Shown here: in pieces, positions 1-64,000 of the stretch
Layout: every line of letters starts with the position of its first letter
Numbering within the stretch: position 1 is the first letter of the stretch
Assembly (NCBI GenBank): GCA_044222185.1
Contig: JBGANV010000004.1
Location: 224,001 to 288,000, forward strand
Direction of reading: 5' to 3'
DNA length: 64,000 bases
Source: Planctomycetota bacterium
Lineage (GTDB): Bacteria; Planctomycetota; GCA-002687715; CAIWVZ01
Made by a program: the position numbers and the translations under genes
Notes under the pieces: model-generated
What the model saw: only the letters and a program-made list of their open reading frames with translations
What the model was told of the DNA's origin: nothing
Databases searched by the model: none

Positions 1-2
1 TC

Positions 3-929
3 CTCCTGAACGACGACTGGAACGTCCTGAAGGGGCGGTGCTTCACCGGCGGCTACGACGAACTGGGCGCCGACGTCACGCTGCGGCGCGAGACGGGGGC
101 GACGGCCTTGCTCACGATCGAGGAGGGCGTCGTGACCGCGCCGGCGAAGGGCGCCAAGGTCGACGTCGTCGGGCAGATGTTCCCCGCGGACGTGGCGGCA
201 AGCGACTTCCACCTCGGGACGGGCATCACGGTGACGGCGGCGGAACGGATCGGGCAGGACCGCGTCCGCCTGACCGTCGACGTGCTCGCGAACGCCGAGT
301 TGGGGCGCCGCGCCATCTCGTTCCGCGCCGTGCCGGGTCCCAAGGTCCTGACCGTCTACGACACGATCGACTACATCAAGGTGACGCCGGAGCAGGGCTT
401 CTCACGCATCGGCGGTGCGGGTCATCCCAAGCAACTCGAGCGCTTCGAGGCCGTCGCCATGTGTCGCGGGAAGGACCAGAAGCCCTACACGGACGACGAC
501 TTTGCCGTGAAGGTCGTACCGGCCCGCTGGCGCATCGAGGAGTTCGCCGTGCGCGAGAACGACGACGACGCCCAGTTCGTCGGCGAGATCGACTCGAAGA
601 CTGGCGTGTTCACCCCGGCTCTCGAAGGGCCGAACCCCAAGCGCAAGTACAAAGCCAACAACATCGGCGACGTCTACGTGGTGGCGGAAGCGACGATCGT
701 GACGCCGGAAGCGTACAAGCCGCCCGAGTCGCGGCCGTCGACGGACACGGCGTCCACCTCACGGCCGGAATCGCGCTCGGAGTCCCGCGCCTCGACGCGT
801 CCAGCCACGCGACCCGCCATCGCCTACGACCCCAAGCTCCTCACGAAGGAGATGAAGGCTCGAGGACGACTCCTCGTGACGGTGCCGCTCTACGTGAAGT
901 GGGACCGTTACGTGTGGGATCAGCGCTGA
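3..929 (+). CDS. qhpA: Quinohemoprotein amine dehydrogenase alpha subunit, C-terminal part (5' partial)
   Basis: Frame is open from base 3 (LLNDDWNVLKGRCFTGGYDELGADV...). Contains 'YDTIDYIKVTPE..SRIGG..PKQLERFEAVA' and 'GVFTPALEGPNPKRKYKANNIGDVYVVA', typical of QhpA Ig-like domains. Stop overlaps the qhpD ATG (TGATG). Confidence 0.9.
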   Translation, partial: LLNDDWNVLKGRCFTGGYDELGADVTLRRETGATALLTIEEGVVTAPAKGAKVDVVGQMFPADVAASDFHLGTGITVTAAERIGQDRVRLTVDVLANAELGRRAISFRAVPGPKVLTVYDTIDYIKVTPEQGFSRIGGAGHPKQLERFEAVAMCRGKDQKPYTDDDFAVKVVPARWRIEEFAVRENDDDAQFVGEIDSKTGVFTPALEGPNPKRKYKANNIGDVYVVAEATIVTPEAYKPPESRPSTDTASTSRPESRSESRASTRPATRPAIAYDPKLLTKEMKARGRLLVTVPLYVKWDRYVWDQR

Positions 930-2374
930 TGAACTACGCGACCACGTTGCACCGGCGCTTCGAAGGCGATGGCGTGCGCTACGTATACGTCGCGCCCGCG
1001 GCGTCCATCCTCCGCTTGGACGACGTCTCCGCTGCGGTGATCGATGCCTTTCCCGCCACGGGCCGCGACGAGGCGACATGGCTCGCGACGCTGCCCGCGG
1101 GACCGCAGGCCGACGAGGCCCGGGCCGCGTTCCGCGACCTCGTCGCCATGGGGATCATCCGCCGCCAGGGCGAGATGCCCGTGCCTGTCGAGACCGCGCC
1201 GCCTCAGCCCTACCCCTTGGCGACGCTCGTTCTGAACGTCACCAACAAGTGCAACCTCGCGTGCACGTACTGCTACGAGTACGGCGAGGACAAGATCGCC
1301 GACGCGAAGAAGGCCGACGGCACGCCGAAGGCCTCCATGATGACGCCGCAGATCGCGCGCGACTCCGTGGACATGTTGTTCCGGCAGTCGGATGGCCGCG
1401 GTGAAGTGACGCTGACGTTCTTCGGTGGCGAGACGCTGCTGAACTTCGGAGCGATCCGCGCGGCCGTCAGCCGCGCCGAGGAGCTGGCGGCGACGGCGAA
1501 GCGCCGCGTGAACTTCGCGCTCACGACCAACGCCACGCTCCTCGACGACGAGATCAGCGAGTACCTGATCGGACACCGCTTCGGCGTGAACATCTCCGTC
1601 GACGGCGCGAAAGAAGAGCACGACCGCCACCGCACGTTCAAGAGCGGGCTCGGTTCCTACGAGACGATCGTCCCGCGGATCCGCCGGCACATCGAACGCA
1701 ACCGCGCCGCGCGCGGGCGGCCCGTCGGTGCGCGCGTCACGCTCACGACGGGATTCTCGGGGCTTCGCGGCATCTACGACCATCTCGTGCGCGACATCGG
1801 ATTCGACGAGGCCGGGTTCGCGCCGGTGACGTCGGCTCCAGGGCGTGACTACGCGCTGTCGGACGCGAGTTACGGCCGGCTTCTCTCCGAGTTCGCCGAC
1901 CTCGCGGTCGACTACACGGAATCCGCGTTGCGCAACGAGCGGCACGGCTTCTCGAACCTGAACGATCTCCTGCGTGAGCTCCACCTGGGCATCAACAAGG
2001 CTCATCCGTGCGGCGCGGGGCTCGGGCTTCTCGGGGTTTCGACCGAGGGCGAGCTGGGGCTGTGCCACCGGTTCGTGGAATCGGGCAAGCACGAGGTGGG
2101 GTCGGTCTCGAGCGGGATCGACGAACTGCGCCGATCGACGTTCCTCGCGCAGTCGCACGTCTCGAAGAAGATCGCGTGCCACGACTGCTTCGCGCGACCC
2201 ACGTGCGCCGGCGGCTGCTACCACGAGGCCTACGTTCGCTACGCCGATCCGACGGCACCGAACCTCCACTACTGTGATTGGATTCGCGCGTGGACCGATC
2301 TCGGGCTTCGAACCTACGCGCTGATCGCCAACCGCAACCCCGCGTTCTTCGCCCGTTTCGAGGGTGCATCATGA
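929..2374 (+). CDS. qhpD: Radical SAM/SPASM thioether-forming maturase of the QHNDH gamma subunit
   Basis: CNLACTYC (CxxxCxxC), FFGGETLL, SPASM cysteines (CGAG...CHRF...CHDC...CAGGCY...YC). Lies directly upstream of qhpC. The true start is ATG 929, not 38. Confidence 0.93.
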   Translation: MNYATTLHRRFEGDGVRYVYVAPAASILRLDDVSAAVIDAFPATGRDEATWLATLPAGPQADEARAAFRDLVAMGIIRRQGEMPVPVETAPPQPYPLATLVLNVTNKCNLACTYCYEYGEDKIADAKKADGTPKASMMTPQIARDSVDMLFRQSDGRGEVTLTFFGGETLLNFGAIRAAVSRAEELAATAKRRVNFALTTNATLLDDEISEYLIGHRFGVNISVDGAKEEHDRHRTFKSGLGSYETIVPRIRRHIERNRAARGRPVGARVTLTTGFSGLRGIYDHLVRDIGFDEAGFAPVTSAPGRDYALSDASYGRLLSEFADLAVDYTESALRNERHGFSNLNDLLRELHLGINKAHPCGAGLGLLGVSTEGELGLCHRFVESGKHEVGSVSSGIDELRRSTFLAQSHVSKKIACHDCFARPTCAGGCYHEAYVRYADPTAPNLHYCDWIRAWTDLGLRTYALIANRNPAFFARFEGAS

Positions 2375-2694
2375 GACACATCGTTCCCATCAACGTGAAG
2401 GCACGGCGACTCGCCCGGCTGGTCGGTGACGAGGCCGACGCGGCGCGCGGCATGGCGTGGCCGGATCCGCCGTATGGTTGCACGACGATCTTCGCGCCCG
2501 GGTGGGAGGTCGACTCGAGCGGAGGCACGCACGGGCTCTGCACGCCGATCGAGCGCGATCTCTACGACTGCTACCACTCGTGCTATTGGCCGGCGCAGGT
2601 GCCCGACGCGCTGACGAATTTCCCGCACTGGGCCCAGAGCTGCGGCGCGCCCGTCAGCGACTGGGGTTCGATCGACCTCGTCTTCCCACAGTGA
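2371..2694 (+). CDS. qhpC: QHNDH gamma subunit precursor (CTQ cofactor peptide with leader)
   Basis: Leader MRHIVPINVKARRL..., then core GCTTIFAPGWE, LCTPIERD, DCYHSCYWPAQVPD. The Cys-Glu (+9), Cys-Asp (+6), Cys-Trp (+6, CTQ) and Cys-Asp (+8) spacings match the canonical gamma subunit. Confidence 0.95.
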   Translation: MRHIVPINVKARRLARLVGDEADAARGMAWPDPPYGCTTIFAPGWEVDSSGGTHGLCTPIERDLYDCYHSCYWPAQVPDALTNFPHWAQSCGAPVSDWGSIDLVFPQ

Positions 2695-3851
2695 GATCGC
2701 ACGTGCCCAGAGCCTTCTCGATCGCGTTCGTGCTCCTGATCGCCGTCTGCGCAGGTCTTGCCCAGGACTCGAAACCCACGGCCGCCGCCTCGCGGCCCTC
2801 AGGCAAGCGGTTCTTCTGGTTCCGCATGTGGCCCGACTTCCTCGTGAAGTTCGACCCGGTGACGGACACGATCGCAGCCAAGGTGAAGACGCGTCATGGG
2901 ATCGGCTACGACGTCGAACTCACCTTCGACAAGAAGCAGATCCTCGTCGTCACGGACAAGGAGGCTCGGGTCGAAGTGATCGACCTCGCGAAGGCTGCCG
3001 TCGTGGACGAGCACTCGTTCATACAGGAAGGGTTCATCGTCCGCATCCAGGAGATCCGTCAGACCCCGACGCCGTCCCAGTGGTACATCCACATGGACAA
3101 GATCAAGGCGCTCAAGGATCGCTTCGAGCAGAAAGAGAGCGAGTGGATCCTCTTCGACATGTCGACGAAGAAGGCGATCGGCAAGCCGATGAAGGAGCTG
3201 CCGGAGGCGATCCGGCGCGGCGGGCGGATCTCGCCAGATGGCACGCGGTGGCACGTGCGAGGCAAGGACCTCGTCATCGTCGACCCGAAGACCCTGAAGG
3301 AAGAGGGCAAGATCGAGCTGTCGCAGCCCCTGTATGGCGGGATGGGACCGATCTCGCTCGCCAGCGACGATCTGTACGACGGCAAGGTGCCGGGGCGCAT
3401 GAAGGCGATCTACACCATGCGCGATCCCGTCATGACCAATCGATCGCTGGCCGGGCTGATCGAGCTGGATCTGGTCAACTTCAAGATCCTGGACGTGCAG
3501 GAGTGGGGGTGGAATCCGCGCGTGGGCGGGTTCCGCGGTCCGCTCATGACGCAGGATCGGACGAGGCTCGTGACCGAGCGCCGCTCGCGGGGTGGCGGCG
3601 GTGATGATGCTCAGGAGCCCGAGGTCACGCTTGCGACCTACGAACTCGCAACGGGCCGCAAGATCCTCGAAGGGACGGCGAAGCTCCCGCGCTCGGCCGT
3701 GTACCTCTCGGCCGTCGCACCCGATGGCTCGAAGACCTACTTCATGGGTCGCGGCCACGAGTTCATCGTGCTCGACGCCAGGCATCAGTATTTGAAGACC
3801 GTCGAACTCGAGGGCGAGATCGACGGACCCGTCTACCCGATCGACGAGTGA
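2691..3851 (+). CDS. qhpB: QHNDH beta subunit-like secreted beta-propeller
   Basis: GTG start overlaps the qhpC stop (alternative GTG at 2703). Signal peptide AFSIAFVLLIAVCAGLA, 'WPDFLVKFDPVTDTI', and ISPDG/VAPDG propeller repeats. Sits in the position expected of qhpB. Confidence 0.75.
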   Translation: MRSHVPRAFSIAFVLLIAVCAGLAQDSKPTAAASRPSGKRFFWFRMWPDFLVKFDPVTDTIAAKVKTRHGIGYDVELTFDKKQILVVTDKEARVEVIDLAKAAVVDEHSFIQEGFIVRIQEIRQTPTPSQWYIHMDKIKALKDRFEQKESEWILFDMSTKKAIGKPMKELPEAIRRGGRISPDGTRWHVRGKDLVIVDPKTLKEEGKIELSQPLYGGMGPISLASDDLYDGKVPGRMKAIYTMRDPVMTNRSLAGLIELDLVNFKILDVQEWGWNPRVGGFRGPLMTQDRTRLVTERRSRGGGGDDAQEPEVTLATYELATGRKILEGTAKLPRSAVYLSAVAPDGSKTYFMGRGHEFIVLDARHQYLKTVELEGEIDGPVYPIDE

Positions 3852-4501
3852 ACCTCGCCCCCGGGCCGATGCCGCACGTCACGCTCATCGACAGCGGGGT
3901 GAATCCGCTCCATCCCCACGTGCGGGGCATGGGCGAGATTCTGCTCGGGCCGACGATCCGCGGTGATGGATCGTTCGGTCTGGCTGGCTCGGAGATCGAC
4001 GAGATCGGACACGGAACCGCGGCGGCGGCCGCCATATTGGATCTGGCGCCGGGCACCGTGATCCGGTCGATCCGCGTGTTCGTGGAACGGCTCAGTTGCC
4101 CGTTCACGAACATCCTCCGCGCGATCGAGATCGCGGTCGCGGACGGCCCGTCGCTCATCAACTTGAGCCTGGGTACGACGCGGCCGGATTGGAACGAGGC
4201 TCTGATGCGGCTCGTGGATCAGGCGGCGCGCCGCGGATGCACGTTGGTCGCTCCCGCCATGGTCGAGGGCATTCCCAGCCTGCCCGGCGCGCTCGATGGC
4301 GTCGTGGCAGCGATCGACGACGCGGATGTCCCGCGATCCGAACCCGTGCGCGTGGACGACCCACGACGGACGATCTTCCGTGCGTCTCCGTTTCCTCGGG
4401 ACATTCCCGGAGTTCCGCGTCGCGCGAATCTGCGGGGGCCGAGCTTCGCGGCTGCGAACGTCACGGGGTTTCTGGCTCGGCAACAAGCAGGCCGAGTCTG
4501 A
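3848..4501 (+). CDS. qhpE: Small subtilisin-like (S8) leader peptidase
   Basis: IDSG (Asp), GHGT (His), INLSLG and GPSFAA (Ser) in 217 aa, no signal peptide, within the qhp operon. Confidence 0.85.
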   Translation: MNLAPGPMPHVTLIDSGVNPLHPHVRGMGEILLGPTIRGDGSFGLAGSEIDEIGHGTAAAAAILDLAPGTVIRSIRVFVERLSCPFTNILRAIEIAVADGPSLINLSLGTTRPDWNEALMRLVDQAARRGCTLVAPAMVEGIPSLPGALDGVVAAIDDADVPRSEPVRVDDPRRTIFRASPFPRDIPGVPRRANLRGPSFAAANVTGFLARQQAGRV

Positions 4502-5789
4502 CGAGCTCGAGGAGGGCCTGTCGCACGGTCGCGGGCGTCAGGACGAAGAGGCGCGGATTCATCCGCGCCCGCGCCACGGCGTCGTCCAGGGCGCACGGGG
4601 CGGAGACGAGATCGAGCAGGTCCGGGACCTGAATCGAGCCGAGACTCACGAGGATCGGGCCGTCCGCGCTCGCCCGGACTCCGCGCGCGGGCGTCATCGA
4701 CGAGCCCGCTTGGACGAAAGTGTCCGCTTCGTGAAGCGCCGGCGAGCGGGCGAGTCGTTGAACGCGGGCCGGCACTGCGACCCGTGCGCGCGCCGCGGCG
4801 ATGCGGCGCCGCCAGAATGGAGCGCCATCGAAGCGAGTCTGCCTCGCGTAGAACGCGAGCGCTTGATCGGCGTGGCTCCGAAAGAGAGTCCGCTCCCACT
4901 CGAAGCGATGCGCGACGAGCGCCTGTGCGTGACGAGGCTGGTGGAGCGCCGTGTTCACGCAGAGCGCCGTGTGCTCGGCGGACGCAAGAGCCTTCTCCAC
5001 GCCCTGACCCGACAGGGGGTCGATCGTGCACGCGGCGTCGCCCGCGAGCCATGCGGCACCAAGCGGACGGCGCAGCGTGGGCGTGGCAATCGCTCCCTGG
5101 ATTCCGCGGCCGGTGAATCCCGCGGCCGCAAGCCGCGACGCGGCGATGGCTGCGCGGAAGTGCGCGTCGCGTCCTTCATCCCGTACCTCGTCTGCGTCGG
5201 CGAACAGCGTGAGGGTGCGAGAGCCGCCGGCACACGTGACGCGCCAGAGCCACCCTTGGGGCACCGCTTCGATGGCGCTGTCGAGGCTCGTGCCGTCGTG
5301 GTCGCGGATCTCCGTGATGGCGACGGTGGGCGGCAGGGCCTCGGCGATGGCGTGCGCTGCAGTCGATTCGGAAGTGGCGCGGCCAGTGGCGTACACCACG
5401 ATGCGGGCATCGTGGTCGCCGCCGTCGTCGATCGTCACGCCGCGCGCCGACGCGGCCTCGCGAAGTGCGGCGTCCAGTCGTTCGCGATCGACCTGAAGGC
5501 CGCGCGCCGGGCCCGCGAGGCTGCGGCGCATGGGCCGCTCGTGTTCCCAGAGGATGGCGCGTTCCGCCGGGCCTTCGCGCGCGGCCGCCATGAGCGCCTC
5601 GCCCAGCCCCAGTCGCTCTGCCAGTGCGCGCGCCGCCGGATCGAGCAGCTCGTCCGGGATCGCATGCCGCCCCGCGCGATGCACGAGCCGCACGCGCCGC
5701 CCGAACCCCGCCAGCAGGAACGCGACCGTCGCCCCCGCAGGACCCGCTCCCACGACGACGACGTCGGCCGCTGTGCTCGCTGGTTGCAT
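4461..5789 (-). CDS. qhpG: FAD-dependent monooxygenase (Trp hydroxylase for CTQ biogenesis)
   Basis: VVGAGPAG Rossmann motif, VDRERLD, GWLW, AGDAA..IDPLSGQG. Convergent with qhpE and overlapping its 3' end. Confidence 0.8.
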   Translation of the reverse strand: MQPASTAADVVVVGAGPAGATVAFLLAGFGRRVRLVHRAGRHAIPDELLDPAARALAERLGLGEALMAAAREGPAERAILWEHERPMRRSLAGPARGLQVDRERLDAALREAASARGVTIDDGGDHDARIVVYATGRATSESTAAHAIAEALPPTVAITEIRDHDGTSLDSAIEAVPQGWLWRVTCAGGSRTLTLFADADEVRDEGRDAHFRAAIAASRLAAAGFTGRGIQGAIATPTLRRPLGAAWLAGDAACTIDPLSGQGVEKALASAEHTALCVNTALHQPRHAQALVAHRFEWERTLFRSHADQALAFYARQTRFDGAPFWRRRIAAARARVAVPARVQRLARSPALHEADTFVQAGSSMTPARGVRASADGPILVSLGSIQVPDLLDLVSAPCALDDAVARARMNPRLFVLTPATVRQALLELVRLGLLVAEPETP

Positions 5790-5848
5790 GCGCCCGCGAT
5801 CTTAGACGGCCCTGCGCGGTGCCACTTCCCGCCTCTCGACCGTCCGTC

Positions 5849-6041
5849 GGAGCGCCGCGTCCACCGCCGTCTCGGCGGGGACCGGCAGGATCGCCGCGCG
5901 TCTCGCGCGGTCCGGCGGGCGCGGCTTGCGGCTCGGTGCGAGATCACCGATGGCTGCATGATCATCGAAAGTCCCGCGGCGGATCCACGCCCGCCGGCCC
6001 GGACGCCTCGGCTGCGCCTCGTTCGTCCGGCGATCCTGCCG
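5849..6041 (+). repeat. REP/REPIN-like palindromic element, copy 1 (193 bp)
   Basis: Starts GGAGCGCCGCGTCC. Contains hairpins CCGCCG-tct-CGGCGG and CCGCGCG-tct-CGCGCGG, and a 14-bp inverted repeat CGGCAGGATCGCCG (5883-5896) / CGGCGATCCTGCCG (6028-6041). Confidence 0.85.
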
Positions 6042-6137
6042 ATCGCGCCGCCGCTGACGCGACGGGACGATCGGCGCTCCGACTCGCGTTCGAAGAGCGG
6101 AAGGGTCGGGCCTGTCACCCTTTCGCGATCGGTCGGA

Positions 6138-6219
6138 GGAGCGCCGCGTCCACCGCCGTCTCGGCGGGGACCGGCAGGATCGCCGCGCGTCTCGCGCGGT
6201 CCGGCGGGCGCGGCTTGCG
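6138..6219 (+). repeat. REP-like element, copy 2 (5' 82 bp only)
   Basis: Identical to 5849-5930. Confidence 0.9.
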
Positions 6220-6270
6220 TGCGCACTCACGATCTCCGCCGGCTCTCGCGCTCGCACCCGCGATCGCGCG

Positions 6271-6876
6271 TCACACCTTCGCCACGAACGGCACTGAGAG
6301 CTTGTGCGGGCCGAAGGTGATCTCGATGGTGCCGTCATTCGGCTTCTTGCCGGCCGTGACCGCGATCGAGAGCCTGTCCGCCGCCTTCTCCGCCGCTGAA
6401 TGCGTCAGCGGCGCGACGATGCCACCCGTGCTGTTGGCGGCTCCGAAGGCATCCATCTTGGCGGCGCGCAGCGGCGCGGGGTCGAGGAAGACGAGCCCCC
6501 ACTTGTCCTTCGCCGGGTGTTCGATGGCGACATAGTAGAGCCCCGGCGGGACCTTCTGTCCGCCGATCGTCACCTCGACGCAGGTGTCGAAGCTCGTCCA
6601 CGCGTCCTTGCCGAATCGCCACCGCTTGGCGTCGGGCGACTCGAGTTGCTTCTCGTATTCGGACTTCCAATCGGGCTGTCCATATTGGAACCAGAACTCG
6701 CCGGCGATCGGGTTCGCGCGGTTGTCGCCGAAATACACCATGCGGGCAAAGCCGCGCTCGCCGGATTGCGCGAAGGGCTTCACTTCGCTGGCGGCGACGA
6801 AGGCGAGCGGCGCCGAGCCGAGAAGCATGAGGACGAAGAGGGGGATGGCAGATTGGCGCACGGGAAGTGACGTCAT
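6271..6876 (-). CDS. DUF2911-like exported protein
   Basis: Signal peptide, then 'QYGQP', 'WRFGKDAWT', 'VTIGGQKVPPGLY' as in DUF2911. Confidence 0.7.
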   Translation of the reverse strand: MTSLPVRQSAIPLFVLMLLGSAPLAFVAASEVKPFAQSGERGFARMVYFGDNRANPIAGEFWFQYGQPDWKSEYEKQLESPDAKRWRFGKDAWTSFDTCVEVTIGGQKVPPGLYYVAIEHPAKDKWGLVFLDPAPLRAAKMDAFGAANSTGGIVAPLTHSAAEKAADRLSIAVTAGKKPNDGTIEITFGPHKLSVPFVAKV

Positions 6877-7208
6877 GAACGCTCCGTCAGGGCAGGATGC
6901 GGCGCCGCGGCGGCCGTCGGGCGGCGGCAGCGCGGGTCCGCGTGGGGAGACAGCGTTCATGCAAACGGTGAGCCTCGTCACCAGCCGCGACATCGGTCGG
7001 ACAGGGCAGCGCAGTTCGCATAGGACGAGGCGACCCTTCCGGCCTCCACACCGGTCGCTGGCAAGGGCGAGGCGCCCTGCCGAAGGCGGGAGCGCGGGAT
7101 CGCGGCGCCTGTAGTGCGACGAGGCGCGGGTGAGCGGCTCCGCACGCCGAGCGGGCTCCAGGCAGTACCATGCCTGCGGTCGATCCCGGCCGAGGACCCA
7201 TTTCCCGC

Positions 7209-7646
7209 ATGGCGCACCCCGATCTGAACGCCCTCGCTGGCGCGCTCGTTCCCATGGCGAAGAAGCTCCTGGAAGAGCAAGGGGGGTTCCTGCCGTTTGG
7301 CGGCGTCGTCCAGGTCAGCGGCGAGGTCGTGCACCTCTCGGGAGTGAGCGACGGCAAGGCCCTGAAGGCGGACGCGATCATCGAGACCTACGAACTCAAC
7401 CTGCATGACCTCGCGCGGTCGGGCTCGATCCGCGCGAGCGCGCTCGTGATCGATGCGAAGGTGACGCGGCCTGGCGAGCAAAACCCCTCGGACGTGATCT
7501 GCGTGAGGCTCGAGCATGCGACCGGCGAAGCCTTGGAGATCTTCGTGCCGTATTGCGTCGTCACCCGCAGCTGCGTCGAATATCGCCCGCTCTTTGCCGC
7601 CCGCGGTCGCCGCACCGTGTTCGTGCCGGACGAGGCGGATCTTTAG
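7209..7646 (+). CDS. Hypothetical protein
   Basis: Natural-looking globular sequence (AKKLLEEQGGFLPFG...ICVRLEH...IFVPY) with GC3-biased codons. Confidence 0.7.
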   Translation: MAHPDLNALAGALVPMAKKLLEEQGGFLPFGGVVQVSGEVVHLSGVSDGKALKADAIIETYELNLHDLARSGSIRASALVIDAKVTRPGEQNPSDVICVRLEHATGEALEIFVPYCVVTRSCVEYRPLFAARGRRTVFVPDEADL

Positions 7647-7668
7647 CCGTGCGTCGAGCTCGATCTTC

Positions 7669-7861
7669 GGAGCGCCGCGTCCACCGCCGTCACGGCGGGG
7701 ACCGGCAGGATCGCCGCGCGTCCCGCGCGGTCCGGCGGGCGTTGCATGCGGTTCGGTGCGAGGTCACTGACATCGGCATGATCATCGTCCGGCCCATTGC
7801 CAATCGACGCCCGTTGGCCCGGGCGACCTCGCGGCGCTGGGGCCGCCCGGCGATCCTGCCG
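7669..7861 (+). repeat. REP/REPIN-like palindromic element, copy 3 (193 bp, diverged)
   Basis: Same GGAG start and hairpin stems as copy 1 (loops tca/tcc). Same 14-bp inverted repeat (7703-7716 / 7848-7861) at identical spacing. Confidence 0.85.
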
Positions 7862-7976
7862 CGCGTACTCGCGGCGCTGCGGTCGTGCGGCGCTCCGGTG
7901 TCGGCGGATCGCCGCGCGTCTTGTGCGGGCCAACTGGCGGCGACCGTGGCTCGGCGTGCGAGAATGCGACCCAAAC

Positions 7977-8687
7977 ATGGACGCGAACACGAGGCAACCT
8001 GAACGCATGAGTCCGGTGGCACCGCCGACGAAGGATGATCGACGCGAAGAGATGCGAGAGCCTCGCCTGTGGTGGTTTCTTCCGAGCGTAGCGATTGCCG
8101 GCTGGCTTACCTGGCGAGCGGCGGAATCGGGCCTGGAACTCACCGCCAAGGTGGCCGCAGCCAGCGGGTGTTTGGGGCTCCTGGCACTCGTGGTTCACCG
8201 CGGGAGGAAGCGGTGGCTCGGTCTCTGCGCCGGGTTCGCGTGCGTCTCCGGCACCGGGCTTGCCATTCTCTCGGTCGGGTTCTTTGCGCTGGTAGGCGAA
8301 GCGCCGATCTCGTCGGAAGCGGAGTGGCCGTCCGCGCTGACGTCGATCGCCGCCCTCGACGGAGCCGATCGTGCGAGCGCGCACGCGGCCGACCTTGGAG
8401 GCTACATCGACACGGAGGCTGCGTGGTGCATCCGCATCGATGCCCGCCTTCTGCCGGAGGCGCAGCGGCTTGCTGGCGTCGAACCGATCGAGCCGTCATC
8501 GATCCCGCGGTGCTTCTGGACGGCGTTTCCCCGCGCATGGCACCCGACCGCTCGCGCAGGGCAGCGGTGCTTCGCGACGCCAGGGTTTCCCGTCGACTCG
8601 ACGCGCCCCGGCGGCGTATTCCTGATGGCCGTGTTCGATCCGGGGACGGGCTTCCTTCACGTCTGGGAGAAGCGCAACTTCGGGTGA
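7977..8687 (+). CDS. Hypothetical membrane protein
   Basis: About 3 hydrophobic segments followed by a soluble domain. Start uncertain (7977, 8007 or 8052). Confidence 0.5.
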   Translation: MDANTRQPERMSPVAPPTKDDRREEMREPRLWWFLPSVAIAGWLTWRAAESGLELTAKVAAASGCLGLLALVVHRGRKRWLGLCAGFACVSGTGLAILSVGFFALVGEAPISSEAEWPSALTSIAALDGADRASAHAADLGGYIDTEAAWCIRIDARLLPEAQRLAGVEPIEPSSIPRCFWTAFPRAWHPTARAGQRCFATPGFPVDSTRPGGVFLMAVFDPGTGFLHVWEKRNFG

Positions 8688-8718
8688 CGGCGCGCGGCAG
8701 TCCGCGACGACCCTCACC

Positions 8719-9816
8719 TCATCCGGCCGCGAACGGCAACTCGCCCGCAGGGGCAGGCTCGGCCTCGCGCAGCGGCGCGCGTGAGTGGGAGGCGATCCAG
8801 CGATCGTCGCCCGCGGGCTCGACCCCGTCGACGCGCAGGAATTCGAGATCGACTTCCTGTTCCGTGATGACGGGGAAACCATAGGTGGCGTTCGTGTAGC
8901 CGATCTCTTTTCCCGCGGCGAGACGTTCGGCGACGAAGGCGGCGTGGTCGGCGAAGCGTCGTTGGGTTCGGTCGCGTCCCACGTCGGCGGCGGCACGGAG
9001 GGATCGGGCGATCGACGGAGCCAGGGCGACGTCGCGCTCGATGCCGATGCTCGACCGCCCCGAAGCGACGGCGGCCGCCAGCGTGGTGCCGACGCCGGCG
9101 AACGGATCGAGGACCGTGTCACCCGCCATCGACAGCATCTGAATGAGCCGATACGGCACCTCGAACGGGAACGCCGCGCTGCGCTCCCGCATCTCCGGAT
9201 CCCCGAGCGTCTGGCGTGTGCCGGTGAGGCTCGTCCACACGTCCGAGAACCAGGCGTTGCGCTCCTCCCAGAAGAACGCGCTGCGCCGCCGCGCGAGCTT
9301 CTCGGCCGGAGACGCGAAGACGCGCTTCGGGCCCTTGCGAAAGATCAGGATGTACTCGTGCTCGTACGTGACGTACGCGCCCGCAGGCAGCATCCCCGAG
9401 CCCATGAACTTGTTCGGTGCGTTCGTCGGCTTGCGCCAGAGGATGTCGGGCAGCGCGATGAAGCCCGCCGCCTGCATCGCCTGCGAGATCCGCGCATGGT
9501 TCGTGTAGAGCCGAAACTCACCCTCGATGGTGCGCGTGGCGTCGCCGACGTTGATGCACACGAATCCGCCGTCGGCGACGGCGCGGAACGCCGCGCGCCA
9601 CACGTCATCGAGGATCACGTGCATCCTCTCGAACGCCGCGCCACCATCTCCCGCGTCGAGCGCCTGGGCCACGCGCGGATCGAGAGCCGAGAAGATCCCG
9701 TCCCACATCTCGATCATGGGATACGGCGGCGACGTCACGAGGAGCTGCACCATCCCCGGCTCGGTGAACTCCAGCGCACGCGCGTCGCCGACGATCAGCC
9801 GATGGTGCGTCTTCAT
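8719..9816 (-). CDS. Orphan site-specific amino-DNA methyltransferase (beta class, probably m4C)
   Basis: LLVTSPPY catalytic motif precedes the SAM-binding VLDPFAGVGTT motif. Also ILWRKP and HEYILIFRK. Confidence 0.9.
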   Translation of the reverse strand: MKTHHRLIVGDARALEFTEPGMVQLLVTSPPYPMIEMWDGIFSALDPRVAQALDAGDGGAAFERMHVILDDVWRAAFRAVADGGFVCINVGDATRTIEGEFRLYTNHARISQAMQAAGFIALPDILWRKPTNAPNKFMGSGMLPAGAYVTYEHEYILIFRKGPKRVFASPAEKLARRRSAFFWEERNAWFSDVWTSLTGTRQTLGDPEMRERSAAFPFEVPYRLIQMLSMAGDTVLDPFAGVGTTLAAAVASGRSSIGIERDVALAPSIARSLRAAADVGRDRTQRRFADHAAFVAERLAAGKEIGYTNATYGFPVITEQEVDLEFLRVDGVEPAGDDRWIASHSRAPLREAEPAPAGELPFAAG

Positions 9817-9830
9817 GGGCGAGTCAGGCT

Positions 9831-11348
9831 TCACGGCAACACGGTGAACTCGAGCGCGTCCGTCAGCACCACGCCCGTGGGCGCCAACGGGTCCAGCGAT
9901 GCGAACTGAACCCAGGCTCGCGCGCACGCGAAGATCGGATCGGTGGGAACGGGGAACGTGATCTCTGCGCATCCGCTGGAGTCGGCGGGCACGGGGAGGA
10001 AGAACCCCGGATCCGGGTCGACCCACAGGTTGCCGGCCGGCGGCAGCGGGTAGGGGAGCGGCTGCCCGAGCCCGACCGAGAAGCTGCTGCTGGTTCCCAG
10101 GAGCAGGTAGGCCGTCGTGAACGGGTAGGTGTTCGCCGTCGCGAGCGTCACGGTCGCTCGATGCGATGGCGCGTAGCCGTTGGCGCTCACCTTCATCACG
10201 CTGTTGAACCCCACGCCGCCGACGCCGAAGAGATACGGATCGGGGCGCAGCTGCCCGCGAAGCTCGCCCTGCGGGAAGGCGGTCGTCGCGACGCTGACGT
10301 ACAACCGCGCGCGGTAGAGGTCGTTCACCTGCGACGGCGTGAGCGCGAGCGTTCCATTCCAACTCGTCGGCCCACCTGCGAGCGTGGCGACGAGCGCGCC
10401 GTTGCCCCCGTCCGGCCCGCGATTGACGGTCACGGCCGGCGGTGAGCCGGCGAACGCCGACGTTTCCACGTGGTAGACGAGCTGGGACGTCACGGGATCG
10501 AACTCGCCCCAGCCGCACCCCGTCGCCGACGTGGCCGCCGGGGGAACGACGTGGGTGCCAGACAACGGGATCGAGAAGGAAGCGTGCGCGGGCGTCACGG
10601 CCCCGCGGATCTCCCCGGCCGGAAACGCGGGCGATTCCACGCTGATGTAGGTGTTGGTCGCGAGCAACTGGACGACCTCAGCCGGGCTCAGGGCCTCGGA
10701 TACACCGCAGAAGTGGCCATCGGCCCCCGTCAGCTCGACGGCGACGGGGCCGTTCGAGCCAGGGGCTCCGATCCTGAGCCGAGCCGCCGAGGCCGGAGCG
10801 ACCCCGGTCGTGCGCACGTCGAAAACGAGCACGCCGTCCGGCTCGTTCAGGCGGATCGTCGCCCTCCCGGTGGCCGTGCTTGCGGTCGGTGGGACGACCT
10901 GGGCGCCAGTGAGCGTGGCTTCGTAGTAGGTCTTCTTGACGGGCTGGAGCTGGCCCCGCACCTCACCGGCGGGGAACGCCGGCGTGAACGCGATGACGTG
11001 GAGCCCCTCCTCGTGCGCCGCGAGCGCCTGCGCCGGGGTGAGCGCGCCGGTCGTTCCGTCGAAGACCACGGGCCCACCGGCCAGGGTGAACAGGGTCGGG
11101 CCGTTCGATCCCGCAGATCCCAGCCGGATCTCCGCGGACCCGGCGAAAGCTCCGATCAGCACGAAGTAGTAGGTGATCGTGTGGGACGGCTCGTTCAGGG
11201 TGAAAACGCCGACGCCACCCGCGGTCGACGCCGTCGGCGGGACGACGTTCTGACCGCTGACGACGGTTTCGAGCTGCCACTGACCGAGCGAGATCGTGGT
11301 GAGAAGCCCTATCGACACGAGGGCACGAGCAAGGACGCGTGGAACCAT
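9831..11348 (-). CDS. Secreted protein with three CHRD domains and a C-terminal putative sorting domain
   Basis: Signal peptide, three 'VVPP..S.A.G ... FP.GE(V/I/L)RG' repeats, and a Pro/Gly-rich C-terminal domain ending VLTDALEFTVLP. Confidence 0.85.
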   Translation of the reverse strand: MVPRVLARALVSIGLLTTISLGQWQLETVVSGQNVVPPTASTAGGVGVFTLNEPSHTITYYFVLIGAFAGSAEIRLGSAGSNGPTLFTLAGGPVVFDGTTGALTPAQALAAHEEGLHVIAFTPAFPAGEVRGQLQPVKKTYYEATLTGAQVVPPTASTATGRATIRLNEPDGVLVFDVRTTGVAPASAARLRIGAPGSNGPVAVELTGADGHFCGVSEALSPAEVVQLLATNTYISVESPAFPAGEIRGAVTPAHASFSIPLSGTHVVPPAATSATGCGWGEFDPVTSQLVYHVETSAFAGSPPAVTVNRGPDGGNGALVATLAGGPTSWNGTLALTPSQVNDLYRARLYVSVATTAFPQGELRGQLRPDPYLFGVGGVGFNSVMKVSANGYAPSHRATVTLATANTYPFTTAYLLLGTSSSFSVGLGQPLPYPLPPAGNLWVDPDPGFFLPVPADSSGCAEITFPVPTDPIFACARAWVQFASLDPLAPTGVVLTDALEFTVLP

Positions 11349-11779
11349 GGCGGCACTCCTGGGCCGGGGGAACGCGGCCGACGTGGGTGTGCACTGTACG
11401 CGGGATCGGCCTGCCCCTCCGCATCCCAAAGTCGATGCAACGCCGGCGGCACCGCCGGCATTTTTCAGAACTGAGCCCGCCGCGTGGCTCGACCGTGTGT
11501 GTTCCGCCGAGCGCCCGCTGTTGGTGCGCTTCCACGGTCGACCCGCCGGCGGGTTCGTTCTCCCTCGTCTCGTTCGCCACTCGCCGTTCCGCGTTCGCGG
11601 GTAGACTGCCGTTACCCGAAAAAAGCCCGGCACTGTCATTTCAGGAAGTGCCACGACGCTTTGTCGAACGGAAAGGGAACGGAACCCGGCGGCGCCAGAT
11701 CCCCATGGGCGGATCGGACGCGAGGCTCGGGGTATGGATCCAATCTCTTTCGCGTGCGGCCGGAGAAAGGCGCAATGAG

Positions 11780-12469
11780 ATGGATCGGGTGGCTCAGGAT
11801 GTAGCGAATTGGATTCGGGCCGTCGCCAAGCCGGCGAACGTGGTGATCGGACCGCCCACGGATGGTGGAAGCGAGCTGACGATCTCCCTGCACCTCCACG
11901 GCATGCGACATGATCTGTCGGCGGCGATGCCGCGCAGCTCAGCGACGAAGCATGCCGTGCCACTCAGCGTCGTGGTGCGGTTCCTCGTGTGCGTCTCGTC
12001 TCCGGATCCAGCGGCGGCCCTCGCGATGCTCAGCACCGTCGTCTTCGCGGCCCTCGAAAAGCCCGGATTCCGCCTGGATCTGGATCCACCGCCGCCCGAG
12101 TTCTGGTTGGCTCACGGGGTTCGGCCGCAGCCGTCGTTCATCATCGAGGCGCCGTGCGTGCACGAGCGCCCCGGTCGCCAGGCCAAGCCGGTGCGCGAGG
12201 TGGTGCTCAAGGGCACTCCGCTCCGCACGCTCGAGGGCGTCGTCGTCGACAAGCAGGACAAGCCGATCAGCGGCGTTACCGTCGACCTCCCCGCGCTCGA
12301 ACTGACCGTTCGCACCGACAACAAGGGCCGCTTCATCTTCGCGGCCGTACCCAGGGACCTCGGCACGAAGACCTTCCGCTTGCGCGCTCGCGGCAAGGAG
12401 ATCTCCGTGCGCGCGCCGAGCCCGACGGCGCCGATGCCTTTCACAATCCGCTTCCCAGATTTGGAGTGA
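11780..12469 (+). CDS. CIS cap/terminator protein (Pvc16/DUF4255-like N-terminus plus carboxypeptidase-regulatory-like Ig domain)
   Basis: 'ISLHLHGM...LSVVVRFLVCV...EFWLAHGVRPQPSFIIE' followed by 'GVVVDKQDKPISGVTV...TDNKGRFIF'. First gene before the sheath. Confidence 0.75.
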   Translation: MDRVAQDVANWIRAVAKPANVVIGPPTDGGSELTISLHLHGMRHDLSAAMPRSSATKHAVPLSVVVRFLVCVSSPDPAAALAMLSTVVFAALEKPGFRLDLDPPPPEFWLAHGVRPQPSFIIEAPCVHERPGRQAKPVREVVLKGTPLRTLEGVVVDKQDKPISGVTVDLPALELTVRTDNKGRFIFAAVPRDLGTKTFRLRARGKEISVRAPSPTAPMPFTIRFPDLE

Positions 12470-12473
12470 TGAC

Positions 12474-13673
12474 ATGCCGAACTACATGACACCCGGGGTC
12501 TACGTCGAGGAGATCTCGACGGGACCGCGACCGATCCAGGCCGTCGGCACGAGCACGGCCGGGTTCGTCGGAGTTGCGCCCAACGCGACGGCGCACGTGA
12601 ACGAGGCGTTCGCCGTCACGAACTGGTCGCAGTTCCTGCGGGAGTTCGTGGGCAAGGCCACCAAGTCCACTCCGCTCTCCCACGCGGTGTTCGGCTTCTT
12701 CAACAACGGCGGCCAGCGCTGCTACGTCGTCAACATCGGAGACGCGAAGACGATCGGCGGCGGGGCCTCGGGCAAGAAGGGCATCCAGGTTCTCGAATCG
12801 ATCGACGAGATCGCCATCGTCGCCGCGCCCGGGTACTCGGACGCCGCGTCCTACGACATGCTCATCTCGCATGCCGAAGGGCTGAAGGATCGGGTGGCCG
12901 TGCTCGACGCGCCGAAAGACGTGGCGAACATCGACCTCCTGAAGCAGGTCGCCGTGGCAACGCCCACGGGCGCTGGCGCAGCCGCTGCGTCCGCGGCCGC
13001 CACCGCAGGGCTTCGCCCGCGGCAATCCGACCAGGGTTTCGGTGCGTTCTACTTCCCGTGGATCTACGTGCGCGATCCGCTCTCGCCGGACGATCTCGTC
13101 GCCGTGCCTCCGAGCGGTCACCTCGCGGGCATCTACGCCCGAACGGACGCCACTCGCGGTGTGCACAAGGCGCCGGCCAATGAAGCCATTCGCGGCGCGT
13201 TGAACCTGACCTACCGCATCAGTCGCCAGGAGCAGGGCGAGCTGAACCAGCTCGGCGTCAACTGCCTGCGGTTCTTCCCGAAGGAAGGCATCCGGGTGTG
13301 GGGCGCGCGCACGCTCGCCGATGGGGCGGGCGAGTGGCGGTATCTGAACGTGCGCCGGCTGTTCAACATGATCGAGAACTCGATCATGAACAGCACGCGG
13401 TGGGTGGTGTTCGAACCGAACGATCGCACCCTGTGGAAGGCGATTCGCCGCGACATCACGGCGTTCCTCACGTTGCTCTGGCGCGATGGCGCGCTCATGG
13501 GCGCGACGCCGGAAGAAGCGTTCTTCGTCCAGTGCGACGAGGAGACGAACCCGCCCGAGAGCATAGACGAAGGACGCGTGGTCACCATGATCGGCGTGGC
13601 CCCCGTGAAGCCCGCCGAGTTCATCATCTTCCGCATCGGCCAGCACGCCGGCGGTGCACAGGTCGAAGTCTGA
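12474..13673 (+). CDS. Contractile tail sheath protein
   Basis: MPNYMTPGVYVEE, VPPSGHLAGIYARTD..RGVHKAPAN, VWGARTL, WRYLNVRRL, VFEPND, PVKPAEFIIFRI. Confidence 0.96.
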   Translation: MPNYMTPGVYVEEISTGPRPIQAVGTSTAGFVGVAPNATAHVNEAFAVTNWSQFLREFVGKATKSTPLSHAVFGFFNNGGQRCYVVNIGDAKTIGGGASGKKGIQVLESIDEIAIVAAPGYSDAASYDMLISHAEGLKDRVAVLDAPKDVANIDLLKQVAVATPTGAGAAAASAAATAGLRPRQSDQGFGAFYFPWIYVRDPLSPDDLVAVPPSGHLAGIYARTDATRGVHKAPANEAIRGALNLTYRISRQEQGELNQLGVNCLRFFPKEGIRVWGARTLADGAGEWRYLNVRRLFNMIENSIMNSTRWVVFEPNDRTLWKAIRRDITAFLTLLWRDGALMGATPEEAFFVQCDEETNPPESIDEGRVVTMIGVAPVKPAEFIIFRIGQHAGGAQVEV

Positions 13674-13690
13674 GATAGGGAGCTCCTACC

Positions 13691-14152
13691 ATGCCGCAAC
13701 CAGCCCCAGCCGGAGCCCAGCCGGGACAGTTCACCGATCCCTACCGGGCCTACAACTTCAAGGTCGAGATCCAGGGCGTGACGGAAGGTCACTTCACGCA
13801 GTGCCAGGGACTCGAGGTCGACGTGCAGGTCATCCAGTACCGCGAGGCCGGCACGAGTCAGATCGTCCATCAGATTCCGGGTCGTGTCGACTACGCGGGC
13901 ATAACGCTCAAGTACGGCGTGACGAACTCGAAGGACCTGTGGGACTGGCTCATGACGGCCGTGCGCGGAAAGGTCGAACGCCGCAACGTGTCGGTCGTCA
14001 TGCTCGGACCCGACGGCGTCGACCCGGTCCTGCGTTGGGATCTGATCAACGCATGGCCGTCCCGCTGGAAGGGCGTCGGCTTCGACGCCCTCTCGCAGGA
14101 GATGGCCATCGAATCGTTGACGCTGGTCTTCGAGTCGCTCGACCGAGGATGA
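13691..14152 (+). CDS. Tail tube protein (T4 gp19-like)
   Basis: DPYRAYNFKVEI..GHF..C.GL, YREAG, ITLKYGVT, W.L.NAWP.RW, AIESLTLVFE. Confidence 0.95.
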   Translation: MPQPAPAGAQPGQFTDPYRAYNFKVEIQGVTEGHFTQCQGLEVDVQVIQYREAGTSQIVHQIPGRVDYAGITLKYGVTNSKDLWDWLMTAVRGKVERRNVSVVMLGPDGVDPVLRWDLINAWPSRWKGVGFDALSQEMAIESLTLVFESLDRG

Positions 14153-14155
14153 TCC

Positions 14156-15442
14156 ATGCCGGGCCCGCGACTATCGACGAGGGTTCTCCTCGTTGCCGCC
14201 CGTTGGCTTCAACGCGCGGCGACGGCGCTGATGCGTCGGGCCGCGGCGCGCGAGGCCGGCGAGCAGTCGGAGTCGGCGGGCACGCCTGAGACTCCCGCTG
14301 CCGATGGCTCGGGCGAGGGACCGCCGGCCCATTGGCTTGCGAGGGTGGCGACGATGACGCCGATCGCCGCCGGCGGACACGTCGTCGCGCCCGAGGCGAC
14401 ACCTCTCACGGACACGCCGACGGAAGAACCGGTCGTGATTCGACCGCGGCACGACCCGTCGCCGGTGCAACGCGGCGCTCCGTCGCCAGCGACCACGCCC
14501 GCCCCGCAGGTCGAGACTCGCGCACCCAGTCGCGTCGCACCGCGCGTGGAAGGTCCCGCGCGCGAATCGACGGAAAGCCCGTTGGCGAAGCGACCGGTGC
14601 CGCCGGACGTCGCATCGGCGCCGCGCAATGCAATCGCCCCCGACCAGTCGGAGCGAAGCGCGCCGCACACCGCGGCCGCCACCGAAGGCGGAACGACGAG
14701 GGCTCGTCCGCCTCACATGACTCCCGCCCAGCGCGCTCGCCCGGCGCGAGAGGCACCCGCACCGAGCATTGAATCCCCGAGGCCGGCACCGGCGCGCCCG
14801 GCAGCTCATGCGCCCGAGGAATCCGTCGTCGACCCGTCGCGGATGAGCCGCCCCGTCGATCGCGAGCCCGCACGGCGTTCTCCCGTACACGTGACGGCGT
14901 CGCCATCGAGCGAACATCCGCCCGTGCCCGTGCGCAGGCAGCTCGGTGCCGGCGAGACGACCACGAAACCGGCACCGCCGGCGCGATCGACGGTCGACGT
15001 GACGGCGTCGCCAGCTCGGCGAGACCAGGAGTTCCAATCGCCGTGTTCCGAGCCCTCCGTCCGCAACTCACCGCGACGAATGGCGCCGGCCGGCGACCCA
15101 GCGGCACGGGCGACGACTTCGCGCACGCCGGTTTCGGATCCGCTCGTTCCGCCGACCCGCGCGCAGCGGCCTCGCCCCGAGCTCGCGATGCCCGGTGACG
15201 ACCATCGCGCGCGGCGATCACCCGACATGCCACCGCGCGCTCCGGCGGAGACGCTCCTCCCGGGTGCGCCCGTCTGGCCCTCGCACTTGCCGGCCGACGT
15301 CGAGATCTCGGACGACCGATGGCCAAGCCTGCTGGCGCCCTCTGCACCGCGTCCCGAGGTGCTGGCCGAGCGCGCGGAGCGGGAGCGAGCGCGCCAGCGC
15401 CGGCTTCTTGCCGAGCAGCGAGGTGAATCATGGAGCGCGTAG
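14156..15442 (+). CDS. Pro/Ala/Arg-rich low-complexity CIS-associated protein
   Basis: Fills the gap between tube and tube-initiator genes in the same direction. Ordered-looking ends (GPPAHWLARV; DDRWPSL...RQRRLLAEQRGESWSA) flank a disordered core. Confidence 0.6.
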   Translation: MPGPRLSTRVLLVAARWLQRAATALMRRAAAREAGEQSESAGTPETPAADGSGEGPPAHWLARVATMTPIAAGGHVVAPEATPLTDTPTEEPVVIRPRHDPSPVQRGAPSPATTPAPQVETRAPSRVAPRVEGPARESTESPLAKRPVPPDVASAPRNAIAPDQSERSAPHTAAATEGGTTRARPPHMTPAQRARPAREAPAPSIESPRPAPARPAAHAPEESVVDPSRMSRPVDREPARRSPVHVTASPSSEHPPVPVRRQLGAGETTTKPAPPARSTVDVTASPARRDQEFQSPCSEPSVRNSPRRMAPAGDPAARATTSRTPVSDPLVPPTRAQRPRPELAMPGDDHRARRSPDMPPRAPAETLLPGAPVWPSHLPADVEISDDRWPSLLAPSAPRPEVLAERAERERARQRRLLAEQRGESWSA

Positions 15443-16200
15443 CGTTCCTCATCGAGCCCGGCGCGACGCGGATCGGGTGTCTGCTGAACCCCGAGTCGCT
15501 CACGGTCCGCCGCCTCTCGGGAATCACCAAGCGCGAGACCGCGGGCGGGGCCATCGCGGGCCGTGGCCTGTCGGACGACGTCCTGCAGTTCACCGGCGGA
15601 GGCACGACGGAGATCGATCTCGCCCTTCTCTTCGACATCGGGCTCGCCGGGTCCACGATCGCATCGTGCGACGTTCGCGATCTCACGGCCCCTCTGTGGC
15701 AGCTGTCCGAAAACGCGTCGGAAGACGGCTCGTACGGCTGCCCGCCGACCGTGCGCTTCGTGTGGGGGAAGGGCTGGAACATCCCGGGTGTCATCGCTGC
15801 CGTCTCCGAGAGACTCGACGATTTCTCCGCCGACGGCATCCCGCGACGCTCGTGGCTTCGGCTGCGCCTCATCCGCGTCCCCGAGCCCGCGCCGCGAACG
15901 GCTGGCCTCGGCCAACCGCTGATCATTCCGCAGCTGCCGGACGTGCTCGAAGCGCAGCCGGCCGTGCCCGCCGACGATGCACCCGTCCACGAGGTTCTCG
16001 GTGGGACGGTCGAGTCCGAGGGCTCGGACGCGAACATCGTGCGGGGCGATCGCATCGACACGATCGCGTTCCGCTACTGCGGAGATCCGGCGGCGTGGCG
16101 GCTGATCGCCTACATGAACGACCTGGTCGATCCGCTGCGCATCGCTGCGGGCACGCTCCTCCGCTTGCCGCAGGCCCTCGCCGCGAGGGTGAAGTCGTGA
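15430..16200 (+). CDS. CIS tube initiator / LysM-like protein (Afp7-like)
   Basis: LLNPESLTVRR, LALLFD, PPTVRFVWGK, FSADGIPRRSWLRL, and C-terminal GDRIDTIAFRYCGDPAAWRLIA..N.L.DPL. Confidence 0.88.
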   Translation: MERVAFLIEPGATRIGCLLNPESLTVRRLSGITKRETAGGAIAGRGLSDDVLQFTGGGTTEIDLALLFDIGLAGSTIASCDVRDLTAPLWQLSENASEDGSYGCPPTVRFVWGKGWNIPGVIAAVSERLDDFSADGIPRRSWLRLRLIRVPEPAPRTAGLGQPLIIPQLPDVLEAQPAVPADDAPVHEVLGGTVESEGSDANIVRGDRIDTIAFRYCGDPAAWRLIAYMNDLVDPLRIAAGTLLRLPQALAARVKS

Positions 16201-17714
16201 CCGTCGCGCTGGAGCCCGTTCGCGCGGTCGTCGAGGTCGACGGTCGCGCGATCGGAGAGGCCGATGCGCGTGCGCTGACGCAGGTCACCGTGCACCAAAG
16301 CCTCAGCCTGCCCGCCGTGTGCGAGCTGGTCTTCGTCGATCCCACGGGAGACATGGCCCGTTTGGGTGTGCGCGCCGGTGCCACGCTGTCGGTTCGCACC
16401 GCGGACGTCGGCGCGGCGTTGTTCGTCGGCGAGGTCACCGGCGTGACCTTCTCGTTCGGCCCGACGGCGTCGCGGGAAGTGCGCGTTCGTGCTTACGACG
16501 CGCTGCACCGGATGCGGAAGTCGCAGCCCACGCGCGTCCACCTCGACGTGAACACCGCGGGGCTTGCGCGGGAGCTTGCGGGCTCCTCGGGGCTCACCGT
16601 CCAAGCAGACGACGTAGGCCCCACCTGGCCCCGCATCCTCCAATGGGAGATGTCGGACCTGGACCTGCTCACGGACGTCGCGGCCCACTCCGGTCTCCAC
16701 TTCGTCGCCGACGACGAGACGCTCACGCTCGTCACGGCCGAGGGTCGCGGTGAGGCCGTCGCACTCACGCTGGGCGAGGAGCTGATCGAGGCCACGCTCG
16801 ACGTGAATGGCGACCCGGCCTGCCGAACGGTTGGCGTCTTCGGGTGGAATTGCCTGCGGAACGAACCCCATCGCGCGTCTGCGTCGGAGGCGCCCGTGGG
16901 ACATTCCATCGACCTCGCGTTCCGCCCCGATCTGATCGACGTCGATGGCGAACGGCGACTGGCGAACGTCTTCGTCACGGACGACGATCAGGCGCAGGCG
17001 GCCGCGAAGGCCGAGCTGTCGGCTCGCATCGCGCGCGAGGTGACCGTCACAGGCGCGGCACGCGGTGACGCGAAGCTCAGACCAGCGGCCAAGGTAGATC
17101 TGCGGGGGCTGGGAGAGTTCCTCGACGGCACCCACGTCGTGACGGCCGCGACCCACAGGATCCGCGCCCAGACGGGCTACGTGACCGAGTTCTCGACGAT
17201 GCCGCCCGCACCCCGTTCACGGTGCGTCGAGCCGATCCTCACCGTGGGCGTGGTCGCAAGCGTCCTCGATCCGGAACGGCTCGGGCGCGTGCAGGTGAAC
17301 CTGCCTGCGCTCGGTGACCTCGCGTCCGATTGGATGCAGGTCGTTCTGCCGGCGGCGGGCGATCGCAAGGGCCTCATCGCCGTGCCCGACGTCGGCGATC
17401 ACGTGCTCGTGGCGTTCGCGCGCGACGTGCTGGCGCAGGGGTTCGTCCTCGGCGGGCTGTTCGGCACCCGGGATCTGCCCGATGGCGCGCCTCGTGGAGG
17501 TTCGGTGCCCGTGTTCGCGTTCATGACCCCCGGTGGTCAGCGCGTTCGACTGGACGACGACGAAAAAAGCCTGCGCTTCGAGATCGCCGCGGGAAGCTTC
17601 GTGGAACTGAAGCCTGCAGCCGTGACGCTTCACGCGGCGGCCGATCTCCTGATCGAGGCACCGGGGCACGGGATCGTCATCAGGGGTCGCAAAGTCGACT
17701 TCAAGCAGAGCTGA
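16197..17714 (+). CDS. VgrG-like spike/hub (gp27-gp5 OB-fold fusion; Afp8-like)
   Basis: GTG start. QSLSLPAVCEL, AYDALHRMRK, QWEMSDLDLL, and OB-fold DPERLGRVQV..P...SDW...PDVGDHVLV; TPGGQRVRLDD. Confidence 0.9.
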   Translation: MTVALEPVRAVVEVDGRAIGEADARALTQVTVHQSLSLPAVCELVFVDPTGDMARLGVRAGATLSVRTADVGAALFVGEVTGVTFSFGPTASREVRVRAYDALHRMRKSQPTRVHLDVNTAGLARELAGSSGLTVQADDVGPTWPRILQWEMSDLDLLTDVAAHSGLHFVADDETLTLVTAEGRGEAVALTLGEELIEATLDVNGDPACRTVGVFGWNCLRNEPHRASASEAPVGHSIDLAFRPDLIDVDGERRLANVFVTDDDQAQAAAKAELSARIAREVTVTGAARGDAKLRPAAKVDLRGLGEFLDGTHVVTAATHRIRAQTGYVTEFSTMPPAPRSRCVEPILTVGVVASVLDPERLGRVQVNLPALGDLASDWMQVVLPAAGDRKGLIAVPDVGDHVLVAFARDVLAQGFVLGGLFGTRDLPDGAPRGGSVPVFAFMTPGGQRVRLDDDEKSLRFEIAAGSFVELKPAAVTLHAAADLLIEAPGHGIVIRGRKVDFKQS

Positions 17715-17715
17715 C

Positions 17716-18063
17716 ATGCACTTTCTCACCGAGGATCTCGTGATCGTGTGCCAGCACCAGACGGGGCACGTGGACGTGCCGCCGTCGCAGGATTGGGTCA
17801 CGATCGAGTCGCGTCGGGTGATCATCGAGCCGGATCCGGAAGGGCGGCCCATCTCTGGGTGCCTGAACTTCAACCCGGCGGCCGGCATCCGCCCGTGCAA
17901 GACGACGCTGCCCGTGCGCGCCGGTTACTCCGAGTGGATCAAGATCGATGGACACCGCGTGTCCCTGGATTCGGTCGTCGGGTTCACGGATGGGACGCCG
18001 CCGCGCATCGTCGATTACATCGTTCGCGCACCGGGGCAGTGTCTCGTGTCGGAGATCCCGTGA
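17716..18063 (+). CDS. PAAR-like spike tip protein
   Basis: 115 aa directly after VgrG, with CQHQTG, ISGC and PCKTT putative metal ligands. Confidence 0.7.
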   Translation: MHFLTEDLVIVCQHQTGHVDVPPSQDWVTIESRRVIIEPDPEGRPISGCLNFNPAAGIRPCKTTLPVRAGYSEWIKIDGHRVSLDSVVGFTDGTPPRIVDYIVRAPGQCLVSEIP

Positions 18064-18491
18064 GCGCCCCGCGTTGGAGAGGCTGGAGGTTCGAGCAACC
18101 AGCGATCGACATGCCCGACGAGGCGGCCGGGCTCTCCACCTCGGCGTCCGGCGGCATCGAGACGGTCGACGGTCACGCGGCCGTCCGCCAATCGCTGCTC
18201 ATGCTGCTGTCGACCACGCCGGGCGAGCGCGTCATGCGCCCTGATTACGGGTGCGACCTGCGGCGACTCGTGTTTTCGCCCAACGACGACACGACCGCGG
18301 GACTCGCGATCCACTACGTTCGACAGGCGGTCGCGCGATTCGAGCCGCGCGTCAAGGTTCTGCGGATCGACGCCGTGCGCGTCGAGTCCGAACCCGGCCG
18401 CCTCGACCTCGTGCTCGAGTATTGCCTCCGCTCGACGCTCGAGCGCAACACGCTGACGTTCAACATCGGCCTGTCCGGAGATCAGACGTGA
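18060..18491 (+). CDS. Baseplate wedge GPW/gp25 protein
   Basis: AVRQSLLMLLSTTPGERVMRPDYGC, AVARFEPRV. Confidence 0.93.
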   Translation: MSAPRWRGWRFEQPAIDMPDEAAGLSTSASGGIETVDGHAAVRQSLLMLLSTTPGERVMRPDYGCDLRRLVFSPNDDTTAGLAIHYVRQAVARFEPRVKVLRIDAVRVESEPGRLDLVLEYCLRSTLERNTLTFNIGLSGDQT

Positions 18492-21067
18492 CGGCGTCCT
18501 TCGAATCACCGAACCTCGACGATCGCACGTTCCAGCAGTTGATGGACGAGGCGGTGGCCCGCGCGAAGCAGGCGTGCCCGTCGTGGACGGACTTCTCACC
18601 GGGCGACCCCGGTGTCACGTTGCTCGAGCTCTTTGCATTCCTCACGGAGACGCTGATCTATCGGCTAAATCGCGTGCCCGAGAAGGCGTACGTGGAGTTC
18701 CTCCGGCTGCTCGGCGTGCGACTCGCGCCTCCGTCTTCGGCCGCTGCCACGCTCGTGTTCTCGCGCGCCCGGGCCGGGGATCGGCCGCTCGTGATTCCGC
18801 GCGGAACCCGCGTGACGGTGTCGCGCACCGGCGCTGGAGCCGAGCCCCCCGTCTTCACCACGGATCGGGAGGTCTCGATCCCGGCGGGCGCCACCGACGT
18901 CAAGGTGAATGCGCATCACGCGGATCTCGTGGAAGGCGAGCTGCTCGGAACTTCGACCGGCGCGCCCGGCCAGACGTTCACGGTGAAGCGCGCGCCGATC
19001 ATCGCGCCCAGCGGAGATGAACTCGATTTCGTGCTCGGCGTCGAGGCGGCCGCAGGCGAACTCGTCGATCGAAAGAACGCGGTCTCGTTCGGCGAAAAGG
19101 CCTACGCGATCTGGCGCGAGGTGGAGAACTTCGGGTCCACGTCGCCCGACTCTCTGGCATTCGTGGTGGATCGCGCGACCGGGCGCGTGACTTTCGGTGC
19201 CGGCGTTCGCGGCGCACGCCCCGGGGAGACCGCCGTTCGAGGATTGGCGGCCATCCCGGCAGCGGGCCGACAGATTCGCTGCTGGTACCGCTGCGGCGGT
19301 GGCGTCGCCGGGAACGTGGCCGCGGGAATGCTGACGGTGCTGAAGGACCCCATCGCCGGCGTGACCGTCACGAACCCTGCACTGGCGACGGGCGGGCGCG
19401 CCGCGGAGACGCTGCAGAACGCGCTGGTGCGCGGCCCCCAGGAGTTCCGATCGCTGGAGCGCGCGGTCACCGCCGACGACTTCGAGCTGCTCGCCATCCG
19501 TTCGTCGGGAGCCGTGTCGCGCGCGAAGGCGTCGAATCTCGCGGATACGTGGGCGCACGCGGTGCCGGGGACCGTCGAGGTCGTCCTCGTGCCGGCCGTG
19601 CCCGCCGATGCGGCACCGCGCGGTGTCGTCACACGTGCGACGCTCGCGGAGCGCGAGACCGAAGGTGCCCGCGCCCGAATCCAGGAGGCGCTCGACGCGC
19701 GACGCACGCTGGGTACGAACTGCCGCGTGACCTGGGCCCGCTACAAGGCCGTCACCGTGACGGCGCGCGTCGTCATTCATCGAGAGGAGGACCCGGAGGC
19801 GATCCGTCGGACCCTGCTCGAGAGGCTCCACCGCGCCATCAACCCCGTCTCCACGTCCGCGGATCACCAGGGGTGGCGCTTCGGCCAGCCGCTTCGCGTG
19901 TCCACGGTCTACGACCTGGCGCTTTCGGAGCCGGGAGTGAAGTTCGCCGACGGTGTCGCGCTCGTCGTCGACGAGGTCCCTGCGGGCGCCGTCACGTGCC
20001 TCGCGCGAGACGGCCACCAGCCGCGGACGTGTTTCGCGACGGCGGGCGACTCGCTCTTCCGGACCGGAAACGACGCGGACGGCTGGGAGCGCGTGGGGCG
20101 GTTCGACGGCGAGACGGTCAACGTGGTCGAGACGCACGAGGGCATGGCGGGCGTGGTCGGGTGTGCAACGTCACTCGGCGACGCGGACGGCAGCTCGCGG
20201 ATCCGCGTCTCGACGGACTGCGGCGAGACCTGGCGCGTGGCGGCGCAGTTCGCGTTTCCGGTCAACGATCTCGCGTGGATGACGCGGGACCAGGTCCCCG
20301 TGCTTCTCATGGCGACCGAGAAGGGGCTTTACGAGATCGCACTCAAGGACGGCGCGACGCCGCTTCAGATACTCGTCGTCGACAGCGCGCAAGACCTGGG
20401 CATGACTGCCGTCGCGGTGGCCGTCGACCCACGCGGTGCCGTCACCGTCGCGGTCGCTGCCCGGCAGACGCGGGGCGTCTTCATCTCCGGGCGAGGCGGG
20501 GAGCCCAAGTCGTTCCGCCCCGCACCCGGGCTCGAGGGGGCGGACATCGCCGCACTCGAGGTGCAACGCGACGGCCCGCGCTCGTTCCTCTGGGCCGGGT
20601 TCTCCGCCGAGATGGGCGAAGAGGGGCGCGGCTGCTCGCGGCGCGAGATTCGCGCATCCGAGGATGCACCAGCGACGTGGGAACCAGTGGCCAAGGGATG
20701 GAGCGGCGGGAGCTGCAACGCGCTGGCGTTCCTCCCCGATGCCGTCGTTGCGGCCACGCGGCGCGCGGGCGTGCTGCGACTGCCGGCCGGACCGGGAGGC
20801 GGCGCCTGGGAACCGTGCGACATCAACTGCGGGCTTCCACTGCGCGACAAGTCCCGCCTTCACCCGGTGGACGCCGTCGCGGCGAGCCCAGCGGGCGTCG
20901 TCCTCGCTGGCGGTCCCGTCGGTGTCTTTCGGACCCAGGACGGCGGAAAGAGCTGGGTCGCGCGGTCGACCCGAGAACACACGGATCGGGTGACGATCCC
21001 CGAGAACTGGCTCTTCTGCAGCGGCGATCACACGCTGACAGTCGTCAGCGAGGACGCGGCGACGTGA
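18488..21067 (+). CDS. Baseplate J-like (Afp11-like) protein with an inserted BNR-type beta-propeller
   Basis: PNLDDRTFQQL, WTDFSPGDPGVTLLELFA, YRLNRVPEK, RAVTADDFE, GWRFGQPL. Then about 330 aa with Asp-box-like STDCGETW and TQDGGKSW before the terminal strand RVTIPENWLFCSGDH. Confidence 0.88.
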   Translation: MTASFESPNLDDRTFQQLMDEAVARAKQACPSWTDFSPGDPGVTLLELFAFLTETLIYRLNRVPEKAYVEFLRLLGVRLAPPSSAAATLVFSRARAGDRPLVIPRGTRVTVSRTGAGAEPPVFTTDREVSIPAGATDVKVNAHHADLVEGELLGTSTGAPGQTFTVKRAPIIAPSGDELDFVLGVEAAAGELVDRKNAVSFGEKAYAIWREVENFGSTSPDSLAFVVDRATGRVTFGAGVRGARPGETAVRGLAAIPAAGRQIRCWYRCGGGVAGNVAAGMLTVLKDPIAGVTVTNPALATGGRAAETLQNALVRGPQEFRSLERAVTADDFELLAIRSSGAVSRAKASNLADTWAHAVPGTVEVVLVPAVPADAAPRGVVTRATLAERETEGARARIQEALDARRTLGTNCRVTWARYKAVTVTARVVIHREEDPEAIRRTLLERLHRAINPVSTSADHQGWRFGQPLRVSTVYDLALSEPGVKFADGVALVVDEVPAGAVTCLARDGHQPRTCFATAGDSLFRTGNDADGWERVGRFDGETVNVVETHEGMAGVVGCATSLGDADGSSRIRVSTDCGETWRVAAQFAFPVNDLAWMTRDQVPVLLMATEKGLYEIALKDGATPLQILVVDSAQDLGMTAVAVAVDPRGAVTVAVAARQTRGVFISGRGGEPKSFRPAPGLEGADIAALEVQRDGPRSFLWAGFSAEMGEEGRGCSRREIRASEDAPATWEPVAKGWSGGSCNALAFLPDAVVAATRRAGVLRLPAGPGGGAWEPCDINCGLPLRDKSRLHPVDAVAASPAGVVLAGGPVGVFRTQDGGKSWVARSTREHTDRVTIPENWLFCSGDHTLTVVSEDAAT

Positions 21068-21077
21068 TGGTGATCGA

Positions 21078-21638
21078 ATGAAGACGGACGACATCATCCT
21101 CCTGCTGCCGGCGGTGTATCAGCGCGCACTCGCGCCGGGTTCGCCGCTGCGAGCCGTGCTCTCCGTGATGCAGGGGCTCCACGAGCCCGTCGAGGCATCG
21201 CTCGCGACGCTCGACGCCGACTTCGATCCGCTCAGGGCGCCGCCGGCGTTCCTGCCGTTCCTCGCGCGATGGCTCGACCTCACGCGGCTGTTCGACGACC
21301 CCGATCGGGGGAGCGACGCCGAAAGACGGTCCATCCAACGACGACGCATGGCTTCCGTTGGAGACGGCCCGCTGCGCACGCTGATTGCGGCCGGCGCCGA
21401 GCTCAGTCGCCGACGGGGCACGCCGGCGGGGCTGATTCGCTGCCTCGAACTCGCGACCGGAGTCCGCGGATTCCGCCTCGACGAGGGGCCGGCCGATGCT
21501 CTCGGTCGTCCCCGCCCCTTCCATTTCCGGGTCCGCGCGCCGCTCGAGTCACGGCGCCATCAGGTCCTCATCGAACGAATCATCACATCGGAGAAGCCGG
21601 CTCACGTCACTCACGAGTTGGCGTTCGAGACGCGCTGA
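21078..21638 (+). CDS. Phage tail/baseplate protein (P2 gpI-like)
   Basis: LLPAVYQ, FDPLRAPPAFLPFLARWL, RRGTPAGL, EKPAHVT. Confidence 0.88.
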   Translation: MKTDDIILLLPAVYQRALAPGSPLRAVLSVMQGLHEPVEASLATLDADFDPLRAPPAFLPFLARWLDLTRLFDDPDRGSDAERRSIQRRRMASVGDGPLRTLIAAGAELSRRRGTPAGLIRCLELATGVRGFRLDEGPADALGRPRPFHFRVRAPLESRRHQVLIERIITSEKPAHVTHELAFETR

Positions 21639-21652
21639 ACAGGAGCAGAGCC

Positions 21653-23200
21653 ATGCCGAGCCCATTTGCCATCACACCGTCGGCCGACACCGTCGCGATC
21701 GATGCGAATCGCAGGGGAGAAGTCGCGTTCACCGTGTCGAACACGTCGGCGGCCCCCGTGCGCAGCCGGGGGAAGGTCGTTGCCGGCGACCCGGCTCAAC
21801 AGGCCTGGTACTCGCTCGCGGGGAACCCGGAGCGCCCGCTCAAGCCCGGCGAGACCACGCAGTACGTCGTCCGCGTCGCGTTGCCGCAGACGGCGACGGA
21901 GGGCACGTACCAGTTCCGCCTGGATGCCGTCTCCGTCGAGAACCCCGACGAGATGTTCACCACGGGGCAGCCCGTCGGGTTCACGTTCAAACCGCCCGCG
22001 GAGCCGCCCAAGAAGCCGTTCCCCTGGTGGATCCTCGCCGTCGTCGGCGGAGCGCTGCTCATCATCGGCGTCGTCCTCTTCTTCGTTCTACGGAACACGG
22101 ACGTCACGGTCCCCGATCTGAAGAACATGACGTACGAGGAGGCCGTGGACGCGTTGACGCAGGCCGGGCTCGAAGCGGAGGAGATCCAGGTCGTGGCCGG
22201 CGGACCGGAGAACAAGGTCAGCGGGCAGGACCCCGCGCCGGATACGCAGGTCCCGAAGAACTCGGTGGTGAAGGTCACGCACGAAGCAGCCTTCGTCGAA
22301 GTGCCGGCACTCGTGCGCACGCAGATCGATGACGTGGCCGAGGCGCTCAAGGCGCGCAAGCTCGCGCAGGGCACGGTGGCCGAAGTGAAGCGTGACGTGA
22401 GCAAGGCCGGCCTGGTGCTCGAGCAGGATCCGGCGGCCGGCACGCGCGTTCCCGCGGGGACGGCCGTCGCCGTCGTCGCCGAAGCCCCGTTGCGCAAAGT
22501 CCCGACGGACCTCGTGGGAAAGAAGACCCGAGAAGTCGTCGAGAGGCTGAGCGCCGATTTCGAAGTGAAGGTCGGCGACCCGAAGCGCAGTGATCGGACG
22601 AAGGCCGGGCAGGTGCTCGCCTCCGACCCGCGCGGCGGCACCGTCCTGCAGCGCGGCGACGTCGTCAATCTGGACGTCGAGGCCGGGAATCTCACGCTCA
22701 TGAGCGTGGTGGGACTGGCCCCGGACAAGGCGATCGAAGAGCTCCGCACGAAGCAGGGGTTGAAGTCGAAGATCGGTGCGCCGGCGCTCTTGCCCGTGGG
22801 CGCGCCGGGCGTGGTGGGGAAGATCGGCTACACGAATCCACCACCAAACAGCGACGTCGCGGAGACGGACACGATCGAGATCATCCCCATCGGCGCCGAG
22901 GCGAAGATGCCCGACGGACTCATCGGCCTGGTGCGAGACCAGGCGGAGGCGGCCGTCACGCGTGCGCACCTGAAGCCTGTCGTGCGCCTGCAATTCGATC
23001 GGCTGAACAGCAACAAGGTGCTGCGGATCGATCCCGCCGCGAACACGCGCTTGCTGGCCGAGTCGCCAGTGACGATCTACGTCGGTTCGAGCCACGTCCG
23101 CTTCCCGCGCCCCGGCCTGGTCGATGCCGGCATGCTCACCGACGTCGTCATCCCGGTCGGCGGGACCGGCCCCGTTCGTCGCGCGACGGGCGGCCACTGA
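21653..23200 (+). CDS. Bitopic membrane protein: Ig-like N-terminal domain, TM helix, five PASTA repeats
   Basis: AGGAG RBS and no signal peptide. Beta-rich N-domain, PPKKPFPWW plus a hydrophobic helix, then five ~65-aa repeats (VPDL...QDPAPD; VPAL...QDPAAG; VPTDL...SDPRGG; LMSVVG...TNPPPN; MPDGLIG...IDPAAN). Confidence 0.85.
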   Translation: MPSPFAITPSADTVAIDANRRGEVAFTVSNTSAAPVRSRGKVVAGDPAQQAWYSLAGNPERPLKPGETTQYVVRVALPQTATEGTYQFRLDAVSVENPDEMFTTGQPVGFTFKPPAEPPKKPFPWWILAVVGGALLIIGVVLFFVLRNTDVTVPDLKNMTYEEAVDALTQAGLEAEEIQVVAGGPENKVSGQDPAPDTQVPKNSVVKVTHEAAFVEVPALVRTQIDDVAEALKARKLAQGTVAEVKRDVSKAGLVLEQDPAAGTRVPAGTAVAVVAEAPLRKVPTDLVGKKTREVVERLSADFEVKVGDPKRSDRTKAGQVLASDPRGGTVLQRGDVVNLDVEAGNLTLMSVVGLAPDKAIEELRTKQGLKSKIGAPALLPVGAPGVVGKIGYTNPPPNSDVAETDTIEIIPIGAEAKMPDGLIGLVRDQAEAAVTRAHLKPVVRLQFDRLNSNKVLRIDPAANTRLLAESPVTIYVGSSHVRFPRPGLVDAGMLTDVVIPVGGTGPVRRATGGH

Positions 23201-23204
23201 GGCG

Positions 23205-23678
23205 ATGTCCGGCACCCGCATCGCCATCGTCGTGCTCGTGCTGATCGCCATCTTCGTGGCGGTCGCGTTGTTCGTCGGCCTGGGGCGCGACGATGGCGGA
23301 ACGGCCGTCGAGACGAAGGCGTGGCAGAAACGGCTGAAGAGTTTCGTCTCCGATCAGCAGAAGCTGCCGCTCTCGGACGTGAAGGGCGTCGGCGTGGACG
23401 GCGATCGCATCGTGCTCACCGCGGCAATCCCTGCAACCACTCTCACGATCCGAGAGAGCGACCAGAACCTGCGGTCCGCCCGGCTGCGCCTCCTCAGCGG
23501 TACCCGCGTGAAGGTCGAGGTCGTTCCCAAGGGTGCCGATCGCCCGCGCGTGAAGGCCGAGTTGAAGAACGTCAACGACGCGCTCGCCCTCCAGGTGTTT
23601 CGCGAAGGCGCCACGCTCGCGATCCTCGGCGGCGGCGCGGGCGCGTCGACCATCCTGCGGATCGAGCCGGCGGAGTGA
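23205..23678 (+). CDS. N-terminally anchored hypothetical membrane protein (CIS operon)
   Basis: MSGTRIAIVVLVLIAIFVAVALFVGLG followed by a beta-rich domain; starts 4 bp after the PASTA gene. Confidence 0.75.
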   Translation: MSGTRIAIVVLVLIAIFVAVALFVGLGRDDGGTAVETKAWQKRLKSFVSDQQKLPLSDVKGVGVDGDRIVLTAAIPATTLTIRESDQNLRSARLRLLSGTRVKVEVVPKGADRPRVKAELKNVNDALALQVFREGATLAILGGGAGASTILRIEPAE

Positions 23679-23784
23679 ACCCGCGTCGATCGGGGCGCGG
23701 CCGAGGCCGCATGTCGTGATCGACGGAGATCGTCTGGCGATGCCCCTGTTGCGAGTCCGTGGCTTCACGCAGTAGGCTTTGCCG

Positions 23785-24117
23785 ATGAACGAGCCGGGAG
23801 AACCGCCGACGTCCCCACCTCCACCCGTCGGGAAGGCGCCACGCCAGGAAGGCTGTCTCTGGGCGCTGATCTCGCCGTTGATCTTCCTCTTCCTCGGCTG
23901 TGCGGCCATCGGGTTGCCGCTCGCCGCCGTGTCCGGCCTCATCATCGGCCCGGCGTGCTTGTTGTGGGACAAGGAAATGACGGGCGAGGCGCCGGAGGAA
24001 CGTCACCGCACCGGATGGGTGATGCTCGCGATCGGCGTGATCTCCGCGCTCATCATCTACGTGGTGCGACTGCGCACGAAGCTCGCGTCGGCGACGAAAT
24101 CCATCGCCGCGAAGTAG
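23785..24117 (+). CDS. Small hypothetical membrane protein
   Basis: 2-3 hydrophobic helices in 110 aa. Confidence 0.55.
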   Translation: MNEPGEPPTSPPPPVGKAPRQEGCLWALISPLIFLFLGCAAIGLPLAAVSGLIIGPACLLWDKEMTGEAPEERHRTGWVMLAIGVISALIIYVVRLRTKLASATKSIAAK

Positions 24118-24160
24118 GGCCGGCATCCGTCCTCCGCGGGAGGTACGGGACGACCGGCCC
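24117..24160. terminator. GC-rich hairpin between convergent genes
   Basis: GGGCCGG...CCTCC-gcg-GGAGG...CCGGCCC imperfect stem with no U-tract. Confidence 0.35.
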
Positions 24161-24174
24161 GTCCGCCGCGTCGC

Positions 24175-26007
24175 CTACTTGCCCTGGCGTTGCTTCAGCA
24201 GTCGCTCGAACTCCTGCTGCGCCTTGAGGCCGCCATCCATCGGGGGCGCCGAGAGTCCGAGGTTGCGGTCGTGTTCCACCGTGTACGTGTAGTTGAGGAA
24301 GAACGCCTTCTCGCCGTTGGCAGCGGCCGGCACCGACAGATCCCAGCGGAGGATGCCCATGGGACGCCCGAGCCGCAGGTAGCTCGGATCCTCGCTGAGC
24401 TTGGCGTTCATCTCGCCCAACGTGACGCTGAGGCTTTCGGTGCGGTCGGCATGCGGCAGCCGGTCATGCAGCCGGACGGTCACTGGCGTGGACTTGTAGT
24501 TCTCGATCACGAGCCGGTACTTCAATGTCGACATCTTGTTGCCGCCCTGGATCTTCTCCGACTTGTCCACCTGCTCGCGCCGCGTGCGGACTTGCGGATC
24601 GACGCCGAAGCCCACCACGAACGTCTGGCCGTGAGCGACCGAGTCGATCTCGCCGCGACCCACGAAGCTCCCATCCAGGTAGACGCTCATGGGGCCGCCG
24701 AGGAGGTCGAGCGGGCTCGAGTTGACGAGCTCGGCCTCGCGGTAGACGAACCCGGTGAGCACGGGGCTCGCCACGAAGTACGCCGTGCTCTTCAGCTTCA
24801 CAGCCGTGATCCGGACGAGCTGCTGTTCGTCGCGGCTGGCGAGGCTGACCCGCGTCTCCAGCGGATACGTGAGGCTCGGCCCCTCGACCGTCGCCGTCGC
24901 CTCGTCGTTGAGCGATTGGAGGATCTCGCGGCGTTCGAGCAACTCCATCGCCTGACCGGCGTTGGCGACCGCGTTCATCTCGAAGCTCGTGCTGAGGTTG
25001 TCGCTCGGGTTGAGCGCGGCGCGATTGGCGGCGACGGCCACCTGGCGACGGCTGCGGAGGTCGTTGAACTGGCCGACGACCGATCCCGGATCGGTCTTGG
25101 CGGCGGCCTGCGCCTCCGTCTGCAACGCGGGCCGCAGACTCACGGCGAAGGGTGCCATGGCTGGCGCGGCTGCGTTCAATCCAGGCGATGCGGTCGACAG
25201 CGTCAGCTCCACTCCCGCCCAGTCCTCGCCACTCATCTGGTGGATGAGAGCGTTGCACTCCACGTCGACCGAGGTCATGTCACCGCCCGTGCGGAAGTTG
25301 TAGGTCGGCGCCCAGCCGCAGCCGTTCACGAGGTAGCTGACTCGCAGAGGGGTTGGTTCGGCGCGTCGCTTTTCGACGAAGAGGACGCCTTCGCGAACGG
25401 TCTTCGTCGTGCCTTGGGCAAGCTCGGCGCGCTGGCGCGTGAGGAGGTTCGACTGCGCTTCGAGGTCCCGGGATTCCTTCGCGAGCGTCAGGCTCTCCTC
25501 GGTCGCCTTCTTGCGCTGATCGAAGTTGAAGAGAACGAGCCGTTCGAGTGCCTCGGGGTTGAGGATGCCCTTCGACATCTCGGCCGTGGCTGCCGGCGCG
25601 ACGAAGTTCTCGAGCTTCTCCAATGACGCGAGCCGTCGCTGCACCAGCTCCTGGCCCTTGGCGACTGCCGCTATCTTCTCCGCGAGGAGCTGCAGCTTGG
25701 CGTCGATCTCGCGGACGGCCTCCCGGGGCTCTTCGCTCACGGCGCTCGACCGGAACCGCACGGCCCGGACCTCGAGGCCGTCGACGGACTCGGCGAACAG
25801 GCTGCTGGGTACGACCTGGTCGGGGAGGCCCGACACGACCACTTCGCGGGCGCCGGCGGGGCCGTCGATCGTGAGCGTCCGCGTGACGAGTGCCTGCCCG
25901 CCGCGGAACAGTGTGACGCTGTCGACCTTTCCGGGCACTGCGGGTCCCTGGGAAAACGCTACCGCCGCGAGCGCGACGTGAATCAGAACGATGCGCGAGT
26001 ACGCCAT
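24175..26007 (-). CDS. DUF4140/DUF4139 (MuiA-like) exported protein
   Basis: Signal peptide, VDSVTLF..QALVTR, coiled coil, VSYLV...W.PTY, QMSGEDW.GVELTLSTA, GPMSVYLDGSFVG, FGVDP. Confidence 0.88.
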   Translation of the reverse strand: MAYSRIVLIHVALAAVAFSQGPAVPGKVDSVTLFRGGQALVTRTLTIDGPAGAREVVVSGLPDQVVPSSLFAESVDGLEVRAVRFRSSAVSEEPREAVREIDAKLQLLAEKIAAVAKGQELVQRRLASLEKLENFVAPAATAEMSKGILNPEALERLVLFNFDQRKKATEESLTLAKESRDLEAQSNLLTRQRAELAQGTTKTVREGVLFVEKRRAEPTPLRVSYLVNGCGWAPTYNFRTGGDMTSVDVECNALIHQMSGEDWAGVELTLSTASPGLNAAAPAMAPFAVSLRPALQTEAQAAAKTDPGSVVGQFNDLRSRRQVAVAANRAALNPSDNLSTSFEMNAVANAGQAMELLERREILQSLNDEATATVEGPSLTYPLETRVSLASRDEQQLVRITAVKLKSTAYFVASPVLTGFVYREAELVNSSPLDLLGGPMSVYLDGSFVGRGEIDSVAHGQTFVVGFGVDPQVRTRREQVDKSEKIQGGNKMSTLKYRLVIENYKSTPVTVRLHDRLPHADRTESLSVTLGEMNAKLSEDPSYLRLGRPMGILRWDLSVPAAANGEKAFFLNYTYTVEHDRNLGLSAPPMDGGLKAQQEFERLLKQRQGK

Positions 26008-26302
26008 GATGGATCTCCGATGAACTTCCGCCGACGTGATTGGCGACGTGAGGATCCTACGAATCACGTCGAATGACGCGCGTCACGGCCCCGTAACGAG
26101 TGGCGGGGACGAGCGGATTCTGCGGCGTGCATCCGCGGTCCGCGGACTGCACGCGGGCGTCGGCCGACGCCATCGGCCGCACCTCCTCGCGGGCGTTTCG
26201 ATCGTCGGTGAGACCGTCGCAGGCGATGCGCGAATCCCGCTCCGCTGCCCGCGGGAACGATCGAGACAGGCTGCTGGCTCGAGACCCTGACTGGGACGCG
26301 CG

Positions 26303-26635
26303 TCAGACCTCGGGCTGGGTCACTGGAGCCGGCACCGTCGGCCCGCTCGCGCGGCAGATCGCGTCACACAGCTCGTCGCTGCGCCGGCGTTCGAAGGAGC
26401 TGACGACGGCATAGAGCACGACTCCGGCGATCGACAGGAGGATGCCCAGCCCCTTCGCCCGGGCGCTTCCCGCTCCGCCGCCGAGCCGCGCGCCGGCGGC
26501 GAGGCCGATGAGGAACGTCGACGCCAACATCGCCCTCGACCGCGCCACGGACATGACGAACCATCGAGACCTGACGGATTCGGGGATGAGTCGACGGGGG
26601 TCGAAGTGTGTGGCGGGAGGCGGGGGGATGGTCAT
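26303..26635 (-). CDS. Small hypothetical membrane protein
   Basis: Two hydrophobic helices; start uncertain. Confidence 0.45.
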   Translation of the reverse strand: MTIPPPPATHFDPRRLIPESVRSRWFVMSVARSRAMLASTFLIGLAAGARLGGGAGSARAKGLGILLSIAGVVLYAVVSSFERRRSDELCDAICRASGPTVPAPVTQPEV

Positions 26636-27123
26636 ACGGAGGACTCGGTCGTTGGTAGGACTGGGCGTCCCAGGCAATCTCAGTCGTCGCGCGACGAAAG
26701 GCCGCGATTCGGGCGACGTCGCCGTGATTTCCGTCATTTCTGTGCCGCCTGCCGGACTGGTCCGGGTCCCGGTTGGCAAACACCTGCGCTTCGGAGGTCA
26801 CCGTGCCCCCGTCAGCGAGATGTCGACGACCGATCCGGGGGCGCGGTTGACGATGCTCTGCGCGCCCGCGGGCGCGCACACTCGGACGGCGATCGTGTTC
26901 ACGAGGTCGCGACACGACACGTCTGACACCGCGACGAACGACGGCTCGTTTCGGGCCGCAGGGAGGTCGGCGGCGACGTCGTCGGTTTCGACTGCGGACC
27001 GACCACGGCCTCACTCGACGAGCCGTAGGCTGCGCGATGGCCGTGACGTCGTGCGACGAGCCACCGGCAGGTCGGAGTCCGCGATCGTCGGAGTGTTCTC
27101 CGCAGACCTGCGGCGGCCCGGTC

Positions 27124-27900
27124 TCAGAAGATCCCTTTGATGACCGCGACGATGGCGAAGATCAGCATGAACAACGCCCAGATCAAAGCCAGCACCGAGG
27201 TGATGAGGGCGCCCAGCGCGTCCGTGATGCTGACGAGGATGATGGGCACGAACCCATGGAGGAACGCCAGGAGCAAGCCAGCGACGACGGTCATCAGGAA
27301 GAGAATCACGAGGCCCTTGTTCTTCAGGAACGTCGGGTGGGCGAAGACCAGCAGCCCGCCGCTGACGAGCTTGAGCGTGAGAGTGAGCCCGAGTGTCGCG
27401 GCGGCACCGCCGCGGTTGAAGAACCCGAACAGCGCGAGATAGGCGATCGTGCCGAACGGGGCCGCGAGGAACAGACCCACCATCAAAAGCAGGAGCTCCA
27501 ATGCCACGAGCAGCATCACGAACGATCCGATGATCGTGACGATCGACACGATGAACGAGAGCACGACCTGGAGCTTGCCCGAGAGCCCCTGCGTGAGGAG
27601 CAGGCTGAGACCCATCAGGATCATCGCGTAGAGGAGAAGTCCGTCCACGAGCGCCAGGTACTTGATGCCGATCCCGGGAGGATCGGCCTTGGCGTTCATG
27701 CGACGCACCTCGTGCTTGAGATCGTCCTTGTCGACGTCGTCGTCATCGCTGACGTTCTGCTCGACCATGGAATCGAGTTGCGCCGTCGTCGCCTGGATCT
27801 TGCCCAGGAGCGAGTCCGCGCCGACGTCGATCAGGACGACGACGAATGCGAGCGCGGCCGCGATCCAGAACAGTGGTTTGCGGAGTCCGTCCATGGGCAT
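27124..27900 (-). CDS. Polytopic membrane protein of unknown function
   Basis: About 7 TM segments; PPGIGIKYLALVDG, LAAPFGTIAY, FLKNKGLV, FLHGFVP..LVSITDA. Coupled to the upstream DCC1-like gene. Confidence 0.8.
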   Translation of the reverse strand: MPMDGLRKPLFWIAAALAFVVVLIDVGADSLLGKIQATTAQLDSMVEQNVSDDDDVDKDDLKHEVRRMNAKADPPGIGIKYLALVDGLLLYAMILMGLSLLLTQGLSGKLQVVLSFIVSIVTIIGSFVMLLVALELLLLMVGLFLAAPFGTIAYLALFGFFNRGGAAATLGLTLTLKLVSGGLLVFAHPTFLKNKGLVILFLMTVVAGLLLAFLHGFVPIILVSITDALGALITSVLALIWALFMLIFAIVAVIKGIF

Positions 27901-28268
27901 CATCGAGCCTGGTGGCGCATCTGTTTCACGAGCAGCCAGGCCCCTGCGAACAGGTGCGAGAACGGACGGATTCTCAGTAGTGGCGCGAGCCAGGACCAGC
28001 CCGGGAGCGCGGCGACGACCGGAGCCACCACGTCGACGCCCCGAAGGATGCGCCCATCCGGCAGCATGAGATGGACGTCACGCGTGGTCGAATCCGCCGG
28101 CAACCCATGTCGCGCGATCAGGTCGGAGGCTTGCGACGCCGGGATCAGGTCGACGCGGCGGCGTGCGTCTCGGCGACGTATCCCGTCGGCGATCGAGCGG
28201 CACAGGGGGCAGGTGTCGTCATAGACCAGGACGAGCCTTTCGGCCGGTTCGGGCGCGGCCTCGTTCAC
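27900..28268 (-). CDS. DCC1-like thiol-disulfide oxidoreductase (DUF393)
   Basis: LVLVYDDTCPLC (DxxCxxC); GTG start overlaps the upstream stop. Confidence 0.85.
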   Translation of the reverse strand: MNEAAPEPAERLVLVYDDTCPLCRSIADGIRRRDARRRVDLIPASQASDLIARHGLPADSTTRDVHLMLPDGRILRGVDVVAPVVAALPGWSWLAPLLRIRPFSHLFAGAWLLVKQMRHQAR

Positions 28269-29086
28269 GGGCAGTTGCTGTATCCGCTGATGCGGTAGGG
28301 GGCGCACTCCAGCGGGTTGCCGAGGTCACGATCGTGTTTCGCCGCCTTGAAGCAGCCGAAGGAGGTATTGCCGTCGATCGCCGACCCGACGAGGCCCCAA
28401 ATGCCTCCGACGACCCACAGCGGGATCATCCAGTCGTGGAGGTAGATGCACTGGCGCGAATGGAACAACTCGTGCTTGATCAGCTCCTTGAACTCGCCGG
28501 TCCAGATCTGGACGGTCGTTCCGATCGTCGTGGCCGAGGCGGTGCCGGGCGTGCTCCATTCGACGTAGGGAACGCCGGCGAGGAACCCGATCCGCCCGTT
28601 CTTGCCGAACGAGCGGAAGATCCCGACGACGAAGAGCAGCATGCCGACCGCCGTCGTCACGAGCGAGAACGGGACCTTGCACGCCCAGGGAAGTATGGAG
28701 AAGAAGCCTCCGCCGACGCTCATCTCCTTGCCGATCCCGACGGCACCGCGATCGAGGACGCTGGAGAGGAACGTGGCGGCGATCATCCACATCGACCCGG
28801 TGAGGAAGAGCGCCTCTCGCGTGCCGAGCGCCTGGACCTTGGCGCAGTACAGGATGCCCGGAACGCCCTGTGAGAACACCAGGAAGAAGTGCGCGGCGGC
28901 TCCCGCGTTCTTCGCCGTGCCCACGTAGAAGCAGCTCCCGATGATGACACCGCCGATGAAGTCGATGATGAGCTCGCTCCAGCTGAACGCAGCCGCGATC
29001 GCCATGTTCAAGAGGGCAGCGATGATCGTGACCAGGGGGAAGAAGACGAACGCGCACAGGAAGTAGTTGTCGATGGAATGGCCCAT
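28265..29086 (-). CDS. Membrane protein with zincin-like HExxH...NPxE domain
   Basis: Several TM helices, then ATTIG...KHELFHSRQ...GNPLECAPY. Confidence 0.75.
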   Translation of the reverse strand: MGHSIDNYFLCAFVFFPLVTIIAALLNMAIAAAFSWSELIIDFIGGVIIGSCFYVGTAKNAGAAAHFFLVFSQGVPGILYCAKVQALGTREALFLTGSMWMIAATFLSSVLDRGAVGIGKEMSVGGGFFSILPWACKVPFSLVTTAVGMLLFVVGIFRSFGKNGRIGFLAGVPYVEWSTPGTASATTIGTTVQIWTGEFKELIKHELFHSRQCIYLHDWMIPLWVVGGIWGLVGSAIDGNTSFGCFKAAKHDRDLGNPLECAPYRISGYSNCP

Positions 29087-29117
29087 GATCGTGTTCCTTC
29101 AGGGACGGGTCGTGCGC

Positions 29118-30272
29118 TCAGAGCGCACCGAATCGCCACGCGCCGAGGAGAATGAAGCAAGCGAGCCCCAACAAGAGCCAGATGATGCAGAGGATCCACC
29201 CGGCGACGTCTTCGAACACGAGGGGGTCACTCGTGTGACGGTCGCCCGCGAACGAGTAAGCGATCACTTCCCAGGGGTTGTTGTAGTAGCTCATGGCCGT
29301 GATGGCCTCGCCGACGCCGATGCCCTTGATGGGCGACATGATGAGCGCGACGGGAATCCAGACGATGAACCACGCGAAGTGCGTGAGCGGGTAGAACGGG
29401 CCGGTGATCAGGTGCTGGAGCACGTGCACGCTCTCGTGCTTGCGCAGATCCGCCGAGTCTGCGGACATCACCGCGCCCTCCGAGAACGCGAACGCGTGGC
29501 CCGACGCGTTCGTCTTCAGGCTCAGTCCCTTCTCGTAGCAGACGTAGAAGCGGCGGAGCGCGCCCGTGTCGACCTTGCCGTGCCCGGCATAGAAGTTCCA
29601 CGAGGCGACGTGCGTCATGAGCCCGAGCAGATTGCCGATGGCTCCCCAGCCGCCGTTCGCGTGGGCGAGGAGCCAGCCGACCCACGCGGTGCTCCCGCGG
29701 AGGATCGCCGAGATGATCGCAGTGAGGCCTCCTGAGATCGCCAGCGCGACGCTCGTCGCTTCGACGTACGTGAGGTACTGCGACCAGGCGCGCCCCTTGG
29801 CTGGGATCTGGAAGGCGTAGACCCCTGCGACGACGAGCCCCGCCGCGATCGCGATGAACTCGAAGAAGCCGAGCACCTTCCAGCCGGCGTCGCCCGTGCC
29901 GCGAACCGCCGCGATGATCGCCATGAGCACTGCGATCGCCGCGAACACGAAGAAACCGGCGCCGACGACCGGCGGCGGCACGATCACGGCGAGGAGGATG
30001 CCGGCCACGCCGCCCGAGTACGCGCCGATGGCTCCGTAGAGGAGTCCCTCGATCGTGTTCCCGGCGACAGCGCCGGCGTCCTCGCCCTTGACGAGGCGGT
30101 GGATCAAGACCCATGCGAGGCCGAGCCCCGCGACGATGCCGATGATGATCCAGGCCTGCCCCCGGGGTTCGAATGCCGCGGACAGGTTGACCCCGAGCTG
30201 GCGCAGCTTCGCCAGGTCGAACGTGCGGATCTCGGCCTCGGGCCGCGCACACAGCGCTTTCAGCAGATCCAT
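29118..30272 (-). CDS. Polytopic membrane protein with zincin-like HExxH...NPxE domain
   Basis: Gly-rich TM helices, then AFSEGAV...KHESVHVLQ...YYNNPWEVIAY. Confidence 0.8.
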   Translation of the reverse strand: MDLLKALCARPEAEIRTFDLAKLRQLGVNLSAAFEPRGQAWIIIGIVAGLGLAWVLIHRLVKGEDAGAVAGNTIEGLLYGAIGAYSGGVAGILLAVIVPPPVVGAGFFVFAAIAVLMAIIAAVRGTGDAGWKVLGFFEFIAIAAGLVVAGVYAFQIPAKGRAWSQYLTYVEATSVALAISGGLTAIISAILRGSTAWVGWLLAHANGGWGAIGNLLGLMTHVASWNFYAGHGKVDTGALRRFYVCYEKGLSLKTNASGHAFAFSEGAVMSADSADLRKHESVHVLQHLITGPFYPLTHFAWFIVWIPVALIMSPIKGIGVGEAITAMSYYNNPWEVIAYSFAGDRHTSDPLVFEDVAGWILCIIWLLLGLACFILLGAWRFGAL

Positions 30273-30454
30273 CGCTCGAATCTCATCCCTTCGGTGCCGG
30301 GCGACTCCGGTCTCTTCTCAGACTTCATTCCGGGAAGCGTCACGCTCCCTCGCGGAATGACAGGCCGTGACGTGGCGGCTGGTATTCGCGCTCAGGGAAC
30401 TACCGATCGGTGAGGTATGCTCCCGGCCGTCCAGTGGGACGAGGGGCGACATTC

Positions 30455-31186
30455 GTGACGAATCGATGGACGGGAAGACAGCTCGGGGTGCTCCGATTCC
30501 TGCTCGGGGCATTTGCGGCGATCGTCGGGATTCTGGCGGCGTTCGGCGTCGGAGTGGGCGAGAGCGGCGCCGTGCAGGGCCTCACGATCCTCGGAGCCGT
30601 GGGGCTGATCGTTTCGGTCGCGCCGATCCGCCTGATCGCACCCGCCCGCCCGTGGGCGTGGATCGCGACGCTCATCATCGCGTGGACGCTTGCCGCCACA
30701 GGATGCGGATTCCGTGCCGGGTTCGTCGCGATGTTCGTCGTCCTCCTTGCCTTCGATCCGGCGTGGGTGCCGCCTCGCGGCAGCGGCGTCGACGGAATCT
30801 TCTACGACGGCGCGTGTGGGCTGTGCCACCGCTTCGTCGCGCTCGTGATCGCCGAGGACCGGGATGCCGTGTTCTGGTTCGCACCGCTCGGGGGAACCAC
30901 CTTCGAGTCCATGGTGCCGGCCCATAGCCGGGTGACGCTGCCCGACAGCCTCGTGATCAGTACGGCCGACGGGCGTCTCCTGACGACCGCCGCGGCGGCC
31001 CGCCATGCTCTCGTGCGTCTCGGCGGCGTGTGGCGCGTGATCGGGGAAGTGCTCGGCGTCCTACCGCACGGCCTCTGCGAATGGGGCTATCGGCGCGTGG
31101 CGTCCGTGAGGCGGCGCCTGTTCGCCAGGCCCGAAAGCGCGTGCCCCGTTCTGCCCGCCCACCTGCGCGAGCGGTTTCGTCCATAG
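30455..31186 (+). CDS. Membrane-anchored DCC1-like thiol-disulfide oxidoreductase
   Basis: N-terminal TM bundle (NRWTGRQLGVLRFLLG...), then IFYDGACGLCHRFV, FAPLGG, LPDSLV, YRRVASVRRRLF. Confidence 0.8.
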   Translation: MTNRWTGRQLGVLRFLLGAFAAIVGILAAFGVGVGESGAVQGLTILGAVGLIVSVAPIRLIAPARPWAWIATLIIAWTLAATGCGFRAGFVAMFVVLLAFDPAWVPPRGSGVDGIFYDGACGLCHRFVALVIAEDRDAVFWFAPLGGTTFESMVPAHSRVTLPDSLVISTADGRLLTTAAAARHALVRLGGVWRVIGEVLGVLPHGLCEWGYRRVASVRRRLFARPESACPVLPAHLRERFRP

Positions 31187-31256
31187 GTCGGCGCTCCGAC
31201 CTCGCGGGCGGCGCGGTACGGCGTTGCCGCCGCCCGCTCCGCCGTGCGGGGACGCC

Positions 31257-32087
31257 TCAGCCTGCTCCCGCGCTCGCCGTCGCGTCGATGGTGAAAGGCT
31301 TCTGGGCTTCGAACGCCGCGTTGCGGGTTCCGGCCGTGAAGAACTTGGGTGTCTGGTCGCGAGGCATCCGGTTCGCGATCAGATCGCGGAAGTGCTCGTA
31401 GCCGCCCTTGTACCGACCCGCGTTCCACACGGCCTTCAGCTTCTCGGTGAACAAGCCGTTGCGGTCGCCGTCTCGTGACTCCTGGTTGTCCTGGCACCCG
31501 GAGATCAGGATCACCGATGCCTTCACCGTCACGGTCTCGGCCGGCGGGGTGTCCTTCTGGATCTGCGCGTAGAGCTTCTTGTTCGCCTTCTCGACGCGCT
31601 CGGCGATCGTGCGCGGCATCCCACGATGACGGGGCCCGCCTTCGAGGAACTCCGGGATCGCGCGCACGACGGATCCGCTGTGGCAGCTATCCGAGAGCGC
31701 GAACACGCGCACACCCGGCTTGAACTTTCCGAACAGGGTGTAGATCTCGTCGTCGATCAGCTCGCGGTCGTAGAGGCACCAGGTCTCATCGCGGCGATCG
31801 GGCTCATCGAAGTTCGTGTCGCGCACTTGCCCGCCGTGGCCGGAATAGGTGATGAAGAAGATGTCGCCCTTCTTCAGCGCCTTCGTCGCGCTCGTGATTG
31901 CGGCGATGACGTTCGCGGACGTGGCCGCCTTCGTCAGCAGCTGCGTCGTCGCGAAGCCGCCCTTCTTGGCCAACGCCTGCATGTCGTGCGCGTCGAACTC
32001 GCATGCGTTGAGGGTTCCATCCCACCCGTCGTAATGCATGGGGTCGACGGCGTTGAGTCCGATGTGGAGTGAGATCCCGGTTGCCAT
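31257..32087 (-). CDS. Metacaspase (peptidase C14 family), stand-alone
   Basis: IGLN, TYSGHGGQ (His), DETWCLYD, SDSCHSG (Cys), ISGCQDNQES.DG..NGLFT. Confidence 0.93.
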   Translation of the reverse strand: MATGISLHIGLNAVDPMHYDGWDGTLNACEFDAHDMQALAKKGGFATTQLLTKAATSANVIAAITSATKALKKGDIFFITYSGHGGQVRDTNFDEPDRRDETWCLYDRELIDDEIYTLFGKFKPGVRVFALSDSCHSGSVVRAIPEFLEGGPRHRGMPRTIAERVEKANKKLYAQIQKDTPPAETVTVKASVILISGCQDNQESRDGDRNGLFTEKLKAVWNAGRYKGGYEHFRDLIANRMPRDQTPKFFTAGTRNAAFEAQKPFTIDATASAGAG

Positions 32088-32225
32088 TCCCGTTTTCCTC
32101 CTGTTCGCTGCACGGTCGCGGTCCCATTGCGGATGTCGCACGATGCGGACCACGCGCATGAGTGTGCCACGGTTTGCCACGGCGGCTACTCCCGGCTCGT
32201 GCGGAACTGGATACCCTGTGAGGCC

Positions 32226-34016
32226 ATGTGGGCGTTCGTCTTGGGCTCGGCCTGGCTTCTCGGTCAGGCTGCCATCTCCATCGCTCCGGCGATTGCGCCG
32301 GGGTTTGCCTACCTCTTGCTGCGACCGGGTCGCCGCCCGGCGTCGAGTCTCGCGGCCGTCGCCCTCCTCGGCGGATACCTGACGGAGGTCGTCCTGGGCC
32401 TGGTCGTCGTGCGCTTCGGCGTCGCGCCCGGGGTCGCTTGGGGCGGCGTTTCACTGCTGACGGCTGCGGCGATCGCCGCGTGGCTGTCGCGGGGTCGGGG
32501 ATCGACTCGGGGAACCGTTGCCGTGCGCGACCTCGTGTGGCTCGCCGTTGCGGCCGCTGCGCTGCTCCTTCCCCGGTGCTTCTTCCAAGCGCTGGTGGGG
32601 CAGTGGCCCCGCGGTTGGGATCCCAGCTTCCACCTCGCCGTCGTCCGGGCGATGACGGGCAACCACCTCCTTCCGCCATCGCTCGAGCCGTTCGAGCCGG
32701 TGGGAGTGGTCTATCCCATCGGGTCTCACCTCGCCGTGATCGGTCAGTCACTCCTTGGCGCGGTCGAACCGCACGTGGCGTTCTCGGTCCACAATGCGTT
32801 CACGGCAGGCCTCATGTCGCTCGTCGCCGTCGCATCGTTCACGGAGCGGTGGACCAAGCGCGCGCGCATCGGGCTTCTCGCGATGGTGGTGTACGGCGGA
32901 GCGGTGCACTTCGGGTCCGCGGACTATCTGAACTGGGGCGGCCTCCCGAACCAGGTGGGCATGGCGGTGCTGCTGATCGGGATTTCGGCGCGGACATGGG
33001 CCCTGGATCGGGTGGGCCGGATCGGTGGCATCGTCGTTTGCGGCGTTTCGTTCCTCTTCAACCAGCACGTGATGATGTGCGCCATCGCGTTCATCGGAGC
33101 CCACGTCGTCTTCGATTGCATCGCAACGCGGACCGTCCGTCCGATCCTCGTGGGCATCGGCGAGATCCTCGTCTCGGCGACCGCGGCCGCCCCAGTGACC
33201 GTGCCCCTGGCGTTGAAGGTCGGGGACGTCTGGGCGCGTGTCTCCGACTGGAACGAGGTGTACGACTGGCTGACACTCTGGACGCTGGCGCCAGGAAGCA
33301 TCGCGTTGGTGTTGGGTGTCGTGGGGATCTGCATCGTCTCGCTTCGGGGGCCGGCGCGCAGAGACCTGCTGCCGATCGCGATGGTGTCGTCGCTCGTGCT
33401 CATGTTCGGCGTCACGTGCGGCGGGTGGAGGTTCGTCACCACGATCGTCAACGGCACGCCCTCGATGGCGGTGACGCCGTCCCGCTTCGTCACGAATCTC
33501 GCGTACCCGCTGTCGGCATTCGGCGGGCTCGCGCTCGCCGCCGCGCTCGATCGGATCCGGTCCGCGCCGGAGGCTCGACCGCGGCGCCTTCGCATGGCGG
33601 CGTGGGCCTTGGTGCTGCTGCCGATCGTCGTCGGCGAGCAGTGGCTGTGGTTGCGGGCGAAGATCGTTCTCACGCTGCCATCGGCGGAGCGTCTCGCCGC
33701 ACTCACGCAGGTTCGCGCGCTGCTTCCTCAAAACGCGGTCGCGGCGCCGGTGATTCTCGAGGCCGAATGGGGTCCCTACGTGCTCGCCACCGAGTGCACG
33801 ATGACGGCTCGACCGATCTCCGAACCGTCCACCGATTACTCCAAGGCGAAACGTCGCCTGCACGAGATGCTCCGCGAGCGTCGGCCGTGCGCGAAGGAGG
33901 CGGCAGAGATCTTCGGGGCGCGGCCCGTGATCGTGATCTCCGACGTGGCCCTGCCAGAATTCGTCACTCCGATCGCGACCGTGGGGCCGCTCTACGTGGG
34001 GAGACTCGATCCGTGA
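32226..34016 (+). CDS. Polytopic membrane protein, possible GT-C-fold glycosyltransferase
   Basis: More than 10 TM helices; loop motifs GWDPSFHL, YPIGSH, WGGLPNQ. Confidence 0.6.
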   Translation: MWAFVLGSAWLLGQAAISIAPAIAPGFAYLLLRPGRRPASSLAAVALLGGYLTEVVLGLVVVRFGVAPGVAWGGVSLLTAAAIAAWLSRGRGSTRGTVAVRDLVWLAVAAAALLLPRCFFQALVGQWPRGWDPSFHLAVVRAMTGNHLLPPSLEPFEPVGVVYPIGSHLAVIGQSLLGAVEPHVAFSVHNAFTAGLMSLVAVASFTERWTKRARIGLLAMVVYGGAVHFGSADYLNWGGLPNQVGMAVLLIGISARTWALDRVGRIGGIVVCGVSFLFNQHVMMCAIAFIGAHVVFDCIATRTVRPILVGIGEILVSATAAAPVTVPLALKVGDVWARVSDWNEVYDWLTLWTLAPGSIALVLGVVGICIVSLRGPARRDLLPIAMVSSLVLMFGVTCGGWRFVTTIVNGTPSMAVTPSRFVTNLAYPLSAFGGLALAAALDRIRSAPEARPRRLRMAAWALVLLPIVVGEQWLWLRAKIVLTLPSAERLAALTQVRALLPQNAVAAPVILEAEWGPYVLATECTMTARPISEPSTDYSKAKRRLHEMLRERRPCAKEAAEIFGARPVIVISDVALPEFVTPIATVGPLYVGRLDP

Positions 34017-34186
34017 ACGACGTTCCGAACGAACCCGCGAATCCGTCGTCGTCGGCGCCGATCGGCCAGCCCTCGGGTCCGGACGCGGGCGCGCGCCGCG
34101 CGTGGGAGTTCGCGCTGTGGCTCACGGTTCTTGGCGTGATGATCCTGGTCGTGTCCGAGCTCTACCTGGGATTCCGAATCCCGTGA
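34013..34186 (+). CDS. Small single-TM protein (57 aa)
   Basis: GTG overlapping the upstream stop; ends WEFALWLTVLGVMILVVSELYLGFRIP. Confidence 0.45.
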   Translation: MNDVPNEPANPSSSAPIGQPSGPDAGARRAWEFALWLTVLGVMILVVSELYLGFRIP

Positions 34187-34251
34187 TGACTTGCCGATCC
34201 GTGGCGGGAGTGGTTGAGGGCGACGTCCTCGCGAAGCACGGGAGTGTCGGA

Positions 34252-35541
34252 ATGAGAATCGAAAAGGCGATCGTCTGGCTTGGCGTAGCCATCGTGTCCT
34301 GTTCGGCGTGGGCGGGGGCGCAAGGCGATCGCCGCGCCGACTACGGCAAGGACGTCGAGTTCCTCCTGGATGAGCTCGGCAAGCAGGCTGCGCCGCTCCT
34401 CGCTTTGAAACACGTCGACTGGAAGGCCGTCGGGACCCGATTCCGAGCCGACGCGAAGAAGGTGACGACGGACGCCCAGCACCTCGATCTCTGCACGCGA
34501 CTCGTGGCCCGGCTTCGCGACGGTCACGCCGGCCTGCTGGACGTGAAGGTCGCTGGGGGCGGCGACGAGCGCATCACCGGCCCGCGCGTCCACCTCCTCT
34601 CGACCGGTGACCGCGTCTTCGTCCGCGCGGCGTTCGGCGCCGCCGAGAAGGCCGGTGTGAAGGTTGGGATGGAGGTCCGTGCGATCGACGGCGTACCGGC
34701 GCGCAAATGGCTCGCGACGACGGTGGAGCGCTTGCGCGACACGCACGGCTACTCGACGGATCAGCACGCGCTGTATTCCGCGTGCCACCTGGGGCTCGCG
34801 GACCGGGTCGGGACCCAGGTCCGGTTCGATCTCGTCGCGGCCGGCGGCGGCGACAAGAAGGTGACGATCCAACGCGACGGCGGCCCGAACTACGCGCCCG
34901 TGGGCCCCATCCGTCCGCCCGATGGCGTGAAGGGTCTCGGTCGCCAGTCCTACGGCCGAACGGCCGCGGGCTTCGGTTACATACACCTGCGCGACATCCC
35001 GACGGAGTTGCCCGATCAACTCGACGAGATGCTCACGGCGTTGGGAAAGACCCCTGGACTCATCCTCGACATGCGGGCGAACGGGGGCGGCGGCTGCGAC
35101 CACGACGCGGTGTTCGGGCGGTTCCTCGATCCGGAAGGAAGGTGGCGGCAGTACAAGGGCGCGGGGCGCGCGCACTTCACGGGACCCGTGGTCGTGATCA
35201 TCGATTCGGGCGTGGTGTCGGCAGGCGAGACCGTCGCCGGAATGCTCAAGGAGGATGGACGGGCGTTCCTCATCGGGGACGGACCGACGGCCGGGATGTC
35301 GTCCCAGAAACAGACCATCGCGGTCCCGAGCGGCCTCTTCCGCGTCCGTTTTTCCGTGGGGTCGAACAAGGCCCGGTTCAACGGGGGACGGGGGATCGAG
35401 GCCATCGGTGTCGCCCCCAACGAGGTCGTCCCCTACCTGCCCGCCGATCTGCAAGGCGGCGTCGACACGCAGATTCGGCGCGCCGAGGAGCTGCTCAAGG
35501 CAGGCTTTCCCAAGGGATCGGTCGCCTGGGACCCCCATTGA
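34252..35541 (+). CDS. S41 family peptidase (tail-specific/tricorn-like) with PDZ-like domain
   Basis: Signal peptide, LRDGHA, GYIHL, LILDMRANGGG, VSAGE, IEAIGVAPN. Confidence 0.88.
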   Translation: MRIEKAIVWLGVAIVSCSAWAGAQGDRRADYGKDVEFLLDELGKQAAPLLALKHVDWKAVGTRFRADAKKVTTDAQHLDLCTRLVARLRDGHAGLLDVKVAGGGDERITGPRVHLLSTGDRVFVRAAFGAAEKAGVKVGMEVRAIDGVPARKWLATTVERLRDTHGYSTDQHALYSACHLGLADRVGTQVRFDLVAAGGGDKKVTIQRDGGPNYAPVGPIRPPDGVKGLGRQSYGRTAAGFGYIHLRDIPTELPDQLDEMLTALGKTPGLILDMRANGGGGCDHDAVFGRFLDPEGRWRQYKGAGRAHFTGPVVVIIDSGVVSAGETVAGMLKEDGRAFLIGDGPTAGMSSQKQTIAVPSGLFRVRFSVGSNKARFNGGRGIEAIGVAPNEVVPYLPADLQGGVDTQIRRAEELLKAGFPKGSVAWDPH

Positions 35542-35736
35542 CCGGCGGCCGGATCCACAGGATCGTCGGCTTTCCTTCCCAGGACGCCCGTCGTCGACGG
35601 AACACGCCGCCGCGGCGGCGGTTCGAAACCCTGCCGTTCGGCCCACCCGGCTCACTCGGACCCTCGGTGCGGGCCGGCCGGAAAGATGAGATTCCCCCGG
35701 ACGTTCTGACCTGCGGTGGTCGATGCAAGGAGAGCC

Positions 35737-38565
35737 ATGACGCGAACCAGACTTTTCATCGTGGCGTTTGCGCTGCTCGCGTCGTCAGCCGCCGCGCAGG
35801 ACAGCCGCCCGAACCCGTCCTGGGAGATCATGCGCCGCCACGATGCCGACGGGGACGGCAAGGTGAGCGTCGGAGAATATCCGCGGGGTGAACAGGTCTT
35901 CCGGCGTCTGGATCGCGACCGGGATGGATACCTGACGCCGCGTGATTTCGGAGCGGCGCCGGCTCCCGCCCCGGCGGGCGCACCAGGAGCTCGGCCGCGC
36001 CGCGACCGCAAGGATGCCGCCGCACCCGCGCCCGCTCCCGCGCAACCCGAAGGCTCACCGCCCGTGGCGCCCACGGAGGAAGGGCTCAGGTTCTTCGAGA
36101 CCCGGATCCGCCCCGTGCTCGTGTCGAACTGCTACGGCTGTCACTCGGCCGACGCCAGGGACTTGAAGGGCGGCCTGCGGCTCGACTCCCAGGCGGGGAT
36201 GCTGCGGGGCGGCGAGACGGGGCCGGCGGTCGTGCCAGGCGACGCGGGCGCGAGCCTGATCATCCAGGCGCTGCATTACGACGCGTTCGAGATGCCACCG
36301 AAGGGGAAACTCTCCGACGCCGTGATCCGCGACTTCGAGGCGTGGGTGAAGATGGGAGCGCCCGACCCCCGTGCTGGCGAACCGACGGCTGGGGCGGGCG
36401 ACGCGAAGTCGGACCTGGCGGCGTGGAAGCGCTCCATCGACATGAACGAGGCGAGGAAGTTCTGGTCGTTCCAGCCCATGTCCCATCCGTCGGCGCCGCA
36501 CCCGCGCGGCGAGGAATGGGCGTTCGGCGACCTCGACAGGTTCACCCTCGCAGGCATGGAATCGCACGGGCTCTCGCCGTCGAGGGACGCGGATCGGGTG
36601 ACGTGGCTGCGCCGCGTGTCGTTCGACCTGACGGGCCTTCCTCCGACGCCGGAGGACGTGGTGGCCTTCGAACGCGACACCGCGCCTGACGCGTTCGACA
36701 AGGTCGTCGATCGTCTCCTCGCGTCGCCTCAGTTCGGCGAGCGGTGGGGCCGTCATTGGCTCGACGTCGCGCGTTACGCCGAGTCCAGCGGCAAGGAGTC
36801 CAACGTCCTCTATCCGCAAGCCTGGCGCTATCGCGACTGGGTCATCAAGGCGTTCAACGAGGACAAACCCTACGACCTGTTCCTGAAGGAGCAGCTCGCA
36901 GGGGATCTCATGCCGTCGACGAGCTCGACGGAGAAGGCCGAGCGACAGATCGCAACGGGATTCCTGGCGATCGGGTCCAAGGGACACCGCACGCGCAATC
37001 TCCAGCAGTTCACCATGGACCTCGTGGACGAGCAGATCGACGCGACGACGCAGTGCATGCTCGGCCTGACGGTTGCATGCGCGCGGTGCCACGACCACAA
37101 GTTCGATCCCATTCCGACCGAGGACTACTACGCCCTGGCCGGAGTGTTCTTGAGCACGCAGACCAACTACGGCACGAAGCGCGCCCAGGGCAATCTTCAC
37201 CCATCCGACCTCGTCGACATTCCGAACGACGCGCTCGTCCCGGCTGGGCCGACCATGCCCGCGGCACAGCGCGCGGCGCTCGAGCGCCAGCGCGATCGTG
37301 TGAAGGCGCTCGCCAGCGGCGAGATGCCCGATCGTCGCGTGGCGCGCGAGGCCGCGAAGGACGGCGCCAAACCCGGGGACGCCAAGCCCGACGCGCAGAC
37401 GACCCAGCTCGAGCGCCTGCGGCTGCGCATCGCCACCGAGCAACTGGGAGTCGTCGAGTCGATCCTCGACCGCTTCGATGATTCGGGGAAGCCGTTGGAG
37501 GCCAACCGCAAGGCCATGGGAGTCGTGGACGCACGCCGGCCGAAGAACGCCAAGGTGCTCGTGCGCGGCGAGGTCGATCGACCGGGCGATACCGTTCCGC
37601 GAGGCTTCGTGCAGGTGATCTCCGGTGACGACACGCCGAAGGTGACGCAGGGCAGCGGAAGGCTCGAGCTCGCGGGCTGGATCGCGTCGGCGAACAACCC
37701 GCTGACTGCGCGCGTGATGGTCAACCGGATCTGGCTCCACCTGTTCGGCAAGGGCATCGTCCAGACGCCGGACAACTTCGGGAAGAACGGCCATCCGCCC
37801 ACGCATCCCGAACTCCTCGACTGGCTCGGATCGACGTTCGTCGACGATGGCTGGTCGGTGAAGAAGACGATCCGGCGAATGGTGTTGAGCCACACCTATC
37901 GCATGTCGTCCGAGTTCGATGCGAAGAAGTCCGCCATCGATCCCGAGGACGAATGGCTGTGGCGCATGCCCAAGCGCAGGCTGGAAGGCGAGTGCATCCG
38001 CGACGCGATGCTGATGGCGTCGGGTACGCTCTCGCTCGAACCGCCCGTCGGTTCTCCCGTCGGGACGTTGGAAGGCGACGCGCGATCCCTCCAGGTGCTG
38101 GCGCTGGCTTCGAACGACCGGCCGGTGCGCTCGGTCTACCTGCCCATCATCCGCGACGACATCCCCGAACCGTTGGAGGTGTTCGACTTCGCCGAACCGG
38201 CGTTCGTCACCGGCGCCCGCGAGATGACGAACGTGGCGACGCAGGCTCTCTACATGATGAACAACGCGGAGGTCATGCGCCTCGCCGATGCATTCGCCGG
38301 CCGCCTCCTCGCGGCGATCTCCAGCGATGACGGGCGGATCGACCGGGCATTCCGCACGGTGTTCGGCCGCGCGCCCACGGGCAGCGAGCTGGACTCGGCC
38401 CGCACGTTCCTTTCGCGCTTTCCCGCGCCGAAGGTGAAGGACGAGCCGCGCCGCGGCCGGCGCGCGCCGTCCCCCCAGCGTCCGACGGCCGACCCGCATC
38501 GGCCCGCGTGGGCTGCGTTCTGCCAGGCTTTGTTCGCGTCCGCCGAGTTCCGCTACGTCGATTGA
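35737..38565 (+). CDS. Planctomycete cytochrome c + DUF1549/DUF1553 (PSD1) protein with N-terminal EF-hand-like repeats
   Basis: DADGDGKVS and DRDRDGYL; CYGCH and CARCHDHKFDP heme motifs; DLTGLPPT, GERWGRHWLDVARYAES, NPLTARVMVNRIW, PTHPELLDWL. Confidence 0.93.
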   Translation: MTRTRLFIVAFALLASSAAAQDSRPNPSWEIMRRHDADGDGKVSVGEYPRGEQVFRRLDRDRDGYLTPRDFGAAPAPAPAGAPGARPRRDRKDAAAPAPAPAQPEGSPPVAPTEEGLRFFETRIRPVLVSNCYGCHSADARDLKGGLRLDSQAGMLRGGETGPAVVPGDAGASLIIQALHYDAFEMPPKGKLSDAVIRDFEAWVKMGAPDPRAGEPTAGAGDAKSDLAAWKRSIDMNEARKFWSFQPMSHPSAPHPRGEEWAFGDLDRFTLAGMESHGLSPSRDADRVTWLRRVSFDLTGLPPTPEDVVAFERDTAPDAFDKVVDRLLASPQFGERWGRHWLDVARYAESSGKESNVLYPQAWRYRDWVIKAFNEDKPYDLFLKEQLAGDLMPSTSSTEKAERQIATGFLAIGSKGHRTRNLQQFTMDLVDEQIDATTQCMLGLTVACARCHDHKFDPIPTEDYYALAGVFLSTQTNYGTKRAQGNLHPSDLVDIPNDALVPAGPTMPAAQRAALERQRDRVKALASGEMPDRRVAREAAKDGAKPGDAKPDAQTTQLERLRLRIATEQLGVVESILDRFDDSGKPLEANRKAMGVVDARRPKNAKVLVRGEVDRPGDTVPRGFVQVISGDDTPKVTQGSGRLELAGWIASANNPLTARVMVNRIWLHLFGKGIVQTPDNFGKNGHPPTHPELLDWLGSTFVDDGWSVKKTIRRMVLSHTYRMSSEFDAKKSAIDPEDEWLWRMPKRRLEGECIRDAMLMASGTLSLEPPVGSPVGTLEGDARSLQVLALASNDRPVRSVYLPIIRDDIPEPLEVFDFAEPAFVTGAREMTNVATQALYMMNNAEVMRLADAFAGRLLAAISSDDGRIDRAFRTVFGRAPTGSELDSARTFLSRFPAPKVKDEPRRGRRAPSPQRPTADPHRPAWAAFCQALFASAEFRYVD

Positions 38566-38579
38566 GGCAGGAGCGATCC

Positions 38580-40007
38580 ATGACCACTTGTGATCACCCC
38601 GAACACGCGCCGTCGCGTCGTGACCTTCTCCGATCGTTCGCGTGCGGATTCGGCTGGCTCGCGTTCCGCGGCATGTCGTCGCTCGACGGGCCGCAGGAGG
38701 CCCCGGGCGATCCACTCGCGCCGCGACCGCCTCACTTCCCGGCACGCGCCAAACGAGTGATCTTCCTGTGCATGGCCGGTGGGCCGTCGCACGTCGACAC
38801 GTTCGACTACAAGCCCAAGCTGTACGCGGACGACGGCAAGCCCATGGCGGGGCGCCGCGCCGGCGCCAAACTCCTCGGTTCGCCATGGAAGTTCAGCCAG
38901 CACGGGCAGGGCGGGCTGTGGATCTCCGAGCTGTTTCCTGAACTGGCGGCGCACGCCGATGCGCTCTGCCTCCTCCGCGGCATGTCGACGGATCTCCCGG
39001 CACACCCGCAGGCGTTCGTGAAGCTTCACACGGGCAGCTTCCAGTTCGTGCGGCCGTCCATGGGCTCGTGGGCCCTCTACGGCCTCGGCACGACGAACCG
39101 CAACCTGCCCGGATTCATCACGCTGAACGCGCCCACGGGGCAGGGCGGCGCGCAGAACTACGGGAGTGCGTTCCTTCCGGCGATCTACCAGGGGACGCGG
39201 ATCGGCGTCTCCGGCCGCGGCGGCGGCGCGGGCCCGTTCGCGAGGCGCGCGGGGGCGTCCACGTCCGCGTTGCCGAACATCGCGAATCCGAAGCTCGACG
39301 AGAAGGAACAGCGCGCCCAGCTCGAACTCGTACAGAAGCTGAACAAGGAGCGGCTCCGCCGTGATCGCGAAGACCCGGGCGTCGAGGGCGTGATCGAGTC
39401 CTACGAGCTCGCGTTCCGGATGCAGGCGGAAGTTCCAGGCCTGCTCGACCTCTCGAAGGAATCCAAGTCGGTGCAGGATCTCTACGGCATCGGCGACGAC
39501 GACACCGACGGGTTCGGACGGCAGTGCCTGCTCGCGCGACGACTCGTGGAGTCGGGCGTGCGTTTCGTCGAAGTGTCGCAGTCCGGCTGGGATCACCACC
39601 GCAATCTGAAACAGGACCTGGCGAAGAGCTGTCGGTCGATCGACCGCCCGGTCGCCGGGTTGCTCGCGGACCTCGGTCGCCGAGGGTTGTTGAAGGACAC
39701 CCTCGTGATCTGGGGCGGAGAGTTCGGGCGAACGCCGTACGCCCAGGGGCCTGACGGCCGCGACCACAACAACAAGGGTTTCACCATGTGGATGGCCGGC
39801 GGCGGCGTCCGCGGCGGGACGTCGTTCGGTTCGACGGACGACTACGGCGCCGAAGCCGTCGATGGGCGGATGGACATCCACGACCTGCACGCGACGGTCC
39901 TGCACCTGATGGGCCTCGACCACCAGAAGCTCACCTATTCCCATGCGGGCCGGGATTTCCGCCTCACGGAAACGGCCGGCAACGTGGTGAAGGAGATCCT
40001 GGCCTGA
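38580..40007 (+). CDS. DUF1501 domain protein (Tat-like SRRDLL)
   Basis: AKRVIFLCMAGGPSHVDTFDYKP, RPSMGSW, ARRLVESGVRFV, WDHH, GEFGRTP, GRDH, DLHATVLHLMG. Confidence 0.95.
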   Translation: MTTCDHPEHAPSRRDLLRSFACGFGWLAFRGMSSLDGPQEAPGDPLAPRPPHFPARAKRVIFLCMAGGPSHVDTFDYKPKLYADDGKPMAGRRAGAKLLGSPWKFSQHGQGGLWISELFPELAAHADALCLLRGMSTDLPAHPQAFVKLHTGSFQFVRPSMGSWALYGLGTTNRNLPGFITLNAPTGQGGAQNYGSAFLPAIYQGTRIGVSGRGGGAGPFARRAGASTSALPNIANPKLDEKEQRAQLELVQKLNKERLRRDREDPGVEGVIESYELAFRMQAEVPGLLDLSKESKSVQDLYGIGDDDTDGFGRQCLLARRLVESGVRFVEVSQSGWDHHRNLKQDLAKSCRSIDRPVAGLLADLGRRGLLKDTLVIWGGEFGRTPYAQGPDGRDHNNKGFTMWMAGGGVRGGTSFGSTDDYGAEAVDGRMDIHDLHATVLHLMGLDHQKLTYSHAGRDFRLTETAGNVVKEILA

Positions 40008-40061
40008 CGTTGCGGCGGTCCGCTCGGGAGATCCGGGCGTTCCCGCATATCATCGCCGACC

Positions 40062-40913
40062 ATGTCTCCACGCTCGCGGCGCAAGACGCGCCACCGCAGG
40101 ACCGCTCGGACCGCCGACAGGCACGACCTCTATCAACGATCGGTCCAGACGCCGGAGGAGGACGCGCGCCGCCTCGCGCGCCGCTTCCAGGTTTTCACCG
40201 GGGAGACCCTGCGCAGCATCCGCGAGGACTTCTGCGGCACCGCCGCACTCTCGTGCGCGTTCATCTGGCAGAACCGGGCGAATCGTGCCGTGGGTGTCGA
40301 CCTGGATCCCGCCACGCTCGCCTGGGGCCGCGAGCACAACGTCTCGTTCCTGGACGAGGAACAGCGATCACGCCTGACGTTGGTGAAGGGTGACGTCCGC
40401 ACGGTGCGGTGCGACCCCGTCGACCTCGTCGCGGCATTCAACTTCAGCTACTCCGTGTTCCACACCCGGCGCGAGCTCAAGAAGTACTTCGAGCACGTGA
40501 CCACGTCGCTTCGCAAGGGCGGAGTGTTCGTCGTCGACATCTGGGGCGGCGGCGACGTGTTCACCGGGCAGATCGATCGGCGGCGTCGCGGCGGCTTCAA
40601 CTACGTCTGGGATCACAACGAGTTCTCGCCGATCACGCATCGAGCGACGTGCCGGATCCACTTCGAGTTCCCCGATGGAACGCGGATGCGGGACGCCTTC
40701 GTGTACGACTGGCGGATCTGGACGATCCCGGAGATCGTCGAGCTGTTCGAGGAGGTTGGATTTCGGGACGTCCACGTGCTTTGGGAGGGAACGGACGCGA
40801 AGAGCGGCGGCGGCAGCGGAGTGTTTCGCCGCGACGTGAAGGGGGAGATGCTGCGCTCCTACGTCGCGTACATCGCCGGGCGGTGGGACGGCTCGACTCC
40901 GGCGCGGCGGTGA
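40062..40913 (+). CDS. Class I SAM-dependent methyltransferase
   Basis: REDFCGTA, GVDLD, GDV, AFNFS, GGVFVVD. Confidence 0.85.
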   Translation: MSPRSRRKTRHRRTARTADRHDLYQRSVQTPEEDARRLARRFQVFTGETLRSIREDFCGTAALSCAFIWQNRANRAVGVDLDPATLAWGREHNVSFLDEEQRSRLTLVKGDVRTVRCDPVDLVAAFNFSYSVFHTRRELKKYFEHVTTSLRKGGVFVVDIWGGGDVFTGQIDRRRRGGFNYVWDHNEFSPITHRATCRIHFEFPDGTRMRDAFVYDWRIWTIPEIVELFEEVGFRDVHVLWEGTDAKSGGGSGVFRRDVKGEMLRSYVAYIAGRWDGSTPARR

Positions 40914-40936
40914 GCGGTGGCTTTTCGCGCCACCGG

Positions 40937-41410
40937 TCAGCCGTGGCGGTACCGCGATGCCATCATCGGCGCGAAGTTGGCACCGTCGCGCGAGACGTCG
41001 ATCCGGAACGTCATCCGGTTCGCGCTCTCGAACTCGTAGACGTGACGCATGTGTCCCATGGGCGTCACCTGTTCGAATTGGAGCGTGTCGCCGTGCCACT
41101 TGCCCTTCGACGGAGTGGTGTACCCGCCGCCGCCCATGGAGTCGAACCAGTACATGGTGAACACGCCGTCCTTTTCGTCGTATCCGAAGACGCCGTGGCC
41201 GCGGTACACGACCTTCCCGTCGCGCTCCTGGGCATAGTCGCCGACCAGGAAGAAGCCGTCGCATGCCATCTGCGTCTTGAACGTCGACCTGGCGGTGCCG
41301 CCCTTCGGATCCCATTGGCTGGGGAACATCGTGTCGTCGCCGATCCAGTTGGCGGCGAGGCGGGCGAGGGTCTTGTGCTGCGGTGTCGGCGTGGGCATGT
41401 GGCATTCCAT
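40937..41410 (-). CDS. DUF1579-like protein
   Basis: PTPQHKTL..L...W, DGFFL, YRGHGVFGYD, YWFDSMG. Confidence 0.75.
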   Translation of the reverse strand: MECHMPTPTPQHKTLARLAANWIGDDTMFPSQWDPKGGTARSTFKTQMACDGFFLVGDYAQERDGKVVYRGHGVFGYDEKDGVFTMYWFDSMGGGGYTTPSKGKWHGDTLQFEQVTPMGHMRHVYEFESANRMTFRIDVSRDGANFAPMMASRYRHG

Positions 41411-41610
41411 GGACGGCTCCTCGTGGATCGGCGTGCGGTGTGTTCTTTCTCGTGATCCCGTTCACCGGGCGGGTGACGGGGATTGCGGACCATACCCATC
41501 CGGGGGGACAGGGGGAGCGGGACCTCGGAGCGCTCGATCGCCCTCGGCTCGTCCGGGATCGGCGCGTCGCGTAACGTCCCGACCCGCGCCGTTGCGGCAC
41601 GACGAAAAAC

Positions 41611-42855
41611 ATGGCTGACCGGATCGATACGCTCGCACTGCCTGAGCCCGCACCCAGTCGTCTCGCCTTGCGCGTGACGCCGGCCGCCGTCCGCACGCTT
41701 CGCGCCGGCCACCCGTGGGTCTTCGCGGACGGCATCAGGGATCAGAGCGACGACGGAAATCCCGGGGATCTGGCCGTGGCCTTCGACACCGATCGAAAAT
41801 TCCTGGCGATCGGCCTCTACGACCCGGACGGCGCCATCCGGTTCCGTGCGCTCCATCACGGCGCGCCTGCGCCCATCGACGAGGCGTTTTTTCGCGCGAA
41901 GGTCGGAGCGGCCATCGACCGCCGCGCCGAGCTGCGTGTGCTGCACACGGGTTATCGGCTCATCCACGGTGAGGACGACGGCTTCCCCGGGTTCGTCGTC
42001 GATCGCTACGACGACGTGCTCGTGGCCAAGCTGTACACGGCCGCATGGGTCCCGCACCTGCGGACGTTGATCGCGCTCATTCGTGAACGCCAGCCGCATC
42101 GCGCGTTCGTGATCCGGTTGAACGAGAGCGTTCGGGAACGGCCGGAGCGCCTTTACGGCATCGCGGACGGCTCGACGGTCTGCGGGCCGGACGTCGCCGG
42201 GCCGTGCCGCTTCACCGAGAACGGGCTCCGCTTCGAGGCCGACGTGGTACGCGGGCAGAAGACGGGTTTCTTCTTCGATCAGCGGGACAATCGGGCGCGC
42301 GTCGGGGCGCTCTCTGCCGGACGCGACGTCCTGAACGTCTGCTCGTACACGGGCGGGTTCTCGCTGTATGCGGCGCGCGGCGGCGCGAGGCGGGTCGTCA
42401 GCGTGGATCTGAGTCGGCCTGCCTCGGAGCAGGCGCGCATCAACTTCGAGCTGAATCAGGGCGTGCCGGCAGTGGCGGCGGCGCACCACGAGATCATCGT
42501 CGGCGATGCGTTCGAGACGATGTCACGGCTGGCTCGCCAGAAGACGACGTTCGGCGTCGTCGTCCTCGACCCGCCGTCGTTCGCGCGAAAATCCGCGGAC
42601 GTGCCCGGGGCGCTGCGCGCCTATGCGCGGCTCGTGCGGTCCGGGCTGGCCGTCCTCGAACCGGGCGGACGGCTCGTCGCAGCCTCGTGTTCGAGCCGGG
42701 TCAGCGCCGAGCAGTTCTTCGAGGTCGTGCGCGCGACCGCGCGAGACGTCCATCGCACGCTCGATGGCGTCGAAACGACGCGGCACGCCGTCGATCACCC
42801 GACGACGTTCGCCGAGGGAGCCTATCTCAAGTGCTTGTTCGCCGTGGCGCGCTGA
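41611..42855 (+). CDS. rlmI: 23S rRNA m5C1962 methyltransferase, RlmI family
   Basis: PUA-like GHPWVF, RLIHGEDDGFPG..VDRY, GQKTGFFFDQRDNR, LN..SYTGGFS, LDPPSF, SCS, YLK. Confidence 0.85.
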   Translation: MADRIDTLALPEPAPSRLALRVTPAAVRTLRAGHPWVFADGIRDQSDDGNPGDLAVAFDTDRKFLAIGLYDPDGAIRFRALHHGAPAPIDEAFFRAKVGAAIDRRAELRVLHTGYRLIHGEDDGFPGFVVDRYDDVLVAKLYTAAWVPHLRTLIALIRERQPHRAFVIRLNESVRERPERLYGIADGSTVCGPDVAGPCRFTENGLRFEADVVRGQKTGFFFDQRDNRARVGALSAGRDVLNVCSYTGGFSLYAARGGARRVVSVDLSRPASEQARINFELNQGVPAVAAAHHEIIVGDAFETMSRLARQKTTFGVVVLDPPSFARKSADVPGALRAYARLVRSGLAVLEPGGRLVAASCSSRVSAEQFFEVVRATARDVHRTLDGVETTRHAVDHPTTFAEGAYLKCLFAVAR

Positions 42856-42867
42856 CGTCCGTGTTCG

Positions 42868-43668
42868 TCACTTCTTGCCGCCGAGGATGCTGTTCAGGCC
42901 GTCGCGGATCTTGTCGACGTCCTTTCCTCCGCCGAGCTGTTGGAGCACGCCGAGCGCGCCGCCGGCGATGTTCGACAACCCGCTGACGCGGCTGCCGAGA
43001 TCCTTGGCGAGGTCGGGCGGAAGCAGTCCTCCGCCGGAGGTTGCGACCGACGTCAACAGCGACTGGATCACCACGTTCACGGCATCGGCGATGAGCACGC
43101 CGTCGTTGCTCGCCCCACCGACGTTCGACAGGCGGATCTCGGGGATCTTCACCTCCGGCGATGGCGCAACCCCGGGGATCGGCAGCAACTGGGCGCCGAC
43201 GGTGATGTCCGCGAGCACGAGTTCCTTGATGAGGAGACGCTTGCTCCCGCCCGACGTCTTGTCGCTGGATCCCTGGAAGCGCTTCAGGGCTTCGAGGATC
43301 GGGTCGTAGTTCATCTTCCCTGACTGTTGTTCGAGCTTGAGGCGGATCCCGCGAAGCTCGAGCGTCTTGACGACGATCGGCTGCGAAAAAACCGTGCCCC
43401 CATCCAAGGTCGCGGCCGTCTCGGTGACGGCGACGAAGGGGTCGGTGCCGAAGCCCGGAGGGTTCGCCACGCGGAGGTCCTTGACCGTGATCTTCCCCGC
43501 GGCGAGCCCCACGCTCGTTCCCGCGGCCGTGGTGTTCGTGCCGAGCGCGTACGTTCCGCTCTTCTCCACGGCCGTGTTCGCCAGCCCGTCGAGCGAGAAC
43601 AGGAGGACGACGCCTGCGATGAGGAGCAGGACGACGAGGAAGACGATCCGCCGAATGAATTTGAACAT
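42868..43668 (-). CDS. AsmA-like N-anchored protein
   Basis: N-terminal TM, LRVANPPGF, IPEIRLSNVG. Confidence 0.65.
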   Translation of the reverse strand: MFKFIRRIVFLVVLLLIAGVVLLFSLDGLANTAVEKSGTYALGTNTTAAGTSVGLAAGKITVKDLRVANPPGFGTDPFVAVTETAATLDGGTVFSQPIVVKTLELRGIRLKLEQQSGKMNYDPILEALKRFQGSSDKTSGGSKRLLIKELVLADITVGAQLLPIPGVAPSPEVKIPEIRLSNVGGASNDGVLIADAVNVVIQSLLTSVATSGGGLLPPDLAKDLGSRVSGLSNIAGGALGVLQQLGGGKDVDKIRDGLNSILGGKK

Positions 43669-43776
43669 GAGGTGGCTCGCGTCGGTTGGCGCCGTCGAAC
43701 GAAGGTTGGCGAGTATACGACGCGACTCCTCCGGCGGAACGTGCGGGAACCCGGAGGCGTGCTCAGCCGCAGGTGG

Positions 43777-44211
43777 CTACCTGGACAGCGCCGCTGGAAC
43801 CTGCTTGCCGATCAGCTCTCCGACGAGCGTCATCTGATCCGCCAGGAGCGAAAGCATGTCGTCGAGCGTGACGACACCCAGAAGTTTGCCGCTGGCATCG
43901 AGCACCGGCAGTCGGCGACACCCGATCGACCGCATCGTCGAGAGGGCGTACTCGAGGGTCGTCTTCTCGTCCGCGGTGGCGAGGTGGGTCGACATCACCT
44001 CGGACACGAGCGTGACTCCGGTGTCCCGGCCTTCGCCCACGACGCGAAGTGCGAGGTCCCGATCCGTGATGATTCCCACCGGTCGTGATGCCCCATCGAC
44101 GACGACCAGGCTGCCCACCTTGCGCTGGTGCATCCTCCGTGCGACGGCCTGGACGGTTTCGTGCGGGTAGGCGACGTCGACTTCGCGCTGGCAGATGGAT
44201 CCGACGGACAT
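43777..44211 (-). CDS. CBS domain pair protein
   Basis: VGSLVVV, PVGIITDRDL, RRLPVLD, GVVTLDD. Confidence 0.92.
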   Translation of the reverse strand: MSVGSICQREVDVAYPHETVQAVARRMHQRKVGSLVVVDGASRPVGIITDRDLALRVVGEGRDTGVTLVSEVMSTHLATADEKTTLEYALSTMRSIGCRRLPVLDASGKLLGVVTLDDMLSLLADQMTLVGELIGKQVPAALSR

Positions 44212-44405
44212 GGCAGCCTCCTTTGACACGGTGGATCATCATCCCGGGGACTTCGGCCAGGAATTCGCTCAAGTGCGGGGTCGCATGTACGCATCGCGGG
44301 GCCAAACGTGGCGCGCGGCGCCGGGCTCGGGGGCCCGCCAACGTGCCTGCGAGCGCGCGTATGATGCGCACCGCTGTCGAGCCGTTGGTTTTTCTGGAGA
44401 TGTCG

Positions 44406-45146
44406 ATGAATCGAATGTTTGGGGGCTGTGTGCCCGTTCTCGTGGTGGTTGTCGTGGGCTTCGCGGGCTTCGTGGGGTGCGCCAGCACTTCGACGGGCGG
44501 AAATTCTGCGCCCGACGCCACGGGCGCCGCCCGCGTCGAGAAGCCTGCGGCCGACGCCGCCGGCGCCAAGCCAGGCAAGCGCGCCGCGCAGGAGCGCGAG
44601 CTGGCCGTGGCACGCGCACGGCTCGCCCGCGCGAAGCAGGATCTCGCCGATCAGGAGACGGACGGTGGGAACAGTCGGGCGCGGATCGCGAAGGAGCTCG
44701 CCATGGCCGAGGCGCGCCTCGAGACCTTCCAGACGCGCGATCGACCCGCGCGGCTCGAACGCTCGCGGCTCGACCTCCAGGGCGCCCGGGACGGCCTCGC
44801 CGACGCCAGGGAGGAGTTGGAGCAACTCGAGCTCATGTACAAGGACAACGACCTCGCCGACAAGACGAAGGAGATCGTCATCCGTCGCTCGAAGCGCGCA
44901 CTCGAGCGGTCCGAGGCGCGCCTCCGCCTCCAACAGCAGGACTCGGAGACGCTCGAGCAGCGCACGCTGCCGCTCGAGCACGACAAGCTGGCGCTGGAGG
45001 TGGAGGAGAAGCGGCGTGAAGTCGAACGCGACGCCCGGGGATCGGAGAAGGCCCTCGCGGAGAAGCGGATCGGAGTCATGTCCGCCGAGTCCGAGGTTGC
45101 GCGCATCGAAGGCGATCTGGTGGCGGCAGACGGGGACAAGAAGTGA
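44406..45146 (+). CDS. Coiled-coil lipoprotein, hypothetical
   Basis: Lipobox-like FVGC after a hydrophobic stretch, followed by a long heptad-rich helix. Confidence 0.7.
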   Translation: MNRMFGGCVPVLVVVVVGFAGFVGCASTSTGGNSAPDATGAARVEKPAADAAGAKPGKRAAQERELAVARARLARAKQDLADQETDGGNSRARIAKELAMAEARLETFQTRDRPARLERSRLDLQGARDGLADAREELEQLELMYKDNDLADKTKEIVIRRSKRALERSEARLRLQQQDSETLEQRTLPLEHDKLALEVEEKRREVERDARGSEKALAEKRIGVMSAESEVARIEGDLVAADGDKK

Positions 45147-46282
45147 CGCCGTCCATCGTGATCGCGGCGGTCCTTGCGTTTCAGGATCCGGCCGTGCCCC
45201 AGTCGCGGCCGCAGGAGCCGACACCGGCCGAGGTTCGTCAATCCATCGACAAGGGCCTGACCTTCCTCGTCGCCGAACAGAACAAGGACGGGTCGTGGGG
45301 TGGTAATCGCAACAAGACCTTCACGGACTCGTTCGCGAACCGCGCGACGATGGATGCGTGGGTCGTGGGGACGACGGGCCTCGCCGTTGCGGCACTCCTC
45401 CAGTGCGGCGTGCAGCCGGATGCGCGCGCTGCGGCCGAACGCGGCGTCGATTTCCTCATCGCCAACGCCGACGTGAAGCGCCCGGATTTCTGGGACAACG
45501 ACAACGTCTGGGGATCGATCTACGGGTTGTTTGGGCTTGCCCGAGCCCTCGGCGTCTCGACGAATGCGTCGCCGGAACGCGTTCTCGCCATCCGCAATGC
45601 GTGTCGCACGTGCGTCGACGGCCTCGCGAGGCACCAGTCGCCGAACGGTGGCTGGGGCTACTACGCGGACTCGGGGTCCGCGTGGCGGCCCGAGTGGGCC
45701 ACGTCATTCACGACCGCGGCCGGCGCGCTCGCGCTCGGCGATGCCCGCCGCGCTGGCGTCGAGGTTCTTCCGCGGATTCTCGATCCCGCGGTGCGTGCCG
45801 TGGGTCGGGCCCGCCTGCCGTCAGGTGCCTTCACCTACGACGTGAGCGCGATCCCCTACGTGCGCGGCGGCGAGAACATCAACGAGGTCAAGGGCTCGCT
45901 CGGGCGGATGCAGATCGGCAACTATCTGCTCCACACGCTCGGCGGGGGAGTCGCCGAGGCGGAGCGCGTTCGAGCGCTCGAGCAGTTCAGCCAGAACCAC
46001 CGGTTCCTCGACGCGGCGCTCCGCAAGCCGATTCCTCACGAGGCGTACTACCAGAACGCCGCGTACTTCTATCTCTTCGGTCACTACTACGCGGCCCGGC
46101 TTGCCACGACGCTTCCGTTCGACGCGCAGAAACCGTTCTGGCCGGTGATCCGCCGCGAGGTCATGAAGACGCAGGAACGCGACGGCGGCATGTGGGACTT
46201 CTACATCTCGGCGTGCACCAAGCCGTACGGGACGGCCTTCGGCGTCATGGCGCTGCAGCTGTCGCTTGGCACCGCTCCCTGA
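45143..46282 (+). CDS. Prenyltransferase/squalene-oxidase (QW) repeat alpha-barrel protein, exported
   Basis: QNKDGSW, QSPNGGW and QERDGGMW repeats; YYLFGHYY-like segment; YGTAF. Confidence 0.8.
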   Translation: MTPSIVIAAVLAFQDPAVPQSRPQEPTPAEVRQSIDKGLTFLVAEQNKDGSWGGNRNKTFTDSFANRATMDAWVVGTTGLAVAALLQCGVQPDARAAAERGVDFLIANADVKRPDFWDNDNVWGSIYGLFGLARALGVSTNASPERVLAIRNACRTCVDGLARHQSPNGGWGYYADSGSAWRPEWATSFTTAAGALALGDARRAGVEVLPRILDPAVRAVGRARLPSGAFTYDVSAIPYVRGGENINEVKGSLGRMQIGNYLLHTLGGGVAEAERVRALEQFSQNHRFLDAALRKPIPHEAYYQNAAYFYLFGHYYAARLATTLPFDAQKPFWPVIRREVMKTQERDGGMWDFYISACTKPYGTAFGVMALQLSLGTAP

Positions 46283-46489
46283 GCGACTCATCCGGAGCGC
46301 CACGCCCGGTCGGCACTTCTTCCCGCGGATGTGACACGACTGTTTCGCGCACGCGCGCGCCGCCACGGCGCGCGCGATTGTCTGGAACTTCGCATCCCCA
46401 ATTCTGTAGGTTGCCCCTCCACCCATCCCCGGCCCAGTGTGACGCGCAATGGTGGTGCGTCACGATTTGTTGAAGGTGAGGTTCAACCC

Positions 46490-47785
46490 ATGACCATGAG
46501 AAGCGTGTGTGTCTTTGCGTTTTGTGCGGCGTTCGCAGCGAGCGCATGGACGCAAAACACCAACAACGAGAACGACCTCGAGCTGCAGAACGGCACGGAC
46601 ATCATCTACTACCTGAACGCGCCGAGCGTCGGTTCACCGCAGGGAACGAACCCGCCGAGTTTCGTCGGCGATTTCTACTGGAAGGTGTTCCCGAAGGAAG
46701 TGATGAGCATCGGCAGCGCCGCGCAGACCGCGCCCGCGAGCCCCGCGAATGCCGCTGGGACCATGGAAGTCTCAGGCCAGGCGTTCGAGATCTACGACAG
46801 TGACTGGACGACGCCCGCGATCCTGTACGACCAGATGATCACCCGCGGCATCACGAGCACGGCCGCGGGCTCGCAGGGCAACATCCAGCCTGACTTCACG
46901 GATCCGAACGCGGTCGTCATCTTCCTGAACGGCCCGGGGCCCGGCGGGCCCGGCACGGGCAACTCCGGTCTGCCGGCTCCTCCGGGCGGCTGCCCGCCAG
47001 GCGGCGGACTGAACGGCTACATCATCGACGTCCAGTTCGGCACGGGCGTCGGCGACGGCATCATCGTCACGGCTGACGGCCAGACGGACCTCGTCCTCAC
47101 GTCGTTCTTCCCCGGTGGGATGAGCCTCGTCGGCGGCGCCTGCGCTGGCGGCGATTTCAGCTTCGAGAACGCGCAGAGCAGCAATGCGCAGAGCGGCTAC
47201 CCCGAGCAGCAGGCCGACTGGCTTCTCTCGGGAAACAGCGCCTACAGCGGCTATCACCCGGCCGGTTTCGGGAACATCCCTGACGTCCGTCAGGAGACTC
47301 CGCGCCAGACGCTTCAGTTCTTCGAGTCGACCCTCACGGGGCGCGTGAACGTCGGCAATGGCAACGCGGCGAATCCGGAGACGGGGTTGGCGGCGCTGAA
47401 CGTCTCGACGGCGTCGGGGCTCGTGCAATACGGCTTCCGCGTCTACTCGCGACAGAGCGTCGGCAACTTCGCGATCGTCGCGTTCGGCGCCTACAACCCG
47501 GGCACGAATCCGCTGGCGCCTCCGGGACTCCAGCCCGTGTTCGGGTTCCCGCTGATGCTCGATCCCCAGGACCCGCTGTTCACGTTCTCGCTGAACCTTC
47601 CGGGGTTCGCCGGTGCCGTAGGCCTCGTCGGGACCGGCCAGACCGCGAACGGGATCTTCGACACCACACTGGTGCCGATCCCCGCGTTCCCGGCCTCGAT
47701 CCAGATCGTCGCGCAGGCGGCGATCATCGGTGCCGGCGGAAGCGTGACGCTCACGAACACGTTCGTGTCGTCGTTCCGTCCCTGA
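46490..47785 (+). CDS. Secreted Gly/Asn/Pro-rich hypothetical protein with C-terminal putative sorting domain
   Basis: Signal peptide (VFAFCAAFAASAWT); ends LMLDP...PIP...AQA...LTNTFVSSFRP. Confidence 0.8.
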   Translation: MTMRSVCVFAFCAAFAASAWTQNTNNENDLELQNGTDIIYYLNAPSVGSPQGTNPPSFVGDFYWKVFPKEVMSIGSAAQTAPASPANAAGTMEVSGQAFEIYDSDWTTPAILYDQMITRGITSTAAGSQGNIQPDFTDPNAVVIFLNGPGPGGPGTGNSGLPAPPGGCPPGGGLNGYIIDVQFGTGVGDGIIVTADGQTDLVLTSFFPGGMSLVGGACAGGDFSFENAQSSNAQSGYPEQQADWLLSGNSAYSGYHPAGFGNIPDVRQETPRQTLQFFESTLTGRVNVGNGNAANPETGLAALNVSTASGLVQYGFRVYSRQSVGNFAIVAFGAYNPGTNPLAPPGLQPVFGFPLMLDPQDPLFTFSLNLPGFAGAVGLVGTGQTANGIFDTTLVPIPAFPASIQIVAQAAIIGAGGSVTLTNTFVSSFRP

Positions 47786-47836
47786 TGGTTCCGGTTCGAG
47801 CGACCACGCGTCCAGAGTGATTGAAGCGAGACGACC

Positions 47837-48316
47837 ATGTTGAAAGTCGTAGTGATTGCAGGTGTCCTGGGCTTGACCGGCGCGAGCTGGTGGCTCATCG
47901 ACCGTTCGTCGCCGGCCGGTTCGCGGCCGTCGGCGGAACTTCCAGTGGCGCTGGCCGCGGCGCCGGATCGTGATGCTGGCGTGCGCCAGGCGAGCGCCGT
48001 TCGCACCGACGCGTCGCTCGACGGCGCGGCGTCCAAACCTGGTGCGCCCGTGGCACCACCGGCGTCCCGACCCGGCGAACCGGTCTACACGAAAACGGAG
48101 TACGGTGAGCCAATGACGATCATGCCGGACGGCACGGTCATCATCCGGCGCAACGTCTCCGTCGTGCAGATGGCGGACGGGACGCGAAGGGAAATCCCTG
48201 CGACGATCACGGCGCGGCCCGTTTCAAAACCGCTCACCGCCGTTCAGCGCGGGTCCGGTGCTTCGCTCGGCGGAGCTCGGACCCCACCTGCTGCGACTCC
48301 CCCCAAGCGCCCTTGA
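47837..48316 (+). CDS. Hypothetical N-anchored protein
   Basis: N-terminal hydrophobic segment, Pro/Ala linker, short MPDGT/MADGT hairpin repeats. Confidence 0.65.
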   Translation: MLKVVVIAGVLGLTGASWWLIDRSSPAGSRPSAELPVALAAAPDRDAGVRQASAVRTDASLDGAASKPGAPVAPPASRPGEPVYTKTEYGEPMTIMPDGTVIIRRNVSVVQMADGTRREIPATITARPVSKPLTAVQRGSGASLGGARTPPAATPPKRP

Positions 48317-48539
48317 TCCGGAGCGCCAAGCTCCAGCTTGGCCGGACCGCGAGGCCTCCCGGCCTCGCGCGAACGCGGACGCGCATCCCTGCCGCGGTGG
48401 CGTCACGCGAAGGAACCGCCGTCTCCAGCCGCGCTCGAGCGCGGCGTTGCGGGCGCGGCGAAGCGTCCGTCATGTGGCGGAGTGGCTCGCGGGCGCGGTG
48501 CGAGTCACACGGAGACCGTGGGACTCGCGAACACGAAGC

Positions 48540-49892
48540 TCACGGAAACAGGGTCGTGTTGCTGAGGTAGACCAACCCGTTCGGCGAGTTGGGATTCACC
48601 TCGATGAACTGCGTCGCGGAAACCGCGATCGGCAACGGCGGGAAGGTCAGCGAGAGCTGATAGTGCCCGGACGCCGGGAACACGGCGAAGGGGTTCGGTG
48701 TGCCGAACAGACCGATGCCGTCCAGGATCGGGATGTAGCTCGGCGCGAACGGGTCGAGCTCGACGATGCCGTATCCGGGGAAGAACGCAGGCGGCGTCTG
48801 CCCCGGAATGGCGCCGATCTTCACTCCGAGGAGGAACGCATCTCCGCCGACCCCATGGAGGTCCCACGTCCCCATGCCGTTCGCATACTGGAACGCGAGG
48901 CTTCCCGGGACGGTGGTGGCTGGGAGCTGCCGGATTCGCCGAAGTAGGCCGAACGTGCCCGGGACGATCCCGTTCATCGTGGAGTACCAGTAGCCGTCCT
49001 GGCGCAATCCCGTGGCGATGGCCTGCATCCCCAAATCCTGGAACGTGTAGTTCTCCGACGCGAACAGCTGCTGGTTGCCGCCCGTCAGGGTCGCCGACGT
49101 CGCGGTTCCGACTCCGCAGAGGCAGACGGTCGTGAGGTCATGGACGCCGATCAGCGCACCGGACCCCAGGCTGTTGAATGACGATCGCGCCAGCGAATTG
49201 ACGGCGATGATCTGGTTCGGCAGCGCGGGGGGGTGGAGATAGAACGGAGCCGGAACGTTCGCCGGCGAAGTCCATCTCCGCACTTCGAGTCCATCTCCGA
49301 TGAGCACGGCACCGTCGATCATGGACTGCAGGATCCGGTTCTGGCCGAAGCCTGGGCCCTGGTAGGTGACCATGGTCGGCGGAACGGCGAGCGGGTTGTA
49401 GAGATAGAGCCCGGGCGACTGCAGTCCCGCCGACGCGCCGAAGTAGTACTTGCCTGCATTGTCGATCGTGAGTCCGCGCGAGATGAGCGGAACGGTGAAC
49501 GCGAGCGTTCGACCTCCCGCCGGCTCGATGCGCCAAACGCGCGTCAGGACGACGGTGAGCAGCGGGCTGTAGTCCGTCGTGTAGACGAACCCGTCCTGGG
49601 GGTTGTAGGCGAGCTGCCCGATGACGCCGAAGCCCGTCGCGTGGTTCGGGTTCACGGTTCCGTCGGGCCGGACCTGAACGACCGTCGGGCCGGTGACCGT
49701 CGCCGGAATCGGCGAGTTGACCAGGTAGACGTTGCCGAAGCGATCGACGGCCATGCTGTCACCTGTCGCCGGAATGCCGGCGGCGAGGATCTGCACGTCG
49801 AAGTGCGGCGGGTTGACGACGAGTTGCGCAGGCGATGCGCCGGCGATGGCGACGCAGGCCGCCAATGCGAGGATCGAGTAGTTCCGCGACAT
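48540..49892 (-). CDS. Secreted beta-propeller protein with C-terminal putative sorting domain
   Basis: Signal peptide; MAVDRFGNVY and LTIDNAGKYY propeller blades; ends ELDP...Q...LSNTTLFP. Confidence 0.8.
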   Translation of the reverse strand: MSRNYSILALAACVAIAGASPAQLVVNPPHFDVQILAAGIPATGDSMAVDRFGNVYLVNSPIPATVTGPTVVQVRPDGTVNPNHATGFGVIGQLAYNPQDGFVYTTDYSPLLTVVLTRVWRIEPAGGRTLAFTVPLISRGLTIDNAGKYYFGASAGLQSPGLYLYNPLAVPPTMVTYQGPGFGQNRILQSMIDGAVLIGDGLEVRRWTSPANVPAPFYLHPPALPNQIIAVNSLARSSFNSLGSGALIGVHDLTTVCLCGVGTATSATLTGGNQQLFASENYTFQDLGMQAIATGLRQDGYWYSTMNGIVPGTFGLLRRIRQLPATTVPGSLAFQYANGMGTWDLHGVGGDAFLLGVKIGAIPGQTPPAFFPGYGIVELDPFAPSYIPILDGIGLFGTPNPFAVFPASGHYQLSLTFPPLPIAVSATQFIEVNPNSPNGLVYLSNTTLFP

Positions 49893-50040
49893 GATCAGAC
49901 TCCCGGAGAGCCAAGGATCGGGGGATGGGCGCCAGGGATGGCGCACATCATACGGTCCTCGCCCCATCGTCGGCGATCCGCAATCCGACGGAGCCCGGGA
50001 GCGGCGTTGCGCCCTCAGTGGGGTCGCAACGCCGGATCGC

Positions 50041-51441
50041 TCAGACGTAAACGAAGAGGCCGGTGAGGTTCGTGAACTGCGCGCCGCCGGTGTCGATCGT
50101 CAGCGCCTGGATGAAGAGCGACAACCCGCCGACCGCCGGCGGGATCGTGAGGGGGATCGAACCCGGGCCACTCACCGTGAACAGGATCGGCGATCCCGTG
50201 ATGGGGTCGAGGAAGAGGGCCACGGGGTCCAGGAGGAGGGAGCCGGAGATCCCACCGAACGGAATGCCCGGATTGATCGACAGCCCGGACGCCGCGATCG
50301 CCGTGCTCGATCCGAACGGAGCGACGGTCGCGATGTTGAACGTGGCGTTGCTGGCGGTCTGGCCCGTGGTGTTGATGCTCGCAAACGGAGTCGACTGGGC
50401 GTCCCAGGGCGACGTACCGAGGAGGATCTCGGCGTTGTTCGGCGTGCCGTCGCCGTCGGCGTCCCCGAGCGGATCCACGATGAGCGCGTAGTCGTGCCGC
50501 GTCGAAATGGGGGACTGCGTGCCCAGGCCGACCGGCGTGACCATCTCGAGCGTGTTGGTGTTGATGTCCCAACGCCGCATCTCGGAGAGCGCGGGGGACG
50601 CCAGCCGCGTCGTCGACCACAGCCGGCCGAAGGAGTCGAAGTTCAAGCCGAGGCAGCTTGGCGCGTTGTTGATCGTTCCCGTCACGACGCCCGCGGTCGT
50701 CATGCGCGCGATCAGTCCGCTCCCGAAGCTCCCGATGAAGAGGTCGGTGCTGATGGGATCCTGCGCCATCGCCGAGATGCTCGTCAGCGTCGATGAGTAC
50801 GTGTTGAGCTGCGTGCCCGTCACGTCGAACTCCGCGACGAGGCCGCTGCTGTCACCGATGACCCAGATGTGGCTCGACACGCCGACGCCGCGGTAATCGG
50901 CGAGGACGACCACCGGCTGCATGGCCGTCGCGTTCACGTTGAACGGCGGGCTGACGACGCCGAGTGTGTCGATCTTCGTGAGCTTGCCCGGGCTCACCCG
51001 GTGGGCAATCCACTTGTTGCCGTCCATGTCGATGCTGATGCCGAGCGGCGCCGCTGCGCCGAGCACGTAGGAATTCACGAGCACGCCGTTGGCGTCGTAC
51101 TCGTGCGCCTGCGTGCCGCCCGTGACCCACGCGTGCCCGAACTTGTCGAAGGCCACGTCGTAGGCGCTTCCTGAGGGGTTCAGCACCGTCGTGAACAACG
51201 TGCCGTCGGCGTTGTAGATGTCGAAACTCGTCTGGATGAAGCGGATGACCCAGAGCTTGCCGTCCGGCGCCTGCACCATTCGGCGGAGAGACGTCGCGGT
51301 CGACACGGTCTGCGCCGAGAGTCCCCACGGCTGGAGGCGGGACAACGTGTTCGAGTTCCGGTTTGCGACCCAAAGCGTGTCCTGAGCCGAAACCTGGGAG
51401 GCAAGACACAGAACGAAGAGACTCGCGAGCGTGATGCGCAT
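50041..51441 (-). CDS. Secreted Vgb/NHL-like beta-propeller protein with C-terminal putative sorting domain
   Basis: Signal peptide; APDGKLWV, FDKFGHAWV, IDMDGNKWI and FDSFGRLWS repeats; DADGDGTPN Ca-binding-like motif; ends LLLDP...IPP...IQA...FTNLTGLFVYV. Confidence 0.85.
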   Translation of the reverse strand: MRITLASLFVLCLASQVSAQDTLWVANRNSNTLSRLQPWGLSAQTVSTATSLRRMVQAPDGKLWVIRFIQTSFDIYNADGTLFTTVLNPSGSAYDVAFDKFGHAWVTGGTQAHEYDANGVLVNSYVLGAAAPLGISIDMDGNKWIAHRVSPGKLTKIDTLGVVSPPFNVNATAMQPVVVLADYRGVGVSSHIWVIGDSSGLVAEFDVTGTQLNTYSSTLTSISAMAQDPISTDLFIGSFGSGLIARMTTAGVVTGTINNAPSCLGLNFDSFGRLWSTTRLASPALSEMRRWDINTNTLEMVTPVGLGTQSPISTRHDYALIVDPLGDADGDGTPNNAEILLGTSPWDAQSTPFASINTTGQTASNATFNIATVAPFGSSTAIAASGLSINPGIPFGGISGSLLLDPVALFLDPITGSPILFTVSGPGSIPLTIPPAVGGLSLFIQALTIDTGGAQFTNLTGLFVYV

Positions 51442-51634
51442 GGTTGGACTTCCTTCGGTCGGGTGACTCGTCACGAACTTCGGTCGAATACCGAGGGCGG
51501 GATCGTACCCCGCAAGTCCGACCGAATGCGACGCCGATTCGTGACGCCGAAACCTCTCTCACGGGCCGGCATCGGACCCGGACGTGAGATCCCCCGCTGC
51601 CGTGCACCCCCGGGGCTTCGGGTTCGGAGTGCGC

Positions 51635-51643
51635 TGCTACAAT
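51635..51643 (+). promoter_or_regulatory. Putative sigma70 extended -10 promoter (TGnTACAAT) for the sqs-shc-hpnG operon
   Basis: TGCTACAAT in the divergent intergenic region, about 130 bp upstream of the squalene synthase start. Confidence 0.45.
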
Positions 51644-51775
51644 CCGCCCCTCGTTTCGCCGACCGTCCGTGCGAATGTGAGTGCGCACGCCGGCGCCCGA
51701 TGGAACCCCAAGCCAGAGAGGATGTTGCGGTCCTCCCACCGGCGCGGGCGGGCGTTTCGATCAACCGACGCCAGC

Positions 51776-52858
51776 ATGAGCCAACCTGCCGCCAAGCCGA
51801 TGCCGATGCCGCTGCCCGCGACCGGGTCCGTCGATACGGCCTGCCAGGACGCGCTCCTCCCGGGCGTCTCCCGCACCTTCGCGCTCACCATCCCGGAGCT
51901 CCCGGGCCCGCTCCGGCCGATCGTCACGAACGGCTACCTCCTCTGTCGGATCGCCGACACCATCGAGGACGAGCCGGCGCTCTCGCTGGACCAACGCTTC
52001 GAGTTCCACCGCCGATTCGCCGACGTCGTCGCCGGGCGGGCCGACGCGTCGGAGTTTGCCCGGGACCTCGCACCGCTGCTCTCCGACCGGACGCTTGCGA
52101 CCGAGCGCGACCTGGTGCGTCGATCGGCGGACGTGATCCGGGTGACGCATGCGTTCGCGCAGCGTCCACAGGCTGCGCTCCGGCGGTGCATTGAGGTGAT
52201 GTGCTCGGGGATGCCACGCTTCCATCGCGGGCGCGCAGGCGCCGGTCTCGCCGACGTCCCAGAACTCGAGGCCTACTGCTATCACGTCGCCGGTTGCGTG
52301 GGGGAGATGCTCACGGAGCTGTTCTGCGACTACTCACCCACGATCGACGCCCGTCGCAGGGGCCTCACGGAGCGCGCCGTCTCGTTCGGCCAGGGCCTTC
52401 AGATGACGAACATCTTGAAGGACATCTGGGAGGACCGCGAAAGGGGCTATTGCTGGCTCCCGCGCGATCTCTTCCTCCGCCACGGTTTCGACCTGAAGGA
52501 TCTCGCGCCGGGTCGATTCACGCCCGGTTTCGGGGCCGGTTTGAGTGAACTCATCGCGCTCGCCCATGGCAATCTCCGCGATGCGCTCGATTACACCCTG
52601 CTCATACCTGCGCAAGAGAGAGGGATCAGACGATTTTGTCTGTGGGCCCTCGGCATGGCGGTTCTGACCTTGCGAAAGATCCACGCCCATCGGAACTTCA
52701 CGGGCGCTCGAGAGGTCAAGATCTCGCGGCGTACCGTCAAAGCAACGATCATGGCGAGCAACCTCACGACCGGAAGCGACCGCATGCTGCGGTGGCTGTT
52801 CACGATCTGCGCGGCAGGCCTGCCTTCGGCGCGGCCGGCTGCGTGTGCGGAGGCGTAA
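51776..52858 (+). CDS. Squalene synthase (phytoene/squalene synthase family, single-enzyme type)
   Basis: VSRTFALTI, YLLCRIADTIED, YCYHVAGCVG, LQMTNILKDIWED; directly upstream of shc. Confidence 0.88.
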   Translation: MSQPAAKPMPMPLPATGSVDTACQDALLPGVSRTFALTIPELPGPLRPIVTNGYLLCRIADTIEDEPALSLDQRFEFHRRFADVVAGRADASEFARDLAPLLSDRTLATERDLVRRSADVIRVTHAFAQRPQAALRRCIEVMCSGMPRFHRGRAGAGLADVPELEAYCYHVAGCVGEMLTELFCDYSPTIDARRRGLTERAVSFGQGLQMTNILKDIWEDRERGYCWLPRDLFLRHGFDLKDLAPGRFTPGFGAGLSELIALAHGNLRDALDYTLLIPAQERGIRRFCLWALGMAVLTLRKIHAHRNFTGAREVKISRRTVKATIMASNLTTGSDRMLRWLFTICAAGLPSARPAACAEA

Positions 52859-52861
52859 CGA

Positions 52862-54871
52862 GTGGAACGCGACGCATCGCCAGTCGTGAACGAGGGTGTT
52901 CCCACACGTCGCTCGGTGACCGCGCCCGCGTCCCGCTCGGTCCTGCCGAACGCGGGTTCCGTCCGGTTCGTGCCTGAGGCCGACCTCGAGCGAGCCATCG
53001 CCCGTGCGAGCGAGGCGTTGGCCCGCGAGCAGAACGCTCCCGGTGACTGGTGCTACCCGCTACAAGCCGACTGCACGATCCCGGCCGAGTACATCCTCAT
53101 GATGCACTTCATGGACGAGATCGACGTCGAGCTGCAACGGAAGCTCGCCGCAGGCCTTCGTCGGCATCAGGCGGATCACGGGGGCTGGCCGCTGTATCTC
53201 GGCGGCACCCTCGACGTCTCGTGCACGGTCAAGTGCTACTGGGCGTTGAAGCTCGCCGGCGACTCGCCGGATGCGCCGCACATGAAACGCGCCCGCGAGG
53301 CCGTGCTGGCCCGCGGCGGTGCAGCGAAGTCCAACGTCTTCACGCGATTCGCGCTCGCCATGTTCGGACAGATCCCTTGGCGTGGAGTGCCGTGGGTGCC
53401 TGTCGAGGTCATTCTGTTTCCGAGCTGGTTCCCGTTTCACCTGAGCAAGGTGTCCTACTGGTCGCGGACGGTGATGGTGCCGCTTTCGATCCTCTACTCG
53501 CTCCGCGCGCGGGCGAAGAACCCGACGGGGATCTCCATCGCGGAGCTGTTCGTCACGCCGCCGGATCGGGAGCGCAAGTACTTCCCCATCCGTTCGCGCA
53601 TGAACTGGCTCCTGCTCGCCATGGAACGTACGGCGCGCAAGCTCCGCTGGCTCATTCCCAAGGCGCTCCACCGACGTGCGTTGAAGGAGGCGACGGCCTG
53701 GTTCATCGCACGATTGAATGGCGTCGACGGGCTCGGTGGGATCTTCCCGGCGATGGTCAACTCCTACGAGGCGCTGCGCTTCATGGGTTACGGCCACGAT
53801 CACCCGCTGTCGGCGCAAGTGCGCGACTCGATCCGCCGGCTCGTCGTCGATCACGGCGACTGGGCGTGGTGCCAGCCGTGCCTCTCGCCGATCTGGGACA
53901 CGGCCATCGCGTCGTTCGCATTGACGGAAGCTCGCAGGACGACCGGCGGGCCGGTCGCGACGAAGGCCGCGTTCGCCGGCCTCGACTGGCTCGTGACGAA
54001 GCAGATCACGGACGGCCCGGCTGACTGGCGTGAATATCGCCCGAACCTCGCGCCCGGCGGGTGGCCATTCCAGTACCACAACTCCTACTATCCCGACCTC
54101 GACGACACCGCGATGGTGGCCTGGGCGATGGACGCCCTCGACCCCAAGCGGTATGCGTCGGCCGTCGACCTCGGAGTCGCCTGGCTCATCGGCATGCAGT
54201 CGCGCAATGGCGGCTTCGGAGCCTTCGACGCGGACAACACGCGGGGCTGGCTCAACGAGATCCCGTTTGCCGACCACGGCGCCCTGCTGGACCCGCCGAC
54301 CGCCGACGTCACCGGTCGCGTCGTCGCCATCCTCTCGCGTCGCAAGCGCCCGGAAGAGCGTCACGCACTCGATCGGGCCCTCGACTTCCTCTACCGCGAG
54401 CAGGAGCCGTTCGGAGGATGGTTCGGACGGTGGGGGACGAACTACATCTACGGGACGTGGTCGGTCCTGACCGGCCTCGAGACGGTGGACGACCCGCGCA
54501 AGCACGAACACGTCGCGCGTGCCGTGAAATGGTTGCACTCCGTTCAGCGCGCCGACGGCAGCTGGGGCGAGACCAATGACTCCTACGCCAATCGCACGTT
54601 CGCGGGTGCGGGGCAGGAGGGGACCTCCTTCAGCACGGCCTGGGCCCTGCTCGCGCTCATGGCGGCGGGCACGTGGGATACGCCCGAGGTCCGTCGTGGC
54701 GTCGCGTGGCTCCTTCGTCACCAGGGTGATGACGCGTTGTGGTCCGAGGAGTGGTTCACCGCGCCGGGGTTCCCGCGAGTCTTCTATCTGCGGTACCACG
54801 GCTACAGCCGCTATTTCCCACTCTGGGCCATCGCGCGGTATCGCGCGTTGTCCTCGTCAGCCGCGCGGTAG
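52862..54871 (+). CDS. shc: Squalene-hopene cyclase
   Basis: DCTIPAEY, SYWSRT, YPDLDDTA (DxDD), QW repeats (QSRNGGF, QEPFGGW, QRADGSW), GRWGTNYIYGT, PGFPRVFYLRYHGY. Confidence 0.96.
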   Translation: MERDASPVVNEGVPTRRSVTAPASRSVLPNAGSVRFVPEADLERAIARASEALAREQNAPGDWCYPLQADCTIPAEYILMMHFMDEIDVELQRKLAAGLRRHQADHGGWPLYLGGTLDVSCTVKCYWALKLAGDSPDAPHMKRAREAVLARGGAAKSNVFTRFALAMFGQIPWRGVPWVPVEVILFPSWFPFHLSKVSYWSRTVMVPLSILYSLRARAKNPTGISIAELFVTPPDRERKYFPIRSRMNWLLLAMERTARKLRWLIPKALHRRALKEATAWFIARLNGVDGLGGIFPAMVNSYEALRFMGYGHDHPLSAQVRDSIRRLVVDHGDWAWCQPCLSPIWDTAIASFALTEARRTTGGPVATKAAFAGLDWLVTKQITDGPADWREYRPNLAPGGWPFQYHNSYYPDLDDTAMVAWAMDALDPKRYASAVDLGVAWLIGMQSRNGGFGAFDADNTRGWLNEIPFADHGALLDPPTADVTGRVVAILSRRKRPEERHALDRALDFLYREQEPFGGWFGRWGTNYIYGTWSVLTGLETVDDPRKHEHVARAVKWLHSVQRADGSWGETNDSYANRTFAGAGQEGTSFSTAWALLALMAAGTWDTPEVRRGVAWLLRHQGDDALWSEEWFTAPGFPRVFYLRYHGYSRYFPLWAIARYRALSSSAAR

Positions 54872-54886
54872 ACGGGCTCGGGCGTC

Positions 54887-55594
54887 ATGACCCGAATCGG
54901 GTTCCTGGCGGCAGGGGTCATCGAAGGGGAATGCCTGCTGCGCGGTGCGTGCCCCGGCCTTCAACGGCGGCCCGATGGATCCACGCTCGCCGTGTCCGGC
55001 ATGGGGCGCGACCTGGCACGTTCCGCCTCGCGCCTGCTCGTCGCCGACGGATGCTCCGGGCTCGTCAGCGTCGGAGTTGCGGGCGCACTCGACCCCGCAC
55101 TCCGTCCCGCCGACCTCGTCGTGCCCGAGGGAGTCGTGACCGCGGACGGCCGGCGCCTGCGCGCCGATCCCGCGTGGTCCGATCGGGTGACGCTGGCTGC
55201 CGGCGGGCGCACGGTTCGTGGGTGGCTCGCCGAGGCCCTATCCGTGGTCACCACACCCGCCGCGAAGTCCGATCTCCATCGGCGCACGTCATCGGTGGGC
55301 GTCGACATGGAAACGGCCGCGCTCGCCGAAGTCGCGGCCGAGTCCGGGCTGCCGTGGATCGCGCTGCGTGTGATCGCGGACGGCGCGGGCGACGTCGTCC
55401 CCGACGCGGTGCTCGGCGAGGCCCTCGATCAATTCGGTCGGCCGAGGCTCGGGCGCCTCGTGGGTCGACTGCTCGCGCGGCCGACGCAGATCCCGGCGGT
55501 GATCAGGCTCGGGCGCAACTCGTCTCGTGCACTCGCGCGCCTGCGAACGTTGGCGGAGCGCGGGATCCCCAGCGTTTCGATCCCCCCGAAATGA
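54887..55594 (+). CDS. hpnG: Hopanoid-associated nucleoside phosphorylase
   Basis: SGMG, SVGVAGALDP.L..ADLV, VDMETAA, LRVIAD; follows shc. Confidence 0.85.
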   Translation: MTRIGFLAAGVIEGECLLRGACPGLQRRPDGSTLAVSGMGRDLARSASRLLVADGCSGLVSVGVAGALDPALRPADLVVPEGVVTADGRRLRADPAWSDRVTLAAGGRTVRGWLAEALSVVTTPAAKSDLHRRTSSVGVDMETAALAEVAAESGLPWIALRVIADGAGDVVPDAVLGEALDQFGRPRLGRLVGRLLARPTQIPAVIRLGRNSSRALARLRTLAERGIPSVSIPPK

Positions 55595-55672
55595 GAACGG
55601 GCCCCGCCATGCGGAGCCCGTCGTGGTCGATCGCGCCGCGTGGATTCCTCCACGCGTCAGCTCAACGACGAA

Positions 55673-56701
55673 TCACCAAGTGACCTGCACGACGTTCGTG
55701 CGGCCCAGATACGTGAATCCGAGCCCGAACGAGATGTCGACGAAGCGCCAGGTCTGGCCTGCGAGGCTGCTCAGCGTCCCCGCGGGCAACACGAGCGGCG
55801 AGTCGGGGAACAGGCCTGGGAAGCCGCTGATCCAGTGGAGCGGATTCCCTGGAGCTGCCGGCGTGCTGAAGATGCTGAAGGTGAGCGCGTCGGGAACGAT
55901 GCCGACGAGCGGCCCCTGGCCGACGGGCGTCGACGTATCGAGGGTCACGAGCGTGTAGCCCTCCGTCTGGCCCACGGGCGGGTTGGTGATCGACAGCGTC
56001 GCGTCGCCGACGCCGCCGCCCGAGGTCAGGACGTCGAGCCGGTAGCCGAAGTCGAACGTCAGGCGGATCCGGAACCCGAGCGTGCCGGTCGTCGTCGTTG
56101 CCGTGCCCGGCGCCGGGTCGAACGACGTCGTGCCGTGACGCGTGTAAGGCGTGCCCGTGCCGGCGATCGTCGGTGCCGTGTAGACCGAGGGAGCACCGGT
56201 GAGGCCGGCGCCTCGGCTGATCTGGATGCCGATGTTCGAGACACCATCCCACTGGAACAGCGCACCGCTACGAATCGGGATCGACGACCACTGACCGGCC
56301 ACCCACGGGAACGTGAGGGTTCCGTCGACCGTCGAATCCCACATGAGGGTGGGCGCAACGAGGTTGGAGACCCAGCCGGTCGTCGTCGGTGCAGCAACCA
56401 TGTTCCCGATCCAGTTCTTCGCGATGGGAACGACGCACGGTGACGGCCCGCTCGAGGTCGTGAACGGCGAGAACGCCACGTCCGTGAGGTTCATGCTCGG
56501 CGTGATTCCCGCTGCGAGCAGGGTCGCCGCCGGGTAGATGCAGAACGTCGTGTAGCCGCCCGTCGGCGCCGTGTTGAACGGGAACGCGTTCGATGCGCCG
56601 GTGTTCGGGACGTTGTCAGGGAAGTAGACGATGTTCTGAGCGGAGACGGACGCGGTGCAGAGGAGCACCGCGACCGCGAGGCAGGAGTACAACTTTCGCA
56701 T
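55673..56701 (-). CDS. Secreted hypothetical protein inserted in the hopanoid cluster
   Basis: Signal peptide (LAVAVLLCTASVSA); Thr/Gly/Pro-rich; C-terminal beta-strand TNVVQVTW. Confidence 0.8.
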   Translation of the reverse strand: MRKLYSCLAVAVLLCTASVSAQNIVYFPDNVPNTGASNAFPFNTAPTGGYTTFCIYPAATLLAAGITPSMNLTDVAFSPFTTSSGPSPCVVPIAKNWIGNMVAAPTTTGWVSNLVAPTLMWDSTVDGTLTFPWVAGQWSSIPIRSGALFQWDGVSNIGIQISRGAGLTGAPSVYTAPTIAGTGTPYTRHGTTSFDPAPGTATTTTGTLGFRIRLTFDFGYRLDVLTSGGGVGDATLSITNPPVGQTEGYTLVTLDTSTPVGQGPLVGIVPDALTFSIFSTPAAPGNPLHWISGFPGLFPDSPLVLPAGTLSSLAGQTWRFVDISFGLGFTYLGRTNVVQVTW

Positions 56702-56891
56702 GTCGGGACCTCGTTCGTTCGGGAGAAATGAGGCCGCTCCGTGCACGCGTGCACACGGTGGCGGACCCAACGGCAACGCCGCCGAGTGTAAGCCCGAAGC
56801 CCGGAATGGTCGAGCCGAAGTTTTCGCGAGCGGGTTCACCGGGAACCGGCGGCGCGGCCACGCTGGCGCCGAAGGGCGTCGCTGCCGCAAA

Positions 56892-57881
56892 TCACTGGCC
56901 CAGGTAGCCGTTCTCCCCGTACCACGCCACGGCCCGAGCGGCTGCGTCCTCGAGCGACGCCGGCAAGAACCCCAACTCTCGGCGTGCCTTTGAGGGGTCG
57001 AAATACATGAAATGCCGTGCGAGCCGTGCGCCTTCCAGCGGCACGGCGGGCTCGGAACGGGTCATCCACGCGATGGCTTCGCTCGCGGCTGCGGCGGAGC
57101 ACGCCACCCAGTGGGGGATCTTCCAGCGAGGTGCCCGGCGGCCCGACAGGGTCCCGATGAGTTCGAGGAACTCCCGCAGGTGCATGTTTCGATCCCCGAG
57201 GATGTAGATCTCGCCGGGCTTCCCGCGCTCGGCAGCGAGCATGTGGCCGCGGGCGACGGACTCGACGTCGACGAAGTTGAGCCCCGTGTCCACGTACGCG
57301 GGGATCTTGCCCTTCAAGAAGTCCACGATGGTCTTTCCCGTCGGGGTCGGCTTGGCGTCGAAGGGGCCGATCGGGGTCGACGGGTTGACGATGACGACGG
57401 GCAGACCGTCGGACGCGAACGACCGGGCTACCTCCTGGGCCAGGAATTTGGAGCGCTTGTAGTGACCGACCATGTCGGCAAGCGATACGGGGGTCGTTTC
57501 GTCCACGATTCCGCCGCCGCTCGTCGTCGCAAGGGCGCCGACGCTGCTCGTGTAGACGATGCGCTTGACGCCCGCGTCGCCGCAGGCTCGCAGGAGGTTC
57601 CGCGTGCCGTCGACGTTCGAGGTGTAGAGGTCCGCCGACCGGCGCGATGAGAACGTATAGGTCGCCGCCACGTGGAACACGCGATCGACCCCGCGCATCG
57701 CCGATGCGAGCGCCGCGGGATCGCGCAGGTCGCCCACGACGATCTCGGCGCGAAGCGTCGCCAGGTGACCTGTCGGGCTCGTTCCTCGAACCAGCAGACG
57801 GAGTGGCTCGCCCTCGGACGCGAGGAGGCGGGCCACGTGATATCCGACGAATCCGCTGGCTCCGGTGACGAGTGTGGTCAT
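56892..57881 (-). CDS. hpnA: Hopanoid-associated NAD-dependent epimerase/dehydratase
   Basis: LVTGASGFVG, YTSSV, GHYKRSK (YxxxK), VNPSTPIGP.D.KPTPTG, YVDTGLN. Confidence 0.92.
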   Translation of the reverse strand: MTTLVTGASGFVGYHVARLLASEGEPLRLLVRGTSPTGHLATLRAEIVVGDLRDPAALASAMRGVDRVFHVAATYTFSSRRSADLYTSNVDGTRNLLRACGDAGVKRIVYTSSVGALATTSGGGIVDETTPVSLADMVGHYKRSKFLAQEVARSFASDGLPVVIVNPSTPIGPFDAKPTPTGKTIVDFLKGKIPAYVDTGLNFVDVESVARGHMLAAERGKPGEIYILGDRNMHLREFLELIGTLSGRRAPRWKIPHWVACSAAAASEAIAWMTRSEPAVPLEGARLARHFMYFDPSKARRELGFLPASLEDAAARAVAWYGENGYLGQ

Positions 57882-57987
57882 GGCGTGCTCGAGGGCTCCT
57901 TGTGTCACCGCCGGGGTCGCGTCGGAAGAGGGCCGCGTCGATCCGCCGCCGTTCCCCTGGCCTGCGCGGTGCGTATCATCCGGCCCC

Positions 57988-60720
57988 ATGCCACGCGGGC
58001 GCACCGACGCACTCATCGATTGGTGGGCGGACCTCATCACCCGGCGGCCCATGGCGGTCCTCGTGGCCGGTCTGGCCATCGTTGCCGCCAGCCTGTGGGT
58101 CACGGCCGCGCGGCTCACGTTCCAATCGGACCGCAACGACCTCCTCGCCCGGGACATTCCCTGGAATCAGCGGTTCGTCGCCTACCAGGCGGACTTCCCC
58201 GGGGACGACGACCTGCTCGTCGTGGTGAAGGTGCCCTCCGAGAATGACGGTCCCGCGAGGGCTCGCGCGTTCGTCCGCGACCTCGCGGGCGCCCTCGCCG
58301 CGCGACCCGACCGGGTCCGGCTCGTCCAGTGGGGGTACTCGGACGACGATGCGTCGCCGGCGGCCGCGCGGGTGCTTCCCATGCCCGAGTTCGAGTCCAC
58401 GCTGGCTGAACTCGCCGATTCGAAGACGTTGCTCGTCGCCCCGGACGTCTCCCGCTTCATCGGCGGGATCGCCGCGCGCCTGCGGGAGGGCAGTCGCGAG
58501 ACGGATGCTCGCCGCGCCTTGGACGACGTCCGAGGGCTCGATGCCGTCGTCGGGGCCGTCGAGTCGGCGCTCTCGGGCTCGGACCCCGCGGCGGCGCTTC
58601 GCGCTCTCGAGTCGCGCGGAGATCGAGGCTGGCACTTTCTCGAGAGCGACGACGGGCGCCTCCTGTTCATCAAGCTGCGACCCGAACTCGCCGTGTCCGA
58701 GCTGGACGCGATGGCGCCGACGGCCGCGCTCGCCCGCGAGACGATCTCGGCGCTACACGGCGCGCACCCGGGGATCGAGGCAGGCCTCTCCGGCGTCCCC
58801 GTGATCGAGCACGACGAGACGACGATCTCCATGCAGGACTCGACGTGGTGCTCGGTGATCTCCATCGTCGGCATCGTGGCGTTGATGATGCTCGCCCACG
58901 GCGGGTGGCGTCTGACGGCCCTCGCCCTGGTCTCGCTCCTTTGCGGGATCGCATGGAGCTTCGGATTCCTCACCGTCGCCATCGGTCACCTGCAGATCCT
59001 CTCGGTCGCGTTCACGTCGATCCTGCTGGGGCTCGGCATCGACTACGCGATCTACCTCGGCACGCGATACGAGGTGGAGCGCCATGCGCACCCGGCAGGC
59101 GTGGACGGGTTCCGCGCGACGCTCCGCGAAACCCTCCGGACGACCGGCCCGGCCGTCGTGACGGGGGCCGTGACACCGGCGCTTGCGTTCGGCACGACGT
59201 TGTTCACCGACTTCAAGGGCATGGCGGAGATGGGGCTCATCGCGGGCGTCGGGATCCTCCTGTGCCTCATCGCAGCGCTCACGGTGTTCCCGGCGATGCT
59301 GCGGCTGTTCCTGCGCGACCCCGACTCGGTCCGCCTCTCGCACGATCGGGGAGTGAAGGTGTTCGATCCCCGATGGTCCATGCCCTTCGCACGGCGACCG
59401 CGCGCGACGCTCCTCGTCGGCGGGTTGCTCGTCCTCGCGTGCACACCCGCGACCCTGCGGTTGCGCTACGACTACAACCTGATGAACCTGCAGGCCGACG
59501 GCACGCCATCCGTCGAATGGCAGAAGCTGATCTTCGAACACAGCTCGCAGGCGATCTGGAGCGGGGCGTCGATCGCGCCCGATCTGGCGGCGGCGCGCGC
59601 TCGCACCGAGGCCTTCCGAAGGTTGCCCACGGTCGCGAGCGTCGGCGGCGCAGGCCTCCTCTTCCCGCCAGATGAGCGGGAGAAGCTTGCGAAACTCGGC
59701 GAACTCCGCGCGAGGATCGGTAGCGGACTCGAGCGTCCAACCAGCCGTCCGGCCGTTCCGCAGGCTGGCCAGATCTCGCTGGAGCTCCGCGCACTCGCAC
59801 TCGGCATCACGGTGTCCCTCGGTCAGGTCCCCAAGGACGAGGTGGATCTCACGCGCGCCCTCACGGCCTTGAAGGAGCGCCTGCAGCGTACGGCGGACGT
59901 GGTGAGCAAGCTCTCGCCCGCGGACGCTTCCGCGCGCGTCGAGGCGTTGCACGGCGCATACCTCGACTGGCGCGAGACCGTTCGTGCGCGGGTAGCCGGT
60001 GCGCTCGATTCGCGCCCCCTCACCGCCGCTGATCTTCCCGCGGTCGTCCGCAACGACATCGTGGGGAAGGACGGCAAGCTGCTCGTGAAGGTCTTCCCCG
60101 CGGGCGACGTCTGGGAGCCCTCGCGAATGGAGGCGTTCCTGGCGGACACGGGCCCCGTCGATCCGGAGATGACGGGGCCGCCCGTCCAGGTGTACCTGTC
60201 GGCGCTTCTCATCAAGAACAGCTACGCCTGGGCCGGCCTGTACGCGTTCATCGCGGTGCTGATCGCGTTGATCTTCGATTTCCGACGGGTCGGTGACGCG
60301 CTCCTGGCGCTGTTGCCTGTCGGAGTGGCGTTTCTCGTGACGTTTGGAGTGATGCTCGCCGCTGGGACGGACGTGAATCCCGCGAACATCATCATCCTGC
60401 CCCTCCTGTTCGGGATCGGCGTCGAGTCCGGCGTGCACATGCTGCATCGCGACCGACTCCATCCCGACGAGGTCCCGCCCGGCCTGACCGCCGGCACCGG
60501 CAAGGGCGTCGTCATGGCGACGCTCACGACGATCATGGGGTTTGGATCCATGCTGCTCGGGCATCATCGCGGCATCCGGAGCCTCGGGTTCGTGGTTTCC
60601 GTCGGCATGACGGTGATCCTGGTCGTCTGCATCGTCGTGATGCCGGCAGTTCTCGAGCAGCGGCGCCGCGTGCGTCGGAGAGCGTCCGGAGGGGAATCCG
60701 ATCGGAGGGGCGCTTCGTAA
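57988..60720 (+). CDS. hpnN: Hopanoid RND/MMPL transporter
   Basis: Two MMPL halves: GLGIDYAI, TDFKGMAEMG, ANIIILPLLFGIGVESGVH, HRGIRSLG. Confidence 0.9.
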   Translation: MPRGRTDALIDWWADLITRRPMAVLVAGLAIVAASLWVTAARLTFQSDRNDLLARDIPWNQRFVAYQADFPGDDDLLVVVKVPSENDGPARARAFVRDLAGALAARPDRVRLVQWGYSDDDASPAAARVLPMPEFESTLAELADSKTLLVAPDVSRFIGGIAARLREGSRETDARRALDDVRGLDAVVGAVESALSGSDPAAALRALESRGDRGWHFLESDDGRLLFIKLRPELAVSELDAMAPTAALARETISALHGAHPGIEAGLSGVPVIEHDETTISMQDSTWCSVISIVGIVALMMLAHGGWRLTALALVSLLCGIAWSFGFLTVAIGHLQILSVAFTSILLGLGIDYAIYLGTRYEVERHAHPAGVDGFRATLRETLRTTGPAVVTGAVTPALAFGTTLFTDFKGMAEMGLIAGVGILLCLIAALTVFPAMLRLFLRDPDSVRLSHDRGVKVFDPRWSMPFARRPRATLLVGGLLVLACTPATLRLRYDYNLMNLQADGTPSVEWQKLIFEHSSQAIWSGASIAPDLAAARARTEAFRRLPTVASVGGAGLLFPPDEREKLAKLGELRARIGSGLERPTSRPAVPQAGQISLELRALALGITVSLGQVPKDEVDLTRALTALKERLQRTADVVSKLSPADASARVEALHGAYLDWRETVRARVAGALDSRPLTAADLPAVVRNDIVGKDGKLLVKVFPAGDVWEPSRMEAFLADTGPVDPEMTGPPVQVYLSALLIKNSYAWAGLYAFIAVLIALIFDFRRVGDALLALLPVGVAFLVTFGVMLAAGTDVNPANIIILPLLFGIGVESGVHMLHRDRLHPDEVPPGLTAGTGKGVVMATLTTIMGFGSMLLGHHRGIRSLGFVVSVGMTVILVVCIVVMPAVLEQRRRVRRRASGGESDRRGAS

Positions 60721-60804
60721 CGTCCAGAGCCGATCGGCATCCAAGGGCCCTGGCCCCGTCCGCTCTCGTTGTCCTCGTCGGGACGACATGGGAGGTTTGC
60801 GCGC

Positions 60805-61806
60805 GTGCGTCGAATCCACGTCATCGTCATCCTGCTCGGGCTCGGGCTGTTCACGGTCCTGATCGCCCGCATCGGGGTGGATGCTCTGGTTCGCGACGCC
60901 GCGGGCGTGGGGTGGTGGTTCGTGCCGATCATCGTGCTCTCCGGCGTCGAGCATTGGATGCACGCCATGGGCTGGCGGCTCTGCATGGAACCGAGCCAGC
61001 GGCCCGGGAGATTGCACGTCTTCGGGGCGCACCTCGCCGGGAACGCCATCTCCTTCGTCACGCCGACGGCGACGGTCGGGGGTGAAGTCGTTCGCGCGGC
61101 CCTGATGCCGCCTGGATATCCCGCGCAGCAAGTGGTCGCCGTGCTGACGATCGACCGCCTCGCCTGGTCGTTGGCGGATGCCGCGCTCGCCCTCGCGGGC
61201 GTGACGTGCCTCTTGATCCTGGCGCCACTCTCCATGGAGATCCGCTGGGGACTTCTCTCGGGCCTGGTTGCGATCGCGGTCGGAGTCGGCGTGTTCCTGT
61301 GGCTACAGCGTCGCGGAACGCTCGTGAGCGTGCTGACCGGGAACCGGATCGTCCGCAAGCTGTGCGGCCCGGCGTTCGTCGATCGCCTCGCCCGTGGCGG
61401 CGCCGAGATCGACGGGCGCATTCGCGCATTCCACCAGGATCGCAGCGGAACGTTCCAGCTCAGCATCGCGCTGCATTTCGCCGGAACCTGCATGGGTGCG
61501 ACGCAGCTCGCGTGCTTCTTGTGGTCCAAGGGATTGGACGCGGGAATTGGAACGCTCACGCCGTTGTTCCTCGTTGGCGTCGCCGTGGACCTCGTCGCGT
61601 TCTTCGTCCCCGCGAGGATCGGCGTTCAGGAAGGGTCGCGCGAACTCGCGACGTCGCTCATGGGGCTCGGATCGGCGCTGGGACTCGTCTACTCGCTCGT
61701 GCTACGCGTCGAGCAGGTGCTGTGGACGGGCGTCGGTCTCATCGTCTACGGAGTGATGGCACGCCGCCGCCGCGCCAGTCTTCTGGCACGCGAGGCCACT
61801 GGCTAA
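60805..61806 (+). CDS. Lysylphosphatidylglycerol-synthase TM/flippase-like protein (HpnL-like)
   Basis: Polytopic; TPTATVGGEVVR and FFVPARIGVQEG. Confidence 0.75.
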   Translation: MRRIHVIVILLGLGLFTVLIARIGVDALVRDAAGVGWWFVPIIVLSGVEHWMHAMGWRLCMEPSQRPGRLHVFGAHLAGNAISFVTPTATVGGEVVRAALMPPGYPAQQVVAVLTIDRLAWSLADAALALAGVTCLLILAPLSMEIRWGLLSGLVAIAVGVGVFLWLQRRGTLVSVLTGNRIVRKLCGPAFVDRLARGGAEIDGRIRAFHQDRSGTFQLSIALHFAGTCMGATQLACFLWSKGLDAGIGTLTPLFLVGVAVDLVAFFVPARIGVQEGSRELATSLMGLGSALGLVYSLVLRVEQVLWTGVGLIVYGVMARRRRASLLAREATG

Positions 61807-61833
61807 CCTTCGCCGCTTTCACTGGGGCCCCTC

Positions 61834-62643
61834 ATGTCCTTCAAAAGCCGTTTCTTTCACCGGATCCTGGAGACGCCCGAGGCTCGGGAGCTCCTGATGA
61901 ATTCGCTGGCGGTTGGTGAGGCCGATAGCGCGACGGACCTGGATCGCATCGCCGATCACATCCCGGACGAAGTGCTTTCACGGAAGGTCTACCGGCACTT
62001 CGCCGAAGAGAAGAAACACGCCCGGCTCTTCCAGCGGCATCACGAGTCCATGGGGTTCTTCGTTCGCCCGCTCCCGCCGGAACTCGACTACGAGAGACTC
62101 GTGCAGAAGCACGGGATGGGGACGCCGAAGGCCCGAGTCGACGACCCCCGACCGTTCGACGCGCACGACACCATTCTCTTCTTCTGCGGAAGCAAGGCGG
62201 GGGAGGAGCGTGCGTGCAAGGAAATGGCCGGGCTGATCGACGCTCTCGCCGAGGATCCGGCGACCGTGAACCTTCTCCGGGAGATCCACCAGGATGAGAT
62301 ACGCCACGTGTCCTACGCCACGGAGGAGCTGAACAAGCTGGCCGCGGCGGGGTTCCGGTCCGAGGTCATGCTGACGCTGAGGCGCACCCGGCGGGCCGAG
62401 GCTCGGGCTCATCGCACGGTCAGCCTGGCGTTCATGAGTCGCCTGATGAGGATCCTGGGATACCCCGCGATCCTGCGATTCCTCGGTGCGATCGCCATCA
62501 ATCTCGAGTTTCTCGCCCGCTGGGTGTTCCCCGGGACCCTCGACCAACCCATCATCCACAACGCCATGCCCACGCCCGCCGATCATCCGGCTGTCGCCGG
62601 CAGACGACCCGCTCGCATGTCGAAAGCCGGAGGCGCCGCGTGA
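61834..62643 (+). CDS. Ferritin-like (diiron-carboxylate) domain protein
   Basis: E...EEKKH and E...DEIRH ligand pattern typical of four-helix diiron proteins; C-terminal amphipathic/hydrophobic helix. Confidence 0.75.
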   Translation: MSFKSRFFHRILETPEARELLMNSLAVGEADSATDLDRIADHIPDEVLSRKVYRHFAEEKKHARLFQRHHESMGFFVRPLPPELDYERLVQKHGMGTPKARVDDPRPFDAHDTILFFCGSKAGEERACKEMAGLIDALAEDPATVNLLREIHQDEIRHVSYATEELNKLAAAGFRSEVMLTLRRTRRAEARAHRTVSLAFMSRLMRILGYPAILRFLGAIAINLEFLARWVFPGTLDQPIIHNAMPTPADHPAVAGRRPARMSKAGGAA

Positions 62644-64000
62644 AGACACTCTTCCTGAGTCCGCCGTCGTTCGATGGGTTCGATGGCGGCGCCGGCGCGC
62701 GGTACCAGGCGAAGCGGGAGATCCGCTCGTTCTGGTACCCCACCTGGCTGGCTCAGGCGGCCACGCTCGTCCCCGACTCCACGCTCATCGATGCCCCGCC
62801 GGTCGACATGACGATGGAGGAAACGGTCCGCCGCACGAAGGGCCACGATCTCGTCGTCATCCACACGTCGACGCCGTCCGTTCGCTCCGACGCGCGCACG
62901 GCGCAGCACCTGAAAGACCACTACCCTCACCTGAAGATCGGCTTCGTCGGCGCCCACACCATGGTGCTGCCGGAACAAACCCTGCGCGACGCGCCTGCCG
63001 TCGACTTCGTGACGACGGGCGAGTTCGATTTCGCCGTGAAGGAGATCGCCGAAGGCCGTCCCCTCGACCGCGTCGATGGCATCGCCCATCGGCTGGACGA
63101 CGGCACGATCCAGGTGACGGCGCCGCGACCGCCCATCCACAACCTCGACGACTTCGGGTTCGTCGTCGACGTCTACGCGAAGTTCCTCGACATCCCCAAG
63201 TACTACATCGGCTATCTCCAGCATCCGTACGTGTCGCTGTACACGGGACGCGGATGTCGGAGCCGTTGCACGTTCTGCCTCTGGCCGCAGACGATCGCCG
63301 GGCACACCTACCGCGTGCGCAGCGTCGAGCACGTGCTCGCGGAGATGACCCGCGCGAAGCAGCTCTTCCCCAACGTGAAGGAGTTCTTCTTCGACGACGA
63401 CACGTTCACCGACAACCGCCCGCGCGCGGAGGAGATCGCCCGCGGCTTGAACAAGATCGGCATGACGTGGTCCTGTAACGCCAAGGCCGACGTTCCCTAC
63501 GAAACCCTGAAGGTGCTGAAGGAGAACGGGCTGCGCCTGCTGCTGGTGGGATTCGAGACGGGAAGTCAGCAGATCCTGAACAACATCAAGAAGGGCACGC
63601 GGATCGACAAGGCGCGCGAATTCGCGAAGAACTGCCGCGACCTCGGCATCCTGCTCCACGGCACGTTCATCCTGGGATTGCCGGGCGAGACGGCTGAGAC
63701 GATCGAGGACACGATCCGCTTCGCGAAGGAGATCGATCCGTATTCGCTTCAGGTGTCGCTGGCGGCGCCGTACCCCGGCACCGAGCTGTTCGCCCAGGCG
63801 CAGCAGCACGGCTGGCTGCCGCAGGCGACCCACGACCTCGTGCAGAGCGGCGGGATCCAGGAGGCCGTGCTGACCTACCCGGGTCTGCCCGCTGCCAAGA
63901 TCCACGCCGACCTCGAGCGGTTCTATCGCGAGTTCTATCTGCGACCGAAGCCGATCCTGCGGATCATGCGAGACATGCTTCGCGATTGGGAAACGATGAA
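62640..64000 (+). CDS. hpnJ: Hopanoid biosynthesis B12-binding radical SAM protein (3' partial; absent from the ORF track)
   Basis: Read directly from GTG 62640: MKTLFLSPPSFDGFDGGAGARYQAKREIRSFWYPTWLAQ...GRGCRSRCTFCLWPQT...FFFDDDTFT; runs off the window end. Confidence 0.93.
   Translation, partial: MKTLFLSPPSFDGFDGGAGARYQAKREIRSFWYPTWLAQAATLVPDSTLIDAPPVDMTMEETVRRTKGHDLVVIHTSTPSVRSDARTAQHLKDHYPHLKIGFVGAHTMVLPEQTLRDAPAVDFVTTGEFDFAVKEIAEGRPLDRVDGIAHRLDDGTIQVTAPRPPIHNLDDFGFVVDVYAKFLDIPKYYIGYLQHPYVSLYTGRGCRSRCTFCLWPQTIAGHTYRVRSVEHVLAEMTRAKQLFPNVKEFFFDDDTFTDNRPRAEEIARGLNKIGMTWSCNAKADVPYETLKVLKENGLRLLLVGFETGSQQILNNIKKGTRIDKAREFAKNCRDLGILLHGTFILGLPGETAETIEDTIRFAKEIDPYSLQVSLAAPYPGTELFAQAQQHGWLPQATHDLVQSGGIQEAVLTYPGLPAAKIHADLERFYREFYLRPKPILRIMRDMLRDWETM

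Follow-up and report, generated by a model that had tools for sequence, protein, structure and literature searches.

We identified a head-less, phage-tail-like contractile injection system (CIS) whose operon runs directly into the gene for a single-pass membrane protein with an N-terminal immunoglobulin-like domain (Ig-TM), and the pairing of a small-sheath CIS with such a protein looks like a widespread, undescribed way of coupling these machines to the cell envelope. The locus lies in a stretch of 64,000 nt (the window) from a Planctomycetota bacterium (GCA_044222185.1, contig JBGANV010000004.1, positions 224,001-288,000 of the forward strand). Gene calls placed the operon at window positions 11780-24117 on the plus strand. 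Its genes are tightly packed, with spacings between consecutive genes of -13 to +47 nt up to the membrane protein gene m1 and 106 nt before m2; 14 nt separate gpI from the Ig-TM gene, and 4 nt separate the latter from m1. The features are as follows, in window coordinates.

11349..11779, no strand: divergent intergenic region between a CHRD gene (minus) and the cap gene (plus), presumed to hold the promoter region of the CIS operon
11780..12469, plus: cap or tail terminator, Cis16-like N-domain and CarboxypepD_reg-like beta-sandwich (PF13620 2.9e-8)
12474..13673, plus: small contractile sheath, 399 aa (PF17482 4.2e-21; PF04984 2.7e-16)
13691..14152, plus: inner tube protein (PF06841 8.9e-38; TIGR02241 3.5e-39)
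14156..15442, plus: proline-rich low-complexity protein, 428 aa, with a conserved C-terminal tail W-P-x-L...E-Q-R-G-x-x-W
15430..16200, plus: tube initiator with a LysM-like C-terminus (PF19266 CIS_tube 3.8e-9)
16197..17714, plus: VgrG-like spike (PF04717 9.6e-19; NF033848 VgrG_rel 2.8e-50)
17716..18063, plus: Cys/His protein, 115 aa, at the spike-tip (PAAR) position, identity putative
18111..18491, plus: gp25 or TssE-like baseplate wedge (PF04965 2.1e-24; TIGR03357 5.8e-10)
18488..21067, plus: baseplate J (Cis11-like), 859 aa (PF04865), with a BNR-type beta-propeller C-terminal extension of ~360 aa
21078..21638, plus: gpI or Cis12-like small wedge (PF09684 6.2e-7; TIGR02242 1.3e-15)
21653..23200, plus: single-pass Ig-TM-5xPASTA protein, 515 aa (AlphaFold2, Foldseek, Pfam)
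23205..23678, plus: m1, N-terminal TM anchor and small beta-sandwich ectodomain (AlphaFold2 pLDDT 88.9)
23785..24117, plus: m2, small hydrophobic protein with a sub-threshold TctB match only
27124..27903, minus: m3, polytopic membrane protein with 5-6 TM helices (family HMM E 1.2e-79, the only match in the genome)

The core set of a CIS is encoded together here, with sheath, tube, gp25, baseplate J, VgrG spike and tube initiator all recognised by Pfam and NCBIfam. Capsid, portal and terminase families were absent from the 20 + 31 open reading frames compared with Pfam and the 15 compared with PHROGs. The original prediction, made from the DNA letters, had described a head-less CIS operon at precisely these coordinates, and both its extent and its core genes were confirmed. 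The rest of the window is planctomycete housekeeping DNA, and a single sheath match was found genome-wide. Upstream, the CHRD reading frame has a signal-peptide-like start at ~11348, and codon-position GC falls upstream of that start; no sigma-70 consensus was found in 11349..11779. The cap is the first conserved gene in this locus type, no conserved gene being found upstream of it among related loci. Family matches revealed no AAA+ ATPase in the operon and none conserved upstream in related loci, and they included no TssJLM, TssBC sheath or ClpV within the operon. Tail fibre, endolysin and holin families were not found with Pfam or PHROGs, nor does the operon encode any effector that could be recognised. 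In gene content the locus departs from the extracellular CIS (eCIS) of the survey type (Afp/PVC): families of the AAA+ ATPase (Cis15) and the tail fibre (Cis13) were found neither in the operon nor as conserved genes upstream of it, and the proline-rich reading frame is the only candidate for the tape measure (Cis14).

Several core genes were assigned through profiles built from their homologues. The single cap sequence matched no cap-type Pfam family (Cis16, DUF4255-type); a profile of 35 homologues (A6) matched S. coelicolor Cis16 in the PDB (9gts_0A, the Pvc16 N-terminal domain protein of the S. coelicolor CIS) with E 1.8e-8, and Afp16 with E 0.0049. The best solved relative of the sheath was the 534-aa sheath of PDB entries 8bky and 9gtp (E 1.8e-111), the latter being the baseplate entry of the S. 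coelicolor CIS. The baseplate J profile (A2) matched S. coelicolor Cis11 (9gtp_1K, 652 aa) over positions 137-491 with E 4e-103 and BNR propellers such as 3b7f over positions 499-858, and the propeller extension is kept in 74 aligned homologues. The tube initiator is likewise kept across related loci. The proline-rich protein matched no family in Pfam, PHROGs or NCBIfam; its tail motif recurs, by a loose regular expression, in the gap reading frame of 45 of 59 distinct loci, and the protein is a candidate for a tape-measure-like or lumen protein. The Cys/His protein has homologues in 84 loci, with a mean column identity of 69% and invariant C12, H14, C49 and C61. Sequence comparison with Pfam, PHROGs, NCBIfam and the PDB gave no match for it, so that its earlier label of PAAR-like rests on gene position and these four residues.

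AlphaFold2 modelled the Ig-TM-PASTA protein (pLDDT 94.5) as an eight-stranded beta-sandwich (residues 5-112) and one TM helix (125-147), followed by five PASTA stretches identified by Pfam (E 1.3e-39), in agreement with the signal-less Ig domain, one helix and five repeats first read from the sequence. The best Foldseek matches of the Ig domain were PapD-like chaperones (PapD, Caf1M, SafB) and FixG-related, ASH and MSP domains. No other reading frame in the genome bears PASTA repeats. A hydrophobic, signal-like N-terminal segment was found neither in the window's protein nor in any of 102 Ig-TM family sequences. Lysine plus arginine averaged 2.20 before the helix and 1.50 after it, being higher before the helix in 63 of 107 sequences and lower in 22. 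The positive-inside bias in the family is modest. Cysteine is absent from 77 of 102 N-domains, whereas the m1 ectodomains are Cys-rich. Such features are consistent with an N-in, C-out topology, in which the Ig domain would be cytoplasmic, as originally proposed, and the PASTA repeats extracytoplasmic, where they may bind peptidoglycan or lipid II. Of 6440 matches, the best 150 had the Ig domain at the N-terminus almost without exception. What follows the helix varies: 51 of 104 family members carry PASTA, more than any other ectodomain, and PKD, PG_binding_1, ricin, discoidin, laminin-G, PAN and PD40 also occur. Cell-wall sensing, which had been put forward as the defining trait of the system, is therefore not general to it, since PASTA is interchangeable. 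All recognised C-termini were binding modules; a scan of the 104 proteins turned up no family of enzymes or pore formers.

We next consider how regularly this gene accompanies the CIS. Among the best 80 of 582 baseplate-J relatives, 68 loci extended 1.5 kb or more downstream; the Ig domain was present in 66 of these and the Ig-TM gene lay directly after baseplate J in 64. These loci were drawn from more than 10 bacterial phyla, and the system is thus not confined to Planctomycetota. A search of 401 planctomycete genomes returned seven others in which gpI was closely matched (E 7e-30 or better), and all seven carried one to four Ig-TM genes immediately after it. In 111 Deinococcus genomes, strong matches to the Ig N-domain (E 4e-46 or better) occurred exclusively in the seven with a small sheath, all of which had one, with Ig-TM ~9.3 kb and m3 ~10.8 kb from the sheath. 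The approximately 29 large-sheath Deinococcus genomes had neither Ig-TM nor m3, and the two sheath types occupy different genomes. Conservation beside the CIS, on which the original prediction had staked itself, was thus found in each of the three samples.

Two further membrane proteins had been predicted to follow, of which the first proved conserved and the second did not. A jackhmmer search found 65 m1 matches in 63 of 87 loci, and of the 59 loci whose sequence extends 3 kb or more past baseplate J, 54 carry m1. At least four ectodomain cysteines occur in 28 of 43 m1 homologues, a number that the window's m1 does not reach. Homologues of m2 were not found in related loci (0 matches). A conserved protein, m3, lies outside 11780-24117; where sequence reaches 5 kb or more beyond baseplate J (53 loci), 52 carry it. 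It is restricted within Deinococcus to the seven small-sheath genomes (46-48% identity), and matches no Pfam family.

We give about an even chance to the reading that Ig-TM, m1 and m3 form an envelope module coupling a cytoplasmic CIS to the producer's own envelope. This module, with one to four Ig-TM proteins, m1 and m3, would replace the tail fibres. The particle would assemble in the cytoplasm, and its baseplate would engage the cytoplasmic Ig domains, a contact we infer, so placing the machine end-on at the inner membrane. The ectodomain would grip or report on the cell's own wall, which for the PASTA versions means peptidoglycan or lipid II. Contraction may then push the spike into the envelope of the producer itself, or right through it, with direction and consequence both conjectural. 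Coupling could be lasting, as a permanent tether, or brief, as a docking or trigger step. Extended Streptomyces CIS particles were imaged free in the cytoplasm (PMC12237407), and extended particles of Roseiflexus and two Deinococcota CIS, which belong to the Streptomyces CIS subtype, are likewise free in the cytoplasm. Because of these relatives, a permanent tether is doubtful, and with it the membrane-tethered machine of the original prediction. In weighing the coupler, we counted for it the operon packing, the conservation and lineage specificity of the membrane genes, the position of the Ig-TM gene, the binding-module ectodomains, the topology signs, the lack of any conserved gene upstream of the cap, and a closest solved machine that works intracellularly. 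We counted against it the free particles of the relatives, the reported absence of the Streptomyces membrane adaptor from purified particles (see below), the modest positive-inside bias, and an operon with neither an AAA+ ATPase nor a recognisable effector. That about half of the Ig-TM family lacks PASTA was counted against wall sensing as a general function.

If the Ig-TM-PASTA protein were instead cargo, its N-domain would be a loading handle seating it in or on the particle, and firing would deliver a membrane-inserting, wall-binding protein, damaging the producer's envelope or a neighbour's. We regard this as possible but rather unlikely. The evidence for it comes from actinobacterial large-sheath loci, whose single-pass proteins have variable C-termini including ricin and PG_binding_1. 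A profile of the window's family aligned with the first Ig domain of these proteins (hhalign 97.7%, E 1.8e-12, 101 columns); plain HMMER found no link between the two families in the four loci compared. On this alignment the window's domain is remotely homologous to the actinobacterial N-domain, and the actinobacterial proteins would by description correspond to Sco4256, Sco4257 and Sco4258, named "CIS-associated effectors" (PMC10066040) and "putative toxin" (PMC10020575). According to these papers, the Sco proteins begin with a PapD-like domain, which is followed by a TM helix and then a third domain of lectin- or toxin-like type; their genes lie within CIS clusters, frequently in tandem copies, and are rare elsewhere. 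For S. coelicolor it is further reported that the proteins occur in purified particles, that particles assemble upon deletion of sco4256-4258 with ~85% having an empty tube lumen, from which the authors infer cargo, that the proteins are toxic in E. coli, and that the triple mutant loses stress-induced death. The empty lumen was counted against the coupler. Sco4256-58 and the window's protein share a domain order (PapD-like N-domain, one TM helix, variable C-terminus) and a place in a CIS cluster, and the constant N-terminus, variable C-terminus and tandem paralogues would also fit polymorphic effectors. The actinobacterial proteins examined, however, have two tandem Ig domains, a TM helix at about residues 220-250 and genes between ATPase and sheath, whereas in the window's family there is a single Ig domain, the helix lies at about residue 127, the genes come after gpI, the ectodomain is mostly PASTA, and m1 and m3 keep company. 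Against cargo, too, the Ig-TM gene is near-universal and fixed at the tail-fibre position, as is typical of structural parts; the recognised C-termini are all binding modules; a TM helix without a signal peptide is expected to insert into the membrane during synthesis; and toxicity on overexpression is reported for CisA as well (PMC12237407). We therefore favour the envelope coupler over cargo as the role of Ig-TM.

A fixed trans-membrane platform is improbable. Here Ig-TM, m1 and m3 would be anchored to peptidoglycan through PASTA, play a role like that of the peptidoglycan-anchored T6SS membrane complex, and direct firing outward at other cells. Three conserved membrane proteins do accompany the locus, some ectodomains are of peptidoglycan-binding types (PASTA, PG_binding_1), the conserved baseplate J propeller could make contact close to the membrane, and precedents exist in the 6-TM anchor of a membrane-bound haloarchaeal CIS and in T6SS subtype iv. 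The platform would nevertheless need to cross a diderm envelope, yet the locus has no outer-membrane component; neither a ClpV-like or other ATPase nor an identifiable effector-immunity pair was found in or beside the operon, and the closest solved relative operates intracellularly. An N-terminal anchor followed by a Cys-bearing periplasmic domain is a layout known from some phage lysis proteins, and m1 resembles it; together with the eCIS-like gene set this could suggest an ordinary released eCIS whose downstream membrane proteins serve lysis, release or an unrelated envelope function, but this is very unlikely given that Pfam and PHROGs revealed no tail fibre, endolysin or holin family, and given the strict co-occurrence of Ig-TM and m3 with the small sheath, and the N-terminal placement of the Ig domain.

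Returning to the envelope coupler, we compared the locus with known systems; taken together, the original interpretation is partly supported. The closest solved relative is the cytoplasmic CIS of Streptomyces (dbeCIS subtype IId), which provides the best solved matches for sheath, baseplate J and cap. The two have in common the lack of a conventional tail fibre and a small gpI-type wedge. They differ in sheath length (399 aa in the window, 534 aa in Streptomyces), in the BNR propeller, which Streptomyces Cis11 lacks, and in the cap-adjacent ATPase, which is present in large-sheath loci and missing from the window's locus type. After gpI the window has the Ig-TM gene, and CisA follows the baseplate genes in Streptomyces; the Ig-TM gene thus occupies the tail-fibre position of eCIS as well as the CisA position. 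CisA (SCO4242) is reported to be a membrane adaptor required for firing, bitopic and N-in/C-out with an extracytoplasmic domain (PMC12237407); its suggested role is to carry the cytoplasmic particle to the membrane, and it is toxic when overexpressed and absent from the purified complex. The CisA parallel drawn at the outset was upheld in gene position and predicted bitopic topology, and extends to these two features only. The make-up of the CisA family is not shared: the N-region of CisA is unstructured and its C-domain substrate-binding-like, and the window's protein consists of a folded Ig domain and PASTA. The TM helix and PASTA repeats align to the C-terminal half of the Stk1 family model of PknB/Stk1-type kinases (residues 121-342, E 2.7e-40, scoring 139 bits where the cut-off is 450); unlike the PASTA sensors PknB and PBP2x, the protein has no kinase or transpeptidase domain, and its predicted cytoplasmic part is the Ig domain. 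Haloarchaeal Hbor_38620 (6-TM), Aasi_0556 of T6SS subtype iv and the thylakoid-anchored CIS are cases in which conserved membrane proteins, or proteins at the fibre position, correlate with membrane-bound action; they belong to other CIS lineages, and m3 resembles Hbor_38620 in polytopy only.

Thirteen ORFs, all on the plus strand, lie between 11780 and 24117, with consecutive genes spaced by -13 to +47 nt as far as the membrane protein gene m1 and by 106 nt ahead of the last ORF (m2). Pfam families were matched for the sheath, tube, CIS_tube initiator, VgrG OB-fold, gp25, baseplate J, gpI and PASTA, and the NCBIfam models TIGR02241, TIGR02242, TIGR02243 and VgrG_rel agreed with the operon assignments. 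The first gene, whose N-terminal half matched no Pfam family, was identified as the cap by a profile of 35 homologues that matched Cis16 of the Streptomyces coelicolor CIS (9gts, E 1.8e-8) and Afp16. As originally noted, no head, portal or terminase family was found (51 ORFs searched in Pfam, 15 in PHROGs), and the whole genome (7.08 Mb, 93.8% complete) gave one sheath match. Judged from its content (PSCyt1, PSCyt2, PSD1 and DUF1501 genes and a hopanoid cluster), the DNA, with a GC content of ~68%, is planctomycete.

Features of the window (coordinates, strand, product)
9831-11348, minus strand: secreted protein with three CHRD domains (E 1.7e-57), divergent from the CIS operon
11780-24117, plus strand: CIS operon
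14156-15442, plus strand: Pro-rich ORF in the gap between the tube and initiator genes
20000-21067, plus strand: BNR/Asp-box beta-propeller fused to baseplate J
21653-23200, plus strand: Ig-TM-PASTA protein, 515 aa
23205-23678, plus strand: membrane protein m1
23785-24117, plus strand: membrane protein m2
24175-26067, minus strand: DUF4139/DUF4140 protein, converging on the operon end
26068-27123: ~1 kb without a convincing ORF, from the DUF4139/DUF4140 gene to m3
27124-27903, minus strand: polytopic membrane protein m3 (family HMM E 1.2e-79)
31257-32450, minus strand: caspase-family (Peptidase_C14) protein
33937-35541, plus strand: S41 peptidase
51545-55594 and 57841-60720, plus strand: hopanoid-type cluster (squalene/phytoene synthase, squalene-hopene cyclase, PNP_UDP_1 phosphorylase, MMPL/sterol-sensing transporter)

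The propeller is a C-terminal extension of ~360 aa that makes up a third of baseplate J, and it was kept in all 74 aligned homologues. The Pro-rich ORF was variable in length and sequence (94-1202 aa across the window and the related loci L032-L119), but its C-terminal tail, W-P-x-L ... E-Q-R-G-x-x-W-N/S, recurred in different phyla, and a loose pattern picked it up in 45 of 59 distinct loci; its product may be a tape-measure-like or lumen protein. The 115-aa protein behind VgrG was strongly conserved, with C12, H14, C49 and C61 invariant. Its earlier label, PAAR-like, is still a guess from position, since searches of Pfam, PHROGs, NCBIfam and PDB sequences returned no match for it.

Behind gpI lies the gene for the Ig-TM-PASTA protein. 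AlphaFold2, run with an alignment of 102 sequences, modelled its Ig-TM part at a pLDDT of 94.5 as a beta-sandwich of eight strands (residues 5-112), a short K/P-rich linker and a helix (125-147). No Pfam model reached threshold for this N-domain, and its Atlas leads, all below 0.9, included 'PASTA domain-containing protein' and FixG_C/Cep192-type Ig clusters. The Foldseek neighbours of the sandwich were PapD-like pilus chaperones and FixG-related, ASH and MSP domains (E ~1e-5, TM-scores 0.45-0.53). C-terminal to the helix follow five PASTA repeats (E 1.3e-39), the only PASTA matches in this genome. The TM and PASTA half aligned with the C-terminal half of the model for the PASTA kinase Stk1 at a score well below cut-off, and by sequence the protein looks as if an Ig domain had been swapped in for the kinase.

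We searched 401 planctomycete genomes with the Ig-TM-PASTA protein and found N-domain matches in 8. Around seven of these lay a syntenic CIS locus that ended in gpI and was followed directly by one to four Ig-TM-type ORFs, in each of which an N-domain of ~125 aa precedes a single TM helix and a C-terminus that varies. The sole exception, genome G059, had an N-domain-like match and no CIS genes within the 17.8 kb fetched. The reverse search found close gpI homologues (E 7.4e-30 to 2.2e-42) in 7 of the 401 genomes, the same seven. Since the N-domain alignment was too divergent for a pattern search, related loci were sought with the baseplate-J alignment in a collection of species-representative genomes. 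This gave 582 relatives, and the best 80 loci were examined, three of which were on the same contigs as loci from the planctomycete search. These best 80 came from Verrucomicrobiota, Myxococcota, Chloroflexota, Acidobacteriota, Gemmatimonadota, Desulfobacterota, Nitrospirota, Actinomycetota, Deinococcota, Planctomycetota, and Alpha-, Beta- and Gammaproteobacteria; among the related loci, cultivable carriers include Nitrococcus mobilis Nb-231, Desulfobacter curvatus DSM 3379 and strains of Caulobacter, Deinococcus, Myxococcus and Micromonospora.

The N-domain HMM matched 104 ORFs, spread over 68 of the 80 loci. Conservation was counted over the 68 loci that had 1.5 kb or more of sequence after baseplate J: the N-domain was present in 66, and in 64 it lay directly downstream of baseplate J on the same strand. 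Two loci (L078 and L114) had the gene upstream of the cap instead, and two (L052 and L105) had no N-domain gene. Copies per locus numbered one in 40 loci, two in 18, three in 6 and four in 2. On these counts we rejected an unrelated neighbour of the CIS; they also bear out the expected conservation of the Ig-TM gene beside CIS loci. Searching 1.84 billion library representatives retrieved 6440 family members at E 1e-3, of which 1336 reached E 1e-30, and the domain was N-terminal in nearly all of the best 150 of the 6440.

Deinococcus, in which two CIS types sit in different species, sharpened the association. A sheath match was found in 38 of 111 genomes (G401-G514), ~29 of them with a large sheath (open frames of ~530-650 aa) and 7 with the small type of the window. 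All 7 small-sheath genomes, and no others, gave strong N-domain matches (E 4e-46 or better), ~9.3 kb from the sheath gene and on the same strand; the ~29 large-sheath genomes gave no strong N-domain match. The window m3 matched the same 7 of the 111 genomes only, at 46-48% identity.

The predicted topology of the Ig-TM family is N-in, C-out. None of 102 sequences had an N-terminal hydrophobic segment, and the TM helix started at a median residue of 127. Lysine plus arginine averaged 2.20 in the 15 residues before the helix versus 1.50 after it; of 107 sequences, 63 had more before the helix than after it, 22 had fewer and 22 had the same number, and 77 of 102 N-domains were free of cysteine. 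PASTA repeats are usually extracytoplasmic. Together these features support, as a prediction, a signal-less Ig domain on the cytoplasmic side, as originally proposed. PASTA occurred in 51 of the 104 family ORFs, in 40 loci of both diderm and monoderm phyla, with one to seven repeats (counted by hand) beginning right behind the helix. Other ectodomains in the family were PKD, PG_binding_1, ricin, discoidin (F5/8 type C), laminin-G, PAN, PD40 propeller, CARDB and FG-GAP, so that PASTA is the most frequent among several binding modules that can replace one another. Enzymatic and pore-forming families were not found in the 104 ORFs.

Of the two further membrane proteins originally noted after the Ig-TM gene, m1 proved conserved (63 of 87 loci; 54 of the 59 with at least 3 kb of downstream sequence) and m2 did not, having no homologue in the related loci. 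In the AlphaFold2 model (pLDDT 88.9) m1 is a beta-sandwich behind an N-terminal TM helix, and its fold matches were all weak, to jelly rolls of cupin or CBM type (TM 0.3-0.4). Its ectodomain had at least four cysteines in 28 of 43 homologues, which, set against the cysteine-poor N-domain, fits an m1 domain outside and an Ig domain inside. In two planctomycete genomes (L034:5287-6015 and L035:5782-6537, both minus strand) an m1-type gene encoding an acidic, Asp/Gln-rich N-terminus lay between the gpI and Ig-TM genes, so the membrane genes can occur in more than one order. When the ORFs downstream of gpI were all clustered, one more conserved family emerged, the polytopic m3, which lies beyond the range of the original prediction. 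Of the 53 loci whose downstream sequence extended to 5 kb or more, 52 contained it; the gene was on the strand opposite to the operon in 37 cases and on the same strand in 21. Upstream of the cap no gene was conserved across related loci, and the CHRD gene, separated from the operon by a divergent intergenic region of 430 bp, was not conserved beside them. A promoter and terminator scan gave no signal above shuffled background. The Peptidase_C14 and S41 genes, 7-10 kb downstream of the operon, are possibly linked to CIS-mediated cell death.

Because the membrane genes are near-universal, fixed in position and lineage-specific, and because their ectodomains are binding modules only, we give an even chance to their forming an envelope module with a structural or regulatory role, which would amount to a membrane-spanning surrogate for tail fibres. 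The Ig-TM-PASTA protein could instead be cargo, which we consider unlikely; this reading is kept alive by the published phenotypes of Streptomyces Sco4256-58, which are reportedly toxic in E. coli and whose triple mutant has mostly empty tubes and lacks stress-induced death. According to Vladimirov et al., Sco4256 was present in all three particle preparations, its first domain was likened to pilus-assembly chaperones, and homologues were reported in class IId clusters of actinomycetes, cyanobacteria and Chloroflexi. We probed this link in four large-sheath actinobacterial loci. Two held two-Ig single-pass proteins (TM helix ~221-252), whose gene lay between the ATPase and sheath genes in the one locus with inspected flanks; matched by description rather than by SCO sequences, these proteins fit the Sco4256-58 class. 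The family was gathered from 31 of 301 Actinomycetes genomes, and its C-termini include ricin, PG_binding_1, ChW, fn3 and CarboxypepD_reg repeats. Aligned by hhalign against 32 of its first domains, the window N-domain family matched with 97.7% probability (E 1.8e-12, 101 columns). A plain HMMER search of the four loci failed to link the two families, and the relation is therefore remote. Below the envelope module and cargo we rank a peptidoglycan-anchored platform firing outwards, which seems quite improbable, and, with hardly any weight, a released eCIS with accessory membrane genes.

Going beyond the envelope module itself, we tentatively propose that the Ig-TM-ectodomain proteins, m1 and m3 replace tail fibres and may define a separate, phylum-spanning CIS class that would dock on the producer's inner membrane from the cytoplasm, with the ectodomains (PASTA, PG-binding, lectins) acting as wall-status receptors that set the time of firing; we regard this as doubtful. 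If true, it would amount to a 'transmembrane tail fibre' reading the cell's own peptidoglycan, and the Streptomyces Sco4256-58 'effectors' would be re-read as receptor or adaptor proteins.

The question touched is how cytoplasmic phage-tail-like machines reach the membrane and time their firing. The one studied case, Streptomyces CisA, yielded no structure of the contact (PMC12237407). The small-sheath lineage supplies a folded, well-predicted cytoplasmic domain, two more conserved membrane partners, and ectodomains from families with known ligands. In the libraries covered, full-text searches turned up no paper in which 'PASTA domain' and 'contractile injection' occur together, and nothing relevant for eCIS and PASTA. 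Five papers bring CIS and Planctomycetes together; judged by titles and abstract openings, none of them describes such a system. Geller et al. 2021 refer to neither PASTA nor transmembrane proteins in their main text; in 12 of the 15 supplementary files PASTA occurs 5 times in eCIS loci and is not enriched (odds ratio 0.91), and two planctomycete operons are listed, both from Brocadia. For subtype IId, the dbeCIS class of Streptomyces CIS, both the PapD-like single-pass family and the concept of a membrane adaptor have already been published. The lineage itself, the fixed tail-fibre position of the family, the PASTA ectodomains, the two extra conserved membrane proteins and the diderm spread appear to be new. 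The family, reported for subtype IId only, thus extends to diderm phyla, where it is near-universal at the tail-fibre position; this spread and fixed position bear on whether such proteins are toxins or adaptors.

According to published reports, the Streptomyces CIS is cytoplasmic, mediates cell death under stress, and was seen as extended particles free in the cytoplasm, as were the CIS of Roseiflexus and Deinococcota, assigned to the Streptomyces CIS subtype; these observations argue against a permanent membrane tether. The Deinococcus imaging (PMC12998442) is not transferable to the small-sheath lineage, since the genus has two sheath types and most of its CIS-bearing genomes have the large one. 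The imaged strains probably carry the large-sheath type, and so we found no imaging of the small-sheath lineage in the literature. The S. coelicolor CIS was the best solved match of the window system, for the sheath (8bky/9gtp, E 1.8e-111, 9GTP being the S. coelicolor baseplate entry), for baseplate J (Cis11) and also for the cap (Cis16). The window sheath has 399 aa, against 534 aa in S. coelicolor. The window baseplate J matched Cis11 over its positions 137-491 (E 4e-103) and bears the propeller, whereas the solved 652-aa Cis11 has none. In Streptomyces, firing requires the bitopic CisA, whose gene follows the baseplate genes (PMC12237407); CisA and the window Ig-TM-PASTA protein are alike in gene position and predicted topology and differ in build.
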